Shown piece after piece: positions 1 through 64,000 of a DNA stretch of 64,000 nt. Under the pieces are notes generated by a model. The model did not search any database. It worked only from the letters and a program-made list of their open reading frames with translations, and was not told the DNA's origin. Both the position numbers and the translations under genes were made by a program. How positions within the stretch are numbered: the first letter of the stretch is position 1; each line of letters starts with the position of its first letter. This DNA comes from Pachysolen tannophilus NRRL Y-2460 (taxonomy: Eukaryota). The DNA lies in assembly GCA_001661245.1 (NCBI GenBank), contig KV454012.1:2034418-2098417 (forward strand). Reading direction: 5' to 3'.

Positions 1-993
1 GATTTATATAATGGGAAATCAATAAGATTAGGTCTAAATAAGCAAGTAAGGTGTGAGATTTGCGGAGGTAAAGGTGCATCACTGGAAAATATTAAAAAAT
101 GTTTCCAGTGTGATGGAAGAGGAATTCAAGTAATTGAGAGATCAATGGGGATGATGGTTCAACGAGTTAGATCAACTTGTGAACGGTGTCGTGGTTCTGG
201 AGAATTTGTTTCACCAAAGGATAGATGTTCTAAATGTAATGGGGGTGGATATTATGATACAAGGAAAATTTTATCTATAGATATTCGTCCAGGCACTAAA
301 GATGGCGAGTCAATCGTTTTGAAAAATGAAGCAGATGAAGGTCCAAATATCATACCAGGTGACGTTATAATAACTATACATCAAAAAATTCATCATTTTT
401 TTGAAAGAAAAGATGATGATTTATATGGTGTTGTTGATATTGATTTATTAACAGCTCTTTGTGGTGGTTCTGTTATGGTGAAGTATTTCAATAATAAGTT
501 AATAAAAATTGATATCTTAAAAGGTGAAATCATTAAACCAGGAGATGTAAAAGTTATAAAAAATTATGGTATGCCTCGCTATTATAATAATGGGAAATTT
601 AGTGAAGGTATTATAGGTTATGGTGATTTATTCATCAAATTTAATATTATATTCCCACAGCCAAATGAATTGACCGATCAAAATTATCAAACATTAGAAA
701 AAGCATTACCAATGAGACCCTCAGTGAACATTCTGCAAGCTACAAAAAACAGCAACAATATTAATGGAAGTAATACAAATAAAGATGGGACTACAACTGA
801 TAGTAACGGTGGTATTCAAAACTGTAGCGTTGATGAAGTTGTCTTATCAGATTTGGATTCCGCAAGATATGTAGATAATAGTGTTTTTGATAATGGCAAT
901 TTTCTTGGAAAGAAGAAGCGTCGTCGTGGATATTTTGGTAACAACGTTGATGCTGAAGATTTTGATGGGGACGACAGGATTCGTTCCGCTTGA
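1..993 (+). CDS. APJ1: Type I DnaJ/Hsp40 co-chaperone (Apj1-like), 5' part outside window
   Basis: Frame is open from base 1. Four CxxCxGxG zinc-finger repeats (CEICGGKG, CFQCDGRG, CERCRGSG, CSKCNGGG) and a DnaJ C-terminal domain (PGDVI, GMP, GDLFIKF). No C-terminal CaaX box, and a basic KKKRRR motif, which favours Apj1 over Ydj1/Xdj1. Confidence 0.7.
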   Translation, partial: DLYNGKSIRLGLNKQVRCEICGGKGASLENIKKCFQCDGRGIQVIERSMGMMVQRVRSTCERCRGSGEFVSPKDRCSKCNGGGYYDTRKILSIDIRPGTKDGESIVLKNEADEGPNIIPGDVIITIHQKIHHFFERKDDDLYGVVDIDLLTALCGGSVMVKYFNNKLIKIDILKGEIIKPGDVKVIKNYGMPRYYNNGKFSEGIIGYGDLFIKFNIIFPQPNELTDQNYQTLEKALPMRPSVNILQATKNSNNINGSNTNKDGTTTDSNGGIQNCSVDEVVLSDLDSARYVDNSVFDNGNFLGKKKRRRGYFGNNVDAEDFDGDDRIRSA

Positions 994-2323
994 GAAAAAA
1001 AAAAAGGGAAAAAGAAAAGTTTTAGTATTAATTAATAAATTAAGTCAATAATTCCATAGAACAATAGATCTAGCTGAAGAAAAAAAAAAACTAAAAGTAT
1101 TATAAGAAACTCTCATCAAAAAGATACGAAAATATTAGGAAACATAGGGAAAACGGGGGTATTAATCATAGGTAAATTATAAAATAAATCAGGTTGGTTG
1201 ATTTTAAGATTTTTTTAACTTTTTTTAACTTTTTTTTTTTTTTTTTTGTTTTTCTTTTTGTGGTCCAAATTGCAGTTGGGTTTGGTCTGTTTTGCTTATA
1301 ATATATATTAATTAAACATAATCAAATATGTCTAGTTGAAAATATGTATATATTGCGTCCATATTCGTTAAAGGTAAAATTTTAATTTGCTGGAAAACCC
1401 TTTTTTTTCAGCCTTCGGCAATATCGCGCTTACTTCCATCTGCATCAAATTATTAAATAAACGAATTTTTCATGCATTTTTTGTAAAAAACTAATTTTTA
1501 GAGACAAACTTTAGACGAAATTTGAAGCAAATAGAAATTAAAAAAGTATCTTGAAAAGTTGAAAATGAAAAAAAATGCAATAGCCGTTATATGGATTATG
1601 TGGCTTATGCTAGACAACCAATAATTCAAGTAAGACTTTTCTTTTTTTGGTTTTTTTGCTTTAAGCAAAAAAGGATCAGCGCGACAATCTTCAATTTCTT
1701 TAGATTTTCTTTGCTTTAAACTTAGCTAGCCAACTCAACGTCGATTGAAATTAATGAAAATAATAAAAAATGGTTCGACTGTATGGAACCGAAGAGATTT
1801 AAAAAGAAAAAAAATTGAATTTAAAAATTTTGGATTGGGGGATAATTCAGTAACAATAAAGCATGCGGATTTCTGTCAAATCTAATTGCCCTGTACTGAG
1901 CTTTTATTTTACCTGCATATTTAATATGGATTCATGAGGCTCGAATCTTGAATAAAATTTTAAACCTATTTTAAACTAATGCTTCTCGAGCAGTTTTTTT
2001 TTATTTTTTTTTTATTTTTTTTGTTTCCCTCTTTTTGTTGCAAACTTATATTATCATTTTGACATATCGGACCAATCAGCTTTAGTTTGGTTACCGTCTA
2101 AGGGAGAGTTTTATTTTTATTTTTTTTTCCTAGAGGAAGTATATGGAAATTTTTTTCAGTAATACAGTAGGTAGTTGGGGCCCTAAAAGGAAATTTAATT
2201 CGAAGCAGAAAAAAAAAAGCTTGAAAATGCCAACCGGAATCTGCGGACTTCTGCAAGTTTAAAGACAAAGTGTAATGTAATGTAGGAAAACAAAATTTTT
2301 TTAAAAACAAGAAAGTACAATAA

Positions 2324-2343
2324 TTATCAGATTAATCAGATCT
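2324..2343. promoter_or_regulatory. Iron-responsive GATA repressor site (ATCTGATAA on minus strand) plus overlapping ATCAGAT copies
   Basis: ttatcagat at 2324-2332 is the reverse complement of ATCTGATAA, the SreA/Fep1-type ATCWGATAA consensus. It lies about 230 bp upstream of a ferric reductase, with a CCAAT box at about 2072 and TATAAAA at about 2434. Confidence 0.55.
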
Positions 2344-2559
2344 TTCAATCAAAATTTTTGCAAACCAACCAGTCAAGTATTTTCTTTTCACAAAGCCTTC
2401 CCGTTTTCTATTGAACATGCAAATAATTTGAGCTATAAAAGATATATATTCCCCAGTATATTGTAAAAAGTTATAGTTTAATAAACTTATAAAGAATTTA
2501 AAAATTGGAAATCTGTCCTCGAGAAATATAGTAAAATTTTTCTTGTTTAAGCTTGAAGA

Positions 2560-4788
2560 ATGAAGAGGTTTTACAATTCAGAAAATGGAACACGTAGTTT
2601 CTCTGAAGCATTAAAGTGCATCCTTGTTACTGTTTTATTGTTTTCTGGGGTCGTTAGATCAGAAGCAAAACTTGATATTCCAGGTGTTATTCTTGTATAT
2701 GCATGTGAAGCTGCTTGTGAAGATTATTTGTTTGGAGTTGATGCTACAACAGATTATTATACTGAAATTTGTACTTATCCACCTGCTGTTGGAACAATTT
2801 TATACTGTATTAACAACTATACTGATTCAGAAACATGGATTAAGGAAGCATATACTAGTATGATACAAACCTGTGAAGGGGTATATGAATATAACGATAC
2901 CTCGCTAGAGGAGGTATACGAAAATGCAACTGAATATATTGAAAGTTATACCGATATTGCTAACATTTCTACTGATACCATTTATACTCCTTTGACTGTT
3001 GATATGACTTATGTTGATGAAGTTTTCAAAGGTTACAGTGGGATGTACGATAATTATGATATGAGTCAATACTTTGGTGCTCTCGTTATATGTTATTGGG
3101 GTTTTGTTATGTTAATTGCTTCTTTATTTAACTTACTGAAAAGAATTGGAATCGCTGAGAAGCTTCACGGTAAATACATCAATTTCATTAGAAAGAATAT
3201 CACCATACCTTCAGTTTGTGAAAAACATACAAAATTCGTTGGTGGTAACATTAAATTCTTGAAAATGTTCAGTGCAATGTTCCCAATGAGAGTTGATATT
3301 GTAATTTTAACTGGTTATTTAATCATTACAATTGTGATTTTAGCTGTCAGATATAGATATGACCCTTACAATGTTATTGAGTCAACACATGGTCTTCAAG
3401 TTGCTAGACTTCTAGCTGATAGAGCTGGTATTATTGCAATCTGTCATGTTCCATTAATTATTGTTTTTGGTACAAGAAACAACTTATTACTTTTAGTTAC
3501 CGGTTTTACACAATCAAATTTTATCTTATTTCATAAATGGATTGGTAGAGTAATGTTCTTTAATGCAGTTATTCATGGGTGTGCATATACAAATTATTGT
3601 ATTGTTTATGGAAGTTATGCTGATTCAGATACTCACGACACCTATTTTAGGTACGGTATGACTGCATTGGTTGCTCTGGGTTTAATAATGGCGCAATCTT
3701 TCCATTTCTGGAGAAGGTACACCTATGAGATTTTCCTTTATGGACATATCATTCTTTCAGCTGTTTTCATTGTCGGCTGCTGGCATCATTGTAGTATTCT
3801 TGGATGGATGTCTTGGATTTATTCTGCAATTGCTCTTTGGGCTTTAGATGGATTTCTCAGACTTGTTAGAGTTTTGTGCTTTGGATTTCCAAAAGCTAGA
3901 ATTGAAGCTATATCTGATGATACTTTAAAGATTACTGTTAATAGACCAAAGACCAGTTTTTTCTGGAGTCCAAGCCCAGGTCAATTTGTTTACGTTTATT
4001 TCTTAAGACCTACAATGTTTTGGGAATCACATCCTTTTACAATTACAGAATCTATCATGAACGAAAAAGAATTATTATTTTTTGTTAAGGCTAAGAAGGG
4101 TGCAACCAAGAGATTATACAATTACATTTCTAAAAAAGAAGGTAAATTAGATCTTAATACAAGAATCAGCATGGAAGGTCCATATGGTGATTCTGCTCCT
4201 ATTTCGAATTATGATAACATTATTTTATATGCCGGAGGAAATGGTATCACTAGTCCTTTTGATCATGCCTTTAAATTATCTAGAAAAGAAGGTAAACAAA
4301 ATCAATTTATCAAATTATATTGGGTTGTACAAAATTTGGAAGCAATGGAATGGTTTTATGAACAATTATCCTTATTGAAAGATACTAAAGTTTCTATTGA
4401 GGTTTATCTTACTAGAATGGTTGAATTACCAACAACATCGGAAAGCAAAAGTATTACTTCTACCTCTGATGATAACGATAAAGACAAGGTCAATAACGAG
4501 AAGGTAAAATCTAAAGAATGTTCAGATTCAGATAATGATGTTCTTGCAGAACAATCCATTAATTACTTGAAAATGTACCAAGATCTTTCCTCGTTTGTTA
4601 CTTTTAAATTGGGAAGACCTGATATGGCATCCTTGATGGAAAAAGATTTCGCTGAATATCATGGCTCAAAAGCAGTCTTGGCATGTGGCCCACCAGACTT
4701 ATGTGACATTATTAGAAAACTTACTGCCCTCAATTTAGACAAAAGTGATGGGAGAGTTGATTTATTTGAAGAATTACAAATTTGGTAA
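2560..4788 (+). CDS. Ferric/cupric reductase (FRE family)
   Basis: Signal peptide, Cys-rich N-terminal domain, heme-binding TM His residues (FHKWIGR, HGCAY, GHIILS, WHH), FAD motif HPFT, NADPH motifs EGPYG, AGGNGIT and CGP, and C-terminal EELQIW. Confidence 0.93.
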   Translation: MKRFYNSENGTRSFSEALKCILVTVLLFSGVVRSEAKLDIPGVILVYACEAACEDYLFGVDATTDYYTEICTYPPAVGTILYCINNYTDSETWIKEAYTSMIQTCEGVYEYNDTSLEEVYENATEYIESYTDIANISTDTIYTPLTVDMTYVDEVFKGYSGMYDNYDMSQYFGALVICYWGFVMLIASLFNLLKRIGIAEKLHGKYINFIRKNITIPSVCEKHTKFVGGNIKFLKMFSAMFPMRVDIVILTGYLIITIVILAVRYRYDPYNVIESTHGLQVARLLADRAGIIAICHVPLIIVFGTRNNLLLLVTGFTQSNFILFHKWIGRVMFFNAVIHGCAYTNYCIVYGSYADSDTHDTYFRYGMTALVALGLIMAQSFHFWRRYTYEIFLYGHIILSAVFIVGCWHHCSILGWMSWIYSAIALWALDGFLRLVRVLCFGFPKARIEAISDDTLKITVNRPKTSFFWSPSPGQFVYVYFLRPTMFWESHPFTITESIMNEKELLFFVKAKKGATKRLYNYISKKEGKLDLNTRISMEGPYGDSAPISNYDNIILYAGGNGITSPFDHAFKLSRKEGKQNQFIKLYWVVQNLEAMEWFYEQLSLLKDTKVSIEVYLTRMVELPTTSESKSITSTSDDNDKDKVNNEKVKSKECSDSDNDVLAEQSINYLKMYQDLSSFVTFKLGRPDMASLMEKDFAEYHGSKAVLACGPPDLCDIIRKLTALNLDKSDGRVDLFEELQIW

Positions 4789-5324
4789 AGGATCAATTAT
4801 TGCTTTTTTTTTTAATTTTTTTAGGGGGAACACACTTATCAAGTTTTATTGGACTTACTTTTTTTCACTTTATATTACTTTATTTTATTTTAATTTATTC
4901 TATTCTAACTATTAGCTTATTTATATCAATTTATATATATATATATATACGTTTTCTCTTTTTTGGACTCTTAACTTTGCACTAAAGACGCATATTAAAA
5001 GTTTTTATGCATTTTATGTGCATAACTTTACATGTAGATAATTTTGAAGGAAAAAAAAAAAAAAAAAGAAAATAAAAAGTACCGCATTTTAACAACACAC
5101 TTGCGTGCTATTTAATAAGCAATTAAGACGCATATAGCAAAGAGTATGCGTACGCATTTTAATTTTTGATTTGCGCTCTATTTTGCGTGCTAGATAGTAA
5201 GTATAATTTTTCATATATATAGTATAGTAAAATTTTTCACACATAAAGAAAGGTTCTTTTATCTAAGTTTTTTTTTATTTCATTAGCTGTAGTTGAAGCT
5301 ATAGTTTATGAATAGAAGAAGATC

Positions 5325-5939
5325 ATGTTTTCAGGTTCTTTTAGGTCTGAGAGTTCAAAATTGCAGTCACAAAATGCAATAAATAAGTTAATATCGAATT
5401 ATTTACCTGGTTCGGAACAGATTGCATCAAGTAATTCAAGTAAAAAATTAAATAAGATAAAACTTATAAAATCGGGTGCTCAGCTGATAAATAATAATCT
5501 GGTGAATCATAAATTTAATGAAAAGAATGAAGCTTTTAGAAGGAAATCACAGAAAAAGGAGAAATTAGTGAAAAGAAAGAAAGTTAAATCCATTTCAGAA
5601 GAAACTTTAAAATTAAACAGGGTAGCTAAAATAAATAAATTAAAATCAGAAAAAAATTATAAAGACAAAGAATTAGTAGAAGTATTAGACAAAAAAGTTG
5701 AAATTTTGAAATCATGGGAATTATCTAATGAAAATGAATTGAAGGCATTAGAGCTGGAAATATTATCTATAAAGCAAAAAGAACAAAATAAGAGAAAGAA
5801 GACAAGGGCTAGAAGACAAGAGAAAAGCGAGTTTAACGAAAAGGTGAAAAAGGGTATTATTTCTTATCCTGGATTGACTCCAGGGTTGGCACCAGTTGGG
5901 TTACTGGATGAAGATGAAGATGAGGAATCGGATTACTAG
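5325..5939 (+). CDS. RRT14: Regulator of rDNA transcription 14
   Basis: Lys-rich protein ending in the conserved YPGLTPGLAPVGLxDE-acidic motif. Convergent with MET18, as in S. cerevisiae (YIL127C/YIL128W). RRPE-like aaatttttca at about 5230. Confidence 0.88.
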   Translation: MFSGSFRSESSKLQSQNAINKLISNYLPGSEQIASSNSSKKLNKIKLIKSGAQLINNNLVNHKFNEKNEAFRRKSQKKEKLVKRKKVKSISEETLKLNRVAKINKLKSEKNYKDKELVEVLDKKVEILKSWELSNENELKALELEILSIKQKEQNKRKKTRARRQEKSEFNEKVKKGIISYPGLTPGLAPVGLLDEDEDEESDY

Positions 5940-6014
5940 GTGCAGATTACTACATATGATAATATTTTTTTAATAAATCTGCTTAATTTAAATAAATAAA
6001 ATTTTGTTCATAAT

Positions 6015-9000
6015 TTAAGCCAAATCATAATAAATTTGTCTACAATCAGAGGCAATTTTTCTAACAATTCTCTTTCTATCATCCAACACAGGAATTAAAT
6101 TTCGAAGAATTCCACTTTTAAAATCTGCCAATGTGGCAGAGTCAACAACTTCTGGTAATTTCATTAAACATTGTAAACAATATACCTTGATATCACCATC
6201 ATTAGTGGAATTGATTAATTCTAAAAATCTTGGAACAAAACGTTTAATATTTTCAAGTATTAATTTTTTCGATGATGATTCATCTTTCAATGTAATCAAG
6301 ATAATCTTCAACGATGATTTGATGATTGTTTTGTCAGATTCTGAATTCGGTTCATAATATAATGAACTTACTAACAGAGGAAAAATTGTTGGTAAATGAG
6401 GTAAAATTATTGAATCATCATCAACGTATTTCAAAATTAATGACAATGTAGCGACATAATTTTTTTTCAAAATTGCAGATGGTGTTGAATTGAAACTTGC
6501 AATTAGTTTAGGGATTATATCATTGAAAAATTTTTGTTTGAATAATAAATTTATATTAATATTGAATATGATTTTTTTGTTTAGTCCAAAAGAATTTTTG
6601 ACAGATTTCTTATAAGCATTGAAAATTTCAGATTTAGAAACTAATACTTCAATTAATTTAGAAGAAACAGATGAGAACCTATTGAAATCTAATAACTTGA
6701 TTAAATACTCTCGGTAATTATCTGAAGATGAATCATTCTTCAAAATTAAAGCTTTTGTTATCCATGCCAAGACTTCCAAATTTTTCAAATCTTTATTACT
6801 CAACACAGCTGTGCTATTTAACTCAATTGGCTCAGTTAGTTCATTAAATAATAAACTTAAAAATTCATGTTCTTCATTTGTGTTAGCTAAATATTTATCG
6901 ATAACCAAACATAGATTCTGTAAGTATCCTAATCTCTCGTAATCTTCATGAATTATAACATCTAATTGACACATCTTAATCAAATCTCGGATATACTCAT
7001 GTATATCAACCGGTAATTTTGTTGTGGACTTATCAACGGCTGACAACAATTTTATAAATAAATTAACCAAGTTTGAAGGTTGTTCCAACAATTTAATTTG
7101 ATAATTTAATGGTCTTGTCAATAAAATCTCAGAAGACGACGAGTCTCCATATACAAAAATTTTAAATAGGCTATCAACTATTACTTGATGTTTTGAGGAA
7201 TTGGTATTGATTACGATCAATTTTGCGAGTTTGGATGAAACTTCAAGCAAACCGTAATTTTCTTTTGAATGGAAGATATCGTTCTGTAAAATTAAATACA
7301 AAAATTGAGGCAAAAACGTTTTTAAATAATTATCGATTTCTAATTGTTGATTATGATTTTCCATAGTTTTAGAAGTTTTAGTTAAAATCTCAATCATTGT
7401 TAATATTAAGTATTTAATATATTCTATGCTTGAGTTATTCGACAACAATGTATTCAATTTATGCAACAATCTAATCATCAAGACATCTAATATCTCTTTA
7501 TTTTCAACCATTGAAGATAAAATTTTCAAAAGGCTTTCCTTTGATTTAACAGTACTATGATTGTCAACTTTTAAAGATATTTCTCCTTCCTTTTGAATTT
7601 CATTAGAGTCACTATCGGGCAATAATGCCAATAATTGAGGAACAGTTATTTCCAATATTAACTTTGGCTCTATAGATGAGACTGAAACAATTTTTTCTAA
7701 TACTTCCTTAAACGTAGTAGGATTTGTGTCATCTATGAGAACTTCTGTAAAATATTGTACTATTAAGTTCAGTTCTTGGTAACTTAAAAAATCTTTCATT
7801 TTCACTAATTTAAATAAATTAGAAATGGCTAAACATCTCAACGTAACTTCATTCTTAGAGGATGACATTAAAGATTTACTTAGCAACATAAAGATATCAT
7901 CTTTGTGTTTCAATATTTCTAAATTGTTTGGAAACTGATGATTCTGAGATAGTTTAGTATATGAATAGAGAAAAAATGACAAATTAATAATTAAAGCTCT
8001 TTGCTTTGGTACACTGACTCCTTCTTTTATACAAAGAAGAATAATGGGGAAACTTTTTGCGACAGTTAAGTTAAATATTTTTATCGAAGTTGATGACATG
8101 CTTGCTAGTATTAAAGCCGATTGTTTAGAATATTTAGCATCAGGAGCAGTCAAATTCTTAATCAACTCGTCTATGATCAACTCTATTGTGACGTATTCTT
8201 CAATTCCATCGTCATTAGATGTTACTTTGACCGTTAGTTGCTCTATTAATTTTAAACTAAGCGGTATAATTTTATCTTCATCATTCGATGAGTTTTCATA
8301 ATTTTTAATTAAATCCTCATAACTTTGCAAATCTGATAATTCATTGTGTAAAATTTCAAATTTTATAGCATTCCATAAAGAAATAGAATATTCTTTAACA
8401 GTTTTCACATTATAATTTTGAATACATGCTATTAAATTATTTAAAGCGTCTGCTTTTACCAAAGGTGAAGATGAAGTCAACTTTTGAGTCAAATTTGGAA
8501 TTGAATCTTTAGCAAAAATCGAGTTGCAACTCAAGATTTTCCGCAATGCCGACTTTAATTCATCACTAGTTATCTTGTATGGATCATTTGGTGGAGGTTT
8601 AAATGATATTGGAAAATAACAAAAACTATTATCAAATAATTCTTCTGAATATTTGTTAATATCCAATGAAGTTGATATTTTATAATTTAATTCAAAAGAA
8701 ATTAATAAATTTCTGGGATCTTTCTCTGAGGTGGATACTTTAATGAATGTTTCAATAAATAAATTGTTTAAATTTGACAAAATAAAATTTTCAAACTTAT
8801 TAAATAAATTTAACAATATACCAAATGCAACATATCTTTGTTTTGCTAAAAGTTGTCTGGAATCATAGTTTTCTTTTAAAGTTGATAATAAATCTGCTAT
8901 CACTTCTGTTGATTTAAAATTATTCATTAATATTAAAGAAAGAATTCCAACAGAAGCCTCATTAAAATTATCAGATAACCTATTAATTAAAAACCCCATT

Positions 9001-9275
9001 AAAAAAAAGGAATCTTTCATTGCTAACTTGTTGCTTGGCAACTTATCCAAAATTAAAGATATCAACAATACCGACTTTGATCTCATTAACTCATTGTCCT
9101 GTGTTAAAAATTTACCTATATTTTGAACAAACTGTAATAAAGTTAATTTATCATCAATAATTAAGGTTGACAAATCGATAATAATTTGTTCATTGGAATT
9201 ATTTATATCAATTATATATTGATTAATTAGCGACTGGACTTCTTCCTCAATATTATTATCCTTATTCTGTCCCAT
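6015..9275 (-). CDS. MET18: MMS19/Met18, HEAT-repeat cytosolic Fe-S targeting complex subunit
   Basis: Motifs EKDPRNLL, CYFPISFKPPPNDPYKIT and C-terminal LDDRKRIVRK. First ATG is at 9275; the ORF track starts at a TTG. Confidence 0.93.
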   Translation of the reverse strand: MGQNKDNNIEEEVQSLINQYIIDINNSNEQIIIDLSTLIIDDKLTLLQFVQNIGKFLTQDNELMRSKSVLLISLILDKLPSNKLAMKDSFFLMGFLINRLSDNFNEASVGILSLILMNNFKSTEVIADLLSTLKENYDSRQLLAKQRYVAFGILLNLFNKFENFILSNLNNLFIETFIKVSTSEKDPRNLLISFELNYKISTSLDINKYSEELFDNSFCYFPISFKPPPNDPYKITSDELKSALRKILSCNSIFAKDSIPNLTQKLTSSSPLVKADALNNLIACIQNYNVKTVKEYSISLWNAIKFEILHNELSDLQSYEDLIKNYENSSNDEDKIIPLSLKLIEQLTVKVTSNDDGIEEYVTIELIIDELIKNLTAPDAKYSKQSALILASMSSTSIKIFNLTVAKSFPIILLCIKEGVSVPKQRALIINLSFFLYSYTKLSQNHQFPNNLEILKHKDDIFMLLSKSLMSSSKNEVTLRCLAISNLFKLVKMKDFLSYQELNLIVQYFTEVLIDDTNPTTFKEVLEKIVSVSSIEPKLILEITVPQLLALLPDSDSNEIQKEGEISLKVDNHSTVKSKESLLKILSSMVENKEILDVLMIRLLHKLNTLLSNNSSIEYIKYLILTMIEILTKTSKTMENHNQQLEIDNYLKTFLPQFLYLILQNDIFHSKENYGLLEVSSKLAKLIVINTNSSKHQVIVDSLFKIFVYGDSSSSEILLTRPLNYQIKLLEQPSNLVNLFIKLLSAVDKSTTKLPVDIHEYIRDLIKMCQLDVIIHEDYERLGYLQNLCLVIDKYLANTNEEHEFLSLLFNELTEPIELNSTAVLSNKDLKNLEVLAWITKALILKNDSSSDNYREYLIKLLDFNRFSSVSSKLIEVLVSKSEIFNAYKKSVKNSFGLNKKIIFNININLLFKQKFFNDIIPKLIASFNSTPSAILKKNYVATLSLILKYVDDDSIILPHLPTIFPLLVSSLYYEPNSESDKTIIKSSLKIILITLKDESSSKKLILENIKRFVPRFLELINSTNDGDIKVYCLQCLMKLPEVVDSATLADFKSGILRNLIPVLDDRKRIVRKIASDCRQIYYDLA

Positions 9276-10271
9276 GATCTCTATGCTCTTCAACACTGAT
9301 AAAGGTGAATAATTTAACCTATATGGTGTTTATCTTTGAAAGCTTGGAAATCATCATGAATTCATAATAATGTCCAAAAAAGGACCGAAAAATCGATTTT
9401 GCAAAATTATTTCATCAGCCACAGATAAGTCTTTCATCAGCCACAAAAAACAAAAGTAATAAAATTTCCTCTTTTGGAAGTTTTAAAATATAAATGTGGC
9501 TAGTTTTTTTTTCTTCTGTTGATGTAATTTTTTACATGTATAAAAAATAGTATGGGAAAAGACCATTTAACTACCATTCACTTACAATCCGGTTTTTGAT
9601 ATGGATGGAACTTTTCTGGAAGCTCAAGTGGTTTTATTCTCCCTTTTCTAAATTCGGCTTTTTTTGATCTATTTTGTTTGTTTATGCGACTTATAGTTTA
9701 ATATCAAGCTTAGATACTTTCAAAGACTTTGAAAGACTATATGCATTCACTACCTGCAGCTTAGATCTTTCGTAAAGTTATTTTTTTCACATTTTTTTAG
9801 TCAGTTGTAATGCAAATCTATCCCGAACTTACATGTTAACTTGTAGCTAGCTTAATTGAGATTTGAATTTAAAAAGAAACAGTAAATGAAGAGATTTTTT
9901 TCTACTATGATAAAGTGAGTCTCATTTATGACTTTAGTGGAAATTAAATTTTTCCTTCAAGAGATAAAACCTTAAAACTAAATTGTATCTATTTTTTAAA
10001 GAGAGTTTTCATTTCTAGATTGATCACTTTTATTTTAATTTTTATTCAATTCATTTTTTTTTTTTTTTCTTTTTATACTGTTTTTTATAATAGTGACATA
10101 AAATATTATATTTAGGGTCTTAATTAAATAAGAACCAACAAAATCGTTTCTTGAATACAGAAAATCATTCAACTTCTAACTTTGAAAACGAAAAACAAAA
10201 CAAAAAAAACAAATAATTAACTCCAAGTAGATCATGAAACAAGTAAATAATGGCCAATGGCCATTGACAGG

Positions 10272-11876
10272 TCATAATGTTTCATAATTAATATCATCGT
10301 CCATTTCTAATTCATTATCTCTATCAGTCGTATGTTTATCTCTATGGTAGTAATGTTGGTAGAAGTATGTAAAAATGCATGTTGCTAATGCAAAATTCAC
10401 AAAACTAATCCATGGAAATAATTTTAAACCTTTTGCATCTTCTTCTCCATTTAAAGAACTAAGTAAGCCTACTAAATACGGAACAACACCGCTTCCGGAA
10501 CCACCCATACTTGTTATGAATGTAACACCTGAGATATGAAGTTCTAACGGGAGTACCTGCATAGCAGCTATAGCTGTTGTTGCAAAAACAGGACCGACGA
10601 AAAACCCCACAACAAAAGCATTCATACATTTAATAGTTACTATGGGGATAATTGCAAATAGGAAAGTAAATAGAGATATTGAAATACAAAGGTAATATAA
10701 CACTTTAATTTCTTTTTTTTCAAAAAAATGACCTATGATGAATCCCAACACCACTCTACCTACTGTAAGGCATAACCAAAAAGAAGATGTAATAAATGAT
10801 GAAGCAGTAGTTGAAATATTATGAATAACCATTAAGTAATTATAGAGCCAATTCCCCATACTAACTTCATTCCCAATTATTAAAAATAAAGGAATACTGA
10901 AAAACCATATAGTTTTATTTTGTAATATTTTGAAAAATGTAAATTTTTCATAATTAGTTTGAGATTCTTTAAATGGTTGTCGTTGACGATTTGGTTTATT
11001 CTGTAATAAGAAAAGATGTTTAATATTATTTTCATTTTTAAAACCAAAATAACAAGAAATGAATAATAAACTTGCATTGAGCACCAATATGAAATACCAT
11101 TCATTCCAATTTCCATTGCTATGTTTTAATACAAATGCTCCAAAGACTGGTGTTAAAATTGAACCAATTCCATAAGCAGCATGTAATAATCCTAAAATTT
11201 GATTATTATAGTTCAATTTTCCAGCCCACGAATTAAAAGTACTATTTTGACAACCAGTTGAAAACCCATTCAAAAGATAAATAATAATTAAGAACAGAAA
11301 TGGCGGTTTCAATGAACAAACCCCAAAGCATATTATACATGCCAATTGAGCAGATAAAATGGTTCCTCGTACTCCAAAAGTTTTATGTAAAAAATCATTA
11401 GTTGTAGCAGCTAGTAAAAATCCCAAAAATTGAACAAGAAAAATATAAGATACAATTGAATTATCTACATGGTAATAGTCCATTAGACTTGGTAGCAATA
11501 TTCCTGTAGTTTGGTCTGCCATACCGACATTTAATAAACAACAAAATGATAATCCAATTTGACATTTTAAAAGAAACGAGTGTTTATAATTGATTGAATC
11601 TAATATGACTTCATTATCTAAAAAATGCACTTTAATCTGACGGTCAACCAAATTCAAATCCACAAACCGGTCCAGATAAACCTGTCTTGAAGTAGTATTG
11701 AAACTGTTTGCGTTTACTCTACTACCTGTCACATATGGCGGGGAATGTTCATTATTATTTTCACTTGAATCGTCATCATAACCTTGACTACTATTGATAA
11801 TGGACAACTTTGAAACGCTATAGTTTATCGGTTTAGGATGCTTCAAGTTCACGTTATACTCCGATCCCTCCGACAT
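10272..11876 (-). CDS. MFS transporter, Bsc6-like
   Basis: About 12 hydrophobic segments. Motifs GMADQTTGILLP, LGLLHAAYGIGSILTP, GNEVSMGNW and FWLCLTVGR are typical of the Bsc6/fucose-permease-like MFS group. First ATG is at 11876. Confidence 0.8.
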   Translation of the reverse strand: MSEGSEYNVNLKHPKPINYSVSKLSIINSSQGYDDDSSENNNEHSPPYVTGSRVNANSFNTTSRQVYLDRFVDLNLVDRQIKVHFLDNEVILDSINYKHSFLLKCQIGLSFCCLLNVGMADQTTGILLPSLMDYYHVDNSIVSYIFLVQFLGFLLAATTNDFLHKTFGVRGTILSAQLACIICFGVCSLKPPFLFLIIIYLLNGFSTGCQNSTFNSWAGKLNYNNQILGLLHAAYGIGSILTPVFGAFVLKHSNGNWNEWYFILVLNASLLFISCYFGFKNENNIKHLFLLQNKPNRQRQPFKESQTNYEKFTFFKILQNKTIWFFSIPLFLIIGNEVSMGNWLYNYLMVIHNISTTASSFITSSFWLCLTVGRVVLGFIIGHFFEKKEIKVLYYLCISISLFTFLFAIIPIVTIKCMNAFVVGFFVGPVFATTAIAAMQVLPLELHISGVTFITSMGGSGSGVVPYLVGLLSSLNGEEDAKGLKLFPWISFVNFALATCIFTYFYQHYYHRDKHTTDRDNELEMDDDINYETL

Positions 11877-12651
11877 CTTCAACTTCCGTTTGGAGCATAT
11901 ACATATATATATATATATATATGATATATATGATATATACCATGCCGGTTACAACTGCTTTTATTTGTTCGTTTTTTTTTTTTTTTTTTTAACTAGAGAT
12001 CTCGTGTCACCATTCAAGTGTCAAGAGACATACTCATTTAGCGTCAGTGACGCCAACTATTTAGTACTTCATTAATAAGATGAAAAGAAACTAACTGTTA
12101 ATTCGATAAGAGAAGGCCATGTCAAGCTGTTGCTATTTATTAGATCTGAAAGATTAATAAAAAAAATAAAAGAAAACGGTTAAATTTTTATAATAATTTG
12201 TAAATACTTTTCAGTATGGAAGAAACGAGTCTTTATGTATGGAGATAGTTAACCCCGTTTATATAAGTTCAAGAGTAGTATTTATTGTAGATAATCAGAT
12301 TTTCAGTTTGTTTTTAAAATCTGAGAGATTTGAAGCCTTTAATAGTAAATTTTTGGTTATTGATCAGGGGTCAAAGATCTTGAATTATATATAATTTAAC
12401 AAAACTTCCCACAGATTTTTTTCCCTTTCTGTATGATAAAAATTTTTCTCTGCATAATAAAAAAAATCATCTAAGATAATAGTTTTAATTGTAATTAAAC
12501 TCATTTTACTATTAGCATTGATGCTTGGAAAGAGTGTTGATAAATTTGTTAGGTATTCATTGACAAAACAGTTTTATCGGTATATAAAATTTAACAAAAA
12601 AAATTTTCATATTCATATCAGAAAAGTAATTTCCATAATAATAATTTGAAG

Positions 12652-13335
12652 ATGTCATCGGATTTACAAAAACAACAATTGAAAAAAATCAAGTTAACTT
12701 CAGGAGATTTACCACGAATCCCTGAACCCAATTCACAATTACCTGATAGTCTTCCAGAGAGACCAAAGATGAATATGGATCATTTAAAACCAATTGTATG
12801 GATTGATTGTGAAATGACTGGTTTAGACGTTTTCAATGATCATATTATCGAAATATGTTGTATAATTACAGATAAAGATTTAAATATCATTGATGAAGAA
12901 GGTTATGAAAGTGTGATTCATTATGATAAATCTATAATGGATAAGATGAATGAATGGTGTATAGAACATCACGGTTCTAGTGGGTTAACACAAAAAGTAA
13001 TTGAATCTTCCAAGACACTACAACAAGTTGAAAATGAATTATTACTGTATATTTCAAAATATATTAGTCCCAATAAAGGAGTATTGGCAGGTAATTCTGT
13101 TCATATGGATAGAATATTTATGGTTAGAGAAATGCCAAAAATAGTGGATTATCTTTTTTATAGAATCATCGATGTTTCTACAATAACTGAAATTTGTAAA
13201 AGACACAACCCAACAATTGCCAATAAGTGTCCTAATAAGAAATGTGAACATACAGCAAAGGCTGATATATTGGAAAGTATAGAGCAATTGAAATGGTTTC
13301 AACTGAATTACTTTATTTCTCCAACCAAAAATTAA
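12652..13335 (+). CDS. REX2: Oligoribonuclease (DEDDh 3'-5' exonuclease); possible frameshifted N-terminal extension from ATG 12521
   Basis: Motifs VWIDCEMTGLD, MNEWCIEHHGSSGL, LAGNSVHMDR, YRIIDVST and HTAKADILESI. Confidence 0.95.
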   Translation: MSSDLQKQQLKKIKLTSGDLPRIPEPNSQLPDSLPERPKMNMDHLKPIVWIDCEMTGLDVFNDHIIEICCIITDKDLNIIDEEGYESVIHYDKSIMDKMNEWCIEHHGSSGLTQKVIESSKTLQQVENELLLYISKYISPNKGVLAGNSVHMDRIFMVREMPKIVDYLFYRIIDVSTITEICKRHNPTIANKCPNKKCEHTAKADILESIEQLKWFQLNYFISPTKN

Positions 13336-13361
13336 AATGCAAAAAAAAGGAAAAAAAGAAG

Positions 13362-13435
13362 CGACAACGGCTGGAGTCGAACCAGCGATCTTGTGATTAA
13401 CAGTCACACGCCTTAACCAACTTGGCCACGAAGTC
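13362..13435 (-). tRNA. tRNA-Asn (GUU)
   Basis: Sequence GACTTCGTGGCCAAGTTGGTTAAGGCGTGTGACTGTTAATCACAAGATCGCTGGTTCGACTCCAGCCGTTGTCG has A and B boxes, anticodon loop CT-GTT-AA and a downstream T-run terminator. Confidence 0.93.
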
Positions 13436-13735
13436 GAAAATGTTTCTCATGCATTAACGCGCGTTCTTCAATCTCTAAATTGTTTTTTTTTTTTACTTTT
13501 CTTAACTAAAAATCAAAATTATTTTTGTGATTTTTGACACTACAAATATAATATAAAGCTTGAACCGAATTCGGAAGCCGAAAGGTTTCTAATTGAATAT
13601 TATTATTTCTTTTATTTTTGCTAATATTTAAAATTAATATATATTTATAAATTAATCATAATTGTAGTGGTGATAATAGTAATAATCTCTTAAGATTTTA
13701 CTAGAATTGAATATTTTTTTTTCTTTTTATTTAAG

Positions 13736-14149
13736 ATGAGACAATCTTTTCAAGTTTTAGCCAAATATGTTCCTTCAATAAAGTTTGTTGGTGGTCCACA
13801 CCCTATAATTAGTAAGTTATATTATATTTTACATATACATTTTTTTTAATTTTTTTTAATTTTTCTTAAATATATGGGGGGTCTAATCTAAGAATATTTA
13901 TTAACAAATTTGATAATAAAAAATTTTTTTATTTATACAGAATCCACATCTCTGATACCACAACCTCATCCATGTGCTCCAGATAAGTTATTACCGTCTA
14001 CAGGAGCATCAGCGGGAGCATCAGCTGGTTCTTCAAAAAGTATTTACACTGCAAGAAGTCAATTGTCTTTAAGGTTTAGATATCCAACTATTGATGAATT
14101 AGAAATTGATGATGTTATTAGTGGAGGTGCTGAAACTTTGGTTAAATAA
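13736..14149 (+). CDS. YMR31: Alpha-ketoglutarate dehydrogenase subunit Kgd4/Ymr31 (MRPS36 family), 94 aa, one intron
   Basis: Exon 1 13736-13811 (MRQSFQVLAKYVPSIKFVGGPHP), intron 13812-13940 (GTAAGT..TATTAAC..CAG), exon 2 13941-14149 (PHPCAP..RFRYPTIDELEIDDVISGGA). Adjacent to PRE4, as YFR049W/YFR050C are in S. cerevisiae. Confidence 0.9.
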
Positions 14150-14505
14150 GTTGTAGGAAGGTTAATGATTTCAAAAAATTTAAAGGTACGAGAAAAAGAA
14201 AGAAAAAGGGGAAATAATTAAATAAATGTCTGTTTTTTTTTATAAATAAATTTTATGTATATCTTGTTGGTATTTTTTTTTTTTTTTTTTTTTCATTTTT
14301 CATTTTTAAGAATAATAGAAATGAATCTTAGCACTAAAGATCTTTTTTTCAACCTAGATCAGTGACATCGCATTTAATTAACTGATTCATATTAAATTCA
14401 AATTTTTATAGTAAAATAAAAATAAATTAATTGAAAGAGAATAAATTGGGTCGTGCAGCGCTATACTAAAAATGGGAGAAACTAAAAAAATATTTGAATT
14501 CACCT

Positions 14506-14515
14506 TTTCGCCACT
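14506..14515 (-). promoter_or_regulatory. Rpn4/PACE-like element AGTGGCGAAA
   Basis: Variant of the RGTGGCRAA Rpn4 site, about 160 bp upstream of proteasome gene PRE4. Confidence 0.55.
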
Positions 14516-14670
14516 AAGTATAATAATAAATAAGACAACACAGTTCAGTAATAATAATAAAGTTAAATAGGTGTTTTTTAAGAGTAAAAAGGTTTAAATT
14601 GAATTAATAGATCAATTGAAGTAATAGTTTTCTTTGAATTGTTGATTGGAAAAAATATATTTATAAAATA

Positions 14671-15465
14671 ATGAATCACGATCCATTTGCATGGGGGAGA
14701 CCTTTAAATGAAACTTATGGTGAATATAATTATAATATTGCCAATGCTTCATCTGTAACTTCACATAGGAATCCAAAGATGGCTACGCAACAGCCAATTG
14801 TTACTGGTTCTTCTGTTTTAGCTATAAAATTTAAAGATGGAGTTATAATGGCTGCAGATAATTTGGCTTCGTATGGTTCATTGGCAAGATTTGATAATGT
14901 TGAGAGATTACTTCAAGTTGGTAAAGATACTATAGTTGGTTGTTCTGGTGATATTTCAGATTTTCAAAAAATTGAAAGATTACTTGATGATTTAGAAATT
15001 GAAGATGGTTATGATATTGAAAATTATGAATTAAAGGCTAATCATATTCATGAATATTTATCTCGTGTTTTTTATAATAGAAGATCAAAAATGGATCCAT
15101 TATGGAATTCATGTCTTGTTGGAGGATTTGATGCTGATTCTGGAGAACCTTTTTTAAAATATGTTGACTTGTTAGGTGTAACTTACGGTGCTGATTCTTT
15201 AGCTACTGGATTTGGTTCACATTTAGCTATTCCTCTATTAAGGAAAAAACTTGATTCCGATGATGCTGTGAAAAATTTAACAGAAGAAGAAGGTATTAAA
15301 TTAATTAGTGAATGTATGAAAGTACTATATTACCGTGATGCTAGATCATTAGATAAATATAGTCTAGCAATAATTAAGAAAGATGATGTCAAGTTAATTA
15401 AAGGTTTAAGATGTGAAGATATGTCATGGAGATTTGCCAGTGGTATTAGAGGGTATGGTAATTAA
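14671..15465 (+). CDS. PRE4: 20S proteasome subunit beta-7
   Basis: Motifs MNHDPFAWGRP, TQQPIVTGSSV, AADNLASYGSLARF, ATGFGSHLAIPLLR and VLYYRDARS. Confidence 0.97.
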   Translation: MNHDPFAWGRPLNETYGEYNYNIANASSVTSHRNPKMATQQPIVTGSSVLAIKFKDGVIMAADNLASYGSLARFDNVERLLQVGKDTIVGCSGDISDFQKIERLLDDLEIEDGYDIENYELKANHIHEYLSRVFYNRRSKMDPLWNSCLVGGFDADSGEPFLKYVDLLGVTYGADSLATGFGSHLAIPLLRKKLDSDDAVKNLTEEEGIKLISECMKVLYYRDARSLDKYSLAIIKKDDVKLIKGLRCEDMSWRFASGIRGYGN

Positions 15466-15569
15466 TTAATTAATATTAATATATATATATATCTATATAT
15501 ATTGTATTAGTTCTAAAGTAAAGGCAAAAAAAAAAAAAGAATTATTATTTTTTTTTCTTTTAGCTGTTT

Positions 15570-16766
15570 TTATAATACATAAGTCAATCCAGGTAGAGCA
15601 ATTGTGAATATTAAACCTAAATTATTCATTTCATCAAGTCTTTGTAACTCTTTTAAAATTCTTTTCCTAGGATCTAATCCATCTTCACTTTCCTTTATAT
15701 GTGTAATAATTACATTTAACCCTTTTAAACATGAATTGTTATTATTATTACAAATATTATTATTATTTCCTTTTTTTTGTAAAAGTTTTTCCAAAACTAT
15801 ATCTCTTAAATTCAAAAATTCTGAAATAAGATGTAATGGAGACATATGTCCATATAATGGCTCATTGGAATTTGTTATAGGTAAATTAGAACATTCAATC
15901 ATTATTCCCGCTAAATTACCATTTATTATAAACTGGGAAATTTCATTCCATATGATATGATTTTTACCCAGATAATTATTTTGTTTACTTTCACTATCAG
16001 GTTCTACATCTCCAAATAATAAAAGATTTCTACCTGAATTTAAATGATTTATTAAATATGCACTGCTTTCATAAATTTTTCTTTCTCCCGTTATATTATC
16101 CAAATAAGATCCATGATTATTTTGGAAACATTTTATTCTATAAGTCTTGTTCAATGGGAACCATTCACCCTGTAATAATTCTTTTAATTCCAAAAAAGTT
16201 CCATCTTGTGTTATTAAATTTGGCCAAACTGCATCATTAAATATATTTTTTTTAATATTTGATAAAGTTACATTTGAACCATATACAATTTTAGAATGTA
16301 AAGCTGGAGAATTTATAATCAGTGCTGATAAATGATCAAAATGTGAATGAGTTATGAAAATATTTTTCAATAATTTTAAAATATTAATACTATATCCATA
16401 AGGTGAAATTTTTTCTTTCTCTTTCAGAGACCAATTAAACGGTATTAAAGTTTGACAATTTGTATATGCATCTACTGATAAAGAATCTGTATATAATTCT
16501 AATAAATAATTTTCACTCATAACTTTCTTATTCTTAATATTGTTGATTAAATCTGATAATGCTGATATTCCTGAGCCTGCATCAATACAAATAAATTGAT
16601 CTTTTAAATCTTTGTCAACAATCTCATTATATGTTAAAGTAGTATTTTTCAACAAATATGAACAATTCCTACCATCTAAAGGCCCTCCAGAACATCCTAA
16701 AACTGTCAATTCAAATTTTGAATCTTGATTCTGTAAATTATCTATAACAATAGGCTTTAATGACAT
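15570..16766 (-). CDS. PDE1: Low-affinity class II cAMP phosphodiesterase
   Basis: Motifs VLGCSGGP, ITHSHFDH (class II PDE signature), NDAVWPNL, FGDVEPD, IECS, LYGHMSP and ITHIK. Confidence 0.92.
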   Translation of the reverse strand: MSLKPIVIDNLQNQDSKFELTVLGCSGGPLDGRNCSYLLKNTTLTYNEIVDKDLKDQFICIDAGSGISALSDLINNIKNKKVMSENYLLELYTDSLSVDAYTNCQTLIPFNWSLKEKEKISPYGYSINILKLLKNIFITHSHFDHLSALIINSPALHSKIVYGSNVTLSNIKKNIFNDAVWPNLITQDGTFLELKELLQGEWFPLNKTYRIKCFQNNHGSYLDNITGERKIYESSAYLINHLNSGRNLLLFGDVEPDSESKQNNYLGKNHIIWNEISQFIINGNLAGIMIECSNLPITNSNEPLYGHMSPLHLISEFLNLRDIVLEKLLQKKGNNNNICNNNNNSCLKGLNVIITHIKESEDGLDPRKRILKELQRLDEMNNLGLIFTIALPGLTYVL

Positions 16767-17933
16767 CTTTATTGTAATATTTAGATGTTATTATGTATAA
16801 GTAATCATTATATTAAAAAAAAATAGAACATTATTGTTTAATACCTTGAAAAATTGCATAATCTTTTCATTTCTTTTTTCCTTAAAAGGCTTAAATGTTT
16901 TCAAAATTATGTAAGAGATGTAACATGCATTTGGAAAAACAAAAAGTAAAAAGCAAAAAAATCCATTAATTATCTTCTCTATAAGATATTTTTAGGGGAA
17001 GGGGGAATAAGGGAGTCACAATAGAAAAGCAATAAAAAAAAAACAAAAAAAAAAAAAAAGGTGAAAGATGGGAAAAATAGAAAGTATTTTTAGATTATTT
17101 TGTTTTCGTTATCATGGTTTTAAGAAGTATGCGATACTAATAGTTAAGTATATATGCATAATAGAAAATTGGGTCAAAATATGACCCAATTTTATTACCT
17201 AAATTTTTTCTACAATTCTTATATAACCCAAGACTCAGATTTAACAGCCAATTTAAAAAATTCAAAAGATTAGATTAAAAAAATAATGTACCCAATTCCT
17301 TTTTATTATCATTCTCATTGAATTTTTTTTTAAAAAAAAAACTGGAATGATAAAGTGCTATCCCATAATTTTTTTTTTTCAGGAAATAGCTAGAAGCATT
17401 TGGCCAATTTGGAAAAAAAATTTATCTTGGCTTCGTTTTGAATCATTATACTATTGGTTAAACCAGTATAAGGATCTTCGAAGAAGTCTTACGATCGATA
17501 ACTCATGTATATATAAAATATGGTTAACTTCTATTAAACATATTTTATAATTCCAATCCGAGTCCTCGAATCGACAAAGAAAAAAAAAAAGGATATCAAA
17601 AGATCAAAATGATATAGAGTAGAGTATAGGCTATCATCATATCATCCCATAAACATCTTTTCACTCGATAATTGATGAAAATTCAATTAATTATTCAATT
17701 TATATAATATAATTTGAACGATGAAAAGAAAAAAAAATTTTTTAACCAAAAAAACAAAAAACTGAAAAAAATGAAAAATTTCTCGAGATAATCATGTAAA
17801 TTCCGAACTGGATATTTTGGCTTGGTGGAAGTTTATAGAAAAGTTGCACATGTCATTTATTCCAATTGAAATTGAATTTATATAAGCAATTGAAATAGAA
17901 GAGAGTTTTGAATCATTATTGTTGTTAAGGATC

Positions 17934-19232
17934 ATGGGTATTTTTATTCCACTTCAATCATTACCAAATTTGAAAGCTTACAAGTATGTGTTTTTTTTTT
18001 TTTAAAAAAAAAGAAAGTGAAATAGTTTAAATATATTAACACTCTTTTTTTTTTTTTATTTTTTTTCTTCTGTGTTTTTTTGTTTGTTTAGATATCAAGG
18101 TGATGATCGCTCTATTGTGACTAAATATGTCTTGAAACCTTTTTGGCAACGGTTTGTTAAGATTTTTCCGTTATGGATGGCACCGAATGTGGTTACTCTT
18201 TTAGGATTCATGTTCATGATAATGAACTTGTTAACAGTTTTCTATTTTGATCCATATTTGAATGCAAAATCTCCATCTTGGGTATATTTTAGTTATGCTC
18301 TTGGATTATTTTTATATCAAACTTTTGATGCATGTGATGGAATTCATGCAAGAAGAACTGGACAATCAGGTCCATTGGGTGAATTATTTGATCATTGTAT
18401 TGATGCATGTAATACTACATTATCTGTTTTAGTATTTGCTTCTGTATTACAATTAGGTTATAGTTGGAATTTGGTATTAGCACAATTTGCATCATTGTGT
18501 AATTTTTATTTATCAACATGGGAAGAATTTCATACACATATCTTATTTTTATCTGAATTTAGTGGACCAGTTGAAGGAATTTTATTTGTAATATTTATTT
18601 TCATTTTAACAGGTATTTATGGTCCTGAAATTTGGCATCAAGAATATGCAACATTAAATTTATCATTTTTACCATTCATTTCATCTTTTAATTTTCCAAA
18701 TTATATTAAAATTGATGCAACTACACTTACTTTTATATTTGGAGCTGTTGGATTATATTTTAATATTGAATCTGCTAGAAGAAATGCATTTAGAGCATTA
18801 AAGGGAAATAAAGAATCACTTCATGAAGCTACAAAAGGATTATTCCCATTTTTTTGGTTTTATCTGACTGTTTTATTAAATTTAATTTTTTATCCAACAA
18901 TCTTAAATAATTGTCTTTTACCATATTTACTCTCAGTTGGTTTAGCAGTGGCATTTTCTGTTGGTAGAATTATAATTGGTCATTTAACAAAACAGCTGTT
19001 CCCAATAATCAATGCACCAATGTTAATTCCAATTGCTCAATTTATCTTGATACAAATAATTGATAAATTTTTTAAATATGATTTAACTAAATCAGTTGAA
19101 TATATTGTTTGGACAGGTTTAGGTTTAAGTTGTGGAATATACGGTATGTTTGTTACAGATATTATTTATGATATTACCACTTATTTAGATATCAATGCCC
19201 TAAGTATTAAATATCCAAAAAAGTTGGACTAA
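17934..19232 (+). CDS. EPT1: Choline/ethanolamine phosphotransferase (EPT1/CPT1 ortholog), 396 aa, one intron
   Basis: Exon 1 17934-17983 (MGIFIPLQSLPNLKAYK), intron 17984-18091 (GTATGT..TATTAAC..TAG), exon 2 18092-19232. CDP-alcohol phosphotransferase motif DACDGIHARRTGQSGPLGELFDHCID. Confidence 0.94.
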
Positions 19233-19444
19233 GTGTACTTATCACTAAGTGTACTTTATAACTTCTACTTTTTTTTTTTTTTTTTTTTTTCTTTTAAAAA
19301 AATAGAAATATATATTTACAAGTTATGTAAAGATCTTAATACATCTTTCAAAGAACTCATCAAACAGAAAATAAAAAAAAAATAGAAAATAAAAATAAAC
19401 TAAAAAAGAAAAAACCAAAGCAAATTTCAACCTTATATATCAAA

Positions 19445-19915
19445 TTAAACAGCAACTGCTGGTTGTTCTGGTTTTTGGAAGGCAGTATCCGAACCAGGAG
19501 CCAATACTTCTTGTGATGATTGTTGCAATTTCATTTCTTTTTCCATTTCAATCAACTGCTGTTCTGATAAAATTGATAAACTTAATGGAACTCCTAATAA
19601 TAACAGAGATGAAGTTAAAGCCCATAATAATGATCCAGTCTTACTAAGTAATAAACCTGTAGCAGATATAACACTCGAAGACAGAGAAGTAAACCTAAGT
19701 CTATGTTGTGGTGGAATAATCTCCTTCAACGCAACAACTCTATCATATATAGTTTCATTAGCCAAATCATCTTCATCATAATCATCTTCATCCGAATCTA
19801 ATTCAGATTCATTTTCAGATTCTTCTGCACCAGTACCTGTACTTTTATTTGCCTTTTCATCCTTACCAAAGAAATCCTTTGCTGTTTCATCATCAATTTG
19901 AGTTAATTTAACCAT
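19445..19915 (-). CDS. TOM22: Mitochondrial import receptor Tom22
   Basis: Starts MVKLTQI, followed by an acidic domain, ETIYDRVVALKEIIPP and the TM segment LLLGVPLSLSILSEQQLIEMEK. Confidence 0.96.
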   Translation of the reverse strand: MVKLTQIDDETAKDFFGKDEKANKSTGTGAEESENESELDSDEDDYDEDDLANETIYDRVVALKEIIPPQHRLRFTSLSSSVISATGLLLSKTGSLLWALTSSLLLLGVPLSLSILSEQQLIEMEKEMKLQQSSQEVLAPGSDTAFQKPEQPAVAV

Positions 19916-20681
19916 TTTCTTAATAACTAAAATTAATCTCTATAATTGTCTTAATCAAAGAGATAAAATAAAGAAAATATCAATAAAACAAAAAAAAAAA
20001 AAAAAAAAAAAAAAAGTACTAAATTATTCCCGATAATTCAATTTATTGAATAATTCAATATATTTGCTATTTTGCAATTATTACTACTACTAAAACTTTA
20101 CCTCTCTTTTCTCTGTCTCGTTCAGTGAAAAATTTTTGGCTCGAACAAAAAAGAGAAAAAAAAAAAAAAAAAAATTGAAAAAAGGCTCATTTAGTGACAC
20201 GTCACTTGCCCAAAATTATTGACTTTTCAAAAATTGACAGATTTTGACAGATTTTAAGAAACTTTTCGGGTTTCTTAATTATTTTAGTTTTTTTAGTTTT
20301 TTTGATTTGTTTTACACGCCGAGAGCTGTCGGATAAATAAGAAGAAACTAATGAAAAAGGTGACAATTCCAGTACTACTACTAATCTTGTCAAATTTAGC
20401 AACAATTAAAAGTTACAATTACACTGAATATAAGAATAAATAAGAATATTAGAAATCTAATGTCATTTTGAAACAGTTAAGAAAAAAAAAATAAACATAA
20501 AAAATAAACATAAATAAAAATAAAATAAAATAAAACATGAAATAAAATAAGATATAATAAAAGTAATAATTTTTTTTTTTTTTCTTTTTGTTTTTAGGAG
20601 AAATCGTCAAGTATACATATATAATTATAATAAAATAATAAATTTAAAAATTTTTTTAATGGAGTTCATTTTTGTTAATGT

Positions 20682-21851
20682 TTAAGTAGAGTCAACTTCT
20701 TTTTCAAGATCGGTCTTAATTTTCTTGTTGGTCAATTTACCAAAGAATTTCAGATACCCATAATCCAGTTGATTGCATGGAGTTTCTAAACCTCTGTATA
20801 TAAATGTATCGTATAAGAATCCTCCTAAAGTTGTTCCGATGAACGGTATTAAAGATGGTACAATCAGATAATTATGACCATATGTCCATAATTCTGAACC
20901 ATACAAGTGAATGCTTGCAGCTGCAACTCTTGGAGCTAAATCTCTTGCCGGATTAATAGCATATCCTGTTTGATAACCATAACAAGCTCCAATACAGAAA
21001 ATTAACATGAATAATGAAAATGGAAATAAAGAAGATTCACTTGGTAAATTATAAGGATCTGTTAAAGCAAAAATCAAAAATTGAAGTAATGTTGATGAAA
21101 CCAATTCACTTGTTATTTGAGATCTCGTTGGTAAATAATCTTGCGCAAAAGTGCAGAAAATACCTGCAGTAGGATGATCACCAGTAACAGTTCTAATATC
21201 TGCACCACCTTCGTAATGATCAAAAGAAGTCTTATAAGTAGCATAAACTAAGAGCCCACCAATGTATCCACCCAACATTTGAGAACCCATATATCCTAAA
21301 GTCTTTGACCATTTAAAATCTCTGTAAACGGCAGAAGCAAATGTAACTGCGGGATTTAAATGACCACCACTAATACCACCACATGTCATATATCCCAACA
21401 TCACAGCACCACCCCAACCAAGTGAAATGTTTGTATAAGTTGAATATTCTTTATCCGATAAAGTACTTTGTGCAACAACACCATCACCAAACATAACCAT
21501 TATCATAGTACCAAAAAATTCGGCAAAATATTCTCTATACTTATACCTAAACCTAGACCATGCATTTAAACAAGCCGGCTCATCTTTTTCTTCTTCATCA
21601 CCAGGGTATTCTAAACCTGTAGCGGGACCCCCATGAATTAATTCTCCCCTATGATATAAAGGTCCACTATGAGTACCATGTAAATCAAGATCCGCTTCTC
21701 CACTACTAGTGGTATTATTGTTATCAAATGGTGTAATACTATTATTATTACGCCTATTCATTATGCCATTGTTTGCATTCTCGCGATGGTCCACGGATGA
21801 TCCTGCAACCTTTGGGTTAGTGTCAAATACGTTCCCGGATGAATTTGACAT
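20682..21851 (-). CDS. Aquaglyceroporin / glycerol facilitator (MIP family, Fps-like)
   Basis: AEFFGT, SGGHLNPAVT and GYAINPARD (NPA/NPARD glycerol-channel signature). 389 aa. Confidence 0.93.
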   Translation of the reverse strand: MSNSSGNVFDTNPKVAGSSVDHRENANNGIMNRRNNNSITPFDNNNTTSSGEADLDLHGTHSGPLYHRGELIHGGPATGLEYPGDEEEKDEPACLNAWSRFRYKYREYFAEFFGTMIMVMFGDGVVAQSTLSDKEYSTYTNISLGWGGAVMLGYMTCGGISGGHLNPAVTFASAVYRDFKWSKTLGYMGSQMLGGYIGGLLVYATYKTSFDHYEGGADIRTVTGDHPTAGIFCTFAQDYLPTRSQITSELVSSTLLQFLIFALTDPYNLPSESSLFPFSLFMLIFCIGACYGYQTGYAINPARDLAPRVAAASIHLYGSELWTYGHNYLIVPSLIPFIGTTLGGFLYDTFIYRGLETPCNQLDYGYLKFFGKLTNKKIKTDLEKEVDST

Positions 21852-23479
21852 TTTTCTTTTTTTTTTTTTGATTTTTTTCCGTAGTAAAATTTTAAACTAG
21901 CTTAGTTAGCAAAAATAAACTAAATTACAAACAGCTAAAAAAACATATATTCAAAAGGAAAAAAAAAAAAAATAAAATAAAATTCTGCTATACTTATAGA
22001 GAATTATAATATAATTTTTTAAAAAAACGAAAATATAAAAAGAAAAAAAACCAAGTGACCACAAATCGTATATTAAATAATAATTTTTAATAAAGAAAAA
22101 ATTATGTGCTTCAAAAAATAAAAAAAAAAAAAAGAATACATAAATTCATATAAACTTAATATAAAAATTAGTATTTGGAGGGTTTTTCCACCCCATTTCT
22201 CTATTTATCTTTTGAATTATTATAATTATGTCCCTACATTTTAAGAAAATCCGATCTCCGAGGCTGCTTCTCTAATACGGAGATTTAGCGGACACAATTT
22301 GATGTTTGCTTGCCCCCCCTTTAGTTATTTATATTTCTCCGACTTTTTTCTTTTTTCTTTTTTTGTTTTTCGCAATTCCCGCTAATTTTACACTTAATTA
22401 CGAATTACGTAAGACTCCCCTCTCGTAAAAAAATTAATCCATAAATTTTTTATTGACTTGAAGCTTTTCATAAGCAAAATCTAAATCTAAGCTACGTTAA
22501 CTTGTTACAAATGATACTATTTATTCCCCTCATTGTTTTCAAATTTCCATACCGGTTGGTATCTTAAAAATAAATTATTTTTCATCATATAGCAACAAGC
22601 AATAGTTAATCCTTGGATCTTAGTATCAACCAGTTAATTCAGTATATTCTTTCTCCTCCCCTTTACCCCAGGAAATATGTCCTGTTCGCTGTTGGAATAG
22701 TTTCGAGAATGGAGAATCAAAAATCGATGATGTAACTATGTACATGACAGGGGTAAGAAAAAAATTAAAAAAAAAAAAAGAAAAAAGGGACAAATTCATC
22801 CTAATGGATTATTTTTAATTGTTTTGAAAATTTAACTAAACTAAATTTATCTCCGATTCTAAGGTCTCTATCATATACACCGAGATTATGATTATGATTT
22901 CTATGTTTTTTTATTTGACTTTAAATCAGTATTATTTATTTAATCCGCTTTTTTTCTTTTTCTTTGTGATTTGTTTTACAATCACCAGGATTTTGTAGAT
23001 CCTTTTTGTATTGTATCAATAATTTGTTTTTGTTTTTGTTAAAAATATAATTAATGGATTAAAAATTCTCCGAAACAATAACCCCATTTCCTTTCCTTGT
23101 TTTTTATAAAACAAGTTTCCCCTCCCACCATTACACCTATTATTAATGTGGGAACAAACCGCCTAAAAAACCAAAATCAGATTTCGAATCTACTAATAAC
23201 TTTTTGGCAGACAAATAAAAAAAAAAAAAAAGCAGCACAACAAAGGTCGTGCTCCACAAGTAGAAAAGTCCGTTTTTAGAGAAAACCGAAAATATAAAGT
23301 AATAAGTCGTGCGCGGAAAGCTCAAACAAAAGTCGTATTAAATTGCAAATAATTTTTTAGTAAAAGAAAAATTGGTAAAGAAAAAGATGAATTTAGTTGT
23401 ACACCAAAAATATATATAATTTGTTTTTTTCTTTTGAGAAGAGAAGAGAAGAGTAACTTCATGAAGTGATTGGATCAAT

Positions 23480-24592
23480 ATGTCAAAAGTTAAATTTGAT
23501 CCTAAAGTATTGCTTGATATAGCATGTTTCTTAGGAGCTAGTATATCTGTGTTTTATTTATTGAATCAATATATAAATGAATCAGCTTCGAGTCCTTTCC
23601 AAAATTTAAGAGACAAGAAAAAATTAAAAGAATCAATAAATAAATTTAAAAAAATTAATCCAAAATTTGATGATTCTAATTTATCAGAACATGAAAAATT
23701 AATATTATCAAATGTTATTACACCACTGGAGATTAGTGTTACATTTGCAGATATTGGTGGATTAGATCCAATAATTGATGAATTAAAAGAAAGTGTTTTA
23801 TTACCTTTAACACATCCTGAAATTTATAATCATTATTCAAATTTATTAAAAGCTCCAAAAGGTGTATTACTTCATGGACCTCCAGGTTGTGGTAAGACAA
23901 TGTTGGCTAAAGCGCTTGCTTGTGAAAGTGGTGCAAATTTCGTGGCGATAAAAATGTCATCAATTTTAGATAAATGGGTTGGTGAATCTAATAAATTAGT
24001 TGATGCAATTTTTTCATTACTGAATAAATTACAACCTTGTATTATTTTTATTGATGAAATTGATTCATTTTTAAGAGATAGAACTTCAAATGATCATGAA
24101 GTTACAGCAATGTTAAAAGCAGAATTCATGCAATTATGGGATGGTTTAAAACCAAATGGAAGAATAATGATATTAGGACTGACTAATAGACCAGATGATA
24201 TTGACACGGCTTTTATGAGAAGATTACCAAAAAGATTTCATATTGATTTACCTGATATAAAACAAAGATTAAAAATTTTAAGTGTTTTATTAAAAGATGT
24301 TGATTTAGATCAAGATTTAAAAATTTCAGATATTGCATTTAAAACAGATGGATTTAGTGGAAGTGATTTAAAAGAACTTTGTAGAAATGCTGCTTTTAAT
24401 GCAACAAGAGAATATATTAAAACTTGGAATTTAACTGAAAGGAGTAAGAATATTGATAATAATAATAATAATTTTGATGAAAATAATGAAAAAGTTGAAT
24501 TAAGACTGTTAAATTTAAAAGATTTTTTCAATGATAATTCTACAAGTGATGATATTGTATTTAAGAAAAATAATTTTAAAGATGGGTTGTAA
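23480..24592 (+). CDS. MSP1: Mitochondrial/peroxisomal outer-membrane AAA dislocase Msp1 (ATAD1)
   Basis: N-terminal TM anchor, Walker A GPPGCGKT, pore loop [11 protein letters not shown], Walker [21 protein letters not shown] and [10 protein letters not shown]. Confidence 0.95.
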
Positions 24593-24730
24593 TTACAAGT
24601 TTTCATTTTTATTGAGTTTTTAATTGGTTTGGTTAATTTTATAATTTAGTAATACAAAAAAATAAAAATTTAAAAACAAATCTCCATAATAATAATAAAT
24701 TATTCTTGTAAAATTTATTAAAAATAAATC

Positions 24731-25405
24731 TCATTTGCAAGTAGACAACATTTGACTTATAACACCTAATAATTGTTCATTTTCACAAGCAGCTGCAACT
24801 CTTTCCTTATCATTTAACTGTTTGTTGACTTGATTTTCTGACTGATGTGTACCTTCTTTAACTAAAATTGTTATTCTAAATCTAGGAGGTAAGCATCTTT
24901 CTAATCTTACTCTTATACCAAGTCCTATTAATGTAGCTAAAGAACAATGAGTTATTGTTGGTGTTATCTTGATTATTACTTCTGATATCTCAGATTTTGC
25001 CTTTTTATTTAAAACTTTAATATCTGCTAAACTTATTACCGCTAACTGACCTAATGTTAATGGATGTTCTGGATCCGATATAGTAGATACAAGATCAAAT
25101 ATTTCTTGAGCATCTATAGGTTCATCTTCATCATTTTCACCCTCACTAGAACTTCCATCCACACTACTAGCCACAGATAAAATTTCAGGATCCGACATAG
25201 AAAGAACATCACCATCTGGATCAACTCTAAACTCTTTCATATCATCATTACCATTAAAAAGCGAAAGAGATAATAAATCTCTTAAATCATCATCTTGGAA
25301 AATCGCCAGAACATTACCACCATTAACCGATTTATCAAACGTAACTCTTGAAGGAAGCTGACTCACATCCAACACAGTTGGATTAGCATTAATAGGATCA
25401 GACAT
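24731..25405 (-). CDS. CIA2: Cytosolic Fe-S assembly targeting component Cia2 (MIP18/FAM96B)
   Basis: Motifs MSDPINANP, ISDPEHPLTLGQL, TPTITHCSLATLIGL and VNKQLNDKERVAAACEN. Confidence 0.96.
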   Translation of the reverse strand: MSDPINANPTVLDVSQLPSRVTFDKSVNGGNVLAIFQDDDLRDLLSLSLFNGNDDMKEFRVDPDGDVLSMSDPEILSVASSVDGSSSEGENDEDEPIDAQEIFDLVSTISDPEHPLTLGQLAVISLADIKVLNKKAKSEISEVIIKITPTITHCSLATLIGLGIRVRLERCLPPRFRITILVKEGTHQSENQVNKQLNDKERVAAACENEQLLGVISQMLSTCK

Positions 25406-25658
25406 TTACCAACACACAAATATATACCAATAAATTAAAAAAAAACAATCTTATCTATAAATCAACATTTGCAATTTTGCTTTCTATTTTATATCTTTTT
25501 TCTTTTGGGTCATTTAATGACCCAAATTTTTTGGTTTTGGTTTATCATCACACGACCAGTTTTTGTTCCATAAATTTCCATTTTTGCTTATCTGATTGAG
25601 TATTGATTGGAATATATTGGTTCTTTTTTTGATTGGAAGTTGAAGAAGTGATTTGGGT

Positions 25659-26518
25659 ATGACTAGAGATCAAGTTGTTTTGATAGGGCTAAGTGGGGCA
25701 TCATCATCAGGTAAAACGGTATGTTTTTTTGTTTTTTGTTTTTTTATAGCTTAAAGTTTTTATGTGCTAACATTTTTTTGGTTTATTATTGTGGTGACGT
25801 TGTACAGACAGTTTCCAAGTACCTTCATAAGTTGATTGGAGAAAATTCAATTCTTGTACACCAAGATGATTTTTATCTTCCGAATGAACAAATTCCATGG
25901 AATGAATCTCATACAGAGCAAAATTGGGATTGTGCAGGTGCTATTGATTTTCCTAAATTTATAGAGACATTGGATAAAATGAAAACAGATTTTAATTATA
26001 AGTATCATGTGGATAGTTTAGAATTAGATGTTGATGATGCAGATTTTAAATTAAGTTCTGAAGAATTTTCTAGGTTGAAGCTGAGTGTTGAAAAAAAATT
26101 AAAGGAATGTTTTCTAAATAAGGGAAATTTTTTCAAAATTTATCTTATTGATGGGTTTTTACTTTACCATAATAGACAGGTGTTGGATAGATTTGATATT
26201 AGATTATTTTATAAAGCATCTTATTCAAATTTAAAAAAAAGGAGAAACCTGAGAGCAGGTTATAATACAGTAGGTGGTTTTTATAAAGATCCACCAAATT
26301 ATTTTGATGATTTTGTTTGGCCAGAATATTATCAAAATCATCGTTTCTTATTTCTGCCTAATCAAAACGAATTTGAAATAAAAGTAAATTCTGGTGATTT
26401 GAATGAGTATGCATTGGAATATTTGAAATTAAAACCTTTTAACAATGATGATGATAGCCATGGAAGTTTAGAAAAATTGCTACAAGAAACAATTGATTAT
26501 ATATTTGATAATATTTAA
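25659..26518 (+). CDS. NRK1: Nicotinamide riboside kinase, 256 aa, one intron
   Basis: Exon 1 25659-25718 (MTRDQVVLIGLSGASSSGKT, P-loop), intron 25719-25807 (GTATGT..TGCTAAC..CAG), exon 2 25808-26518 (HQDDFY, NWDC, IDGFLLY, DPPNYFDDFVWPEY). Confidence 0.93.
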
Positions 26519-26594
26519 TAGAAGATTTATTAATATTTTTTTTTTTTTTGTTTTTCTGTTTTTTCCTTTCTTTATAAATATGATGAAAAAACTA

Positions 26595-29500
26595 TTATTT
26601 TGTCTTTCTTTTCTTAACCAGCTTAGCCACACTTTTCATCTCTTCTTCATAGATGTCATTAGCATTTGTAACATTCTTTTTATCCTTTTTAGCATTGTTT
26701 TTCAAACTAACAACACCACCTTTACCAGAAGCTGCATTTTTAAGAGCTTTCGAATTAGTGTCCCATTCATTATCGTTATCTGCAATGGCATATTTATCCA
26801 AATTAATGGCATTTATTAGCTCTTTTTGCTTTTCTCTCAACTCCAGTAAGGCATCATTTCCCGATTTCTGTAAATCTTCTTCTAATTCTCTATTGATCAG
26901 TTCAACATCATTTACATAAGTCTCCTCCCCATTCAACTCATCAACAACAGCAGATCTTGAAGTATCTTCTGGAAGACTCTTGGAAATTTCTGATTTTAAA
27001 AAATCTTTAAAATAATTCGAAAATTTTCTTATTATTTTAGAAAACATTGCCATTGATTGGTTTGAAGGTAAATTTAATTCTTTCGAAATTTCATCAATAT
27101 CTTTATGCTGAAGACCAACAGCTAACAATATAGCACTTTGAACAGAAGACAATTTAACCGAATCACGAACTTTACCAGAGAAATATAATTGTGATAAATA
27201 TGGAAGTAAATCAACAATTACGTGATAGTCCAATAAGTTATTGGCATAAGATTCTAATCTTTTTAAATCAAATGGTGAAAGATTTTCATCCAACAGTAAT
27301 TTCAATAATTGCCCATTTTGTTTGAAATCTACTCCAGTACTTTCCATCAAGTTTAAAGATTGAATACTTGTAAAATTTCTAAAATTATAAGATAATAATG
27401 AAAGGAATCTCTTGTGAAAATCTTTAGCAAACTCTTCTAACCATTGGCCTTCTCTTCCTTCGAGAATATTCAACATAACACATGTATGTTCACCAGTTAA
27501 ATCATTTGCAGTTTGTCTTAAATAAACAGGTACAAATTTATTGTTCTTCCAAAATTTATGTAATGAATTGGTTAAACCATACGATACACCCAAATAATGC
27601 AAATAATATGGAGATTTTTCTGAAAGCTTCAACAATAATGGTGGTAAAGATTTGGCATCTCTCAATTTAATCTCATCTTTCAATAATCCAGAGCTGTTTT
27701 CCAACTCTTGGTCGCTTACTCTTTTGAGGGAATATTTTGACTCATCATTTTCGTAATTTTCACTTATATTTGTGAATTTTCCTTCAAAATAATCTCTCAA
27801 TAACTCAACAGCTCTAGAACCATAACCCATTCCTACATAGTCTGGATTAGTGGCAATTCTAACAATTCTAGCACCGGATAAGGATGCAAATTCATCGTCT
27901 TGAAACTGTTGTGAAATCAACCATGGAATCAAATCACCACCAGCCCTGATACCTCTACTCAAAGAATGTCTAAGACTTTCTTTAGAAATCTCACCTTCTA
28001 GAGCGATTTGCACAACACATAAAGGATCTGGTATTCTGTTGTCATTTTCATCAATTGGTGGTAATAACACATAAAGTTGATGCGCCGGAGCATCTGACAT
28101 TAATTGCAAGTCATTTGGAGAGTTTTTATAATGTGATGCAACGTATAATGCCATCATTTTCTGTAAGAAAGTTTCTGAAACCGGATGATACGAAAATAAT
28201 GTATCTCTATTAACAAAGAACAAATTACATTTTGAAGGATGAGGACAACCTTTTGCGGCAAACTTCGAGTTCTTTGTCAATGAAACGTCTAAACACAATA
28301 ATTTGTTTAACCATTTTTCAACAGGATCCCCAGGAGCATATCTAATTGGTTCATCTAATACAACTTCTCTTAAAGTTCTACCATGAACCTCAGGTTCTAT
28401 GTTTTGTTTTTTATTTTCATCTCTGGAAACTATAGCGGTTTCACTAAAATTATCACCATTACCAATAGCATTCGATTGATCTCTCAATTGTTGAATTAAT
28501 TTCAATGATAAAGATCTACCAGTTCCTTCATACCCATTGATTGTGGAAGCCATAAAAATCAAATAAGGTCCCAACAACTTTTTAACAACAGGTAATGGAA
28601 TAGCCGCTGCCTCATCAATAATAACTAATTCAGCTTGACCCAAGACATGTGAATCTGTCGGCGAAATGTATTGAATTGTTTGCCTGTGTTCTCTTTTAAT
28701 ATCTACTCTAACAATGGCTTTGTTGAAAGCTGGATTTGTTGATTGAATAATATCATAGTCTAAATGCTCTGTATAACCTAAGACATCAAAACCTTTGAAC
28801 ACAAACTCAAACAAAGTTTTCAAGTTTTCTGGAGAAGGCGAAGTAACAAATATATTTGAATACCCATGTGCTATAGCACCAGCAATGGAAATACCTAAGG
28901 CAGCAGATTTACCTCTTCCTCTGCCTGCAGTTAATGCTACTGTACTTTTCAAATTCTTCTCAGATATGGCATCTATAAAAGTCAAAATAGCCTGTGCCTG
29001 ATTAACAGTCTTAGATAATGCTACCAATGACCCTCCTGGTTGAACAGATTTCAAACTTTCTTTTAAATTTTTTAATTCTTGTTCCTTTGGCGTAATTTCA
29101 TCATCATCCTTTGGAGGTAAAGGTTGAACATTTTTACCTCCAGAGACAGGTAAAACGTTTAACTCATCATCTACAACAAGACAATTTCTGCAAGAAGACA
29201 AAGATAACAAGAATCGTTCATTGAATCTTGCAACAACGTCATTATGTGCTTCAGTTCTATAACGAGAATGTATATCCATGGACATTGTATACAACTGTTT
29301 CAAAGAACTCATTGATTTCAATAGTATAATAACTAAACCACCACCTTCAACCGTTTCGATGGTTCTTGCTAATAAATTTGGAGTTAAAGCTTCAAAATCT
29401 TGTAATATACACATACCATAAGTATTACCCAAAATTTTTTCAGTCTCTTTATAATAGACATATCTAATATGTTGATTTGAGATAAAAGCTTCAAAAGGAT

Positions 29501-29774
29501 CCTGATCATGTACTTCTCTAATACCTCTTTTAATATCTTTCTTAATCTTGGCTTCTCTTTTCTTGCGATGAGAAGTAAAACCTAACAATTTCTTCTTATA
29601 TGCCCATAAGACTGATTTATTCATTTTCAAATTTGCACTCATCATTAAATAATGTAAATTTGGTAATTGATTACGAGCTTTATCGCCCACAATTACGAAA
29701 AAACTCCTCTCTTTCTCCTGAACCCCATTACGAATAAGAGCAGGAATACGAGAATCAATAGCTTTTTTACCCAT
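26595..29774 (-). CDS. KRE33: RNA cytidine acetyltransferase Kre33/NAT10
   Basis: Starts MGKKAIDSRIP. Helicase motifs TAGRGRGKSAALG and IDEAAAIP, STINGYEGTGRSL, and GNAT motif RIVRIATNPDYVGMGYGS. RRPE-like tgaaaatttt upstream. Confidence 0.98.
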   Translation of the reverse strand: MGKKAIDSRIPALIRNGVQEKERSFFVIVGDKARNQLPNLHYLMMSANLKMNKSVLWAYKKKLLGFTSHRKKREAKIKKDIKRGIREVHDQDPFEAFISNQHIRYVYYKETEKILGNTYGMCILQDFEALTPNLLARTIETVEGGGLVIILLKSMSSLKQLYTMSMDIHSRYRTEAHNDVVARFNERFLLSLSSCRNCLVVDDELNVLPVSGGKNVQPLPPKDDDEITPKEQELKNLKESLKSVQPGGSLVALSKTVNQAQAILTFIDAISEKNLKSTVALTAGRGRGKSAALGISIAGAIAHGYSNIFVTSPSPENLKTLFEFVFKGFDVLGYTEHLDYDIIQSTNPAFNKAIVRVDIKREHRQTIQYISPTDSHVLGQAELVIIDEAAAIPLPVVKKLLGPYLIFMASTINGYEGTGRSLSLKLIQQLRDQSNAIGNGDNFSETAIVSRDENKKQNIEPEVHGRTLREVVLDEPIRYAPGDPVEKWLNKLLCLDVSLTKNSKFAAKGCPHPSKCNLFFVNRDTLFSYHPVSETFLQKMMALYVASHYKNSPNDLQLMSDAPAHQLYVLLPPIDENDNRIPDPLCVVQIALEGEISKESLRHSLSRGIRAGGDLIPWLISQQFQDDEFASLSGARIVRIATNPDYVGMGYGSRAVELLRDYFEGKFTNISENYENDESKYSLKRVSDQELENSSGLLKDEIKLRDAKSLPPLLLKLSEKSPYYLHYLGVSYGLTNSLHKFWKNNKFVPVYLRQTANDLTGEHTCVMLNILEGREGQWLEEFAKDFHKRFLSLLSYNFRNFTSIQSLNLMESTGVDFKQNGQLLKLLLDENLSPFDLKRLESYANNLLDYHVIVDLLPYLSQLYFSGKVRDSVKLSSVQSAILLAVGLQHKDIDEISKELNLPSNQSMAMFSKIIRKFSNYFKDFLKSEISKSLPEDTSRSAVVDELNGEETYVNDVELINRELEEDLQKSGNDALLELREKQKELINAINLDKYAIADNDNEWDTNSKALKNAASGKGGVVSLKNNAKKDKKNVTNANDIYEEEMKSVAKLVKKRKTK

Positions 29775-30466
29775 GCTGACGATTTAGTCTAATTACAAGC
29801 TATAGTTTTAAAAAAACTCTCTTCTCTTCTCTTCTGTTACCAAGAGCTGAAAATTTTATAAAATTTATTAAAAAAATTTTTAGTTTCCTCTTTGGGAACT
29901 GTGTGGCTAAGTTTTTTAGTAAATCCAAATTCGGAATTTAGTGGCTAGTGAATTTTTGAATAATACCATTTTCAAGTTCATTAACTTCATTTACAAACTC
30001 TACAAGATATAAAGATATCATTATTTTCTTTCCTAAATCTATCAAATCATCTTAAATTTATATTTTCTTAAATACAAAACAAATAAACAAAAACCATGCC
30101 GTTGAGGATGCAAAATTAAAATCAGCTAAATACTTTTTTTTTTCTTCTTCTTCTTCTTCTTCTTCTTCTCTCTTCTTCTCTCTCCCTCTCTTTCTATTTT
30201 AGTATACCTTAATATATCTTGATAACACACAGACCCAAATGAAACAATGATTATCTCCGTTCTAAAATTGAGATAATTAATAAAGTAAGCAAAAAGCAAA
30301 GTCATAAAAAACAAATCAAAAAAAAAAAAAAAAAAAATTAAATCATCAAGAGGTAACTTTTTCTCTTTGTGCAAAACATTTTTGGGGGAACAGTTGATGT
30401 ATCCTCCCAAAATAACAATAATAATAATATAAAATACGTAAAAAAAAAAACAAGTCCAAATAACGT

Positions 30467-32266
30467 TTAGTCAAAGAGACCAAAAATTCTATCGTTAGAT
30501 TTTCCGTCCAGATAACGGTTATCAACAATATTAACCAAGTAAAATTCATCGTGCAATTTACTTAATAACTCTCTAACTTCAGCATCTTCTTTACTGTCGC
30601 TATTATATAAACCTTGCCATTCATTGATAATCTTGAAAACTTCATCTTTCCAAGCTAAAAAGGAAATTTTTTCAACAATTGTTGGTTGTAATACTTCTGA
30701 TCCCGGGAAAACACCCCATGTAACTGCATTGATATCATCTTCTTTTGAGTTGGTGGATAATTCTCCTCTCGAGTTAACAGCGTAATATGTAAGACAGTTC
30801 CCTGTTTGAAACTCAGAGTTAATACTATCAATTTTCCTCAAGAGTTCTGGCAGTTTTGAAGCTGGACACAAGAATTCCAAATACATTTTTTGATAAACAT
30901 ATCCATTCTTTGGACCCCAACCATTAATTTTGTCAGATGAAGGTAAACCGTTAATACATGGTTGAGAATTAATAGAGTAATACCCTTTTTTGATAATATC
31001 AATCAACTCATTTACAATTGGGTTTGTTTCTGGCGAAATAGGATCATCAGACCATGGTAACGATTTTATTTCACCTTTTAAATACTTTATAAAAATATCA
31101 CTCAATTGTTCTTCCTTGGTAGGTCTACCCCACAATTCCAAAGTCTTTTTAGCAGAATGTCTGATTAACCCATTATGAAAAAGATCAACTTCCCCAAATG
31201 CAGGAGACCTTGAATCTCCCCATCTACCGTTAGGAAATTCATCCCAGTTGTTTGTTCTTTCAATATATGAAAATTTTCTATTTGCCCAGAAAATCGGCCT
31301 AACAGTTTCATTACTCCTTGTTGGATTCAAAGATTTTCTCCATGGAGTTAATTTATTACTATTAATATCCAAGTTTGGTTGTATCAAATTCAAATATTCC
31401 AAAACCATGATGGTCGATTTTTCTAAATTCATTGTATAGAAATGTAAATGATTAACGTATCCTGATTTCAATAATTTCAAACACATGTTGGAAACCAATT
31501 CACAACCTTTTAATCTAACTTTCAGGTCATCATCCTTAATCAATTCTAACTCTTTTAAAAAATTTTCAGGAACATTAATTTCACACCATTTAGCACGTCT
31601 CATAAAAGAGGCATAAGTGGCAATTGGCATAATACCAGGTATTATAGGTAAAGTGATGCCTTTAGCTCTAATTTTCTTGCACCATTCAATGAAAATATCA
31701 GCATTGTAGAACATTTGTGTCACAATGAAATCACCGCCACAATCTTGTTTTTCTTTCAAGAAATCAATCAACTTATCTGCATCTCCTTCTTCTGCGTGAC
31801 CTTCTGGGTAAGCTGCAACACCAATATTGAAATGATCACCGTATTTGGTCTTGATATATTTGATTAAATCTTTAGAATACTTAAAAGTACCGGTAGATTC
31901 AGATCCATCAATTGGTGGATCACCTCTAAGGGCCAAAATATTTTGACAACCACTATCGTATGCAGATTTTAGTGCGTTATCAATAACTTCTAATGACATA
32001 TTAGTACAAGTTAAATGCATACATGTTTCCAAACCCAAAACACTTTGAGAAGTGTTCACCATCTCAGTCGTTAAATTTGATAATACCCCACCTGCATTCC
32101 AAGTTATATCTATGAATTGGGGATTTAACTGATACATTCTATCCATTCTACTATACAAGTTTTGAACCCCTTGCGATGTTTTAGGAACAAAAAATTCAAA
32201 CGAAAAAGTAGCTGGCGGTGCATTTGAAACATCATGAGCCTTGTTTAATTTTTCTGTAATTTTCAT
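30467..32266 (-). CDS. MET13: Methylenetetrahydrofolate reductase
   Basis: Starts MKITEKL. Motifs SFEFFVPKTSQGVQNLY, NILALRGDPP, WDEFPNGRWGDSRSPAFG and NAVTWGVFPG. 599 aa. Confidence 0.94.
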   Translation of the reverse strand: MKITEKLNKAHDVSNAPPATFSFEFFVPKTSQGVQNLYSRMDRMYQLNPQFIDITWNAGGVLSNLTTEMVNTSQSVLGLETCMHLTCTNMSLEVIDNALKSAYDSGCQNILALRGDPPIDGSESTGTFKYSKDLIKYIKTKYGDHFNIGVAAYPEGHAEEGDADKLIDFLKEKQDCGGDFIVTQMFYNADIFIEWCKKIRAKGITLPIIPGIMPIATYASFMRRAKWCEINVPENFLKELELIKDDDLKVRLKGCELVSNMCLKLLKSGYVNHLHFYTMNLEKSTIMVLEYLNLIQPNLDINSNKLTPWRKSLNPTRSNETVRPIFWANRKFSYIERTNNWDEFPNGRWGDSRSPAFGEVDLFHNGLIRHSAKKTLELWGRPTKEEQLSDIFIKYLKGEIKSLPWSDDPISPETNPIVNELIDIIKKGYYSINSQPCINGLPSSDKINGWGPKNGYVYQKMYLEFLCPASKLPELLRKIDSINSEFQTGNCLTYYAVNSRGELSTNSKEDDINAVTWGVFPGSEVLQPTIVEKISFLAWKDEVFKIINEWQGLYNSDSKEDAEVRELLSKLHDEFYLVNIVDNRYLDGKSNDRIFGLFD

Positions 32267-32874
32267 TCTTTATAGTGATACCTTTTTTCCCTTACTTTTT
32301 GTTGTGTTTTTTTTTTTTTTTTCTTTAAAAACAAAAAAAAAAAAATAGCAAAACGTTCTTCTTTTTTTTTTTTGCAAGGTCTATATGACTGATTAGTTAA
32401 AAGTGAACGGAAGTTCTATAGTCAAATTTCTCTTTCACGTTATTATGTATGAGACAACACATAAACTGTCCAAAACAATAATTTTGAAAAAAAGACCTGA
32501 ACTCTGAAGTAAAGTCTAAATCAAGCTAGTAATCCAATAAAATAAAGAAATACTTAAAAATCTCAACATAAATTCAAAAAAAAAAAAAAAAAAAAAAAGA
32601 CTAAAATGAAAAATTTCCATCATCTCCATTCGTAAAGAAAAAAGAGCACATGTAAAGTTGGAGAAATTTTTTTGTTTTTTTTCTTTTTTTGGAAAAATAA
32701 AAGTTCTCCATACTGGAAACTTAAAACTTCTCCTACTTTTTGCAATGTGGAGAAGATAATGAAAATGTACCTCAATTTGGGCATCGCGGTAGTAGTTATT
32801 TATTACTTGATACAATTTTCCATTTTACAGAAATATGATTTTGTATTCAAAAAATTACCTAATGCCTACCAATT

Positions 32875-35151
32875 TTAAAAAATGAACCCAAGGTTTTCAT
32901 TTATTCCATCTCGAGATGTTAACATCTCTGATGGTCTGGTCATTGACAACTCGCTCAAATTTAAAATATCCCCTTGATTGTAGAAGTGATAATTTTCGTT
33001 GCTGTAATAATTATTATTACTTGTATTGTTGTTGTTACTGTTGCTATGGTTATATTTTGAAAATCTAATCTTTAATCCATTACCACTATTTCCTTCGCTA
33101 GGAAACTGATTATTTTCAATGTCATTGAAACTTCTTTCTTCACTTGTAGTAGTATTACCTGTATTATTCTCGTTATTAATATATGTATTATGAATATTCT
33201 CAGAAGAGGCGGTAATACCTTTCTTTTGTTTTGTCTTCATTTTCTTTAATGGCGTCATTGGTAATCCATGGAATACTTCCTCCACCAAATAGGTGGTATC
33301 AAATTCGGCATATGAATGATCTTGATTATTATCATTATTATTATTATTATTGTTGTTGTTATTGTTGTTGTTGTTGTTCTGGTTCTTAGTATGCAGATCG
33401 GTACTATTTGGAAGAAAAATTGATTTTGTAGGAGTAGAGCTTTCACAAGTATTTAACATATTTCCGTAATCGGTTGTCAACTGTTTTATAAGCTCAGCCA
33501 GATCTATAGCGGTATCATTATTATTATTGTTGTTGTTGTTATTGTTATTACTATGAATATTGTTAGTTCCATCATTGGCTTGTTCAAATGGAATTGTTTC
33601 GTATTTGTATGATCCAGTATTATGTTCCAGTGAAATCCCAAAATTGCCGTGGACGATATTTTCCATTTCTAATGGTGTGTTTGCAGCAAAATTCATGTCT
33701 CCTGGTAAGTTAGTTTCAGGAAAATACATTTGGGTTGATGATAACGGTGAATGCGGATAATGGTGTTGTATGAGTTCTGGAATTTTGGAAGAAAGATCAT
33801 GTTTATTAATAGTAGTTGTATCACCTTCGTTATTGCTCTTTTCAGTGGTTGATTTCTTCTTCTTTTGTTTAGGTGGTTTGGTGAACTTTTTATTATTCAT
33901 AAACATCTTGTTACTATTATTATTAATTTTTGATCGTTTACTTCCGCTTCCATTACTGCTACAACTACCGCTGCTATTACTATCATCGCTACTTTCTTCA
34001 TAACTAGTAGAATCATCCGGATTACTTTGTTGCCTTTTAATTTCATTTTCATATCCATCAGTTTTTTTCATATATTTTTTTCTTCTCAGATTTTTCGCTT
34101 TAACTGATTGGTAATTTGAAGGAGATCTTCCCCTAATTGTTAAAGGAGGAGTTTCAATACTTGCTAGACAAACATTTTCATCATTTTCCAAGACTCCAAC
34201 CAATTCAACGAAAAGCTTGAAATGTCTATGCAGTGAAGCTGGATTTCTATAATTGATAGATGAGGCAAATTGGATTCTTTCATAACGAGCTACCCTAATT
34301 ATATTATCAGTTGGATAAGAATCCAAGCACGAGGGCATTTTTGTATTTCCAGTACCAGTACTTGTACCAGTTTCAGTTTCAGTTTGAGTTTCAGTTTGTG
34401 CTTGTGTTTGAGTTTCAGTAGCAGTGGTAGTGGCAGTAGCGGTAGCATTAGCAGTATCAATACCAATACCAATACCAATACCTCCATTTGCTTTATCTAC
34501 AACATTGGCATTATTATTTTGAATTTCTCGTGAAGAATTTCTTTGGAAAAAAAAGATTTTGTTCAATTTTTTAATTTTTGCAGAATTTCTGATATTGGCG
34601 GCTTCTTTAATCAATTCATGATTAGGTAACTCCCCTGGTATTGCGGGATGAATTGGTGGCAGGAATTGAGGTCCTCTATCTCTTTTTGCTGTATGTTGAA
34701 TTAAGTTTACCTCAGAATTGTCTTCTGCGCATTTAGAAGTTAAACGTATGGCAAAATATTTAATACAAACTTTATTATAATTCTCATCGACTGTAAAGAA
34801 ACTTTCAGATATAAAATGTTCAAACATTAAATCTTGGAAATCATAAGCAGTAACTAATGTAAAATAATTTCTTTTATAACCAATCCAATCATTATTAGAT
34901 TGTTCAAATCCACGATCTATTCTCGCTCTTATAAAAGGGGTCACTAATTGACCAAAAGAGGTATAAATTGGTCTAGTTAACATTGTCTGACTAAACTGTG
35001 GACCAACTTTAAATTGTAAACCTGATCTGGGCGCTAATTTTTTTTTATCCGCTATACTAGTGGGATACTGTCCATGAACCACATTCACACTATTCGACTG
35101 TAATTCATTTACATTTTGGTGAAGTTGATGATCCGATAGGGCCACTGACAT
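32875..35151 (-). CDS. NDT80: Ndt80/PhoG-family transcription factor
   Basis: Motifs QFKVGP, RIDRGF, WIGYKRNYFTLV, LIQHTAKRDRGPQ, ARYERIQF and TPPLTIRGRSPSNY, with an Asn-rich C-terminus. Lies in the CIA2/EPT1/MSH1 neighbourhood, as YHR124W does. Confidence 0.9.
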   Translation of the reverse strand: MSVALSDHQLHQNVNELQSNSVNVVHGQYPTSIADKKKLAPRSGLQFKVGPQFSQTMLTRPIYTSFGQLVTPFIRARIDRGFEQSNNDWIGYKRNYFTLVTAYDFQDLMFEHFISESFFTVDENYNKVCIKYFAIRLTSKCAEDNSEVNLIQHTAKRDRGPQFLPPIHPAIPGELPNHELIKEAANIRNSAKIKKLNKIFFFQRNSSREIQNNNANVVDKANGGIGIGIGIDTANATATATTTATETQTQAQTETQTETETGTSTGTGNTKMPSCLDSYPTDNIIRVARYERIQFASSINYRNPASLHRHFKLFVELVGVLENDENVCLASIETPPLTIRGRSPSNYQSVKAKNLRRKKYMKKTDGYENEIKRQQSNPDDSTSYEESSDDSNSSGSCSSNGSGSKRSKINNNSNKMFMNNKKFTKPPKQKKKKSTTEKSNNEGDTTTINKHDLSSKIPELIQHHYPHSPLSSTQMYFPETNLPGDMNFAANTPLEMENIVHGNFGISLEHNTGSYKYETIPFEQANDGTNNIHSNNNNNNNNNNNDTAIDLAELIKQLTTDYGNMLNTCESSTPTKSIFLPNSTDLHTKNQNNNNNNNNNNNNNNNDNNQDHSYAEFDTTYLVEEVFHGLPMTPLKKMKTKQKKGITASSENIHNTYINNENNTGNTTTSEERSFNDIENNQFPSEGNSGNGLKIRFSKYNHSNSNNNNTSNNNYYSNENYHFYNQGDILNLSELSMTRPSEMLTSRDGINENLGFIF

Positions 35152-36034
35152 TCTATTTCCTAAATTTTCTTTTTTTTTTTCTTTTTTGTCTTCTTTTCCT
35201 TAATTGAAATTAAACCAATTATATAAATTTAAATTTAATATTTTGAAATTAAAATTAACATTAGATGATTTATAATTACAATTGACGATTCCATTGACTT
35301 TTAAACTTCTCAATTAAACATAACTTTGATAACAATTAGGTTAAAAACCTATGGGCGCTAAACAATTATTGATAGTAATTTGAATATTTATTATTTTTCT
35401 TTTTCTTTTTCTTTTTTTTTTTGGCCCCGTAGACATTTTCAAACTAACTTCCTATTATTTGATTCTGGCAAGGTAAACAAAGGGGAAAAAAGAGAAAAAG
35501 GGGAAAAGGACGAAAGAGGAAATAAAATTAAAGAAAAAAAGAAAAGAAAACTAGGAAAAACTTTACTTTGAAAGAAATTAAGTCCACAAACACGGAAAAA
35601 CAATATTCCATACGATGGGTTTTAAATTTTTTTGTTTTTTTAACTTTTTTTCATTTCTATATATTATGGTCTAGTCAGTACTAATCTAAGAACAATGATT
35701 AACAAGTCACATTATCTCTGAAGCTTTGTACAATACAATCCTTTCAAAAAAATTTTTTTTTTTTTCCTTTGCAGTTCTCACATTTCCCCTTTTATCGCCT
35801 CATCTACCTACCTACTTACACCTACCTCATCTGGGTCGTTCGTTATCTTATCAAAACTTTTTTAAGTTTTTTTTTTTCTGTAAAAAAATTTATTGTGCCG
35901 ATGCAAACGACTTTTGGTATCAGAAAGAACCAAAAAAAAAAAAAAAAAAAAAATTTTTCCGAAAAGGTGTAGGATGTTCTGTGTCTTCTAAGCCATTAAT
36001 AAGAGATGATGTAGGGTGTGAAAATTTGACTCTG

Positions 36035-36042
36035 CGAGCAAA
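36035..36042 (-). promoter_or_regulatory. Copper-response element TTTGCTCG upstream of MAC1
   Basis: cgagcaaa on the plus strand matches the Mac1 consensus TTTGC(T/G)C(A/G), about 250 bp before the MAC1 ATG. Confidence 0.45.
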
Positions 36043-36288
36043 TTATCCACCAAAAGAGGAACCTTTAAACAACAGTAAACTGCGAATTTCTAGACTAGCC
36101 TTTCTTATACTTGGGTATTATTGAACCATACAAAAAGAAGAATTAAAATATTGGTGTTAAGTTAATCATTATAGTATCTCTTTCGATCTACATTACAAAT
36201 TTTTTTTTTTTTATTTTTATCTATTTTTTTTTTTTTTTTAGAGTATTAATTCTCTTGGATGTTTAATACCTGAAAAATTTCCAAAACT

Positions 36289-38268
36289 ATGATTTTAGTG
36301 GATGGTGAAAAATATGCGTGTGTTCAATGTATAAGAGGACATAGATCGTCAACTTGTCAACATACCAAAAGGCCTTTGGTACAGGTGAGGTCTAGAGGGA
36401 GACCTATATCAGACTGTAATCATAGGGTCACGGTCTTTGCTGATCAACTGGAAGAGTCTCAAAGGAAGACGGAAAAACTTGATACAAATAATAGGAATTC
36501 TGGGGTACAGGGATATCAGAAACAGAATGGTATGGATTCTGGTAATAGTAATATTGGTGGATGTTGTCTGAAATTATCTTTACCTGTTCAAAAGATGGAT
36601 CTGAAAGATGAGTTGAAAGATGAGTTGATACAAGTGAAGCAAGAACAAAGTGAAACTGGATGTTGTTCCAATCAAGAGGGCGATAAGAAACTGGATTTTT
36701 GTTCTAGTAAATCATCTTCAAAAGATCCAACGGTTATAGTTCTTCGGGCTTCTAAAAGAGAACTTTATGAAGTTTCAAAAGGATCTTTGAACTTATTAGG
36801 TCCAGTAAATTCTGGAAATAGACATAGTCAAGGCTCTAAACAAAATTCAGATGGAAGTGTTCACAAAGTTAGACATGGTCCAAGATGTAGCTGTTGCGTT
36901 AAAAGTAAAATTGATTTTTCAGCATCGCTAAATACATTGAAATTTTATAATTCCAAAGGCTCTTCATTGAATGGAGGCTCTGTTAAACTGACTACAAATT
37001 CAACTGACCCTAATTTTTCCAATGTTTACAATAATTCAGAAGAATTAAGTATTCATGACAATAAGACTAATAATATCAATAATATTAATGATCATAATAA
37101 AAATGATAATTTTAACGAAAGCAATAATAACAGACACAAGGATAATATAAGTGAGATTAATGGGAAAGGTCCTCTGAAGTTAGATAATGATTGGCCATCT
37201 ATACAGAACCAGCAGGGTCAAACTCAATTAACTTTCCCAACGGTACCAAATGCTAAGACTTATGATTTATATTATGCAAACTACTGTACGCTTCCAGGAA
37301 CTTGTTTTTGCGGTGATGACTGTTCTTGTGAAAATTGTCTGGTTCATAGTAAGGACAATAACAAAAATAATACCCATATGGTTAGTAACAATAATAACAA
37401 TAATAACAATTATAACAATTATGACAATAATAACAATAATTATAACAACAATAATAGTGGCATTACGAGTCAAGAGAGAAATCAAGATATGATGAATTCT
37501 TCATCTTTTTTACAATTAGCAGGACAAGTTCAAATGCAACCCCTTTTCGATAATGATTTCAATAATCTGACTGCATTTCAACACCAGATACCTCAACATC
37601 AACGACAACAACATCACCGAGATGAACTATTTCTGGTGAATCTGGTGAATCGAGACCTGCAACAATCCATACAGTTTCTGCAACATCACCAACCACCACT
37701 CCAATTTCACACTTCAAATTTTTACCCCGTTTCTCAACCAGCTTCCCAGCAACAATACTTTCCGAGCCAAACACAGAACGAATTTAATAACATTCCTACC
37801 GTTTCTGCGGTTCCAAATAACACCAATTCTTACTCAATAAACTCTAAACAGGAATTGCAATTTCAACAAATGACCGATTGTATTTGTGCACCAGAAGAAT
37901 GTAGATGCTATAACTGTGAAAAACATGGAATTGTAAACGGTGTTCGAGTTTCAGATGGAATTAAAATTGTTTCCTCACCGTCTACAAATGATGGAAGTAG
38001 TTATGAAAACTCACCAGTATCTGAAGAAATATTACAACGGCAACAAAGGCAGCAGCAATTGAACATGATGAGCAATGTGTTTTTCAATAATTTGCCAATC
38101 GAAGAAGTGTATGAAATGATGGATGACTGCAGTTGCCCAGCTGACAGTTGTAGTTGTCCTAATTGCTTCAAGCATGGAATTATCAACAATGAAGTTGTCA
38201 ATTTTAATATGCCTCCTTTGCAGTACCTTAACTCGAGATCTAACAGAAATGCTAATTCAGATACTTAA
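36289..38268 (+). CDS. MAC1: Copper-sensing transcription factor Mac1 (copper fist)
   Basis: N-terminal copper fist KYACVQCIRGHRSSTCQHTKRPLVQVRSRGRP and CxC-x4/5-CxCxxCxxH repeats. Convergent with FMS1, as YMR021C/YMR020W are in S. cerevisiae. Confidence 0.88.
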   Translation: MILVDGEKYACVQCIRGHRSSTCQHTKRPLVQVRSRGRPISDCNHRVTVFADQLEESQRKTEKLDTNNRNSGVQGYQKQNGMDSGNSNIGGCCLKLSLPVQKMDLKDELKDELIQVKQEQSETGCCSNQEGDKKLDFCSSKSSSKDPTVIVLRASKRELYEVSKGSLNLLGPVNSGNRHSQGSKQNSDGSVHKVRHGPRCSCCVKSKIDFSASLNTLKFYNSKGSSLNGGSVKLTTNSTDPNFSNVYNNSEELSIHDNKTNNINNINDHNKNDNFNESNNNRHKDNISEINGKGPLKLDNDWPSIQNQQGQTQLTFPTVPNAKTYDLYYANYCTLPGTCFCGDDCSCENCLVHSKDNNKNNTHMVSNNNNNNNNYNNYDNNNNNYNNNNSGITSQERNQDMMNSSSFLQLAGQVQMQPLFDNDFNNLTAFQHQIPQHQRQQHHRDELFLVNLVNRDLQQSIQFLQHHQPPLQFHTSNFYPVSQPASQQQYFPSQTQNEFNNIPTVSAVPNNTNSYSINSKQELQFQQMTDCICAPEECRCYNCEKHGIVNGVRVSDGIKIVSSPSTNDGSSYENSPVSEEILQRQQRQQQLNMMSNVFFNNLPIEEVYEMMDDCSCPADSCSCPNCFKHGIINNEVVNFNMPPLQYLNSRSNRNANSDT

Positions 38269-38405
38269 ATGAAGCTTACGAATAAAAATTATAGATATAT
38301 ATATATCTTTTAGATTATTGGTCTTGTACATAGATAGTTATTAATGGGTTTGTTAATAAAAGTTTGCTTAATTTTTATGGGTAAACAGGTACACATTAAT
38401 CAAAA

Positions 38406-39881
38406 CTAAAACTCATCGTCTAAACTTCTTTCCATTAATCCTTTCTCAACCAACACATACCTAGCTTCTCTTTTACCTGATAACCATGCTCCGTGAACAG
38501 CACCAGCACCATTCAAAATTGTATGCTCTCCAGCAAATCTAATACTTCCAAAACCTTTTGATAGCTGTATAGCTAAATCCATTGGATCATCGCCTGGATA
38601 ACAAGCTGCATAAGAGCCTCTTGAAAAAGGATCAATTGTCCAGCTGGAGGAAATTATATTCACAGGATCTGGGGTATTTTGCTTCTCTCCATTTCCTACT
38701 TTTTCTTTGAATATCTTGGAAATAATTGGTTTCATATATTCCCATGATTTTGTAGGGTTTGCTTCCAAAAATTGAGTTAACTTGCCCTGTGTGAAAACTA
38801 AGAGACATGGGATCTGGTAAATTGAGTATAGATTTACAATTAATACTGGATATTTCCAGCAATTAGAGAAATCTGGAATTGTTTGCTTAAAACTGTTCAA
38901 ATCAGGTTTTATATTTTTTTGTAACATCTCATATATTTCATGATCTGGATCCGCTAAAGAAATAATTCTATCACTTTCATTTTCATCCCAGAAGAGCTTG
39001 TCAAATTCAAAAATAAATTTACCCAAAGAGCCAAAGTTCATTTTCTCTAAAGCTGTCACTATATTTTTCGGTAATTTAGGTTCCCATTCAATAGCACCTT
39101 TTTCTCCAGAAGAAGAAGGAAGTTGTAATATGCTTTGAGGAACTGTAACTATGCAGTAGTTACAGATATACTCATCATTGTCCTCTGTATAGATTGTAAT
39201 TTTGTTATTTTGACTATTTTTTTTGATTTTGACAACTACTGAAGTTTTATGCAAACAGTTTATTGGTAGTTGCTGAACAATCTTATCAATAACAGTTTTG
39301 TATCCATCTTTAATAAAACAATTCCTACCAACATTGTCAACCAAAGCATATTTGCTACTCATTGAATCCCAAGATACACCATGCCATAATTCTAAATGTC
39401 TCAATAATTGCGGAGAATAACATATTTGCTTTTCAGTCAAATATTTGCGTTTAGCATACAAATATTCAATAGCTGTTGTCTGTAGCGACTCATCTTTCAA
39501 ATCCAAATTCTCAAAATATCGTAATTCAATGTATTTGATCATCTCATCCGTAACTTGTTCAATCTTATCACGATTTTTCAAACTTACATTATCATCTGAC
39601 ACTATTACTGTCGGCTTACAATCATCATAATACAAATCATAAGTACCATCTTTGACAATTTCATCAAATAGCGGATTTGACAACGTATCATGGAACCAAC
39701 TTGCTCCAATGTCAACTTTTTGCTTACTAGTCTGGAGATCAACAGTTTTTAATCGTCCACCAAACCGGTCTCTAGCTTCCAATAGCTCAAACTTAACATT
39801 ATGAGAGTTTAAATCTTGCGCTGCTTTAAGTCCAGAAATACCTCCACCAATTATGACTACTTCCGTATCAATTATTGCCAT
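38406..39881 (-). CDS. FMS1: Flavin polyamine oxidase (Fms1/Cbp1)
   Basis: Motifs IIGGGISGLKAA, EARDRFGGR, DIGASWFHD, DPFSRGSY, RFAGEHT and GAVHGAWLSGKREA. First ATG is at 39881. Confidence 0.9.
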   Translation of the reverse strand: MAIIDTEVVIIGGGISGLKAAQDLNSHNVKFELLEARDRFGGRLKTVDLQTSKQKVDIGASWFHDTLSNPLFDEIVKDGTYDLYYDDCKPTVIVSDDNVSLKNRDKIEQVTDEMIKYIELRYFENLDLKDESLQTTAIEYLYAKRKYLTEKQICYSPQLLRHLELWHGVSWDSMSSKYALVDNVGRNCFIKDGYKTVIDKIVQQLPINCLHKTSVVVKIKKNSQNNKITIYTEDNDEYICNYCIVTVPQSILQLPSSSGEKGAIEWEPKLPKNIVTALEKMNFGSLGKFIFEFDKLFWDENESDRIISLADPDHEIYEMLQKNIKPDLNSFKQTIPDFSNCWKYPVLIVNLYSIYQIPCLLVFTQGKLTQFLEANPTKSWEYMKPIISKIFKEKVGNGEKQNTPDPVNIISSSWTIDPFSRGSYAACYPGDDPMDLAIQLSKGFGSIRFAGEHTILNGAGAVHGAWLSGKREARYVLVEKGLMERSLDDEF

Positions 39882-40036
39882 TGAGTTTACCAAATAAATA
39901 TTCTCTTTATCTTATTACAATCTCTAATGTTACTTACTTGAATATGAATATGAATTTATATATTATATATGAATTTATGGTGTAAAGATGTTCATTATAT
40001 CATTAATCACTATACATTTCTTTCTCTTATGATCAA

Positions 40037-43000
40037 CTAGTCAAGGGCCAAGGGACTCTCCAATTTTTGCAAAGCATCTGAAGCTGTGGTTACAGCATCA
40101 TATGGGAAACCAGCCATCTGTGCCACTTCAATTGCATACGATTTGGAGCTAATACCTTTTTGTAACTTGTGGTTGAATATAAAATTTGAGCCATTGACCA
40201 AAACTTGTCCTTCACTTGTATTATCATCTTTAATCACATTGTCAATTGTGGTACAATAGAATGCAATCTTTTCTAAAAATTTCTCCTTATCATCCAACTT
40301 AGTAATCAACTGACTTAACTCCATTCCAAAATGGGTAGCAAATAATGTCCTACAATTGTTGACTTTTAATAGATAAAGCAAAGTGGAATATGAGATTGCC
40401 AAACCTTCTTTACCACTTGTTCCTCTTCCAACTTCGTCCAATATTGCCAACGATTTCTTCGTTGCATTTTTCAAAATAAAACTTGTTTCAACCATTTCAA
40501 CCATAAACGTACTTAGATCTCTGTATAGATCATCAGCAGCTCCAACACGGCTGAACACTTTATCAACAATACCTATTGTGGCTTCATCAGCAGGAACAAA
40601 CGAACCTATTTGAGCCATAATAACAATTAAAGCATTTTGTCTTAAAAAAGTACTTTTACCACCCATGTTAGGTCCAGAGATGATCCATAATATCTTATTA
40701 TCACATCCAACTGAGCAATCATTTGATGTAAAAAGTTGAGAATTTTCATTTAATCCATCTTCAACTACTAGATGTCTGCCTCCAACAATTTTCAACTCGG
40801 TACCTGTTGTTAATTTGGGACAAACCAAATTTTTTTCGCAAGCTAGAGTAGCAAATGATGAAGTCACATCAATATAATCTAAAACATGGGCAACATTTCT
40901 AATTTCAAAAGTGCTATTCAAGATTTCTTTTCTCAATTTTGAAGTTATAACATCCTCTTCATTTCTGATTCTCTCAACGTGAGATTGTATGTCTGTTCCT
41001 ATTCTTTTCCACTTCTCGCAATGATAGTATTTAACAGATTTTGTGGATGAGGTGGCCAATGTAAAATTCTTTGTCAGCTCAATTTGATTCAAAGACTTTA
41101 TACTACCGCTCACAGAAACAACATAACCATATAATTTATGAAATTCCATCTTAACAGAACGGCATCCCAACTCTTCAACAAATTTTACGTTATAATTATT
41201 TAATAACTTATTTTTTTCATCCAAGAGATGTTCATATTCGTCATGTATGCGTCTTAATAATTCACTTGCATTTTTTCTCACTATCCATTCTTGTTCATTT
41301 AATTCATGATTATCGTCAGGAACAGAACTTTCTTTGATCCCAAGTTCAATCTCAGCTTCTTCTTCCTTTTCTGTACGCTTCATCCGTCTAATCAATGCAT
41401 CTTCATCAATTAAATCTAAAATTCTATTGGCTAATTCTATTGGAGAAACAAAACTTGCAATTAGAGGATCCAATACCTTAGCTGCCGCCTTAGTCTCTCC
41501 CGACTGTTTAATAAAACTTTGTTTAATGTCTTCAACAATTATTAGACTTCTAGCCAAAGCAACTAAATCAAAACCATCAACTTTACCAAGTGACAACCTT
41601 TGAATGATTCTGGTAATATCAGAAGATTTTTTCAACTTTGAAATTACATCAGCTCGTAAGAAAGTTTTTTTCAGAAATAATTCAACCAATTTTTGTCTAC
41701 GACGAATTTCATTGGTCTGAGTAGAAGGAGCTGAAACCCATTGACTTAGCAACCTTGTTCCTGAAGCAGTCACAGTTCTTTTCAAAGCAGAAATCAAAGA
41801 TCCAGTCTTTTTATCATCTCGTATAGTCTTGTGTAACTCTAATGCTTCTACAGTTCTCGGATCTATCTGCATCAACACCGATGGCAATTGTCGCTCAGGT
41901 AATGCTAAGTTTGGATCAGTATGTGGTAAATTTTCCTGAATATAATACAAAATGGAGATTGAAGCACTGATCTCTTTTTGTGTCAATTCTTGAAAGCATC
42001 TGTCGAGTGATTTAGAATTGTCATTAAACATATCATAAAAACTGCTTATTGATTTTCTCTTTGAAGGTAAATTTTGATATCTAACGTAATATCTTCTAAA
42101 TTCTGTTAATTCAGGATACCACTTCCCAGATTGTAAATTTTCATTTGCTAAATATTCTTCCATTAGCATTTCACTAGGCTTTATCCTCGATATATCTGTC
42201 ATTAAATTCTTCAAACTTGATTCTTGAACGTAAAAATCTCCCAATGCAATATCTGTCCAAGCTAGACCAATTTTCATATCTGGATTAGCAACTGTTTTAA
42301 AAGGATTTTCTGGGAAAGATATCGATAATAAGAAATTATTTTTTTGGAAATTTCTTAAAGCTTCATCTATCAAAGTTCCAGGAGTTACAATACGAGCAAC
42401 TCTTCGATATATTTTGTTCCTTTGATGCTCTAAATTGGAATCATCTACAAATTGTTCTGAAATGGCAACGCTATACCCCAAATCGTTTACCAAAATCTTC
42501 AAATACTTGTCCAACATCATCTCTGGAAAACCTGCAAATGCAAAGTTACCAACAGACTTAAAATTTCGTACGGCAACTTTGATATTCAATTGTGGAGCAT
42601 ATTTTTCAGCATGTTCAAAATATAATTCGTAAAATTTTCCAACCCGTGTTAGCACTACATGTTCTTTATGTCTATCCATTAAACTCCTTATTGTTTGTAA
42701 TAAAGTTGGTGGTGATATTTTGGCTCCTCTATCTTCTATAGTTGATATTACTTCCTCTTCTCCATCTTCATCTCCATCTTTGATTTGTGGACTTTTCACT
42801 GTTTTTGAAGAATTCTTGCTTCTTTTTTTTGATGCTAAATGACCATCCTGAGATGGGTTCTTCAAATTTTTTTTCAACGAAGGAAGCTCATCATAAGACA
42901 AAACCTCAACAATTGGCTTGGACTTATTCAAGTTGGAAGCAAAAGTACCAAAATAAAACTTTGCAGTTCGTACATCAATATATGCCTTTACCTTACTCTT

Positions 43001-43066
43001 GCAAATCATTGTAACACCATTTTTCCGATGTGGTATTAAAGCCCTTTTCGGTATTTGTGAAATCAT
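40037..43066 (-). CDS. MSH1: Mitochondrial MutS homolog
   Basis: Mismatch-binding VGKFYELY, RIVTPGTLIDE, Walker A ISGPNMGGKSTFLRQ, STFMVEM, LDEVGRGT and FATHF. Basic N-terminal presequence; next to SET1. Confidence 0.94.
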   Translation of the reverse strand: MISQIPKRALIPHRKNGVTMICKSKVKAYIDVRTAKFYFGTFASNLNKSKPIVEVLSYDELPSLKKNLKNPSQDGHLASKKRSKNSSKTVKSPQIKDGDEDGEEEVISTIEDRGAKISPPTLLQTIRSLMDRHKEHVVLTRVGKFYELYFEHAEKYAPQLNIKVAVRNFKSVGNFAFAGFPEMMLDKYLKILVNDLGYSVAISEQFVDDSNLEHQRNKIYRRVARIVTPGTLIDEALRNFQKNNFLLSISFPENPFKTVANPDMKIGLAWTDIALGDFYVQESSLKNLMTDISRIKPSEMLMEEYLANENLQSGKWYPELTEFRRYYVRYQNLPSKRKSISSFYDMFNDNSKSLDRCFQELTQKEISASISILYYIQENLPHTDPNLALPERQLPSVLMQIDPRTVEALELHKTIRDDKKTGSLISALKRTVTASGTRLLSQWVSAPSTQTNEIRRRQKLVELFLKKTFLRADVISKLKKSSDITRIIQRLSLGKVDGFDLVALARSLIIVEDIKQSFIKQSGETKAAAKVLDPLIASFVSPIELANRILDLIDEDALIRRMKRTEKEEEAEIELGIKESSVPDDNHELNEQEWIVRKNASELLRRIHDEYEHLLDEKNKLLNNYNVKFVEELGCRSVKMEFHKLYGYVVSVSGSIKSLNQIELTKNFTLATSSTKSVKYYHCEKWKRIGTDIQSHVERIRNEEDVITSKLRKEILNSTFEIRNVAHVLDYIDVTSSFATLACEKNLVCPKLTTGTELKIVGGRHLVVEDGLNENSQLFTSNDCSVGCDNKILWIISGPNMGGKSTFLRQNALIVIMAQIGSFVPADEATIGIVDKVFSRVGAADDLYRDLSTFMVEMVETSFILKNATKKSLAILDEVGRGTSGKEGLAISYSTLLYLLKVNNCRTLFATHFGMELSQLITKLDDKEKFLEKIAFYCTTIDNVIKDDNTSEGQVLVNGSNFIFNHKLQKGISSKSYAIEVAQMAGFPYDAVTTASDALQKLESPLALD

Positions 43067-43336
43067 AACTTCTAATCTAGTCCAGTACTTAATTCATTTA
43101 CAAGGACTACTATGAATTGGAAAGCTCTTTCGAAAACAAGTAAAATCTCAGTAAAGATTCACTAGTGTTTTAGATCAAATCAATTCTTTATTGGTATCAA
43201 AAAATTAATGAAAAATTTCGTACATAATATGTAGTGCGTAGTAAATATGTAAATATTAAATAAAACATGAAAATACTTATTTTACAAGTGATCCATCCGA
43301 ATGAATTAAAAAGAAAAAAAAAACAGCAAAAATAAA

Positions 43337-46300
43337 TCAATTTAAATAACCTTTACAGCCCGGTGCCCCACATAAGCAAGGAATACGCTCATCATTATTC
43401 GTTTCTCTTTCAAATTTATAATCATAAGTTAATTCCTCGTTTGCTCCAACGTCCCTAAGAGCATAAATGACAATTCTCTTTTTACCTTCAACTTTAATAA
43501 TCTTAGCGGTACAACTTGGTACACAACAGTGGTTAATAAATCTAGCTATTCCACCTTTCTTGGTGGCATCAATAACTGTGTTTTCATCAATTCTAAATAA
43601 ATAAGAAGATCCAATACCTGATTTTAAATATTTTTTTTCTCTAACTTCAGCAACCAGCTGTCTAATACACTCACCAACGTACTCAATGATCATTTCACCG
43701 GCAGCAATCGGTTCAAGAGCATATAAACCCCAATTGTGGATTGCAGATCTGGCAAATGAAACAGGTTTCTTACGTTTCGTCAACTGATTAAGATCTAATA
43801 TATCAGTTTCACTTCCCAACATTTGCTTTTGAGCACTGATATCAGCTGCAAGTCTTCTGTTATTTGCTCTGTTAACACGAGAACTTTGAATATTGTTACT
43901 GTTATTATTGCTGCTTCCGCTATTACCATTAGCAGAGTTTTCTTCTTCGGCGTGTTCAATTGTATTCAACGGTTGGTTGACTTTACGCCTATGTGGTAAA
44001 TACGCAGATTTAATTGAATCCTGGATTTTTTTATACCCTTCACTTCTTGCAGATCCTGTAGTGTTTTCTAATGAAATATCCAACTGCTGAAATCCATCTT
44101 CCATACTGTTTTTATTGAATTTGTTGGTAGACTTAAATTTATCTCTAATTGCTTTAATATCCTTTTGCTTCCAACACCAATAATCTAAGTTTTTAATTGA
44201 TGTCGTTGCTTTAATGTCACTAAAAATTTCCTTAATCAATTCGTAGTCTTCTTCATCCTTTATGACTTTCTGCACGCCATCTAAGTCAAACAATATGTTT
44301 TCATCAAGTCTGTCATCATAGACAGACTTCGGAGTACCAGTAGAAGGACGATATAACTCACTGATCAAAGAGTAATCTTCCTTCTTTTCGGTATCAATAT
44401 CCATCTTAATCTCATCCTTGGCATCCTTATCTTCTTCCGGACTAGTTGGTTCTGAAACTGTATCACGTCCAATAGCTTCTTCCTTAAGGCTGCTATTTTC
44501 GGTTTCCTTTTCATCGTCATCTGAGAGTTCTTTCAAATTCTTACCTTTTTTCTTTGATAATTTAACATTACCTTCTAAAGTTAATTTCTTTTTCTTTAAA
44601 TCATCCTGTTCTTCCTCCTCTTGCTCTTGTTCTTCATCTTCATCTTCATCAGATTCGGATTCCAAAACTGGAGTCCCTTCAAGTTCTGATGATTTACGCT
44701 CTTCTTCCTCATCGGAATAATAATTTAAAGCATGACCCATAGGAAATAAATCAAACTTCTTCTTTCTTGATAGTTTAACTCCACTTGCATCACCAGTTTT
44801 TCTTTTAATCTTGTATCTACCGCTAGTACTATTCTTTATTGAAGAAACCGATTTTTTAATCTTTGGTAAGACAGGGCCCACTCTATTCTCATTTCCAATT
44901 GAGAAAATATCATTAACACCCAGATCAGTAATATTCATATTATTATCATCTTTAAGTGCTTGTTGTTTTTCGAGCAGTTCTTGCTCTTTTTTCAGTTTCT
45001 CCTTTTCTTTATAATCTGAAACAATATCAGGGAAATTATCAGGGTTTATTAAGTCCAAAATTGTTGGCCCAATAATTTTTTCTCTTACATCTTTCTGTAG
45101 CATATTTTTCAATTCATTGAAAAACATTACACTCGATTCTGTAGCTAATTCTTGTGGATTCATTACATCAACCCAATCAGTGGATACGACTAAGTCCATG
45201 TATAATCTATATTTGCGATCAAACCTGGCACTGTACTCTGCATCGAAACACTTCTTTGTATCTCTTAACGAATTGAAAACAATCAAAAATCCAATTTCAT
45301 CTACCAAAACTCTTCTATACTTATATCTATCCAAAAAAGATTTAAGTGCGTGAACTGGTACTTCCTTAGGAGGAAGATATCTTTTCGATATGAATAAAAA
45401 AGGTCTTCCCTTGACAAACTGTTCCAAAGATTTCGGAATTGAAAAATCTTCTAAAGCTTTAATGTGGTTTGAATGTTTAGAGTTTATTAGTATTCTATGG
45501 TTTCGTAAAACCTCATTAACCAGGGTATCCACTGATTTTGAATTCGATAGTGATGCGTTTCTAAGTGACAGAGACAATGTCAGTGACAGTGAGAGTGACA
45601 GCGACAGAGACTGAGACAGAGATAAAGACTGTTGCTTCAATTCCAAATGGAAATTGGATCTAGATTTATCTGATGAATCGTTTGATTTCTTTACAGCCAA
45701 TGATTGCTGGTGGGCTCTTGGGCCTTTTGGTAATGATAATTTTAAATCTTTAAGTTTTTCTTCTTTTTGCAATTCTCTTTCTTTTCTTTTTTGCAGCTCA
45801 ATTTTATTTAAAATTGCATCCATTCTTTCCTTTAAAAAACTATTATCAGCACCATTCAAACCAGATCTTATAGTGACACCATTTATTTTCATCTTTTTAT
45901 CGGTATCACGAACAACTTTCTGAGCCAATTTCAGGGATAAATCAATAGGTCCATCAAATACAACTTTATATAATCCTATTGGTGCTGCATTTAACGGATT
46001 CACAATCATTTCTGAAACTTTAATATCACCAAATCCTTTAAAATGATTTCGAAGTAAATTTTCCAGAGTTGATGTTGGGAACCCCCATACAATAACTTCT
46101 GTTGCAGGTGGAGGTCCCAAAGAGTTCTTATCATAAACAAATTGTGTTGGTAGTAATGATTTGAAAAGAGTCTTATTTGATCTTTTACCATTTTTTTCAT
46201 AAAAAGGATATTTTTTAACATCTTTTCTTGGATCTCTTAAAGGAAGCTTTATACCTTCACCAGATCTTATTCTTATGATTGATCCTTTTGATTTATCTTT

Positions 46301-46810
46301 CGATATTTCTGGATCATAGGTAACTTTGAAAGGTTTTTTAATAACTTTTAATGAGGGGGATATATTCATCAATTTGGATTCATGATGATTTTGTATTTCA
46401 AAAATCCCATCTTGATAATCAACTGTTTCTATTAAATCATCACTACCTCCGTTAAGATTTGAAGATATACTTGTATTAGTGGAAGCAGGTGTTAAAATCT
46501 GAGATACCGCTGATGAACTTTGTTGTATATGTTTGTCCAGATTTGGTATCGAACGAAACCCATTATGATAACCGTTATTGTATCGATGATCTCCACCACC
46601 TTCAGAGTTATAGTTTTGTCCCCTCGATGGTTTATATGGTGACGATGACCTATACCGACTTTGTTTATTTGATTGACTTGCTGGTCCCAATGGTATCACT
46701 GGCTTTGAAGAAGAAGAAGAAGAAGAACTCGATGATGATGCAGGAAAATGTGAATGATGATGCGATAATCTCTTCTGTGACCTATACTTATCAGGGAAAA
46801 ATTTATTCAT
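43337..46810 (-). CDS. SET1: Histone H3K4 methyltransferase Set1
   Basis: RRM region, n-[13 protein letters not shown] domain [29 protein letters not shown], and post-[16 protein letters not shown]. Confidence 0.97.
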
Positions 46811-47354
46811 GCTATCTGATGAGGCTGAAGCTGGACTTGATCCAGAAGTTTTTTTTTTTTTTTTTGTATTTTGGTTTTGTATTGGGAATTTTGAATAATA
46901 ATATATTCTTGATTCGTAAAAAGAAGCTCATATCTTCTTTTTTTTTTTTTTTTTTTGTCTTTTTGGTTATTTCATTGGCGGTATGTCTTACAGAGGTGTT
47001 TCAAGACAAAATGATGAAAAAAAAAAAAAAAACAACAAACCTAATATACACAAATCAAATGCCCAAAAGTTTATTGACAAGATTTTTATTACCACAAGTT
47101 TTAACGTGAACTTCTTGTATTAAAGCTTTTTATTAATTTATGTTATTTTCCCATTATTTATTATTTAATTGTTTTACAACAATACACAAGAGTTTGAGTT
47201 TTGATATTTAACGAACTACATTTGTTTTATAAGGTGTAATTTAAAAAGATATTGATGAGAGGATGAATAAATTGTAATAAATAAGAATAAATAAATAAAT
47301 AAATAAATAAGAGTAAAGTAAAAGATAATATCAGTTAATAACCTATGTTGTTGG

Positions 47355-47867
47355 TTATTTTGTTCTGATATGTTTTAATTTTGTTGGAGAGTGTAGGAAA
47401 TTTATAGCGTATTCTTTTTTCCTGAAACGTCTTTCCTTTGGTTCATAAACGTAGTAATCCCATCCTTGACCTTTTGAGAATCTAATTGCAGCTTCCTTTG
47501 AGTCGAATTTCATGATTGTTCCTTGCATAAAGTCTGCGCTGCTCTGGTATCCAATCATATCATTTTCCCATCGATTACCTTTACTTAATACATCCCAATC
47601 TAGATTCCAACCTTCTGTTTCCTTTTTACCACTTTGAGTTGCTGCTTTGGAAGCTTTATAAATTCTAACAATTCTCTTGGTGGATAAATCTCTTGGGGCA
47701 CCACTGACCAATTCTTTTGGTAAATTGGATGTATCTTCAGTGGTTAAAATATCTGGTAATTTACGTTGACTTAATAAAAAAGTTGTAGCAAAATAACGAC
47801 GGGTTGAGTTTAAAACCAATGGACCATTTTTAAATGCCAAAATACTAGAATTCGTGATACGAAACAT
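47355..47867 (-). CDS. NUYM: NADH:ubiquinone oxidoreductase (complex I) accessory subunit NDUFS4/NUYM
   Basis: Mitochondrial presequence, [44 protein letters not shown] and C-terminal KHIRTK. Confidence 0.92.
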
Positions 47868-48097
47868 GATGATGATAATGAAAATGATTATTAAATTAAT
47901 TAAATATATAAATAAATAAATGGTTTTATAAAATATGAGATGTTTTAATATAATTGAATTAGTTAAACTATGTGGAGTAGTATATTATTAGTACACGACT
48001 ACATATTTCATAATTAGAATTAAATAGAATGATAAAGAAAGTGAAGAAATTTGCAAATTTTGATTTGAGATCAGATTGATATTAAGGTGTGATTAGT

Positions 48098-49111
48098 ATG
48101 GGTTCAAAGTTAATCATCCAGGCGTTGGATGATATTATTCCGTTATATGATAAAGATGAGTATCCTACAAAGTTGGTTAAATATATTGAACGTTTATACA
48201 ATTTATCATCATCCAAGATTACTTTAAAACAAGAAGAAGAAATATCAAGGTATCATTTATGTTCTATATTAGCTATTGAGAAATTTAATGGAACTCAAGA
48301 TGAAGTATTACCTGATCCATTAATTGATAAAATTCCTTTAGCACCAAATAAAGTTAATAAATTATTGGAACAATTTAAATTTGAAATTTTTACAGGATCT
48401 AGATCTAATACACCACAATTTATGACAACACCTTCAAGACGTTCATCAAGATTAAATTCTTTACAAAATACACCTACAAGACTGAATAATATAAATAGCT
48501 CCAAGATTAATCATGAGAAAAAATTGGTTAATAGTGAAAAGATTCCATTAAAAAATGTTTCACCTTTTATTACTTCAACCTCAACTTCAACTACACCTAC
48601 TAGAACTATATTAAAAGACCAATCTTCACCATATTTACTTTCACCTTCAAAATCAAAAAATTTATCAACAGCACAGGTGATTTCATTTTGTAATAAGTTC
48701 CATATAACACGCGATATAACAACAAATATTTTGAAAAGTTTTAAAAATTTACATAATAGAATTAAAAATGAATGGGCTCTTCTTTGTGGAATAGTAGGTA
48801 CAGTTTATTTAAGAATAAATGAAAAACAATTAGATGCTAAAATAGGTTTAAGACAAAGATTTATAGATAAATTACATTTATTACAAAATGGTGGATTATT
48901 GAAAAAACAAATGCAACATTGGATCAATTTAATTGAAAATCTTATTAAAAATGAAAAATGGATTAAAATGTTGGAAATTGAATACAACTACAGCAAAAAT
49001 GGGATCCTTCAAACTGAACAGTACACCATAGGTAACATGATAATTTCAGAGGTAAAATTTAGTTCCCAGAAAAAACTACAATATCTCGACTGGAAACTGA
49101 ACCTTTGTTAG
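48098..49111 (+). CDS. ORC6: Origin recognition complex subunit 6
   Basis: LKQEEEISRYHLC..A.EK, KIPLAP, a TP/SP CDK-site-rich linker and C-terminal Y..WK. Divergent from SET1, as YHR118C is. First ATG is at 48098. Confidence 0.85.
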   Translation: MGSKLIIQALDDIIPLYDKDEYPTKLVKYIERLYNLSSSKITLKQEEEISRYHLCSILAIEKFNGTQDEVLPDPLIDKIPLAPNKVNKLLEQFKFEIFTGSRSNTPQFMTTPSRRSSRLNSLQNTPTRLNNINSSKINHEKKLVNSEKIPLKNVSPFITSTSTSTTPTRTILKDQSSPYLLSPSKSKNLSTAQVISFCNKFHITRDITTNILKSFKNLHNRIKNEWALLCGIVGTVYLRINEKQLDAKIGLRQRFIDKLHLLQNGGLLKKQMQHWINLIENLIKNEKWIKMLEIEYNYSKNGILQTEQYTIGNMIISEVKFSSQKKLQYLDWKLNLC

Positions 49112-49651
49112 TTACTTATAGTTAGACTGACTTTTAAGTGATATCTGAAAAAAGGTCGTGTGATTATATTGGGGTAGTGCGTAATATGCGAAGTCTCCGA
49201 ATTAGGAATGAAAAATTTTTTTCTCTTCTTCTTCTTCATTTCCTCTGTTTTGATGATTTTCTTTAATGGGTAAAAAACAGTGGTTAATAATGCTGTAGTT
49301 GTTATAATATGTGATGATTAAGATTTATACAATTAAACATATTAATTGAATTTTTTTTTTTTTTTTTCCTTTCTTGAATTATTTAAATAAAGTGTTACTC
49401 TATAAAAAGAAAAAGAAGATATAGAGTGGATTTTGATTAGAAATATTTGGGTTTAATTTTTTTTTTTCAATTTTGTTTGGTTAATAAGGCAGAAGAAAAA
49501 AAAAAGAAATTCAGTTTGAAATAGCTACAAACAGTTAAAAACGAGAAAAAAATTAATAAATATACATATAAAAGTTTTCACTATTTTTCGGTTTTATTAT
49601 TTGTTTTTTGTCGTTCCTTTAAGTTAATTTGCATTACGGTTTTAATATAGT

Positions 49652-52600
49652 ATGGATAATATTTCTTCGGCAAAGAGAAGAAGCTCTAGATCAGGGTATT
49701 CATCACCGGATAAGAAGTATCATAAATCAAATGGGAATAGTGAGGGGAATCTTAAGATAAATGGAAATACAAGTGATGTTGAAATGGGTACTAATGATAG
49801 TGGATCAGAAGTAGAAGAAGAAGTAGGAGAAAGATTTGTTCCAGAAATCAATGGTTGTTCTTCTTTAATTCCTGTATTGTCTGATTCAAGCTCATCAAAT
49901 GATCGTACTTGGCAAAGAACAATTGAAAATGTTGTTAAATCAGTGGTGTCAATACATTTTGCTCAAACTGCAAATTTTGATTCGGATCCAGCAGTTGTAA
50001 GTGAGGCTACTGGATTTGTAGTTGATTCAAAGTTGGGGATAATCATGACAAATAGACATGTTGTTGGTGTGGGGCCATTCTGGGGGTATGCAGTTTTTGA
50101 TAATCATGAAGAATGTGATGTTACTCCAATCTATCGTGATCCTGTTCATGATTTTGGGTTTTTAAAATTTTCTCCAAGTGCTATAAAATATATGCAAATT
50201 GAACCTTTAAAATTAAGACCTGATTTAGCAAAAGTTGGTTGTGAAATTAGAGTTGTTGGTAATGATGCTGGTGAAAAATTATCTATATTATCTGGTTTTA
50301 TATCAAGATTGGATAGAAATGCACCAGAGTATGGTGGACTCACATATAATGATTTTAATACAGAATACATCCAAGCAGCAGCAAGTGCCTCGGGTGGTTC
50401 TTCAGGATCGCCAGTTGTAGACATTGATGGTAATGCTGTGGCTTTACAAGCTGGTGGTAGTACTGAATCATCAACAGATTTCTTTTTACCTGTATACAGA
50501 GCATTAAGAGCTTTAAAATGTATACAAAATAATGAAAAAATAGTTCGTGGAACTATTCAAGTACAATGGCTTTTAAGACCATTTGATGAATGTCGAAGAT
50601 TGGGATTACGTCCAGATACAGAATCTCAAATGAGAAAATCATTTCCAAATATAATTGGATTATTAGTGGCAGAAGTTGTTTTACCTGAAGGTCCTTCTGA
50701 TGGATTGATTAAAGAAGGTGACACTTTAATTTCAATTAATGGTATTAATATTTCAACTTTTATTACCGTTGATGAAATCTTAGATGATTCGGTGGGTAAA
50801 CCAGTTAAATTATTATTACAAAGAGGTGGGAAAGATTTATCTATTGAAATTGAAGTTGGAGATTTACACAAGATTACACCAAATAGATACCTTGATGTAT
50901 GTGGTGCTTCTTTTAACGATATGAGTTATCAAATGGCAAGAATTTATGCTATTCCAGTAAAAGGTGTATTTGTTAATAACGCATCTGGATCTTTCTTTTT
51001 TGATAACTCTGAAAAATTTGGTTGGATCTTGGATTCAATCGATGATAATGATACACCAGATCTAGATACTTTTATTGAAGTTATGAAGAAAATCCCTGAT
51101 GAAAGTAGAGTTCCTGTTGTTTTCAGACATATTACAGATTTACATTGCCCTCATGTTTCATCTGTTTTAATTGATCGCCATTGGCATACAACTTTTAGAT
51201 TAGCTGTAAGAAATGATTCTACAGGTTTATGGGATTTCCAAGATTTACAAGAAAAGCCTCTTCCACCAGTTGAGTTGAAACCACAAAGTGCTAAAATTGC
51301 TGATATCCCAACAGAAATTACCGGATGTGCGCATTTATCAAGAAGTTTTGTCTTGATTCATACTATATTACCTGTACCATTAGATGCCTTTCCTGAAGAA
51401 CGTAAAAGAGGATATGGTTTGATTATTGATGCTCAACACGGATATGTGGTTGTTTCAAGATATATCGTTCCTCATGACCTTTTGGATGTCTATATAACTG
51501 TCGCTGAATCAATAATTGTCCTGGGGAAAGTTGTATTTTTACATCCAACTCAAAATTATGCAGTTGTCAAATATGATCCTTCTTTAATTATAGCACCATT
51601 AGAAACTCCTAAATTTAGTGAAATTCCATTACATATTGGTGATAAATGTACATTTGTTGGTTATAATTATAATTTGAGAGTTGTTACTCAAGAAACTAAA
51701 ATTACTGATATTGCATCGTTAAACGTTCCTGTATCATCGATGCAACCACGTTATAGAGGAACCAATTTAGAAAGCATTCAAATAGATACTTCATTAGCTT
51801 CTCATTGTCATTCAGGAGTATTAGCTGATGCCAATGGTACTATCAGAGCTTTATGGCTTTCATTTTTAGGTGATAGAAACTCAGATACTGATAACGTTTA
51901 TAAGATGGGATTAGATATTACTGAGCTTAATTCGATTATCAAAAGTTTCCAAAATGCGGTTGAAACTCCTAATTTGAGAATTATAGAAGCCGAGTTTTAT
52001 TCTTTACCAATAACTCAGGCTAGAATCAGAAAAGTACCAGATGAATGGATATCTAAATTAGAAGAGAATGCAGATGATATTGATAGGTTACAATTCTTGG
52101 GAGTTTCAAGAGTTACTGTTCCTTTACCAGGACATGAAAAAGTTTCACTTTTACCTGGTGATATCGTACTTTCTATTGACGATAAGCCTGTAAGTAGAAC
52201 TAAAGATGTCGATGTAATGTATAATAAGGAAGAATTAAATTTTAAAATAGTTCGGAAAAAACAAGTGATGGATATAAAAGTTAAAACTGTTTCAGCTAAT
52301 CTTTTAAACACTTCCCAATTATTAATATGGTCAGGAGCATTATTACAACTGCCACATCATGGTGTAAGACAGTTGATGAAAAATTTACCCTCAAGTATTT
52401 ATGTTACGAGCAGGGCTGAAGGTTCACCTGCAAGACATTATGGTATTGGTTCAACTAATTTCATAACTCATGCAAATGAGATTCCTACTCCTGATTTAAA
52501 TTCTTTCTTGGAAGTTATTAAAAAAATCCCAGATAATACATATTGTAAATTAAGATTAGTTACATATGATAACATTCCTTTTGCAATCACTTTAAAGACC

Positions 52601-52678
52601 AACTATCATTATTTTCCAACTACTGAGTTGAAAAAAAATCCAGAAACTGGTAAATGGATTGAACATGAGTATAAATAG
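49652..52678 (+). CDS. NMA111: HtrA-like serine protease Nma111/Ynm3
   Basis: N-terminal NLS-like sequence, catalytic triad motifs TNRHVV, DPVHDFGF and ASGGSSGSPV, and a duplicated protease-PDZ architecture. Confidence 0.96.
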   Translation: MDNISSAKRRSSRSGYSSPDKKYHKSNGNSEGNLKINGNTSDVEMGTNDSGSEVEEEVGERFVPEINGCSSLIPVLSDSSSSNDRTWQRTIENVVKSVVSIHFAQTANFDSDPAVVSEATGFVVDSKLGIIMTNRHVVGVGPFWGYAVFDNHEECDVTPIYRDPVHDFGFLKFSPSAIKYMQIEPLKLRPDLAKVGCEIRVVGNDAGEKLSILSGFISRLDRNAPEYGGLTYNDFNTEYIQAAASASGGSSGSPVVDIDGNAVALQAGGSTESSTDFFLPVYRALRALKCIQNNEKIVRGTIQVQWLLRPFDECRRLGLRPDTESQMRKSFPNIIGLLVAEVVLPEGPSDGLIKEGDTLISINGINISTFITVDEILDDSVGKPVKLLLQRGGKDLSIEIEVGDLHKITPNRYLDVCGASFNDMSYQMARIYAIPVKGVFVNNASGSFFFDNSEKFGWILDSIDDNDTPDLDTFIEVMKKIPDESRVPVVFRHITDLHCPHVSSVLIDRHWHTTFRLAVRNDSTGLWDFQDLQEKPLPPVELKPQSAKIADIPTEITGCAHLSRSFVLIHTILPVPLDAFPEERKRGYGLIIDAQHGYVVVSRYIVPHDLLDVYITVAESIIVLGKVVFLHPTQNYAVVKYDPSLIIAPLETPKFSEIPLHIGDKCTFVGYNYNLRVVTQETKITDIASLNVPVSSMQPRYRGTNLESIQIDTSLASHCHSGVLADANGTIRALWLSFLGDRNSDTDNVYKMGLDITELNSIIKSFQNAVETPNLRIIEAEFYSLPITQARIRKVPDEWISKLEENADDIDRLQFLGVSRVTVPLPGHEKVSLLPGDIVLSIDDKPVSRTKDVDVMYNKEELNFKIVRKKQVMDIKVKTVSANLLNTSQLLIWSGALLQLPHHGVRQLMKNLPSSIYVTSRAEGSPARHYGIGSTNFITHANEIPTPDLNSFLEVIKKIPDNTYCKLRLVTYDNIPFAITLKTNYHYFPTTELKKNPETGKWIEHEYK

Positions 52679-52825
52679 AAAAATTATATAATAGCATATC
52701 ATTTCCCTTCTTTTAAACATAGTGAAAAAAAAAAGTTTTATTTTAAATTAAAAAATTTTATTTCTATTCTATTTGATAGTGTATATACATGGATTTCTAA
52801 AGAAGCAAAACATTTATCTTTCCTT

Positions 52826-53227
52826 TTACAAGTTTGGTAACAATCTTCTTAATCTACTTTTCTGATTTCCATGTCCTTTACCAGTTGCTTCTTTAGTACC
52901 TGTTAAATCATTCAAAACACGATTTGACCAAGAAGCATTACCATGCTTTCTTCCTGAAATACCCTATAAGTTAAAAAAAAAAAAAAAAAAAAATGAAAAA
53001 AAGAAACCAATTAGTATCAAAGTCCATTTAGTGGAAACTTAATAAAACTTGAATTATAAACGTACTCTTTTATAACCTGTACTTGTCTTTCTCCATCTTT
53101 TATAGGTTGCTCTATGAGTTTTAAGTAAATTTCTTGTAATCAATAAAGTTGGTGATGAAAACGACAAAGTCGAACACGATAAGTTATTGGTAATATTTGT
53201 TATTGGACGAAAGAGCGATTGCAACAT
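52826..53227 (-). CDS. MRP35: Mitochondrial ribosomal protein bL35m (YNL122C ortholog), 99 aa, one intron; absent from ORF track
   Basis: Exon 1 53227-53066 (presequence + RNLLKTHRATYKRWRKTSTGYKR), intron 53065-52964 (GTACGT..TACTAAT..TAG), exon 2 52963-52826 (GISGRKHGNASWS..RLRRLLPNL). Convergent with NMA111, as in S. cerevisiae. Confidence 0.9.
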
Positions 53228-53518
53228 TTTTATTGAATCTTTTTAAACCTGATATCAATATACAAAAGTTTTAAACAAATGAATTATATATACTCATAAT
53301 TATATATATATTTTCGTCAACAATTTTGAAAATTTTATTAAAAGAAATAAAATACACTGGTAGTGTGCTGAAAAGTCAAATATACATAGTACTTACTATT
53401 AAGTGATTAATTATATATAAATCAAGAAGAAAGGTTTATTCATTATGATCTATTGATCTATTCTATATAAGTGAGTGAGTGAGTAAGTGTTATTCATATT
53501 TTAAGCTTGATAGGGTTT

Positions 53519-54246
53519 CTATTCTTCATCACTTGAAGAATACTGGGTCAATATTTGTTGTTTTATGCCATTTGGATCCAGTGATTCTGATGGCTCTTTT
53601 GATTCCTGAGTCTGATCTTTATCCTGATCATGAAGTTTTAAATTATTTCCTGATTCATTATTATCTTTATTATTTTCAATTTTTCGTATTATTTTTGGGC
53701 CATGTACAAAATTTGATTTTTTTTTACTTGGAATTATTATTCTCCTTTTCGATATTATTGTATCTTCTTGTTTTAAATCTTCAGAATCAGGAGATAGTGA
53801 TTCAGTTCTTTTACGTTTTGGATCATTCTTTGCCTTCCATCTTTAAATAAAATTTAAAAATTTTTCAAGTTAGTAAATATGTTTTATTTTTATATATAAG
53901 TGTGTAATTATATGTTAACTTACTGTCTAAATTCTGATAAACTTTCTTCTTCTTTTGCTTTTATATTTAATTCTTTTGCTTCTTCTTTATTTCTTAATTC
54001 TTGATAATATTCCAAATCTTTTTCACTTAATTTATGAGCTGAATTTTGTTTTTCTGATTGTTGTTGATAAAGTATAGCTCTTTTAACTCTATTTTCATAT
54101 AATTGTTGTTGTAAAGATTTCCTATATCTATGAAATACTTTATTTCCAGATTTTGGTTGTTGCTCAATTTCAGCTTCTGGTTCTTGTTGTACTTTCAACT
54201 CTTCATCATTGATTGTATTTGTACCTTCCAGAACAAACTTATCCAT
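53519..54246 (-). CDS. FYV6: Fyv6 / FAM192A (NIP30)-family splicing factor, 214 aa, one intron
   Basis: Exon 1 54246-53924 (FVLEG, KSLQQQLYENR, LSEKDLEYY, EESLSEFRQ), intron 53923-53841 (GTAAGT..TACTAAC..AAG), exon 2 53840-53519 open to YSSSDEE*. Confidence 0.8.
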
Positions 54247-55124
54247 TAAGAATAGTGAAATTTACAAAAATTGGTAGTATTAATTATGTTTTAAAATTTA
54301 ATTTAAATTCACTAATAAAATAATAAAATAAACATTTTTTTTTTAGTTATAAAAATAATTTTAATTTTTTATTTTTATTTTTTTAAAGATAAAGAGTGAA
54401 CATTATTATTATGTCTTGATCTTAACAATACACATCAATTATTGTAATGAATTATTTTCTTGATTTAAGATGATCAAAATATTATCAATTTATTAATAAC
54501 ATCTCAATACAGTTTCTAGGCTTACTATAGAGGTTTCCCAACAAGTCTTAAGATTCTTTAGCCTTAGCCTTAGCATTTAGTTTAAGTTTAAGATTTATTT
54601 ACTTATATTATAATTACGTAACTTTTTTTAAATAAAATACTTTTAAACAAATAATCATAGCCTATTTTGATTAACAACTATTAATCAAAATTTTCTTTTT
54701 CTTTTTTTTACATTTTACTTCAATACTAAATGATTCTAGTCCCTTTTTCTTCTTATTCTTTTAAACTTTTAATTATGTTTAGTTGGGCTATTTTAAAGAA
54801 ATGATTTTATTTATTTTACATCAAGTAACTTATTATGGTAAACTTGTTCTGAAAAAAAAAAAAAAACATAAAAAAATATGATATTTTAAGCGAATATGCA
54901 AGTTATAACTGCGAACGAATGTTCGAGAAATATTCTGAAAATAATTAACCAGCCTTCCGTATCCGATATCATCAAATGAGTACACAAACACACGACTATT
55001 TTAAATATAATATTTAATTAGAAAAAAATAAAAAAAAAAAGGTCATTCAAATTTAATTACGTAAAAAAAATAAAAAAAATAAAAAAAAATCTTATTCCTA
55101 TGCAGTCCCTTTTTTTTTTTTTTT

Positions 55125-55587
55125 NNNNNNNNNNNNNNNNNNNNNNNNNNNNNNNNNNNNNNNNNNNNNNNNNNNNNNNNNNNNNNNNNNNNNNNNNNNN
55201 NNNNNNNNNNNNNNNNNNNNNNNNNNNNNNNNNNNNNNNNNNNNNNNNNNNNNNNNNNNNNNNNNNNNNNNNNNNNNNNNNNNNNNNNNNNNNNNNNNNN
55301 NNNNNNNNNNNNNNNNNNNNNNNNNNNNNNNNNNNNNNNNNNNNNNNNNNNNNNNNNNNNNNNNNNNNNNNNNNNNNNNNNNNNNNNNNNNNNNNNNNNN
55401 NNNNNNNNNNNNNNNNNNNNNNNNNNNNNNNNNNNNNNNNNNNNNNNNNNNNNNNNNNNNNNNNNNNNNNNNNNNNNNNNNNNNNNNNNNNNNNNNNNNN
55501 NNNNNNNNNNNNNNNNNNNNNNNNNNNNNNNNNNNNNNNNNNNNNNNNNNNNNNNNNNNNNNNNNNNNNNNNNNNNNNNNNNNNNNN
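55125..55587. other. Assembly gap (N run) with poly-T tracts on both sides
   Basis: Run of N characters. Confidence 1.
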
Positions 55588-56802
55588 TTGGTCTTACCTT
55601 GCCTTCTTTTTTTTTTTTTTTTTTTTTTTTAACCGCCAACCCACGAGGGGCAGCGCCGTACCACAGGTAAAATTATTCCACAGGTAAAATTATTACAACG
55701 TGGATAACTAAAATTTAAAGAGTTTATGATTTCAAATTTACAAGATCAAAAATAGTATTTTGTTGTATTTTATACCAGGCTTTCTCGTTGGATATACTTC
55801 TTATTGTCGCACGGGTCTTTCTAATGCCTTTTTTTCTAATTGAAACCTACTCTCATTAATAATCATTAATATAGGCTCCTAAACCTCGTGGAGAAAACAT
55901 TACATTTATCTTAATTTATTATTAATGTATTATGTATGATCTGAGCAAAAAAAAAAAAAAAAATCCTACAATAATACAGTTTGTTGTTGTTGTGGTAGTA
56001 GTAGTGGTCTAGAAGAAGATTTCAATATATCGGACGAAAACAAATAAAAAATTAAAACAATTATGACTCCATACTTTTTTTTTTTTTTTTTACACACACT
56101 CACTACATCGGACTTAAAAAAGAATGATACCATAAATTTACATAATTTTACAATCGATCGATCGATACATCCATCCATCACAACAAGAGGGAAAAATAGC
56201 AACCCTAGCATAATTAATTACTGTGACTCAAACAGCAAAAAAGAAGAAAAAATTTTTCTTAATTTTCTTAATTTTTTAAAACACACGTAATTTTTACACA
56301 CTTTAAACGCGAGAAAAAAAATAAAAAAAAATTTTTTTTCTCTCTTTTTCTTTCTTTATCTTTTCCATCTATTAATTTTAATGCTCATTTCGGTATTAAG
56401 CAGCCCTCACATTGTATTTTTATATATTATTAGGTAAACAAAAGATTTTAAAAATTTTCTATGCACGTGTAATTTTCTAATACCGAAAAAATGAGTAATT
56501 CAGAATCAGAACTTTTTGTATATTTAAAATATATAAACCTAACTTTATTCCAATTCAAATTATCATTTTATAATTTATATATTATTCATTAAAATATTTT
56601 GAATATAAGATATTTGTTATTTTTTATTTTCATAAATAAATAAAATAAAAACCAAGAAAAAGAAAAATCAAAGAGAACTCTTTCATTTCATATATCATAG
56701 AGTTTATATATATATATATATTGAAAATTAATTACTGAAAAAAAAAAAAATTTTTTTTAAAATTAAAATTATTTGGAAATAAGTTTATTTTAAAATTTCA
56801 AG

Positions 56803-57276
56803 ATGCCAGCATTTAACGATTATTGTATTGTTTGTGACAAATTATGTCTTCAAAATTCTGTTTACTGTTCAGACTCGTGTAGATTACACGATCAAACAAG
56901 TTCAAATACTTCTCCTATGTTGAGTGCTAAGAATCCATATTGTTATACATCACCTTTATTAAAAGGACGGGAAGAAGTTGAAAATGAAAATAATAATGGT
57001 ATGCATTTGTTGCATTATGACTCTCCAATATTGCCAACATCACATGGAAGTAATTGTGAATTGGATAACGATTACCTAACATTATCATATGGAAGTGGGA
57101 ATACTACTAATACCAATAGCAATAAAAAAAATACAAATACAACATCAACATCAACAGCACGTAATTATTTACTCCATAATACAAAATCAGATTTGATAAG
57201 TGATTATTTGTCATCTACATCGCTTAATTATAAAAAATGGTTGAATTCAACAGCGACAATAGAGAGATTGGTATAA
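56803..57276 (+). CDS. ECL1: Ecl1-family extender of chronological lifespan
   Basis: N-terminal AFNDYCIVCDKLC..SVYCSDSCRLHD four-Cys motif and C-terminal NYKKWL. Confidence 0.85.
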   Translation: MPAFNDYCIVCDKLCLQNSVYCSDSCRLHDQTSSNTSPMLSAKNPYCYTSPLLKGREEVENENNNGMHLLHYDSPILPTSHGSNCELDNDYLTLSYGSGNTTNTNSNKKNTNTTSTSTARNYLLHNTKSDLISDYLSSTSLNYKKWLNSTATIERLV

Positions 57277-58535
57277 GTATGAAGACTTTAGCCAAAAATA
57301 AAAAATAAAATAAAAAAAATTTTCTTTTTTTTCTTTCTTCTGCTTTTACAATTACACACACATTACATGCATTAACTCTATGGATTTATACCTTTTACGG
57401 TTGAATTCATTTTATTTATTTTAAAAGGAACTAAAAAGTTCCCATAGGTTCAAAGTTTTATATATCTATAATAATAATAATATTTATAGTATATAATAAT
57501 AATAATATGAATTAATACCTACCTAAAAAAAAAAAAAAAAAGCAAAGCAAAATATGTAAAATTGATCTATATACTATACAAAAGAAAATAGTATCATACT
57601 ATTGTTAAATTTTAACTATTTAAATTTATAACTATTATAAGATGACTTCACGATGACTGTGGAGCCATTCTGCATAGAAAATAACTTAGAAATGTAAGAA
57701 AAATGATAATAGTAGCAAACGTTCTGAAAATTTTTTCTTAACGCAAGAACACTAATTTTATCGCGCGCACAAACGAAAACAAAAAAAAAAAAAAAAAAAA
57801 AGGGACAAAAAAATTTATTATATAAATATATAAATATATAAATATAGAATTTAGAATATATATTTATTTCGGGTGTTCTGTGCACTACTGCCCCCTGCAC
57901 TATGGATTATAAGCAGTACGGGGGCTACATAAGCACTAAAATCAGTACGTACAGGCAATAGTACCAATTATTTTTTTAAAGTCTCGAACTTGTGTCGTAT
58001 ATTTATAGGTCCAGCCCAATTTTTTTTTTTTTTTTTTTTTTTGATCTTCAGGGCTTTGCAATGCTTCTATAACAACAACAATCAATCAGTCTATATATAA
58101 ATATAAATAAAAATAAAAATATTCTTCTATTAAAGTAAAGAAAAAAGAAAAATTTTTATTTATTTCTTTTTTTTTCTCCGTGTTGGAGTTGTTTTATACC
58201 TATATCTCCATGGAAATTTTTTTGAAATACTTCTCCTAAACGCGATAAATTCTTCTCCTACTGCTTTTGTTACCGCTTTGGGAAATACAGAAATACCAAA
58301 AAATAATAGATCTCTCCGAAAACTGTTAAAAAATAGCTAAATTTAAAAAATTAGTAATTAGCGCTAACTTTTTGAAACTTGAAGCTAATTCTAAATTCAA
58401 AATAAATATTTACAAAATTAACTTATCATCGATAGCTTTAAAGTATTTTGGCGTTGTTAAGTGTATTGGGTTTGGGTTTACTAACCATTTGCTAATTCAT
58501 CCATCGTTTTTCTTTCCCTTTTTTCTTTTTTTTTT

Positions 58536-58873
58536 NNNNNNNNNNNNNNNNNNNNNNNNNNNNNNNNNNNNNNNNNNNNNNNNNNNNNNNNNNNNNNNNN
58601 NNNNNNNNNNNNNNNNNNNNNNNNNNNNNNNNNNNNNNNNNNNNNNNNNNNNNNNNNNNNNNNNNNNNNNNNNNNNNNNNNNNNNNNNNNNNNNNNNNNN
58701 NNNNNNNNNNNNNNNNNNNNNNNNNNNNNNNNNNNNNNNNNNNNNNNNNNNNNNNNNNNNNNNNNNNNNNNNNNNNNNNNNNNNNNNNNNNNNNNNNNNN
58801 NNNNNNNNNNNNNNNNNNNNNNNNNNNNNNNNNNNNNNNNNNNNNNNNNNNNNNNNNNNNNNNNNNNNNNNNN
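58536..58873. other. Assembly gap (N run) flanked by poly-T
   Basis: Run of N characters. Confidence 1.
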
Positions 58874-58912
<39 letters not shown>

Positions 58913-59169
58913 CTTTTTTTTAATTCGTTGTGTTTATATTTTTATTCCTTTCCTAAAGATATTACAAAATATTTAAAAATACCCATATATCAGTATCAAT
59001 CATTCCTTCATTTAGGAAAAAAGCTCTACAATTGCTAGAAAACTTTCTTTGATCCAAGTCATTCGTTATCAATTTTTTTTATTTTTTTTTCTATTTCATT
59101 TTCATATTTCTTTCTTTCATTACCTTTTTTTTTTTTTGGTTTTAATTTTCTATTTTTTTAACAATAATT

Positions 59170-61752
59170 ATGGCAAATCGTATATGGGAGAAAGATCTCC
59201 CTGAACCGCCAATGCGACAACTGTGGAGCTCGCCTCCAAGTTCAAGATCTCTAACATCTTCATCATTATCAAATAATCAGCAAATTCATAAAGAACTTGT
59301 GTCTATAGAGAATGGGAATAAAATACAACTTCCCAATAATAATGAAAAACAAACGGCGGTTAACAATAACAATAACAATAACAATATCAATAATAATAAT
59401 ACATCAGTAATAGAAGAGCCAGAAAATGATTTGAATATAATCAATGAGTCATTAGAAGATGTCACTTTAGATTATAACCATGAAAAATTACAAAAAGAAT
59501 TATCGAAAAATTCAGTTATAAGTAATAATGATTATATTGTTAAAAATCTCCCTTATTTAGCTAAAGGAGGGATAAATATAAATAGTCAAAACTCTATGGG
59601 TAACAATAAGCTTGTCACTAATTGGACTCTGCAAAGAACAAGAAATAATAATATTACAACAAATAATTCTAATAACAAAAATAAATGTTTAAGATCACGT
59701 CATTCAGTACCTTCATTATATAGTCTTAAGGCTACTTCAAGTATGTCATTATTACCTAATTCTAGCAATAGAAATTTGGTTCCATCATCATCATCTTCAT
59801 CATCATTGGATCTCAATACGCATCGTCTAACAGGGTTAACTGGTTTAACTGATTTGAAACTTTATAAAAATAATAATAATAGTGATAGCACTATTTCTGC
59901 TTCCACTCAAAGACCTACAAGTTCTCCTCAATCAACAGTGGTGGTTCCATTACAAAGATTAACTCCATCTCAACGCTTACGTTTAAGAAGAAAACAAATG
60001 AGTCTGAATATAGAATCCACTATAAGACGCGATTTGGAAATAACAAATTCAACAAATGCTAGTTGTCAGACTAATGATTCACCAAAATTGGCTTTAACAC
60101 AGCAAAAACAAAATAATACAAGTGTTGATGTGGATCTTCTTTCAGATGATGATTTACCAGATGATTTGATAGTTTTCAATGTTCCATTATCAAAATCTTT
60201 AAAAGGATTATCAAGAAAGGAAAGATTTATCATGAACCAACCGTTAATGACTCAAGTCATGTTCCTGCTGCCTCCTCCATTATCTGCACCAAATAAAGAA
60301 TATGGTACAGCATTACGTACAAGCTCTTTAACAGATTCAAATAGATCTTCAATCTTTAGCTATAATAGTGTGATGACAAATAAAACTGATTCAACAATAG
60401 CAGATGAAATTATGTTCTCTGATGAAGCTAATAAATTGACAATTGAATTTAACCAAAACTTAGAAATTTTGTCTAATGAAGAATCTTTTCAAAGAAAAAA
60501 TTATTTGAAAAAATTATTACAACAGAATGATATCAATAGAGACTCAATGAGTAGTTCGTCATCCTCTTTTGTTATTTCTCAAGAAACTTCGAATCATATT
60601 TCAAATACAAGACCATTCTATTTACCACCAAAAGATTATTATGAATCGTTGAAACATTCAAAAGATTATGAGTTTATCTTAAATAATGCAATAAAGAAAG
60701 AAACAAAATTTGAATCCGAAAATTCAGAAAAATTGAAACTTTCAAATCAGCAGAAACAAAAAGATTTAATAGAATGGGAATCCCAAATTTTACCAGATTT
60801 TGATAATAAAATACAACTTCCTTCTACTAGGGAACTTTGGTGGAGAGGTATACCTTTCAAGCTTAGAGCAAGACTCTGGACAAAGCAAATTGGTAACAAG
60901 TTGGATATAAGTAGGGATAAAACGCGTGTTTTATTTAAAGAAATTGATCAATTATTTAAGATAAAGCAAGATAAATTTAAAAGCTTAACTACATTCTTTA
61001 ATAAGATTCATAACGAGATATTGTTGGTCTACCCAGATTTATGTATCTTCCAGAATGGATCAACTTATAATAATTTATTCAAAATTGTCACATCGTATGT
61101 AATATACGAAAATTCCAAAGCATATGATTTATTATATTTAATTGAAAACCATAAGACTATTGAGTTGCCTCCAAGAGGTTTATTCACGTTATCAGCAACG
61201 CTATTGCGTAATATTAAATCACCATCATTAACATTTATTGCCTTGTGCAACATTCTTCATAGAAAGCTTTCTTACACTTTAGTGAATAATTTGACAAATG
61301 ATGAGTACTTGCAACTGCAAATCGTTTCATTTGATAAGATCTTGTCTCGGAAATTCAATTCACTTTATGTTCATTTTAAAATTAATAATGTTGACTCAAT
61401 TTCTTTTGTAAAAACATTGTGTTCCTACTGCTTGACAAATTTCTTACCATTGGATATTGCATCAAGGTTAATGGATATCTATATATTTGAAGGGGATCAC
61501 TTTTTGTTAAGGTGTATTTTAGGATTATTTGAAAAGATCAATTATAAGTTATTTGGAAATTTTGATGAGATTATGAGTGTATTGGGTGATGATTGTTTGG
61601 TAAACTTAAATCGAGATTTAATCTCTGGTAATAAGGAAAATGGAACAAAAGGAGATTTCAAAAGTAATGAGTTGATATTTGGATATAGGTATTTGGATTT
61701 AGGTTATGAGGATGATTTTATCAAATGCATAAGAGACGTCTTACGTAATTGA
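59170..61752 (+). CDS. SBE2: Sbe2/Sbe22-like protein with degenerate Rab-GAP TBC domain
   Basis: LTPSQRLRLRR, DDLIVFNVPL and TRPFYLPPKD..EF motifs; TBC-like RELWWRGIPFKLRARLW and RLMDIYIFEGDHFLLR. Confidence 0.7.
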   Translation: MANRIWEKDLPEPPMRQLWSSPPSSRSLTSSSLSNNQQIHKELVSIENGNKIQLPNNNEKQTAVNNNNNNNNINNNNTSVIEEPENDLNIINESLEDVTLDYNHEKLQKELSKNSVISNNDYIVKNLPYLAKGGININSQNSMGNNKLVTNWTLQRTRNNNITTNNSNNKNKCLRSRHSVPSLYSLKATSSMSLLPNSSNRNLVPSSSSSSSLDLNTHRLTGLTGLTDLKLYKNNNNSDSTISASTQRPTSSPQSTVVVPLQRLTPSQRLRLRRKQMSLNIESTIRRDLEITNSTNASCQTNDSPKLALTQQKQNNTSVDVDLLSDDDLPDDLIVFNVPLSKSLKGLSRKERFIMNQPLMTQVMFLLPPPLSAPNKEYGTALRTSSLTDSNRSSIFSYNSVMTNKTDSTIADEIMFSDEANKLTIEFNQNLEILSNEESFQRKNYLKKLLQQNDINRDSMSSSSSSFVISQETSNHISNTRPFYLPPKDYYESLKHSKDYEFILNNAIKKETKFESENSEKLKLSNQQKQKDLIEWESQILPDFDNKIQLPSTRELWWRGIPFKLRARLWTKQIGNKLDISRDKTRVLFKEIDQLFKIKQDKFKSLTTFFNKIHNEILLVYPDLCIFQNGSTYNNLFKIVTSYVIYENSKAYDLLYLIENHKTIELPPRGLFTLSATLLRNIKSPSLTFIALCNILHRKLSYTLVNNLTNDEYLQLQIVSFDKILSRKFNSLYVHFKINNVDSISFVKTLCSYCLTNFLPLDIASRLMDIYIFEGDHFLLRCILGLFEKINYKLFGNFDEIMSVLGDDCLVNLNRDLISGNKENGTKGDFKSNELIFGYRYLDLGYEDDFIKCIRDVLRN

Positions 61753-62118
61753 TAAACCACTGAATAAGGTTTAACACGGTGAAATTTATACAACCTCCAT
61801 TTTTTTTTAAAAATTATGTATTATTTAATTTTTCTACAACTGATAGATATATATACCACTTAAACTAAAAGCACTGACATATATTTGTTTTTGAACTTAT
61901 AAAGGTAACACATAGACGTAAGATTTTTTTTTTTTTACCTTCGAGAAGCGGTACGTAAATTAACAAAATTAAGTATTGAATCTAAATAACAACGAAGCCT
62001 TAAAAGTTTTTCATCTTTTTTCAGCAACTACATAAGACATTTCAAAATGGACATAAATATTTTTTCAAATAAAGCGAACGCTCTTACCCTGAAATTTGTT
62101 TAATTCCTTTTTTTTTTT

Positions 62119-64000
62119 TCAATTTTCAGCAGAACTATCTTCTTCTTTTGCCTTTTCAATTGCCAGTAAAAATTCATCTCCATCAGAGGGAGTTTTAACT
62201 TGAACAACATAAGTTTCTAAACTTTTGTCTTCATTTATAACTGGTACTTTGATCATATTTCCTTTTCCTAATTTCTCATACTTGAAGTTTTTCAATACAG
62301 ATGTATTCAATAATATTCTGAAAGATCCATCAGATCTGATCAAAAATCTAGATTTCTTTGTTACTTTATCTTGTAAAAGTTTTAATTCACCAAGACCTTT
62401 AGCTTGGTAAGGGTTGGTGGTATCTTGGGGCTGAAATAATAATAACTTCGAACGCTTCGTGTATAAAGGAACTTCATTTTCTTCACCCGTTGTCTTGTCT
62501 GTGATTTCTTTAGTTAACTCAATGACAGGTTTGAAGTCCCCCTTAACTTCATGTTCTTCAACTTTGTTGTTGCCGGCATCATTATCTTCGATCTTTCCGC
62601 TATCAGCAGGGACACTGTTAGTTGATGTTGAAGGAGTGAAAGTAAAGTTAAATTTGCCAGTAGATGATTCAGTAGTATTACTTCCAAATGAAAACGGATT
62701 CGATGATTTTGCTGAAAACTGATTATTTGAACTGAAATTAAAGTTCTGTTTATCATCAATTGCTGGTTTTGAAAAAGAATTGAAACCAAAAGTTCCAGTA
62801 CTAGTAGAATCAGTGGATTCTTGATTTGTTGCAGACGGTTTACCAAAATTGAAGCTCGAACCAAATCCTGAATTAGGCTTTTCATTGATAGAAACATCAT
62901 TTTTCTTGGCATCATCAACCGAAGAATTAACATCATGATTAGCAGGCTTCTCTGAATTGAATACTGACTTTGTTGATGGCTGCGACGGTATCGTAGGAGC
63001 AGTAGAAATGTTCTGAGAAGATCCAAAATTGAAAGTAGATCTTGGTTCTGTTCCAGTTGTCTCGATTTCCTTAGGTTTGAATGTAGTCGACCCAAATGAA
63101 AAAGCTGAACCAGTTGCACCAAACAAGGATTTAGTAACATCTTTTTTCTCTTCTTTACCAGTTGCTGCTTCCAGATCCTGTTTGTCATTCTTATTATCGA
63201 TGGAATAAGAAGGAACTGAATCTTGTTTTTTGCCAAAGTTAAAACCAGAATTTGATGGAAATGTAAATTTAGGTGATTCTTTTTGCAGTGACTTTTCAGA
63301 TTTTTCTAGCATTTTTTCTTGTCCTTGTGAAAAGTTGAATGAAGGCAGTGATTTCTGTTCTTGGATCTTACTACCTGTTTCTGTTTCCGCTTCCGTTTCT
63401 GTTTTATCCAATTTAAATTTTCCAAAGAAATTTTTGTTATCACCAACATTAGTCTTGAATGTAGGACCTTGAATTTTTTCATTGTTTTTCAAATCAGACG
63501 ATTCAATTTCATCATTAGGTTTTGCCTTATCAAATTTGAAAACTGAATTTTCATTTGTAGTCAACTTTCCAAACATAAATTTTGGACCAGTAGATTCAGG
63601 TTCATTTTCTTCTGAATTTTCTTTTTCTTCAGATTCAATATCCATTGAATCATTTTCCTTTTTAGACTTGTTGTTTTGTAAATTAATTTTTTCATTTGTA
63701 TTTATATTATTTTCAACAATTCCAAAATTTTTATTTTTCATTGGTGAAAGCTTAATTTCATCTTTTTCAATTTTTTCAAAAAATTCATTATATTTTTGCA
63801 AAATTGGTCTAAAATCACTTGTGTTATTAGCATTTTGAATAGCTTGAATAAATTTAAGATTCAATGCCTTGATTTTATTTCCCTTATCATGACCATTACT
63901 TTCATTACCTGTTGAAGATTCGTTATCATTTGTTATTGGAGAGTTTAAAACCAATGGACTTTGATTTTTTGGTGTGAATGAAAAAGAATTTTGTTGAGGT
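62119..64000 (-). CDS. NUP2: Nucleoporin Nup2 (FxFG repeats + Ran-binding domain), 5' end outside window
   Basis: Many FNFG/FSFG repeats and a C-terminal RanBD (TGEENE..LYTKRSKL..KGLGELKLL..RSDG). Frame stays open to the window edge. Confidence 0.9.
   Translation of the reverse strand, partial: PQQNSFSFTPKNQSPLVLNSPITNDNESSTGNESNGHDKGNKIKALNLKFIQAIQNANNTSDFRPILQKYNEFFEKIEKDEIKLSPMKNKNFGIVENNINTNEKINLQNNKSKKENDSMDIESEEKENSEENEPESTGPKFMFGKLTTNENSVFKFDKAKPNDEIESSDLKNNEKIQGPTFKTNVGDNKNFFGKFKLDKTETEAETETGSKIQEQKSLPSFNFSQGQEKMLEKSEKSLQKESPKFTFPSNSGFNFGKKQDSVPSYSIDNKNDKQDLEAATGKEEKKDVTKSLFGATGSAFSFGSTTFKPKEIETTGTEPRSTFNFGSSQNISTAPTIPSQPSTKSVFNSEKPANHDVNSSVDDAKKNDVSINEKPNSGFGSSFNFGKPSATNQESTDSTSTGTFGFNSFSKPAIDDKQNFNFSSNNQFSAKSSNPFSFGSNTTESSTGKFNFTFTPSTSTNSVPADSGKIEDNDAGNNKVEEHEVKGDFKPVIELTKEITDKTTGEENEVPLYTKRSKLLLFQPQDTTNPYQAKGLGELKLLQDKVTKKSRFLIRSDGSFRILLNTSVLKNFKYEKLGKGNMIKVPVINEDKSLETYVVQVKTPSDGDEFLLAIEKAKEEDSSAEN

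Follow-up and report, generated by a model that had tools for sequence, protein, structure and literature searches.

Conserved protein columns and an alanine-type tRNA support the known reading of CTG as alanine in nuclear DNA of Pachysolen tannophilus

Introduction

The closest described system to the DNA studied here is the nuclear genetic code of the yeast Pachysolen tannophilus, in which CUG is read as alanine (translation table 26). This reassignment was published in 2016 and was rightly treated as established by the sequence-only reading that preceded this analysis. It is now the diagnostic character of an order, the Alaninales, for which the same paper also gives a protein family of its own, OG0016373 (PMC11182611). 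Two mass spectrometry datasets from P. tannophilus support it. One found alanine at 97.2% of 907 supported positions and described CUG as being as unambiguous as AUG (PMC4937558), and the other, in its Supplementary Table 1, lists alanine at 243 of 256 CUG sites, with leucine at three, glutamine and asparagine at two each, and serine at none (PMC5951914). The Pachysolen genome is reported to contain 16,824 CUG codons, with 80% of genes affected, and it is established that alanyl-tRNA synthetase (AlaRS) recognises the G3:U70 pair and A73 while ignoring the anticodon (PMC4937558). The origin of the change is debated. In one proposal the leucine tRNA was lost first (PMC4937558), and in the other its loss followed a phase of ambiguous decoding in which selection acted against it (PMC5951914); nothing in the present data decides between these orders of loss.

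Two other genera of the Alaninales, Nakazawaea and Peterozyma, have the same reassignment and the same kind of tRNA (PMC11182611, PMC6041473). CUG codons are far more numerous in Nakazawaea peltata (53,966; PMC6041473) than in Pachysolen. The N. peltata and Pachysolen tRNAs are reported to share just the alanine consensus bases (PMC6041473), whereas a figure legend in PMC5951914 describes synteny of the tRNA locus drawn for four species. More distant parallels are the CUG-Ser1 code (Candida, table 12) and the CUG-Ser2 code (Ascoidea, Saccharomycopsis), which, like the system here, involve an anticodon-shifted tRNA and a synthetase that ignores the anticodon. These codes use serine tRNAs with a long variable arm, which we did not find here. 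CUG-Ser2 species also often retain a leucine tRNA-CAG (PMC5951914), and this too was not found here.

We analysed a window of 64,000 nucleotides of yeast DNA, together with the genome from which it was taken, and compared it with these systems. The DNA is P. tannophilus by database label, the species in which table 26 was described (PMC4937558; PMC5951914). Its tRNA-CAG matches the published description (G3:U70, A73, 5' GGGC, G37 and no extended variable loop; PMC4937558), and it has the same neighbour gene as the published tA-CAG locus (PMC5951914). The spread of aligned residues at CTG is also the same as in the published BLAST table. We found no difference from the described system, with the tRNA compared by its described features rather than base for base.

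Results

The window, AT-rich DNA of a budding yeast, contains 31 open reading frames (ORFs) of at least 100 aa, and 26 of the 28 ORFs scanned had a Pfam match. CTG makes up 88 of the 14,628 codons (~0.6%) in 29 of these ORFs, a total that includes a run of N. Two off-frame ORFs (46513-47109 and 62514-63188) did not enter the codon counts, owing to their overlap with Set1 and a RanBP1-domain gene. A further listed ORF, at 55100-55687, is mostly a run of N marking an assembly gap and represents no gene. CTG is clustered in two low-complexity stretches, with six codons in a Ser-rich repeat of Set1 (45571-45619) and five or six in a Gln-rich part of a copper-fist factor (37567-37678); repeat expansion in such stretches inflates CTG counts. 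The sole tRNA inside the window is an ordinary tRNA-Asn(GTT) at 13361-13435 on the reverse strand. We note that the gene names Nrk1, Nma111, Pde1, Kre33 and Tra1, and the organisms assigned to PDB chains, are partly our own assumption, with Pfam and PDB molecule names backing the gene names.

Database matches agree with the species label. Tra1 from the same genome matched a P. tannophilus record best (95% identity, against 70% for the next match), as did the dynein heavy chain (99%, next 47%). On sequence grounds, the DNA is best placed in the order Alaninales, with Pachysolen, Nakazawaea and Peterozyma. The P. tannophilus Tra1 and dynein records have alanine at 32 of 33 CTG sites, with the remaining site misaligned, and the self record of Msp1 (P0002) has alanine at all four of its sites, but alanine in a database translation is the annotator's choice and not independent evidence.

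The sequence-only reading had named nine CTG codons, all of which proved to be in frame at the coordinates given, and four of these lie in the gene for the AAA ATPase Msp1 (23480..24592, forward strand). This gene encodes 370 aa with PF00004 and PF17862 domains, its matches are named Msp1, and the four sites are its only in-frame CTG codons. We aligned its product to 119 homologues with CTG masked as X and the self record left out. Residue 234 (24179..24181), in the motif ILG-x-TNRP, falls in an invariant alanine column (119 of 119), and residue 181 (24020..24022), in FSL-x-NKLQP, falls in a column with alanine in 112 of 119 homologues, glycine in three, and leucine and serine in two each. Both sites behave as had been expected from the usual forms GATNRP and FSLANKLQP. 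The two leucines in column 181 belong to the two closest relatives, P0003 and P0004, which are probably Ala-clade yeasts with the same CTG, mistranslated by the standard code in the database.

For the other two Msp1 codons, the expectation that leucine would be atypical held, but neither is specific for alanine. Residue 83 (23726..23728; TP-x-EI) lies in a variable polar column (D 39, E 38, S 12, A 4 and L 1 of 119), and residue 343 (24506..24508; R-x-LN) lies in a proline column (P 105, S 7 and A 5 of 119). The proline codon CCG is one base from CTG. Judged by these columns, residues 181 and 234 argue for alanine, and residues 83 and 343 argue solely against leucine.

CTG sites in other genes of the window were more mixed. 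Residue 104 of Tom22 (19604..19606, reverse strand), in the transmembrane segment TSS-x-LLLGVP, had been read as alanine, and alanine is present in the four alignments shown, which all represent one yeast protein; Tom22 residue 78 aligns with phenylalanine. Two sites that had been offered as independent support for alanine did not provide it. Residue 177 of a nicotinamide riboside kinase-like (Nrk1-like) protein (26249..26251, forward) is opposite threonine in a weak structure match (E 7e-6), and residue 900 of Nma111 (52349..52351, forward) lies in an arginine column (R 33, C 4, A 1 and L 1 of 44 aligned loci). The arginine codon CGG is one base from CTG. Residue 624 of Nma111 lies in an Asp/Glu column, and residue 334 of Orc6 (49097..49099, forward) is outside the aligned stretch. 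Residue 194 of Rrt14 (5904..5906, forward) aligns with serine, as had been reported. Among the nine named sites, alanine-specific evidence thus comes from Msp1 181, Msp1 234 and Tom22 104 only.

Additional sites included counter-examples. Residues 54 and 59 of Rrt14 (5484..5501, forward) both align with leucine, as does residue 149 of Pde1 (16320..16322, reverse), which adjoins a His motif. Rrt14 residue 144 aligns with glutamine, and residue 1052 in the SET domain of Set1 (43655..43657, reverse; IRQ-x-VAE) aligns with proline in all three alignments shown. In MTHFR, residue 248 (31523..31525, reverse) is opposite alanine in one structure sequence and valine in two near-identical ones, and residue 472 is opposite alanine in one structure sequence and tyrosine in another. 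Sites compared pairwise (Tom22, Rrt14, Nrk1, Pde1, Set1 and MTHFR) did not enter the pooled count below. Two further observations concern these genes. The Nrk1-like ORF (25721-26518) opens with a doubtful low-complexity stretch and shows no clear beginning to its kinase domain, and it likely has an intron or another start codon. For 23 other ORFs of the window, no homologue turned up in the flanks of the 73 Nma111 loci.

To tabulate aligned residues at CTG columns across orthologs, as the earlier reading had suggested, we pooled Msp1, Nma111 and Kre33 with Tra1 and the dynein heavy chain, which were added from the same genome; TOR and Mec1 did not enter the pool. Self records and the four closest relatives were left out, and columns were required to have at least 30 residues and at most 20% gaps, a filter passed by 9,917 of 10,563 codon columns and 35 of 43 CTG columns. 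The method assigned all 60 of the other (control) codons correctly. For CTG, the pooled log-likelihood was -9.5 for alanine, -16.6 for serine and -27.4 for leucine over the 35 columns, and alanine won 1415 of 2000 bootstraps, serine 359 and leucine 102. All 20 residues had log-likelihoods below zero, so none beats background. An earlier pooled run with three proteins gave the same residue order. Most of the 16 CTG sites in Tra1 are in variable regions, and all four in Kre33/Nat10 are in poorly conserved stretches and are uninformative.

Comparison with other codons separated CTG from both leucine and serine. Leucine was the most frequent residue at 6 of the 35 CTG columns, compared with 866 of 1187 columns for the other five leucine codons (Fisher p 2e-11); for the rare codons CTA and CTC the count was 82 of 114 (p 9e-9). 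Dynein 2546 and Tra1 2439 are examples of CTG in a leucine column. Serine was commonest at one CTG column, compared with 346 of 812 for serine codons (p 2e-7). CTG is also atypical as an alanine codon, with alanine commonest at 5 of 35 columns compared with 295 of 516 for GCN (p 6e-7), and leucine was commonest more often at CTG than at GCN (5 of 516; p 2e-5). Median column conservation was 0.47 for CTG, 0.79 for GCN and 0.91 for leucine codons, and only two CTG columns reach 90% conservation, each of them an alanine column. The proposed tabulation, then, gave a clear outcome in one respect and a weak one in the other: by these alignments, CTG columns behave neither as leucine nor as serine codons, both of which are rejected, and alanine ranks first only weakly.

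The mixed composition of CTG columns is consistent with mutational history. Two base changes separate CTG from any GCN codon, and one separates it from codons for leucine (TTG, CTN), proline (CCG), glutamine (CAG), methionine (ATG), valine (GTG) and arginine (CGG). Most CTG codons would be either old leucine codons whose meaning changed or newcomers that arose, at tolerant positions, by a single mutation in a codon for one of these six residues. With CTG two steps from GCN and most CTG codons of other origin, a minority of CTG would be expected in alanine columns. The six neighbour residues were commonest at 16 of the 30 non-alanine CTG columns, compared with 53 of 221 for GCN (p 0.002), while the comparison with all columns (37%) was borderline (p 0.055).

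The published genome-wide BLAST table shows a similar distribution. Its CTG row places alanine first (30%), followed by leucine (16%), proline (10%) and glutamine (7%), and leucine reaches 15.8% for CTG compared with 0.9% for GCA. Our arithmetic on this table assigns 58% of the non-alanine weight at CTG to the six neighbours, compared with ~28% for GCA/GCG, although arginine is not raised at CTG (0.9%). In the same table, 554 of 20,511 CTG codons were alignable (2.7%), compared with 11% of CTA, and CUG is described as under-used in conserved regions (PMC5951914, Suppl. Fig. 14 legend). We found no discussion of the neighbour-residue pattern in the literature, within a search of partial texts too thin to call it unpublished.

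A tRNA-CAG with the alanine identity pair G3:U70, which the earlier reading had proposed to look for, was found outside the window at G000:C6:217831-217902 (reverse strand), by searching with a CAG anticodon-loop pattern. The gene is 72 nt long and single copy in the genome, and it scored 57.6 bits against Rfam RF00005. It starts with G1-G2-G3-C4 (5' GGGC), has G3:U70, A73 and G37, and its variable loop is 4 nt, without a long variable arm. Among 17 tRNAs compared, it was closest to the genome's tRNA-Ala(AGC) (73%) and tRNA-Ala(UGC) (70%), with which it has its first 12 bases in common, and the other 15 ranged from 49% to 65% (Leu-UAA 58%, Ser tRNAs 52%). This similarity suggests that tRNA-CAG derives from tRNA-Ala. 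A gene with the motif 'vlphppls' lies ~860 bases away, and this motif names a neighbour at the tA-CAG locus in the legend of Suppl. Fig. 5d of PMC5951914. ARAGORN labelled the tRNA Leu, by anticodon alone. In folding energy it does not stand out (z -0.59). The T stem contains an A:C mismatch, and the anticodon stem is all-U/A-rich, unlike those of its tRNA-Ala relatives.

Searches differed in their ability to recover this gene. The CAG anticodon pattern showed no enrichment over its control (23 and 19 matches), and just one of the 20 loci kept was a tRNA-CAG. A first 5' tRNA pattern gave 18 matches, none of them CAG among those read. A DNA search with tRNA-Ala(UGC) as the query missed tRNA-CAG, as did a genome tRNA search with Rfam, which scored 63 of 1003 candidates. 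For competing tRNAs, a Leu/Ser-type pattern gave 21 matches at 18 places (control, 0), all of which were read, and none of these 18 genes has anticodon CAG. This census comprised leucine tRNAs UAA (4), CAA (2), AAG (1) and UAG (1) and serine tRNAs AGA (3), UGA (3), CGA (1) and GCU (3). The set thus holds tRNA-Leu(AAG) and tRNA-Leu(UAG), the latter intron-bearing (G000:C8:422116-422249), for the other CUN codons. A looser pattern gave one match, within the Nma111 ORF. The census used exact patterns, which could miss a divergent tRNA gene, and is to that extent incomplete.

The mitochondrial contig (G000:C10) has 28,450 bases and 20% GC and holds respiratory genes. Twelve mitochondrial genes contain 21 CTT, three CTA and no CTG codons. 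In a stretch of Cox1, CTT is opposite leucine at six of six sites in both the best and the second structure match, and the 14 ATA codons of Cob align with isoleucine (10), valine (3) and methionine (1) in the best match. The CTG change is thus confined to the nucleus, and the mitochondrial code fits table 4, not table 3. Section 9 of PMC9154068 gives table 3 for the P. tannophilus mitochondrion, which looks mis-stated, although the supplementary tables of that paper may bear on the point.

Several other features of this genome deserve mention. The only mitochondrial tRNA for CUN that we found has anticodon AAG (G000:C10:25987-26059, L120:5987-6059; 73 nt) and combines a Leu-type D arm with the lack of a long variable arm; our literature search gave no match for it. 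Three mitochondrial tRNAs have anticodon CAT (G000:C10, L118 and L120), and one of them may be an isoleucine tRNA that reads AUA. The nad5 gene (L120:6349-8276) has a frame shift near 7050-7060, where its front and rear halves do not share a frame and leave no space for an intron; this is probably an assembly error. In the nuclear genome, a gene for a FAT-domain kinase (probably Mec1 or Tel1) is split into two overlapping long frames of 1842 and 524 codons (G000:C4:215487 region, L117), through a frameshift, an intron or an assembly error.

Discussion

We consider it very probable (about 0.97) that the window is nuclear P. tannophilus DNA under table 26, in which a tRNA-CAG of tRNA-Ala type carries alanine and reads CUG. 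In the proposed mechanism, tRNA-CAG would consist of an alanine tRNA body with a CAG anticodon. Because AlaRS recognises G3:U70 and A73 in the acceptor stem and ignores the anticodon, such an anticodon-shifted tRNA-Ala would be charged with alanine and would capture CUG, and the searches revealed no Leu- or Ser-type tRNA-CAG as a competitor. Each nuclear CTG in frame would then be read as alanine. The codons, alanine columns, tRNA with its identity elements, neighbour gene and species label come from this analysis, and the charging and peptide data come from papers on the species. Sequencing error as a source of the CTG sites was rejected, as CTG recurs in alanine columns and a matching tRNA is present.

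The alternative that survives best, though we consider it improbable, is mixed decoding, in which CUG is mostly alanine with a minor leucine fraction, either through wobble by tRNA-Leu(UAG) or through mischarging of tRNA-CAG by LeuRS (A35, G37). The excess of leucine columns at CTG over GCN, here and over GCA in the published table, would fit this reading, as would the presence of tRNA-Leu(UAG), the G37 of tRNA-CAG and the fact that leucine is the largest non-alanine count in the peptides of PMC5951914. Set against these points, proline and glutamine show a similar excess, which mutation explains and no decoding route does. Three leucine sites are at noise level next to two each for glutamine and asparagine in the same supplementary table, CUG is as unambiguous as AUG in PMC4937558, and tRNA-CAG lacks the long variable arm of leucine tRNAs. 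A bolder version is that CTG codons in leucine columns are kept because leucine is inserted at a real rate in some conditions. This yeast would then be the second eukaryote in which a sense codon is partly statistical, here between alanine and leucine. Such decoding is compatible with the leucine-column excess and with the presence of a tRNA-Leu(UAG) gene, but the published proteomics, obtained in rich medium, speaks against it, and we give it very little weight.

Uniform decoding as either of the two other residues can be set aside. The Candida-type code of table 12 is matched by the serine opposite Rrt14 194 and by the second rank of serine in the pooled likelihood and bootstraps, but it is contradicted by the single serine CTG column, and refuted by the anatomy of a tRNA without a long variable arm and only 52% like serine tRNAs, and by the absence of serine among the 256 peptide sites of PMC5951914. 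The standard code, with CTG as leucine and the alanine-column sites as chance substitutions, has on its side the six leucine columns, the three leucine counter-examples in Rrt14 and Pde1 and the intron-containing tRNA-Leu(UAG), but it would put leucine into the invariant alanine column of Msp1, it is at odds with the column counts for other leucine codons including the rare ones and with the alanine identity of the sole CAG tRNA found, and published proteomics had already refuted it (three leucines in 256 sites; PMC5951914).

Returning to alanine as the meaning of CTG, the change described here is real and was interpreted correctly, but it had been both published and annotated before. The advice that each CTG 'L' in the ORF track be read as A is borne out by the alanine columns, by tRNA-CAG and by the published peptides. 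ORF tracks made with the standard code insert false leucines into motifs, such as GATNRP in Msp1, and CTG needs recoding when genes are moved between P. tannophilus and other yeasts. Because CTG also sits on leucine, proline, glutamine and arginine columns, its meaning is poorly tested by alignment alone, and the mutational-neighbour pattern means that code calls made from alignments only are weak for CTG. We lean towards a further interpretation of the same pattern, in which alanine-coding CTG would be an island codon that opens one-step substitutions from leucine, glutamine, methionine or arginine to alanine that the standard code lacks. This is a tamer point than statistical decoding of CUG as alanine and leucine, and a likelier one. 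Very few sense codons have changed meaning in the nuclei of eukaryotes, and CUG as alanine is among these cases.
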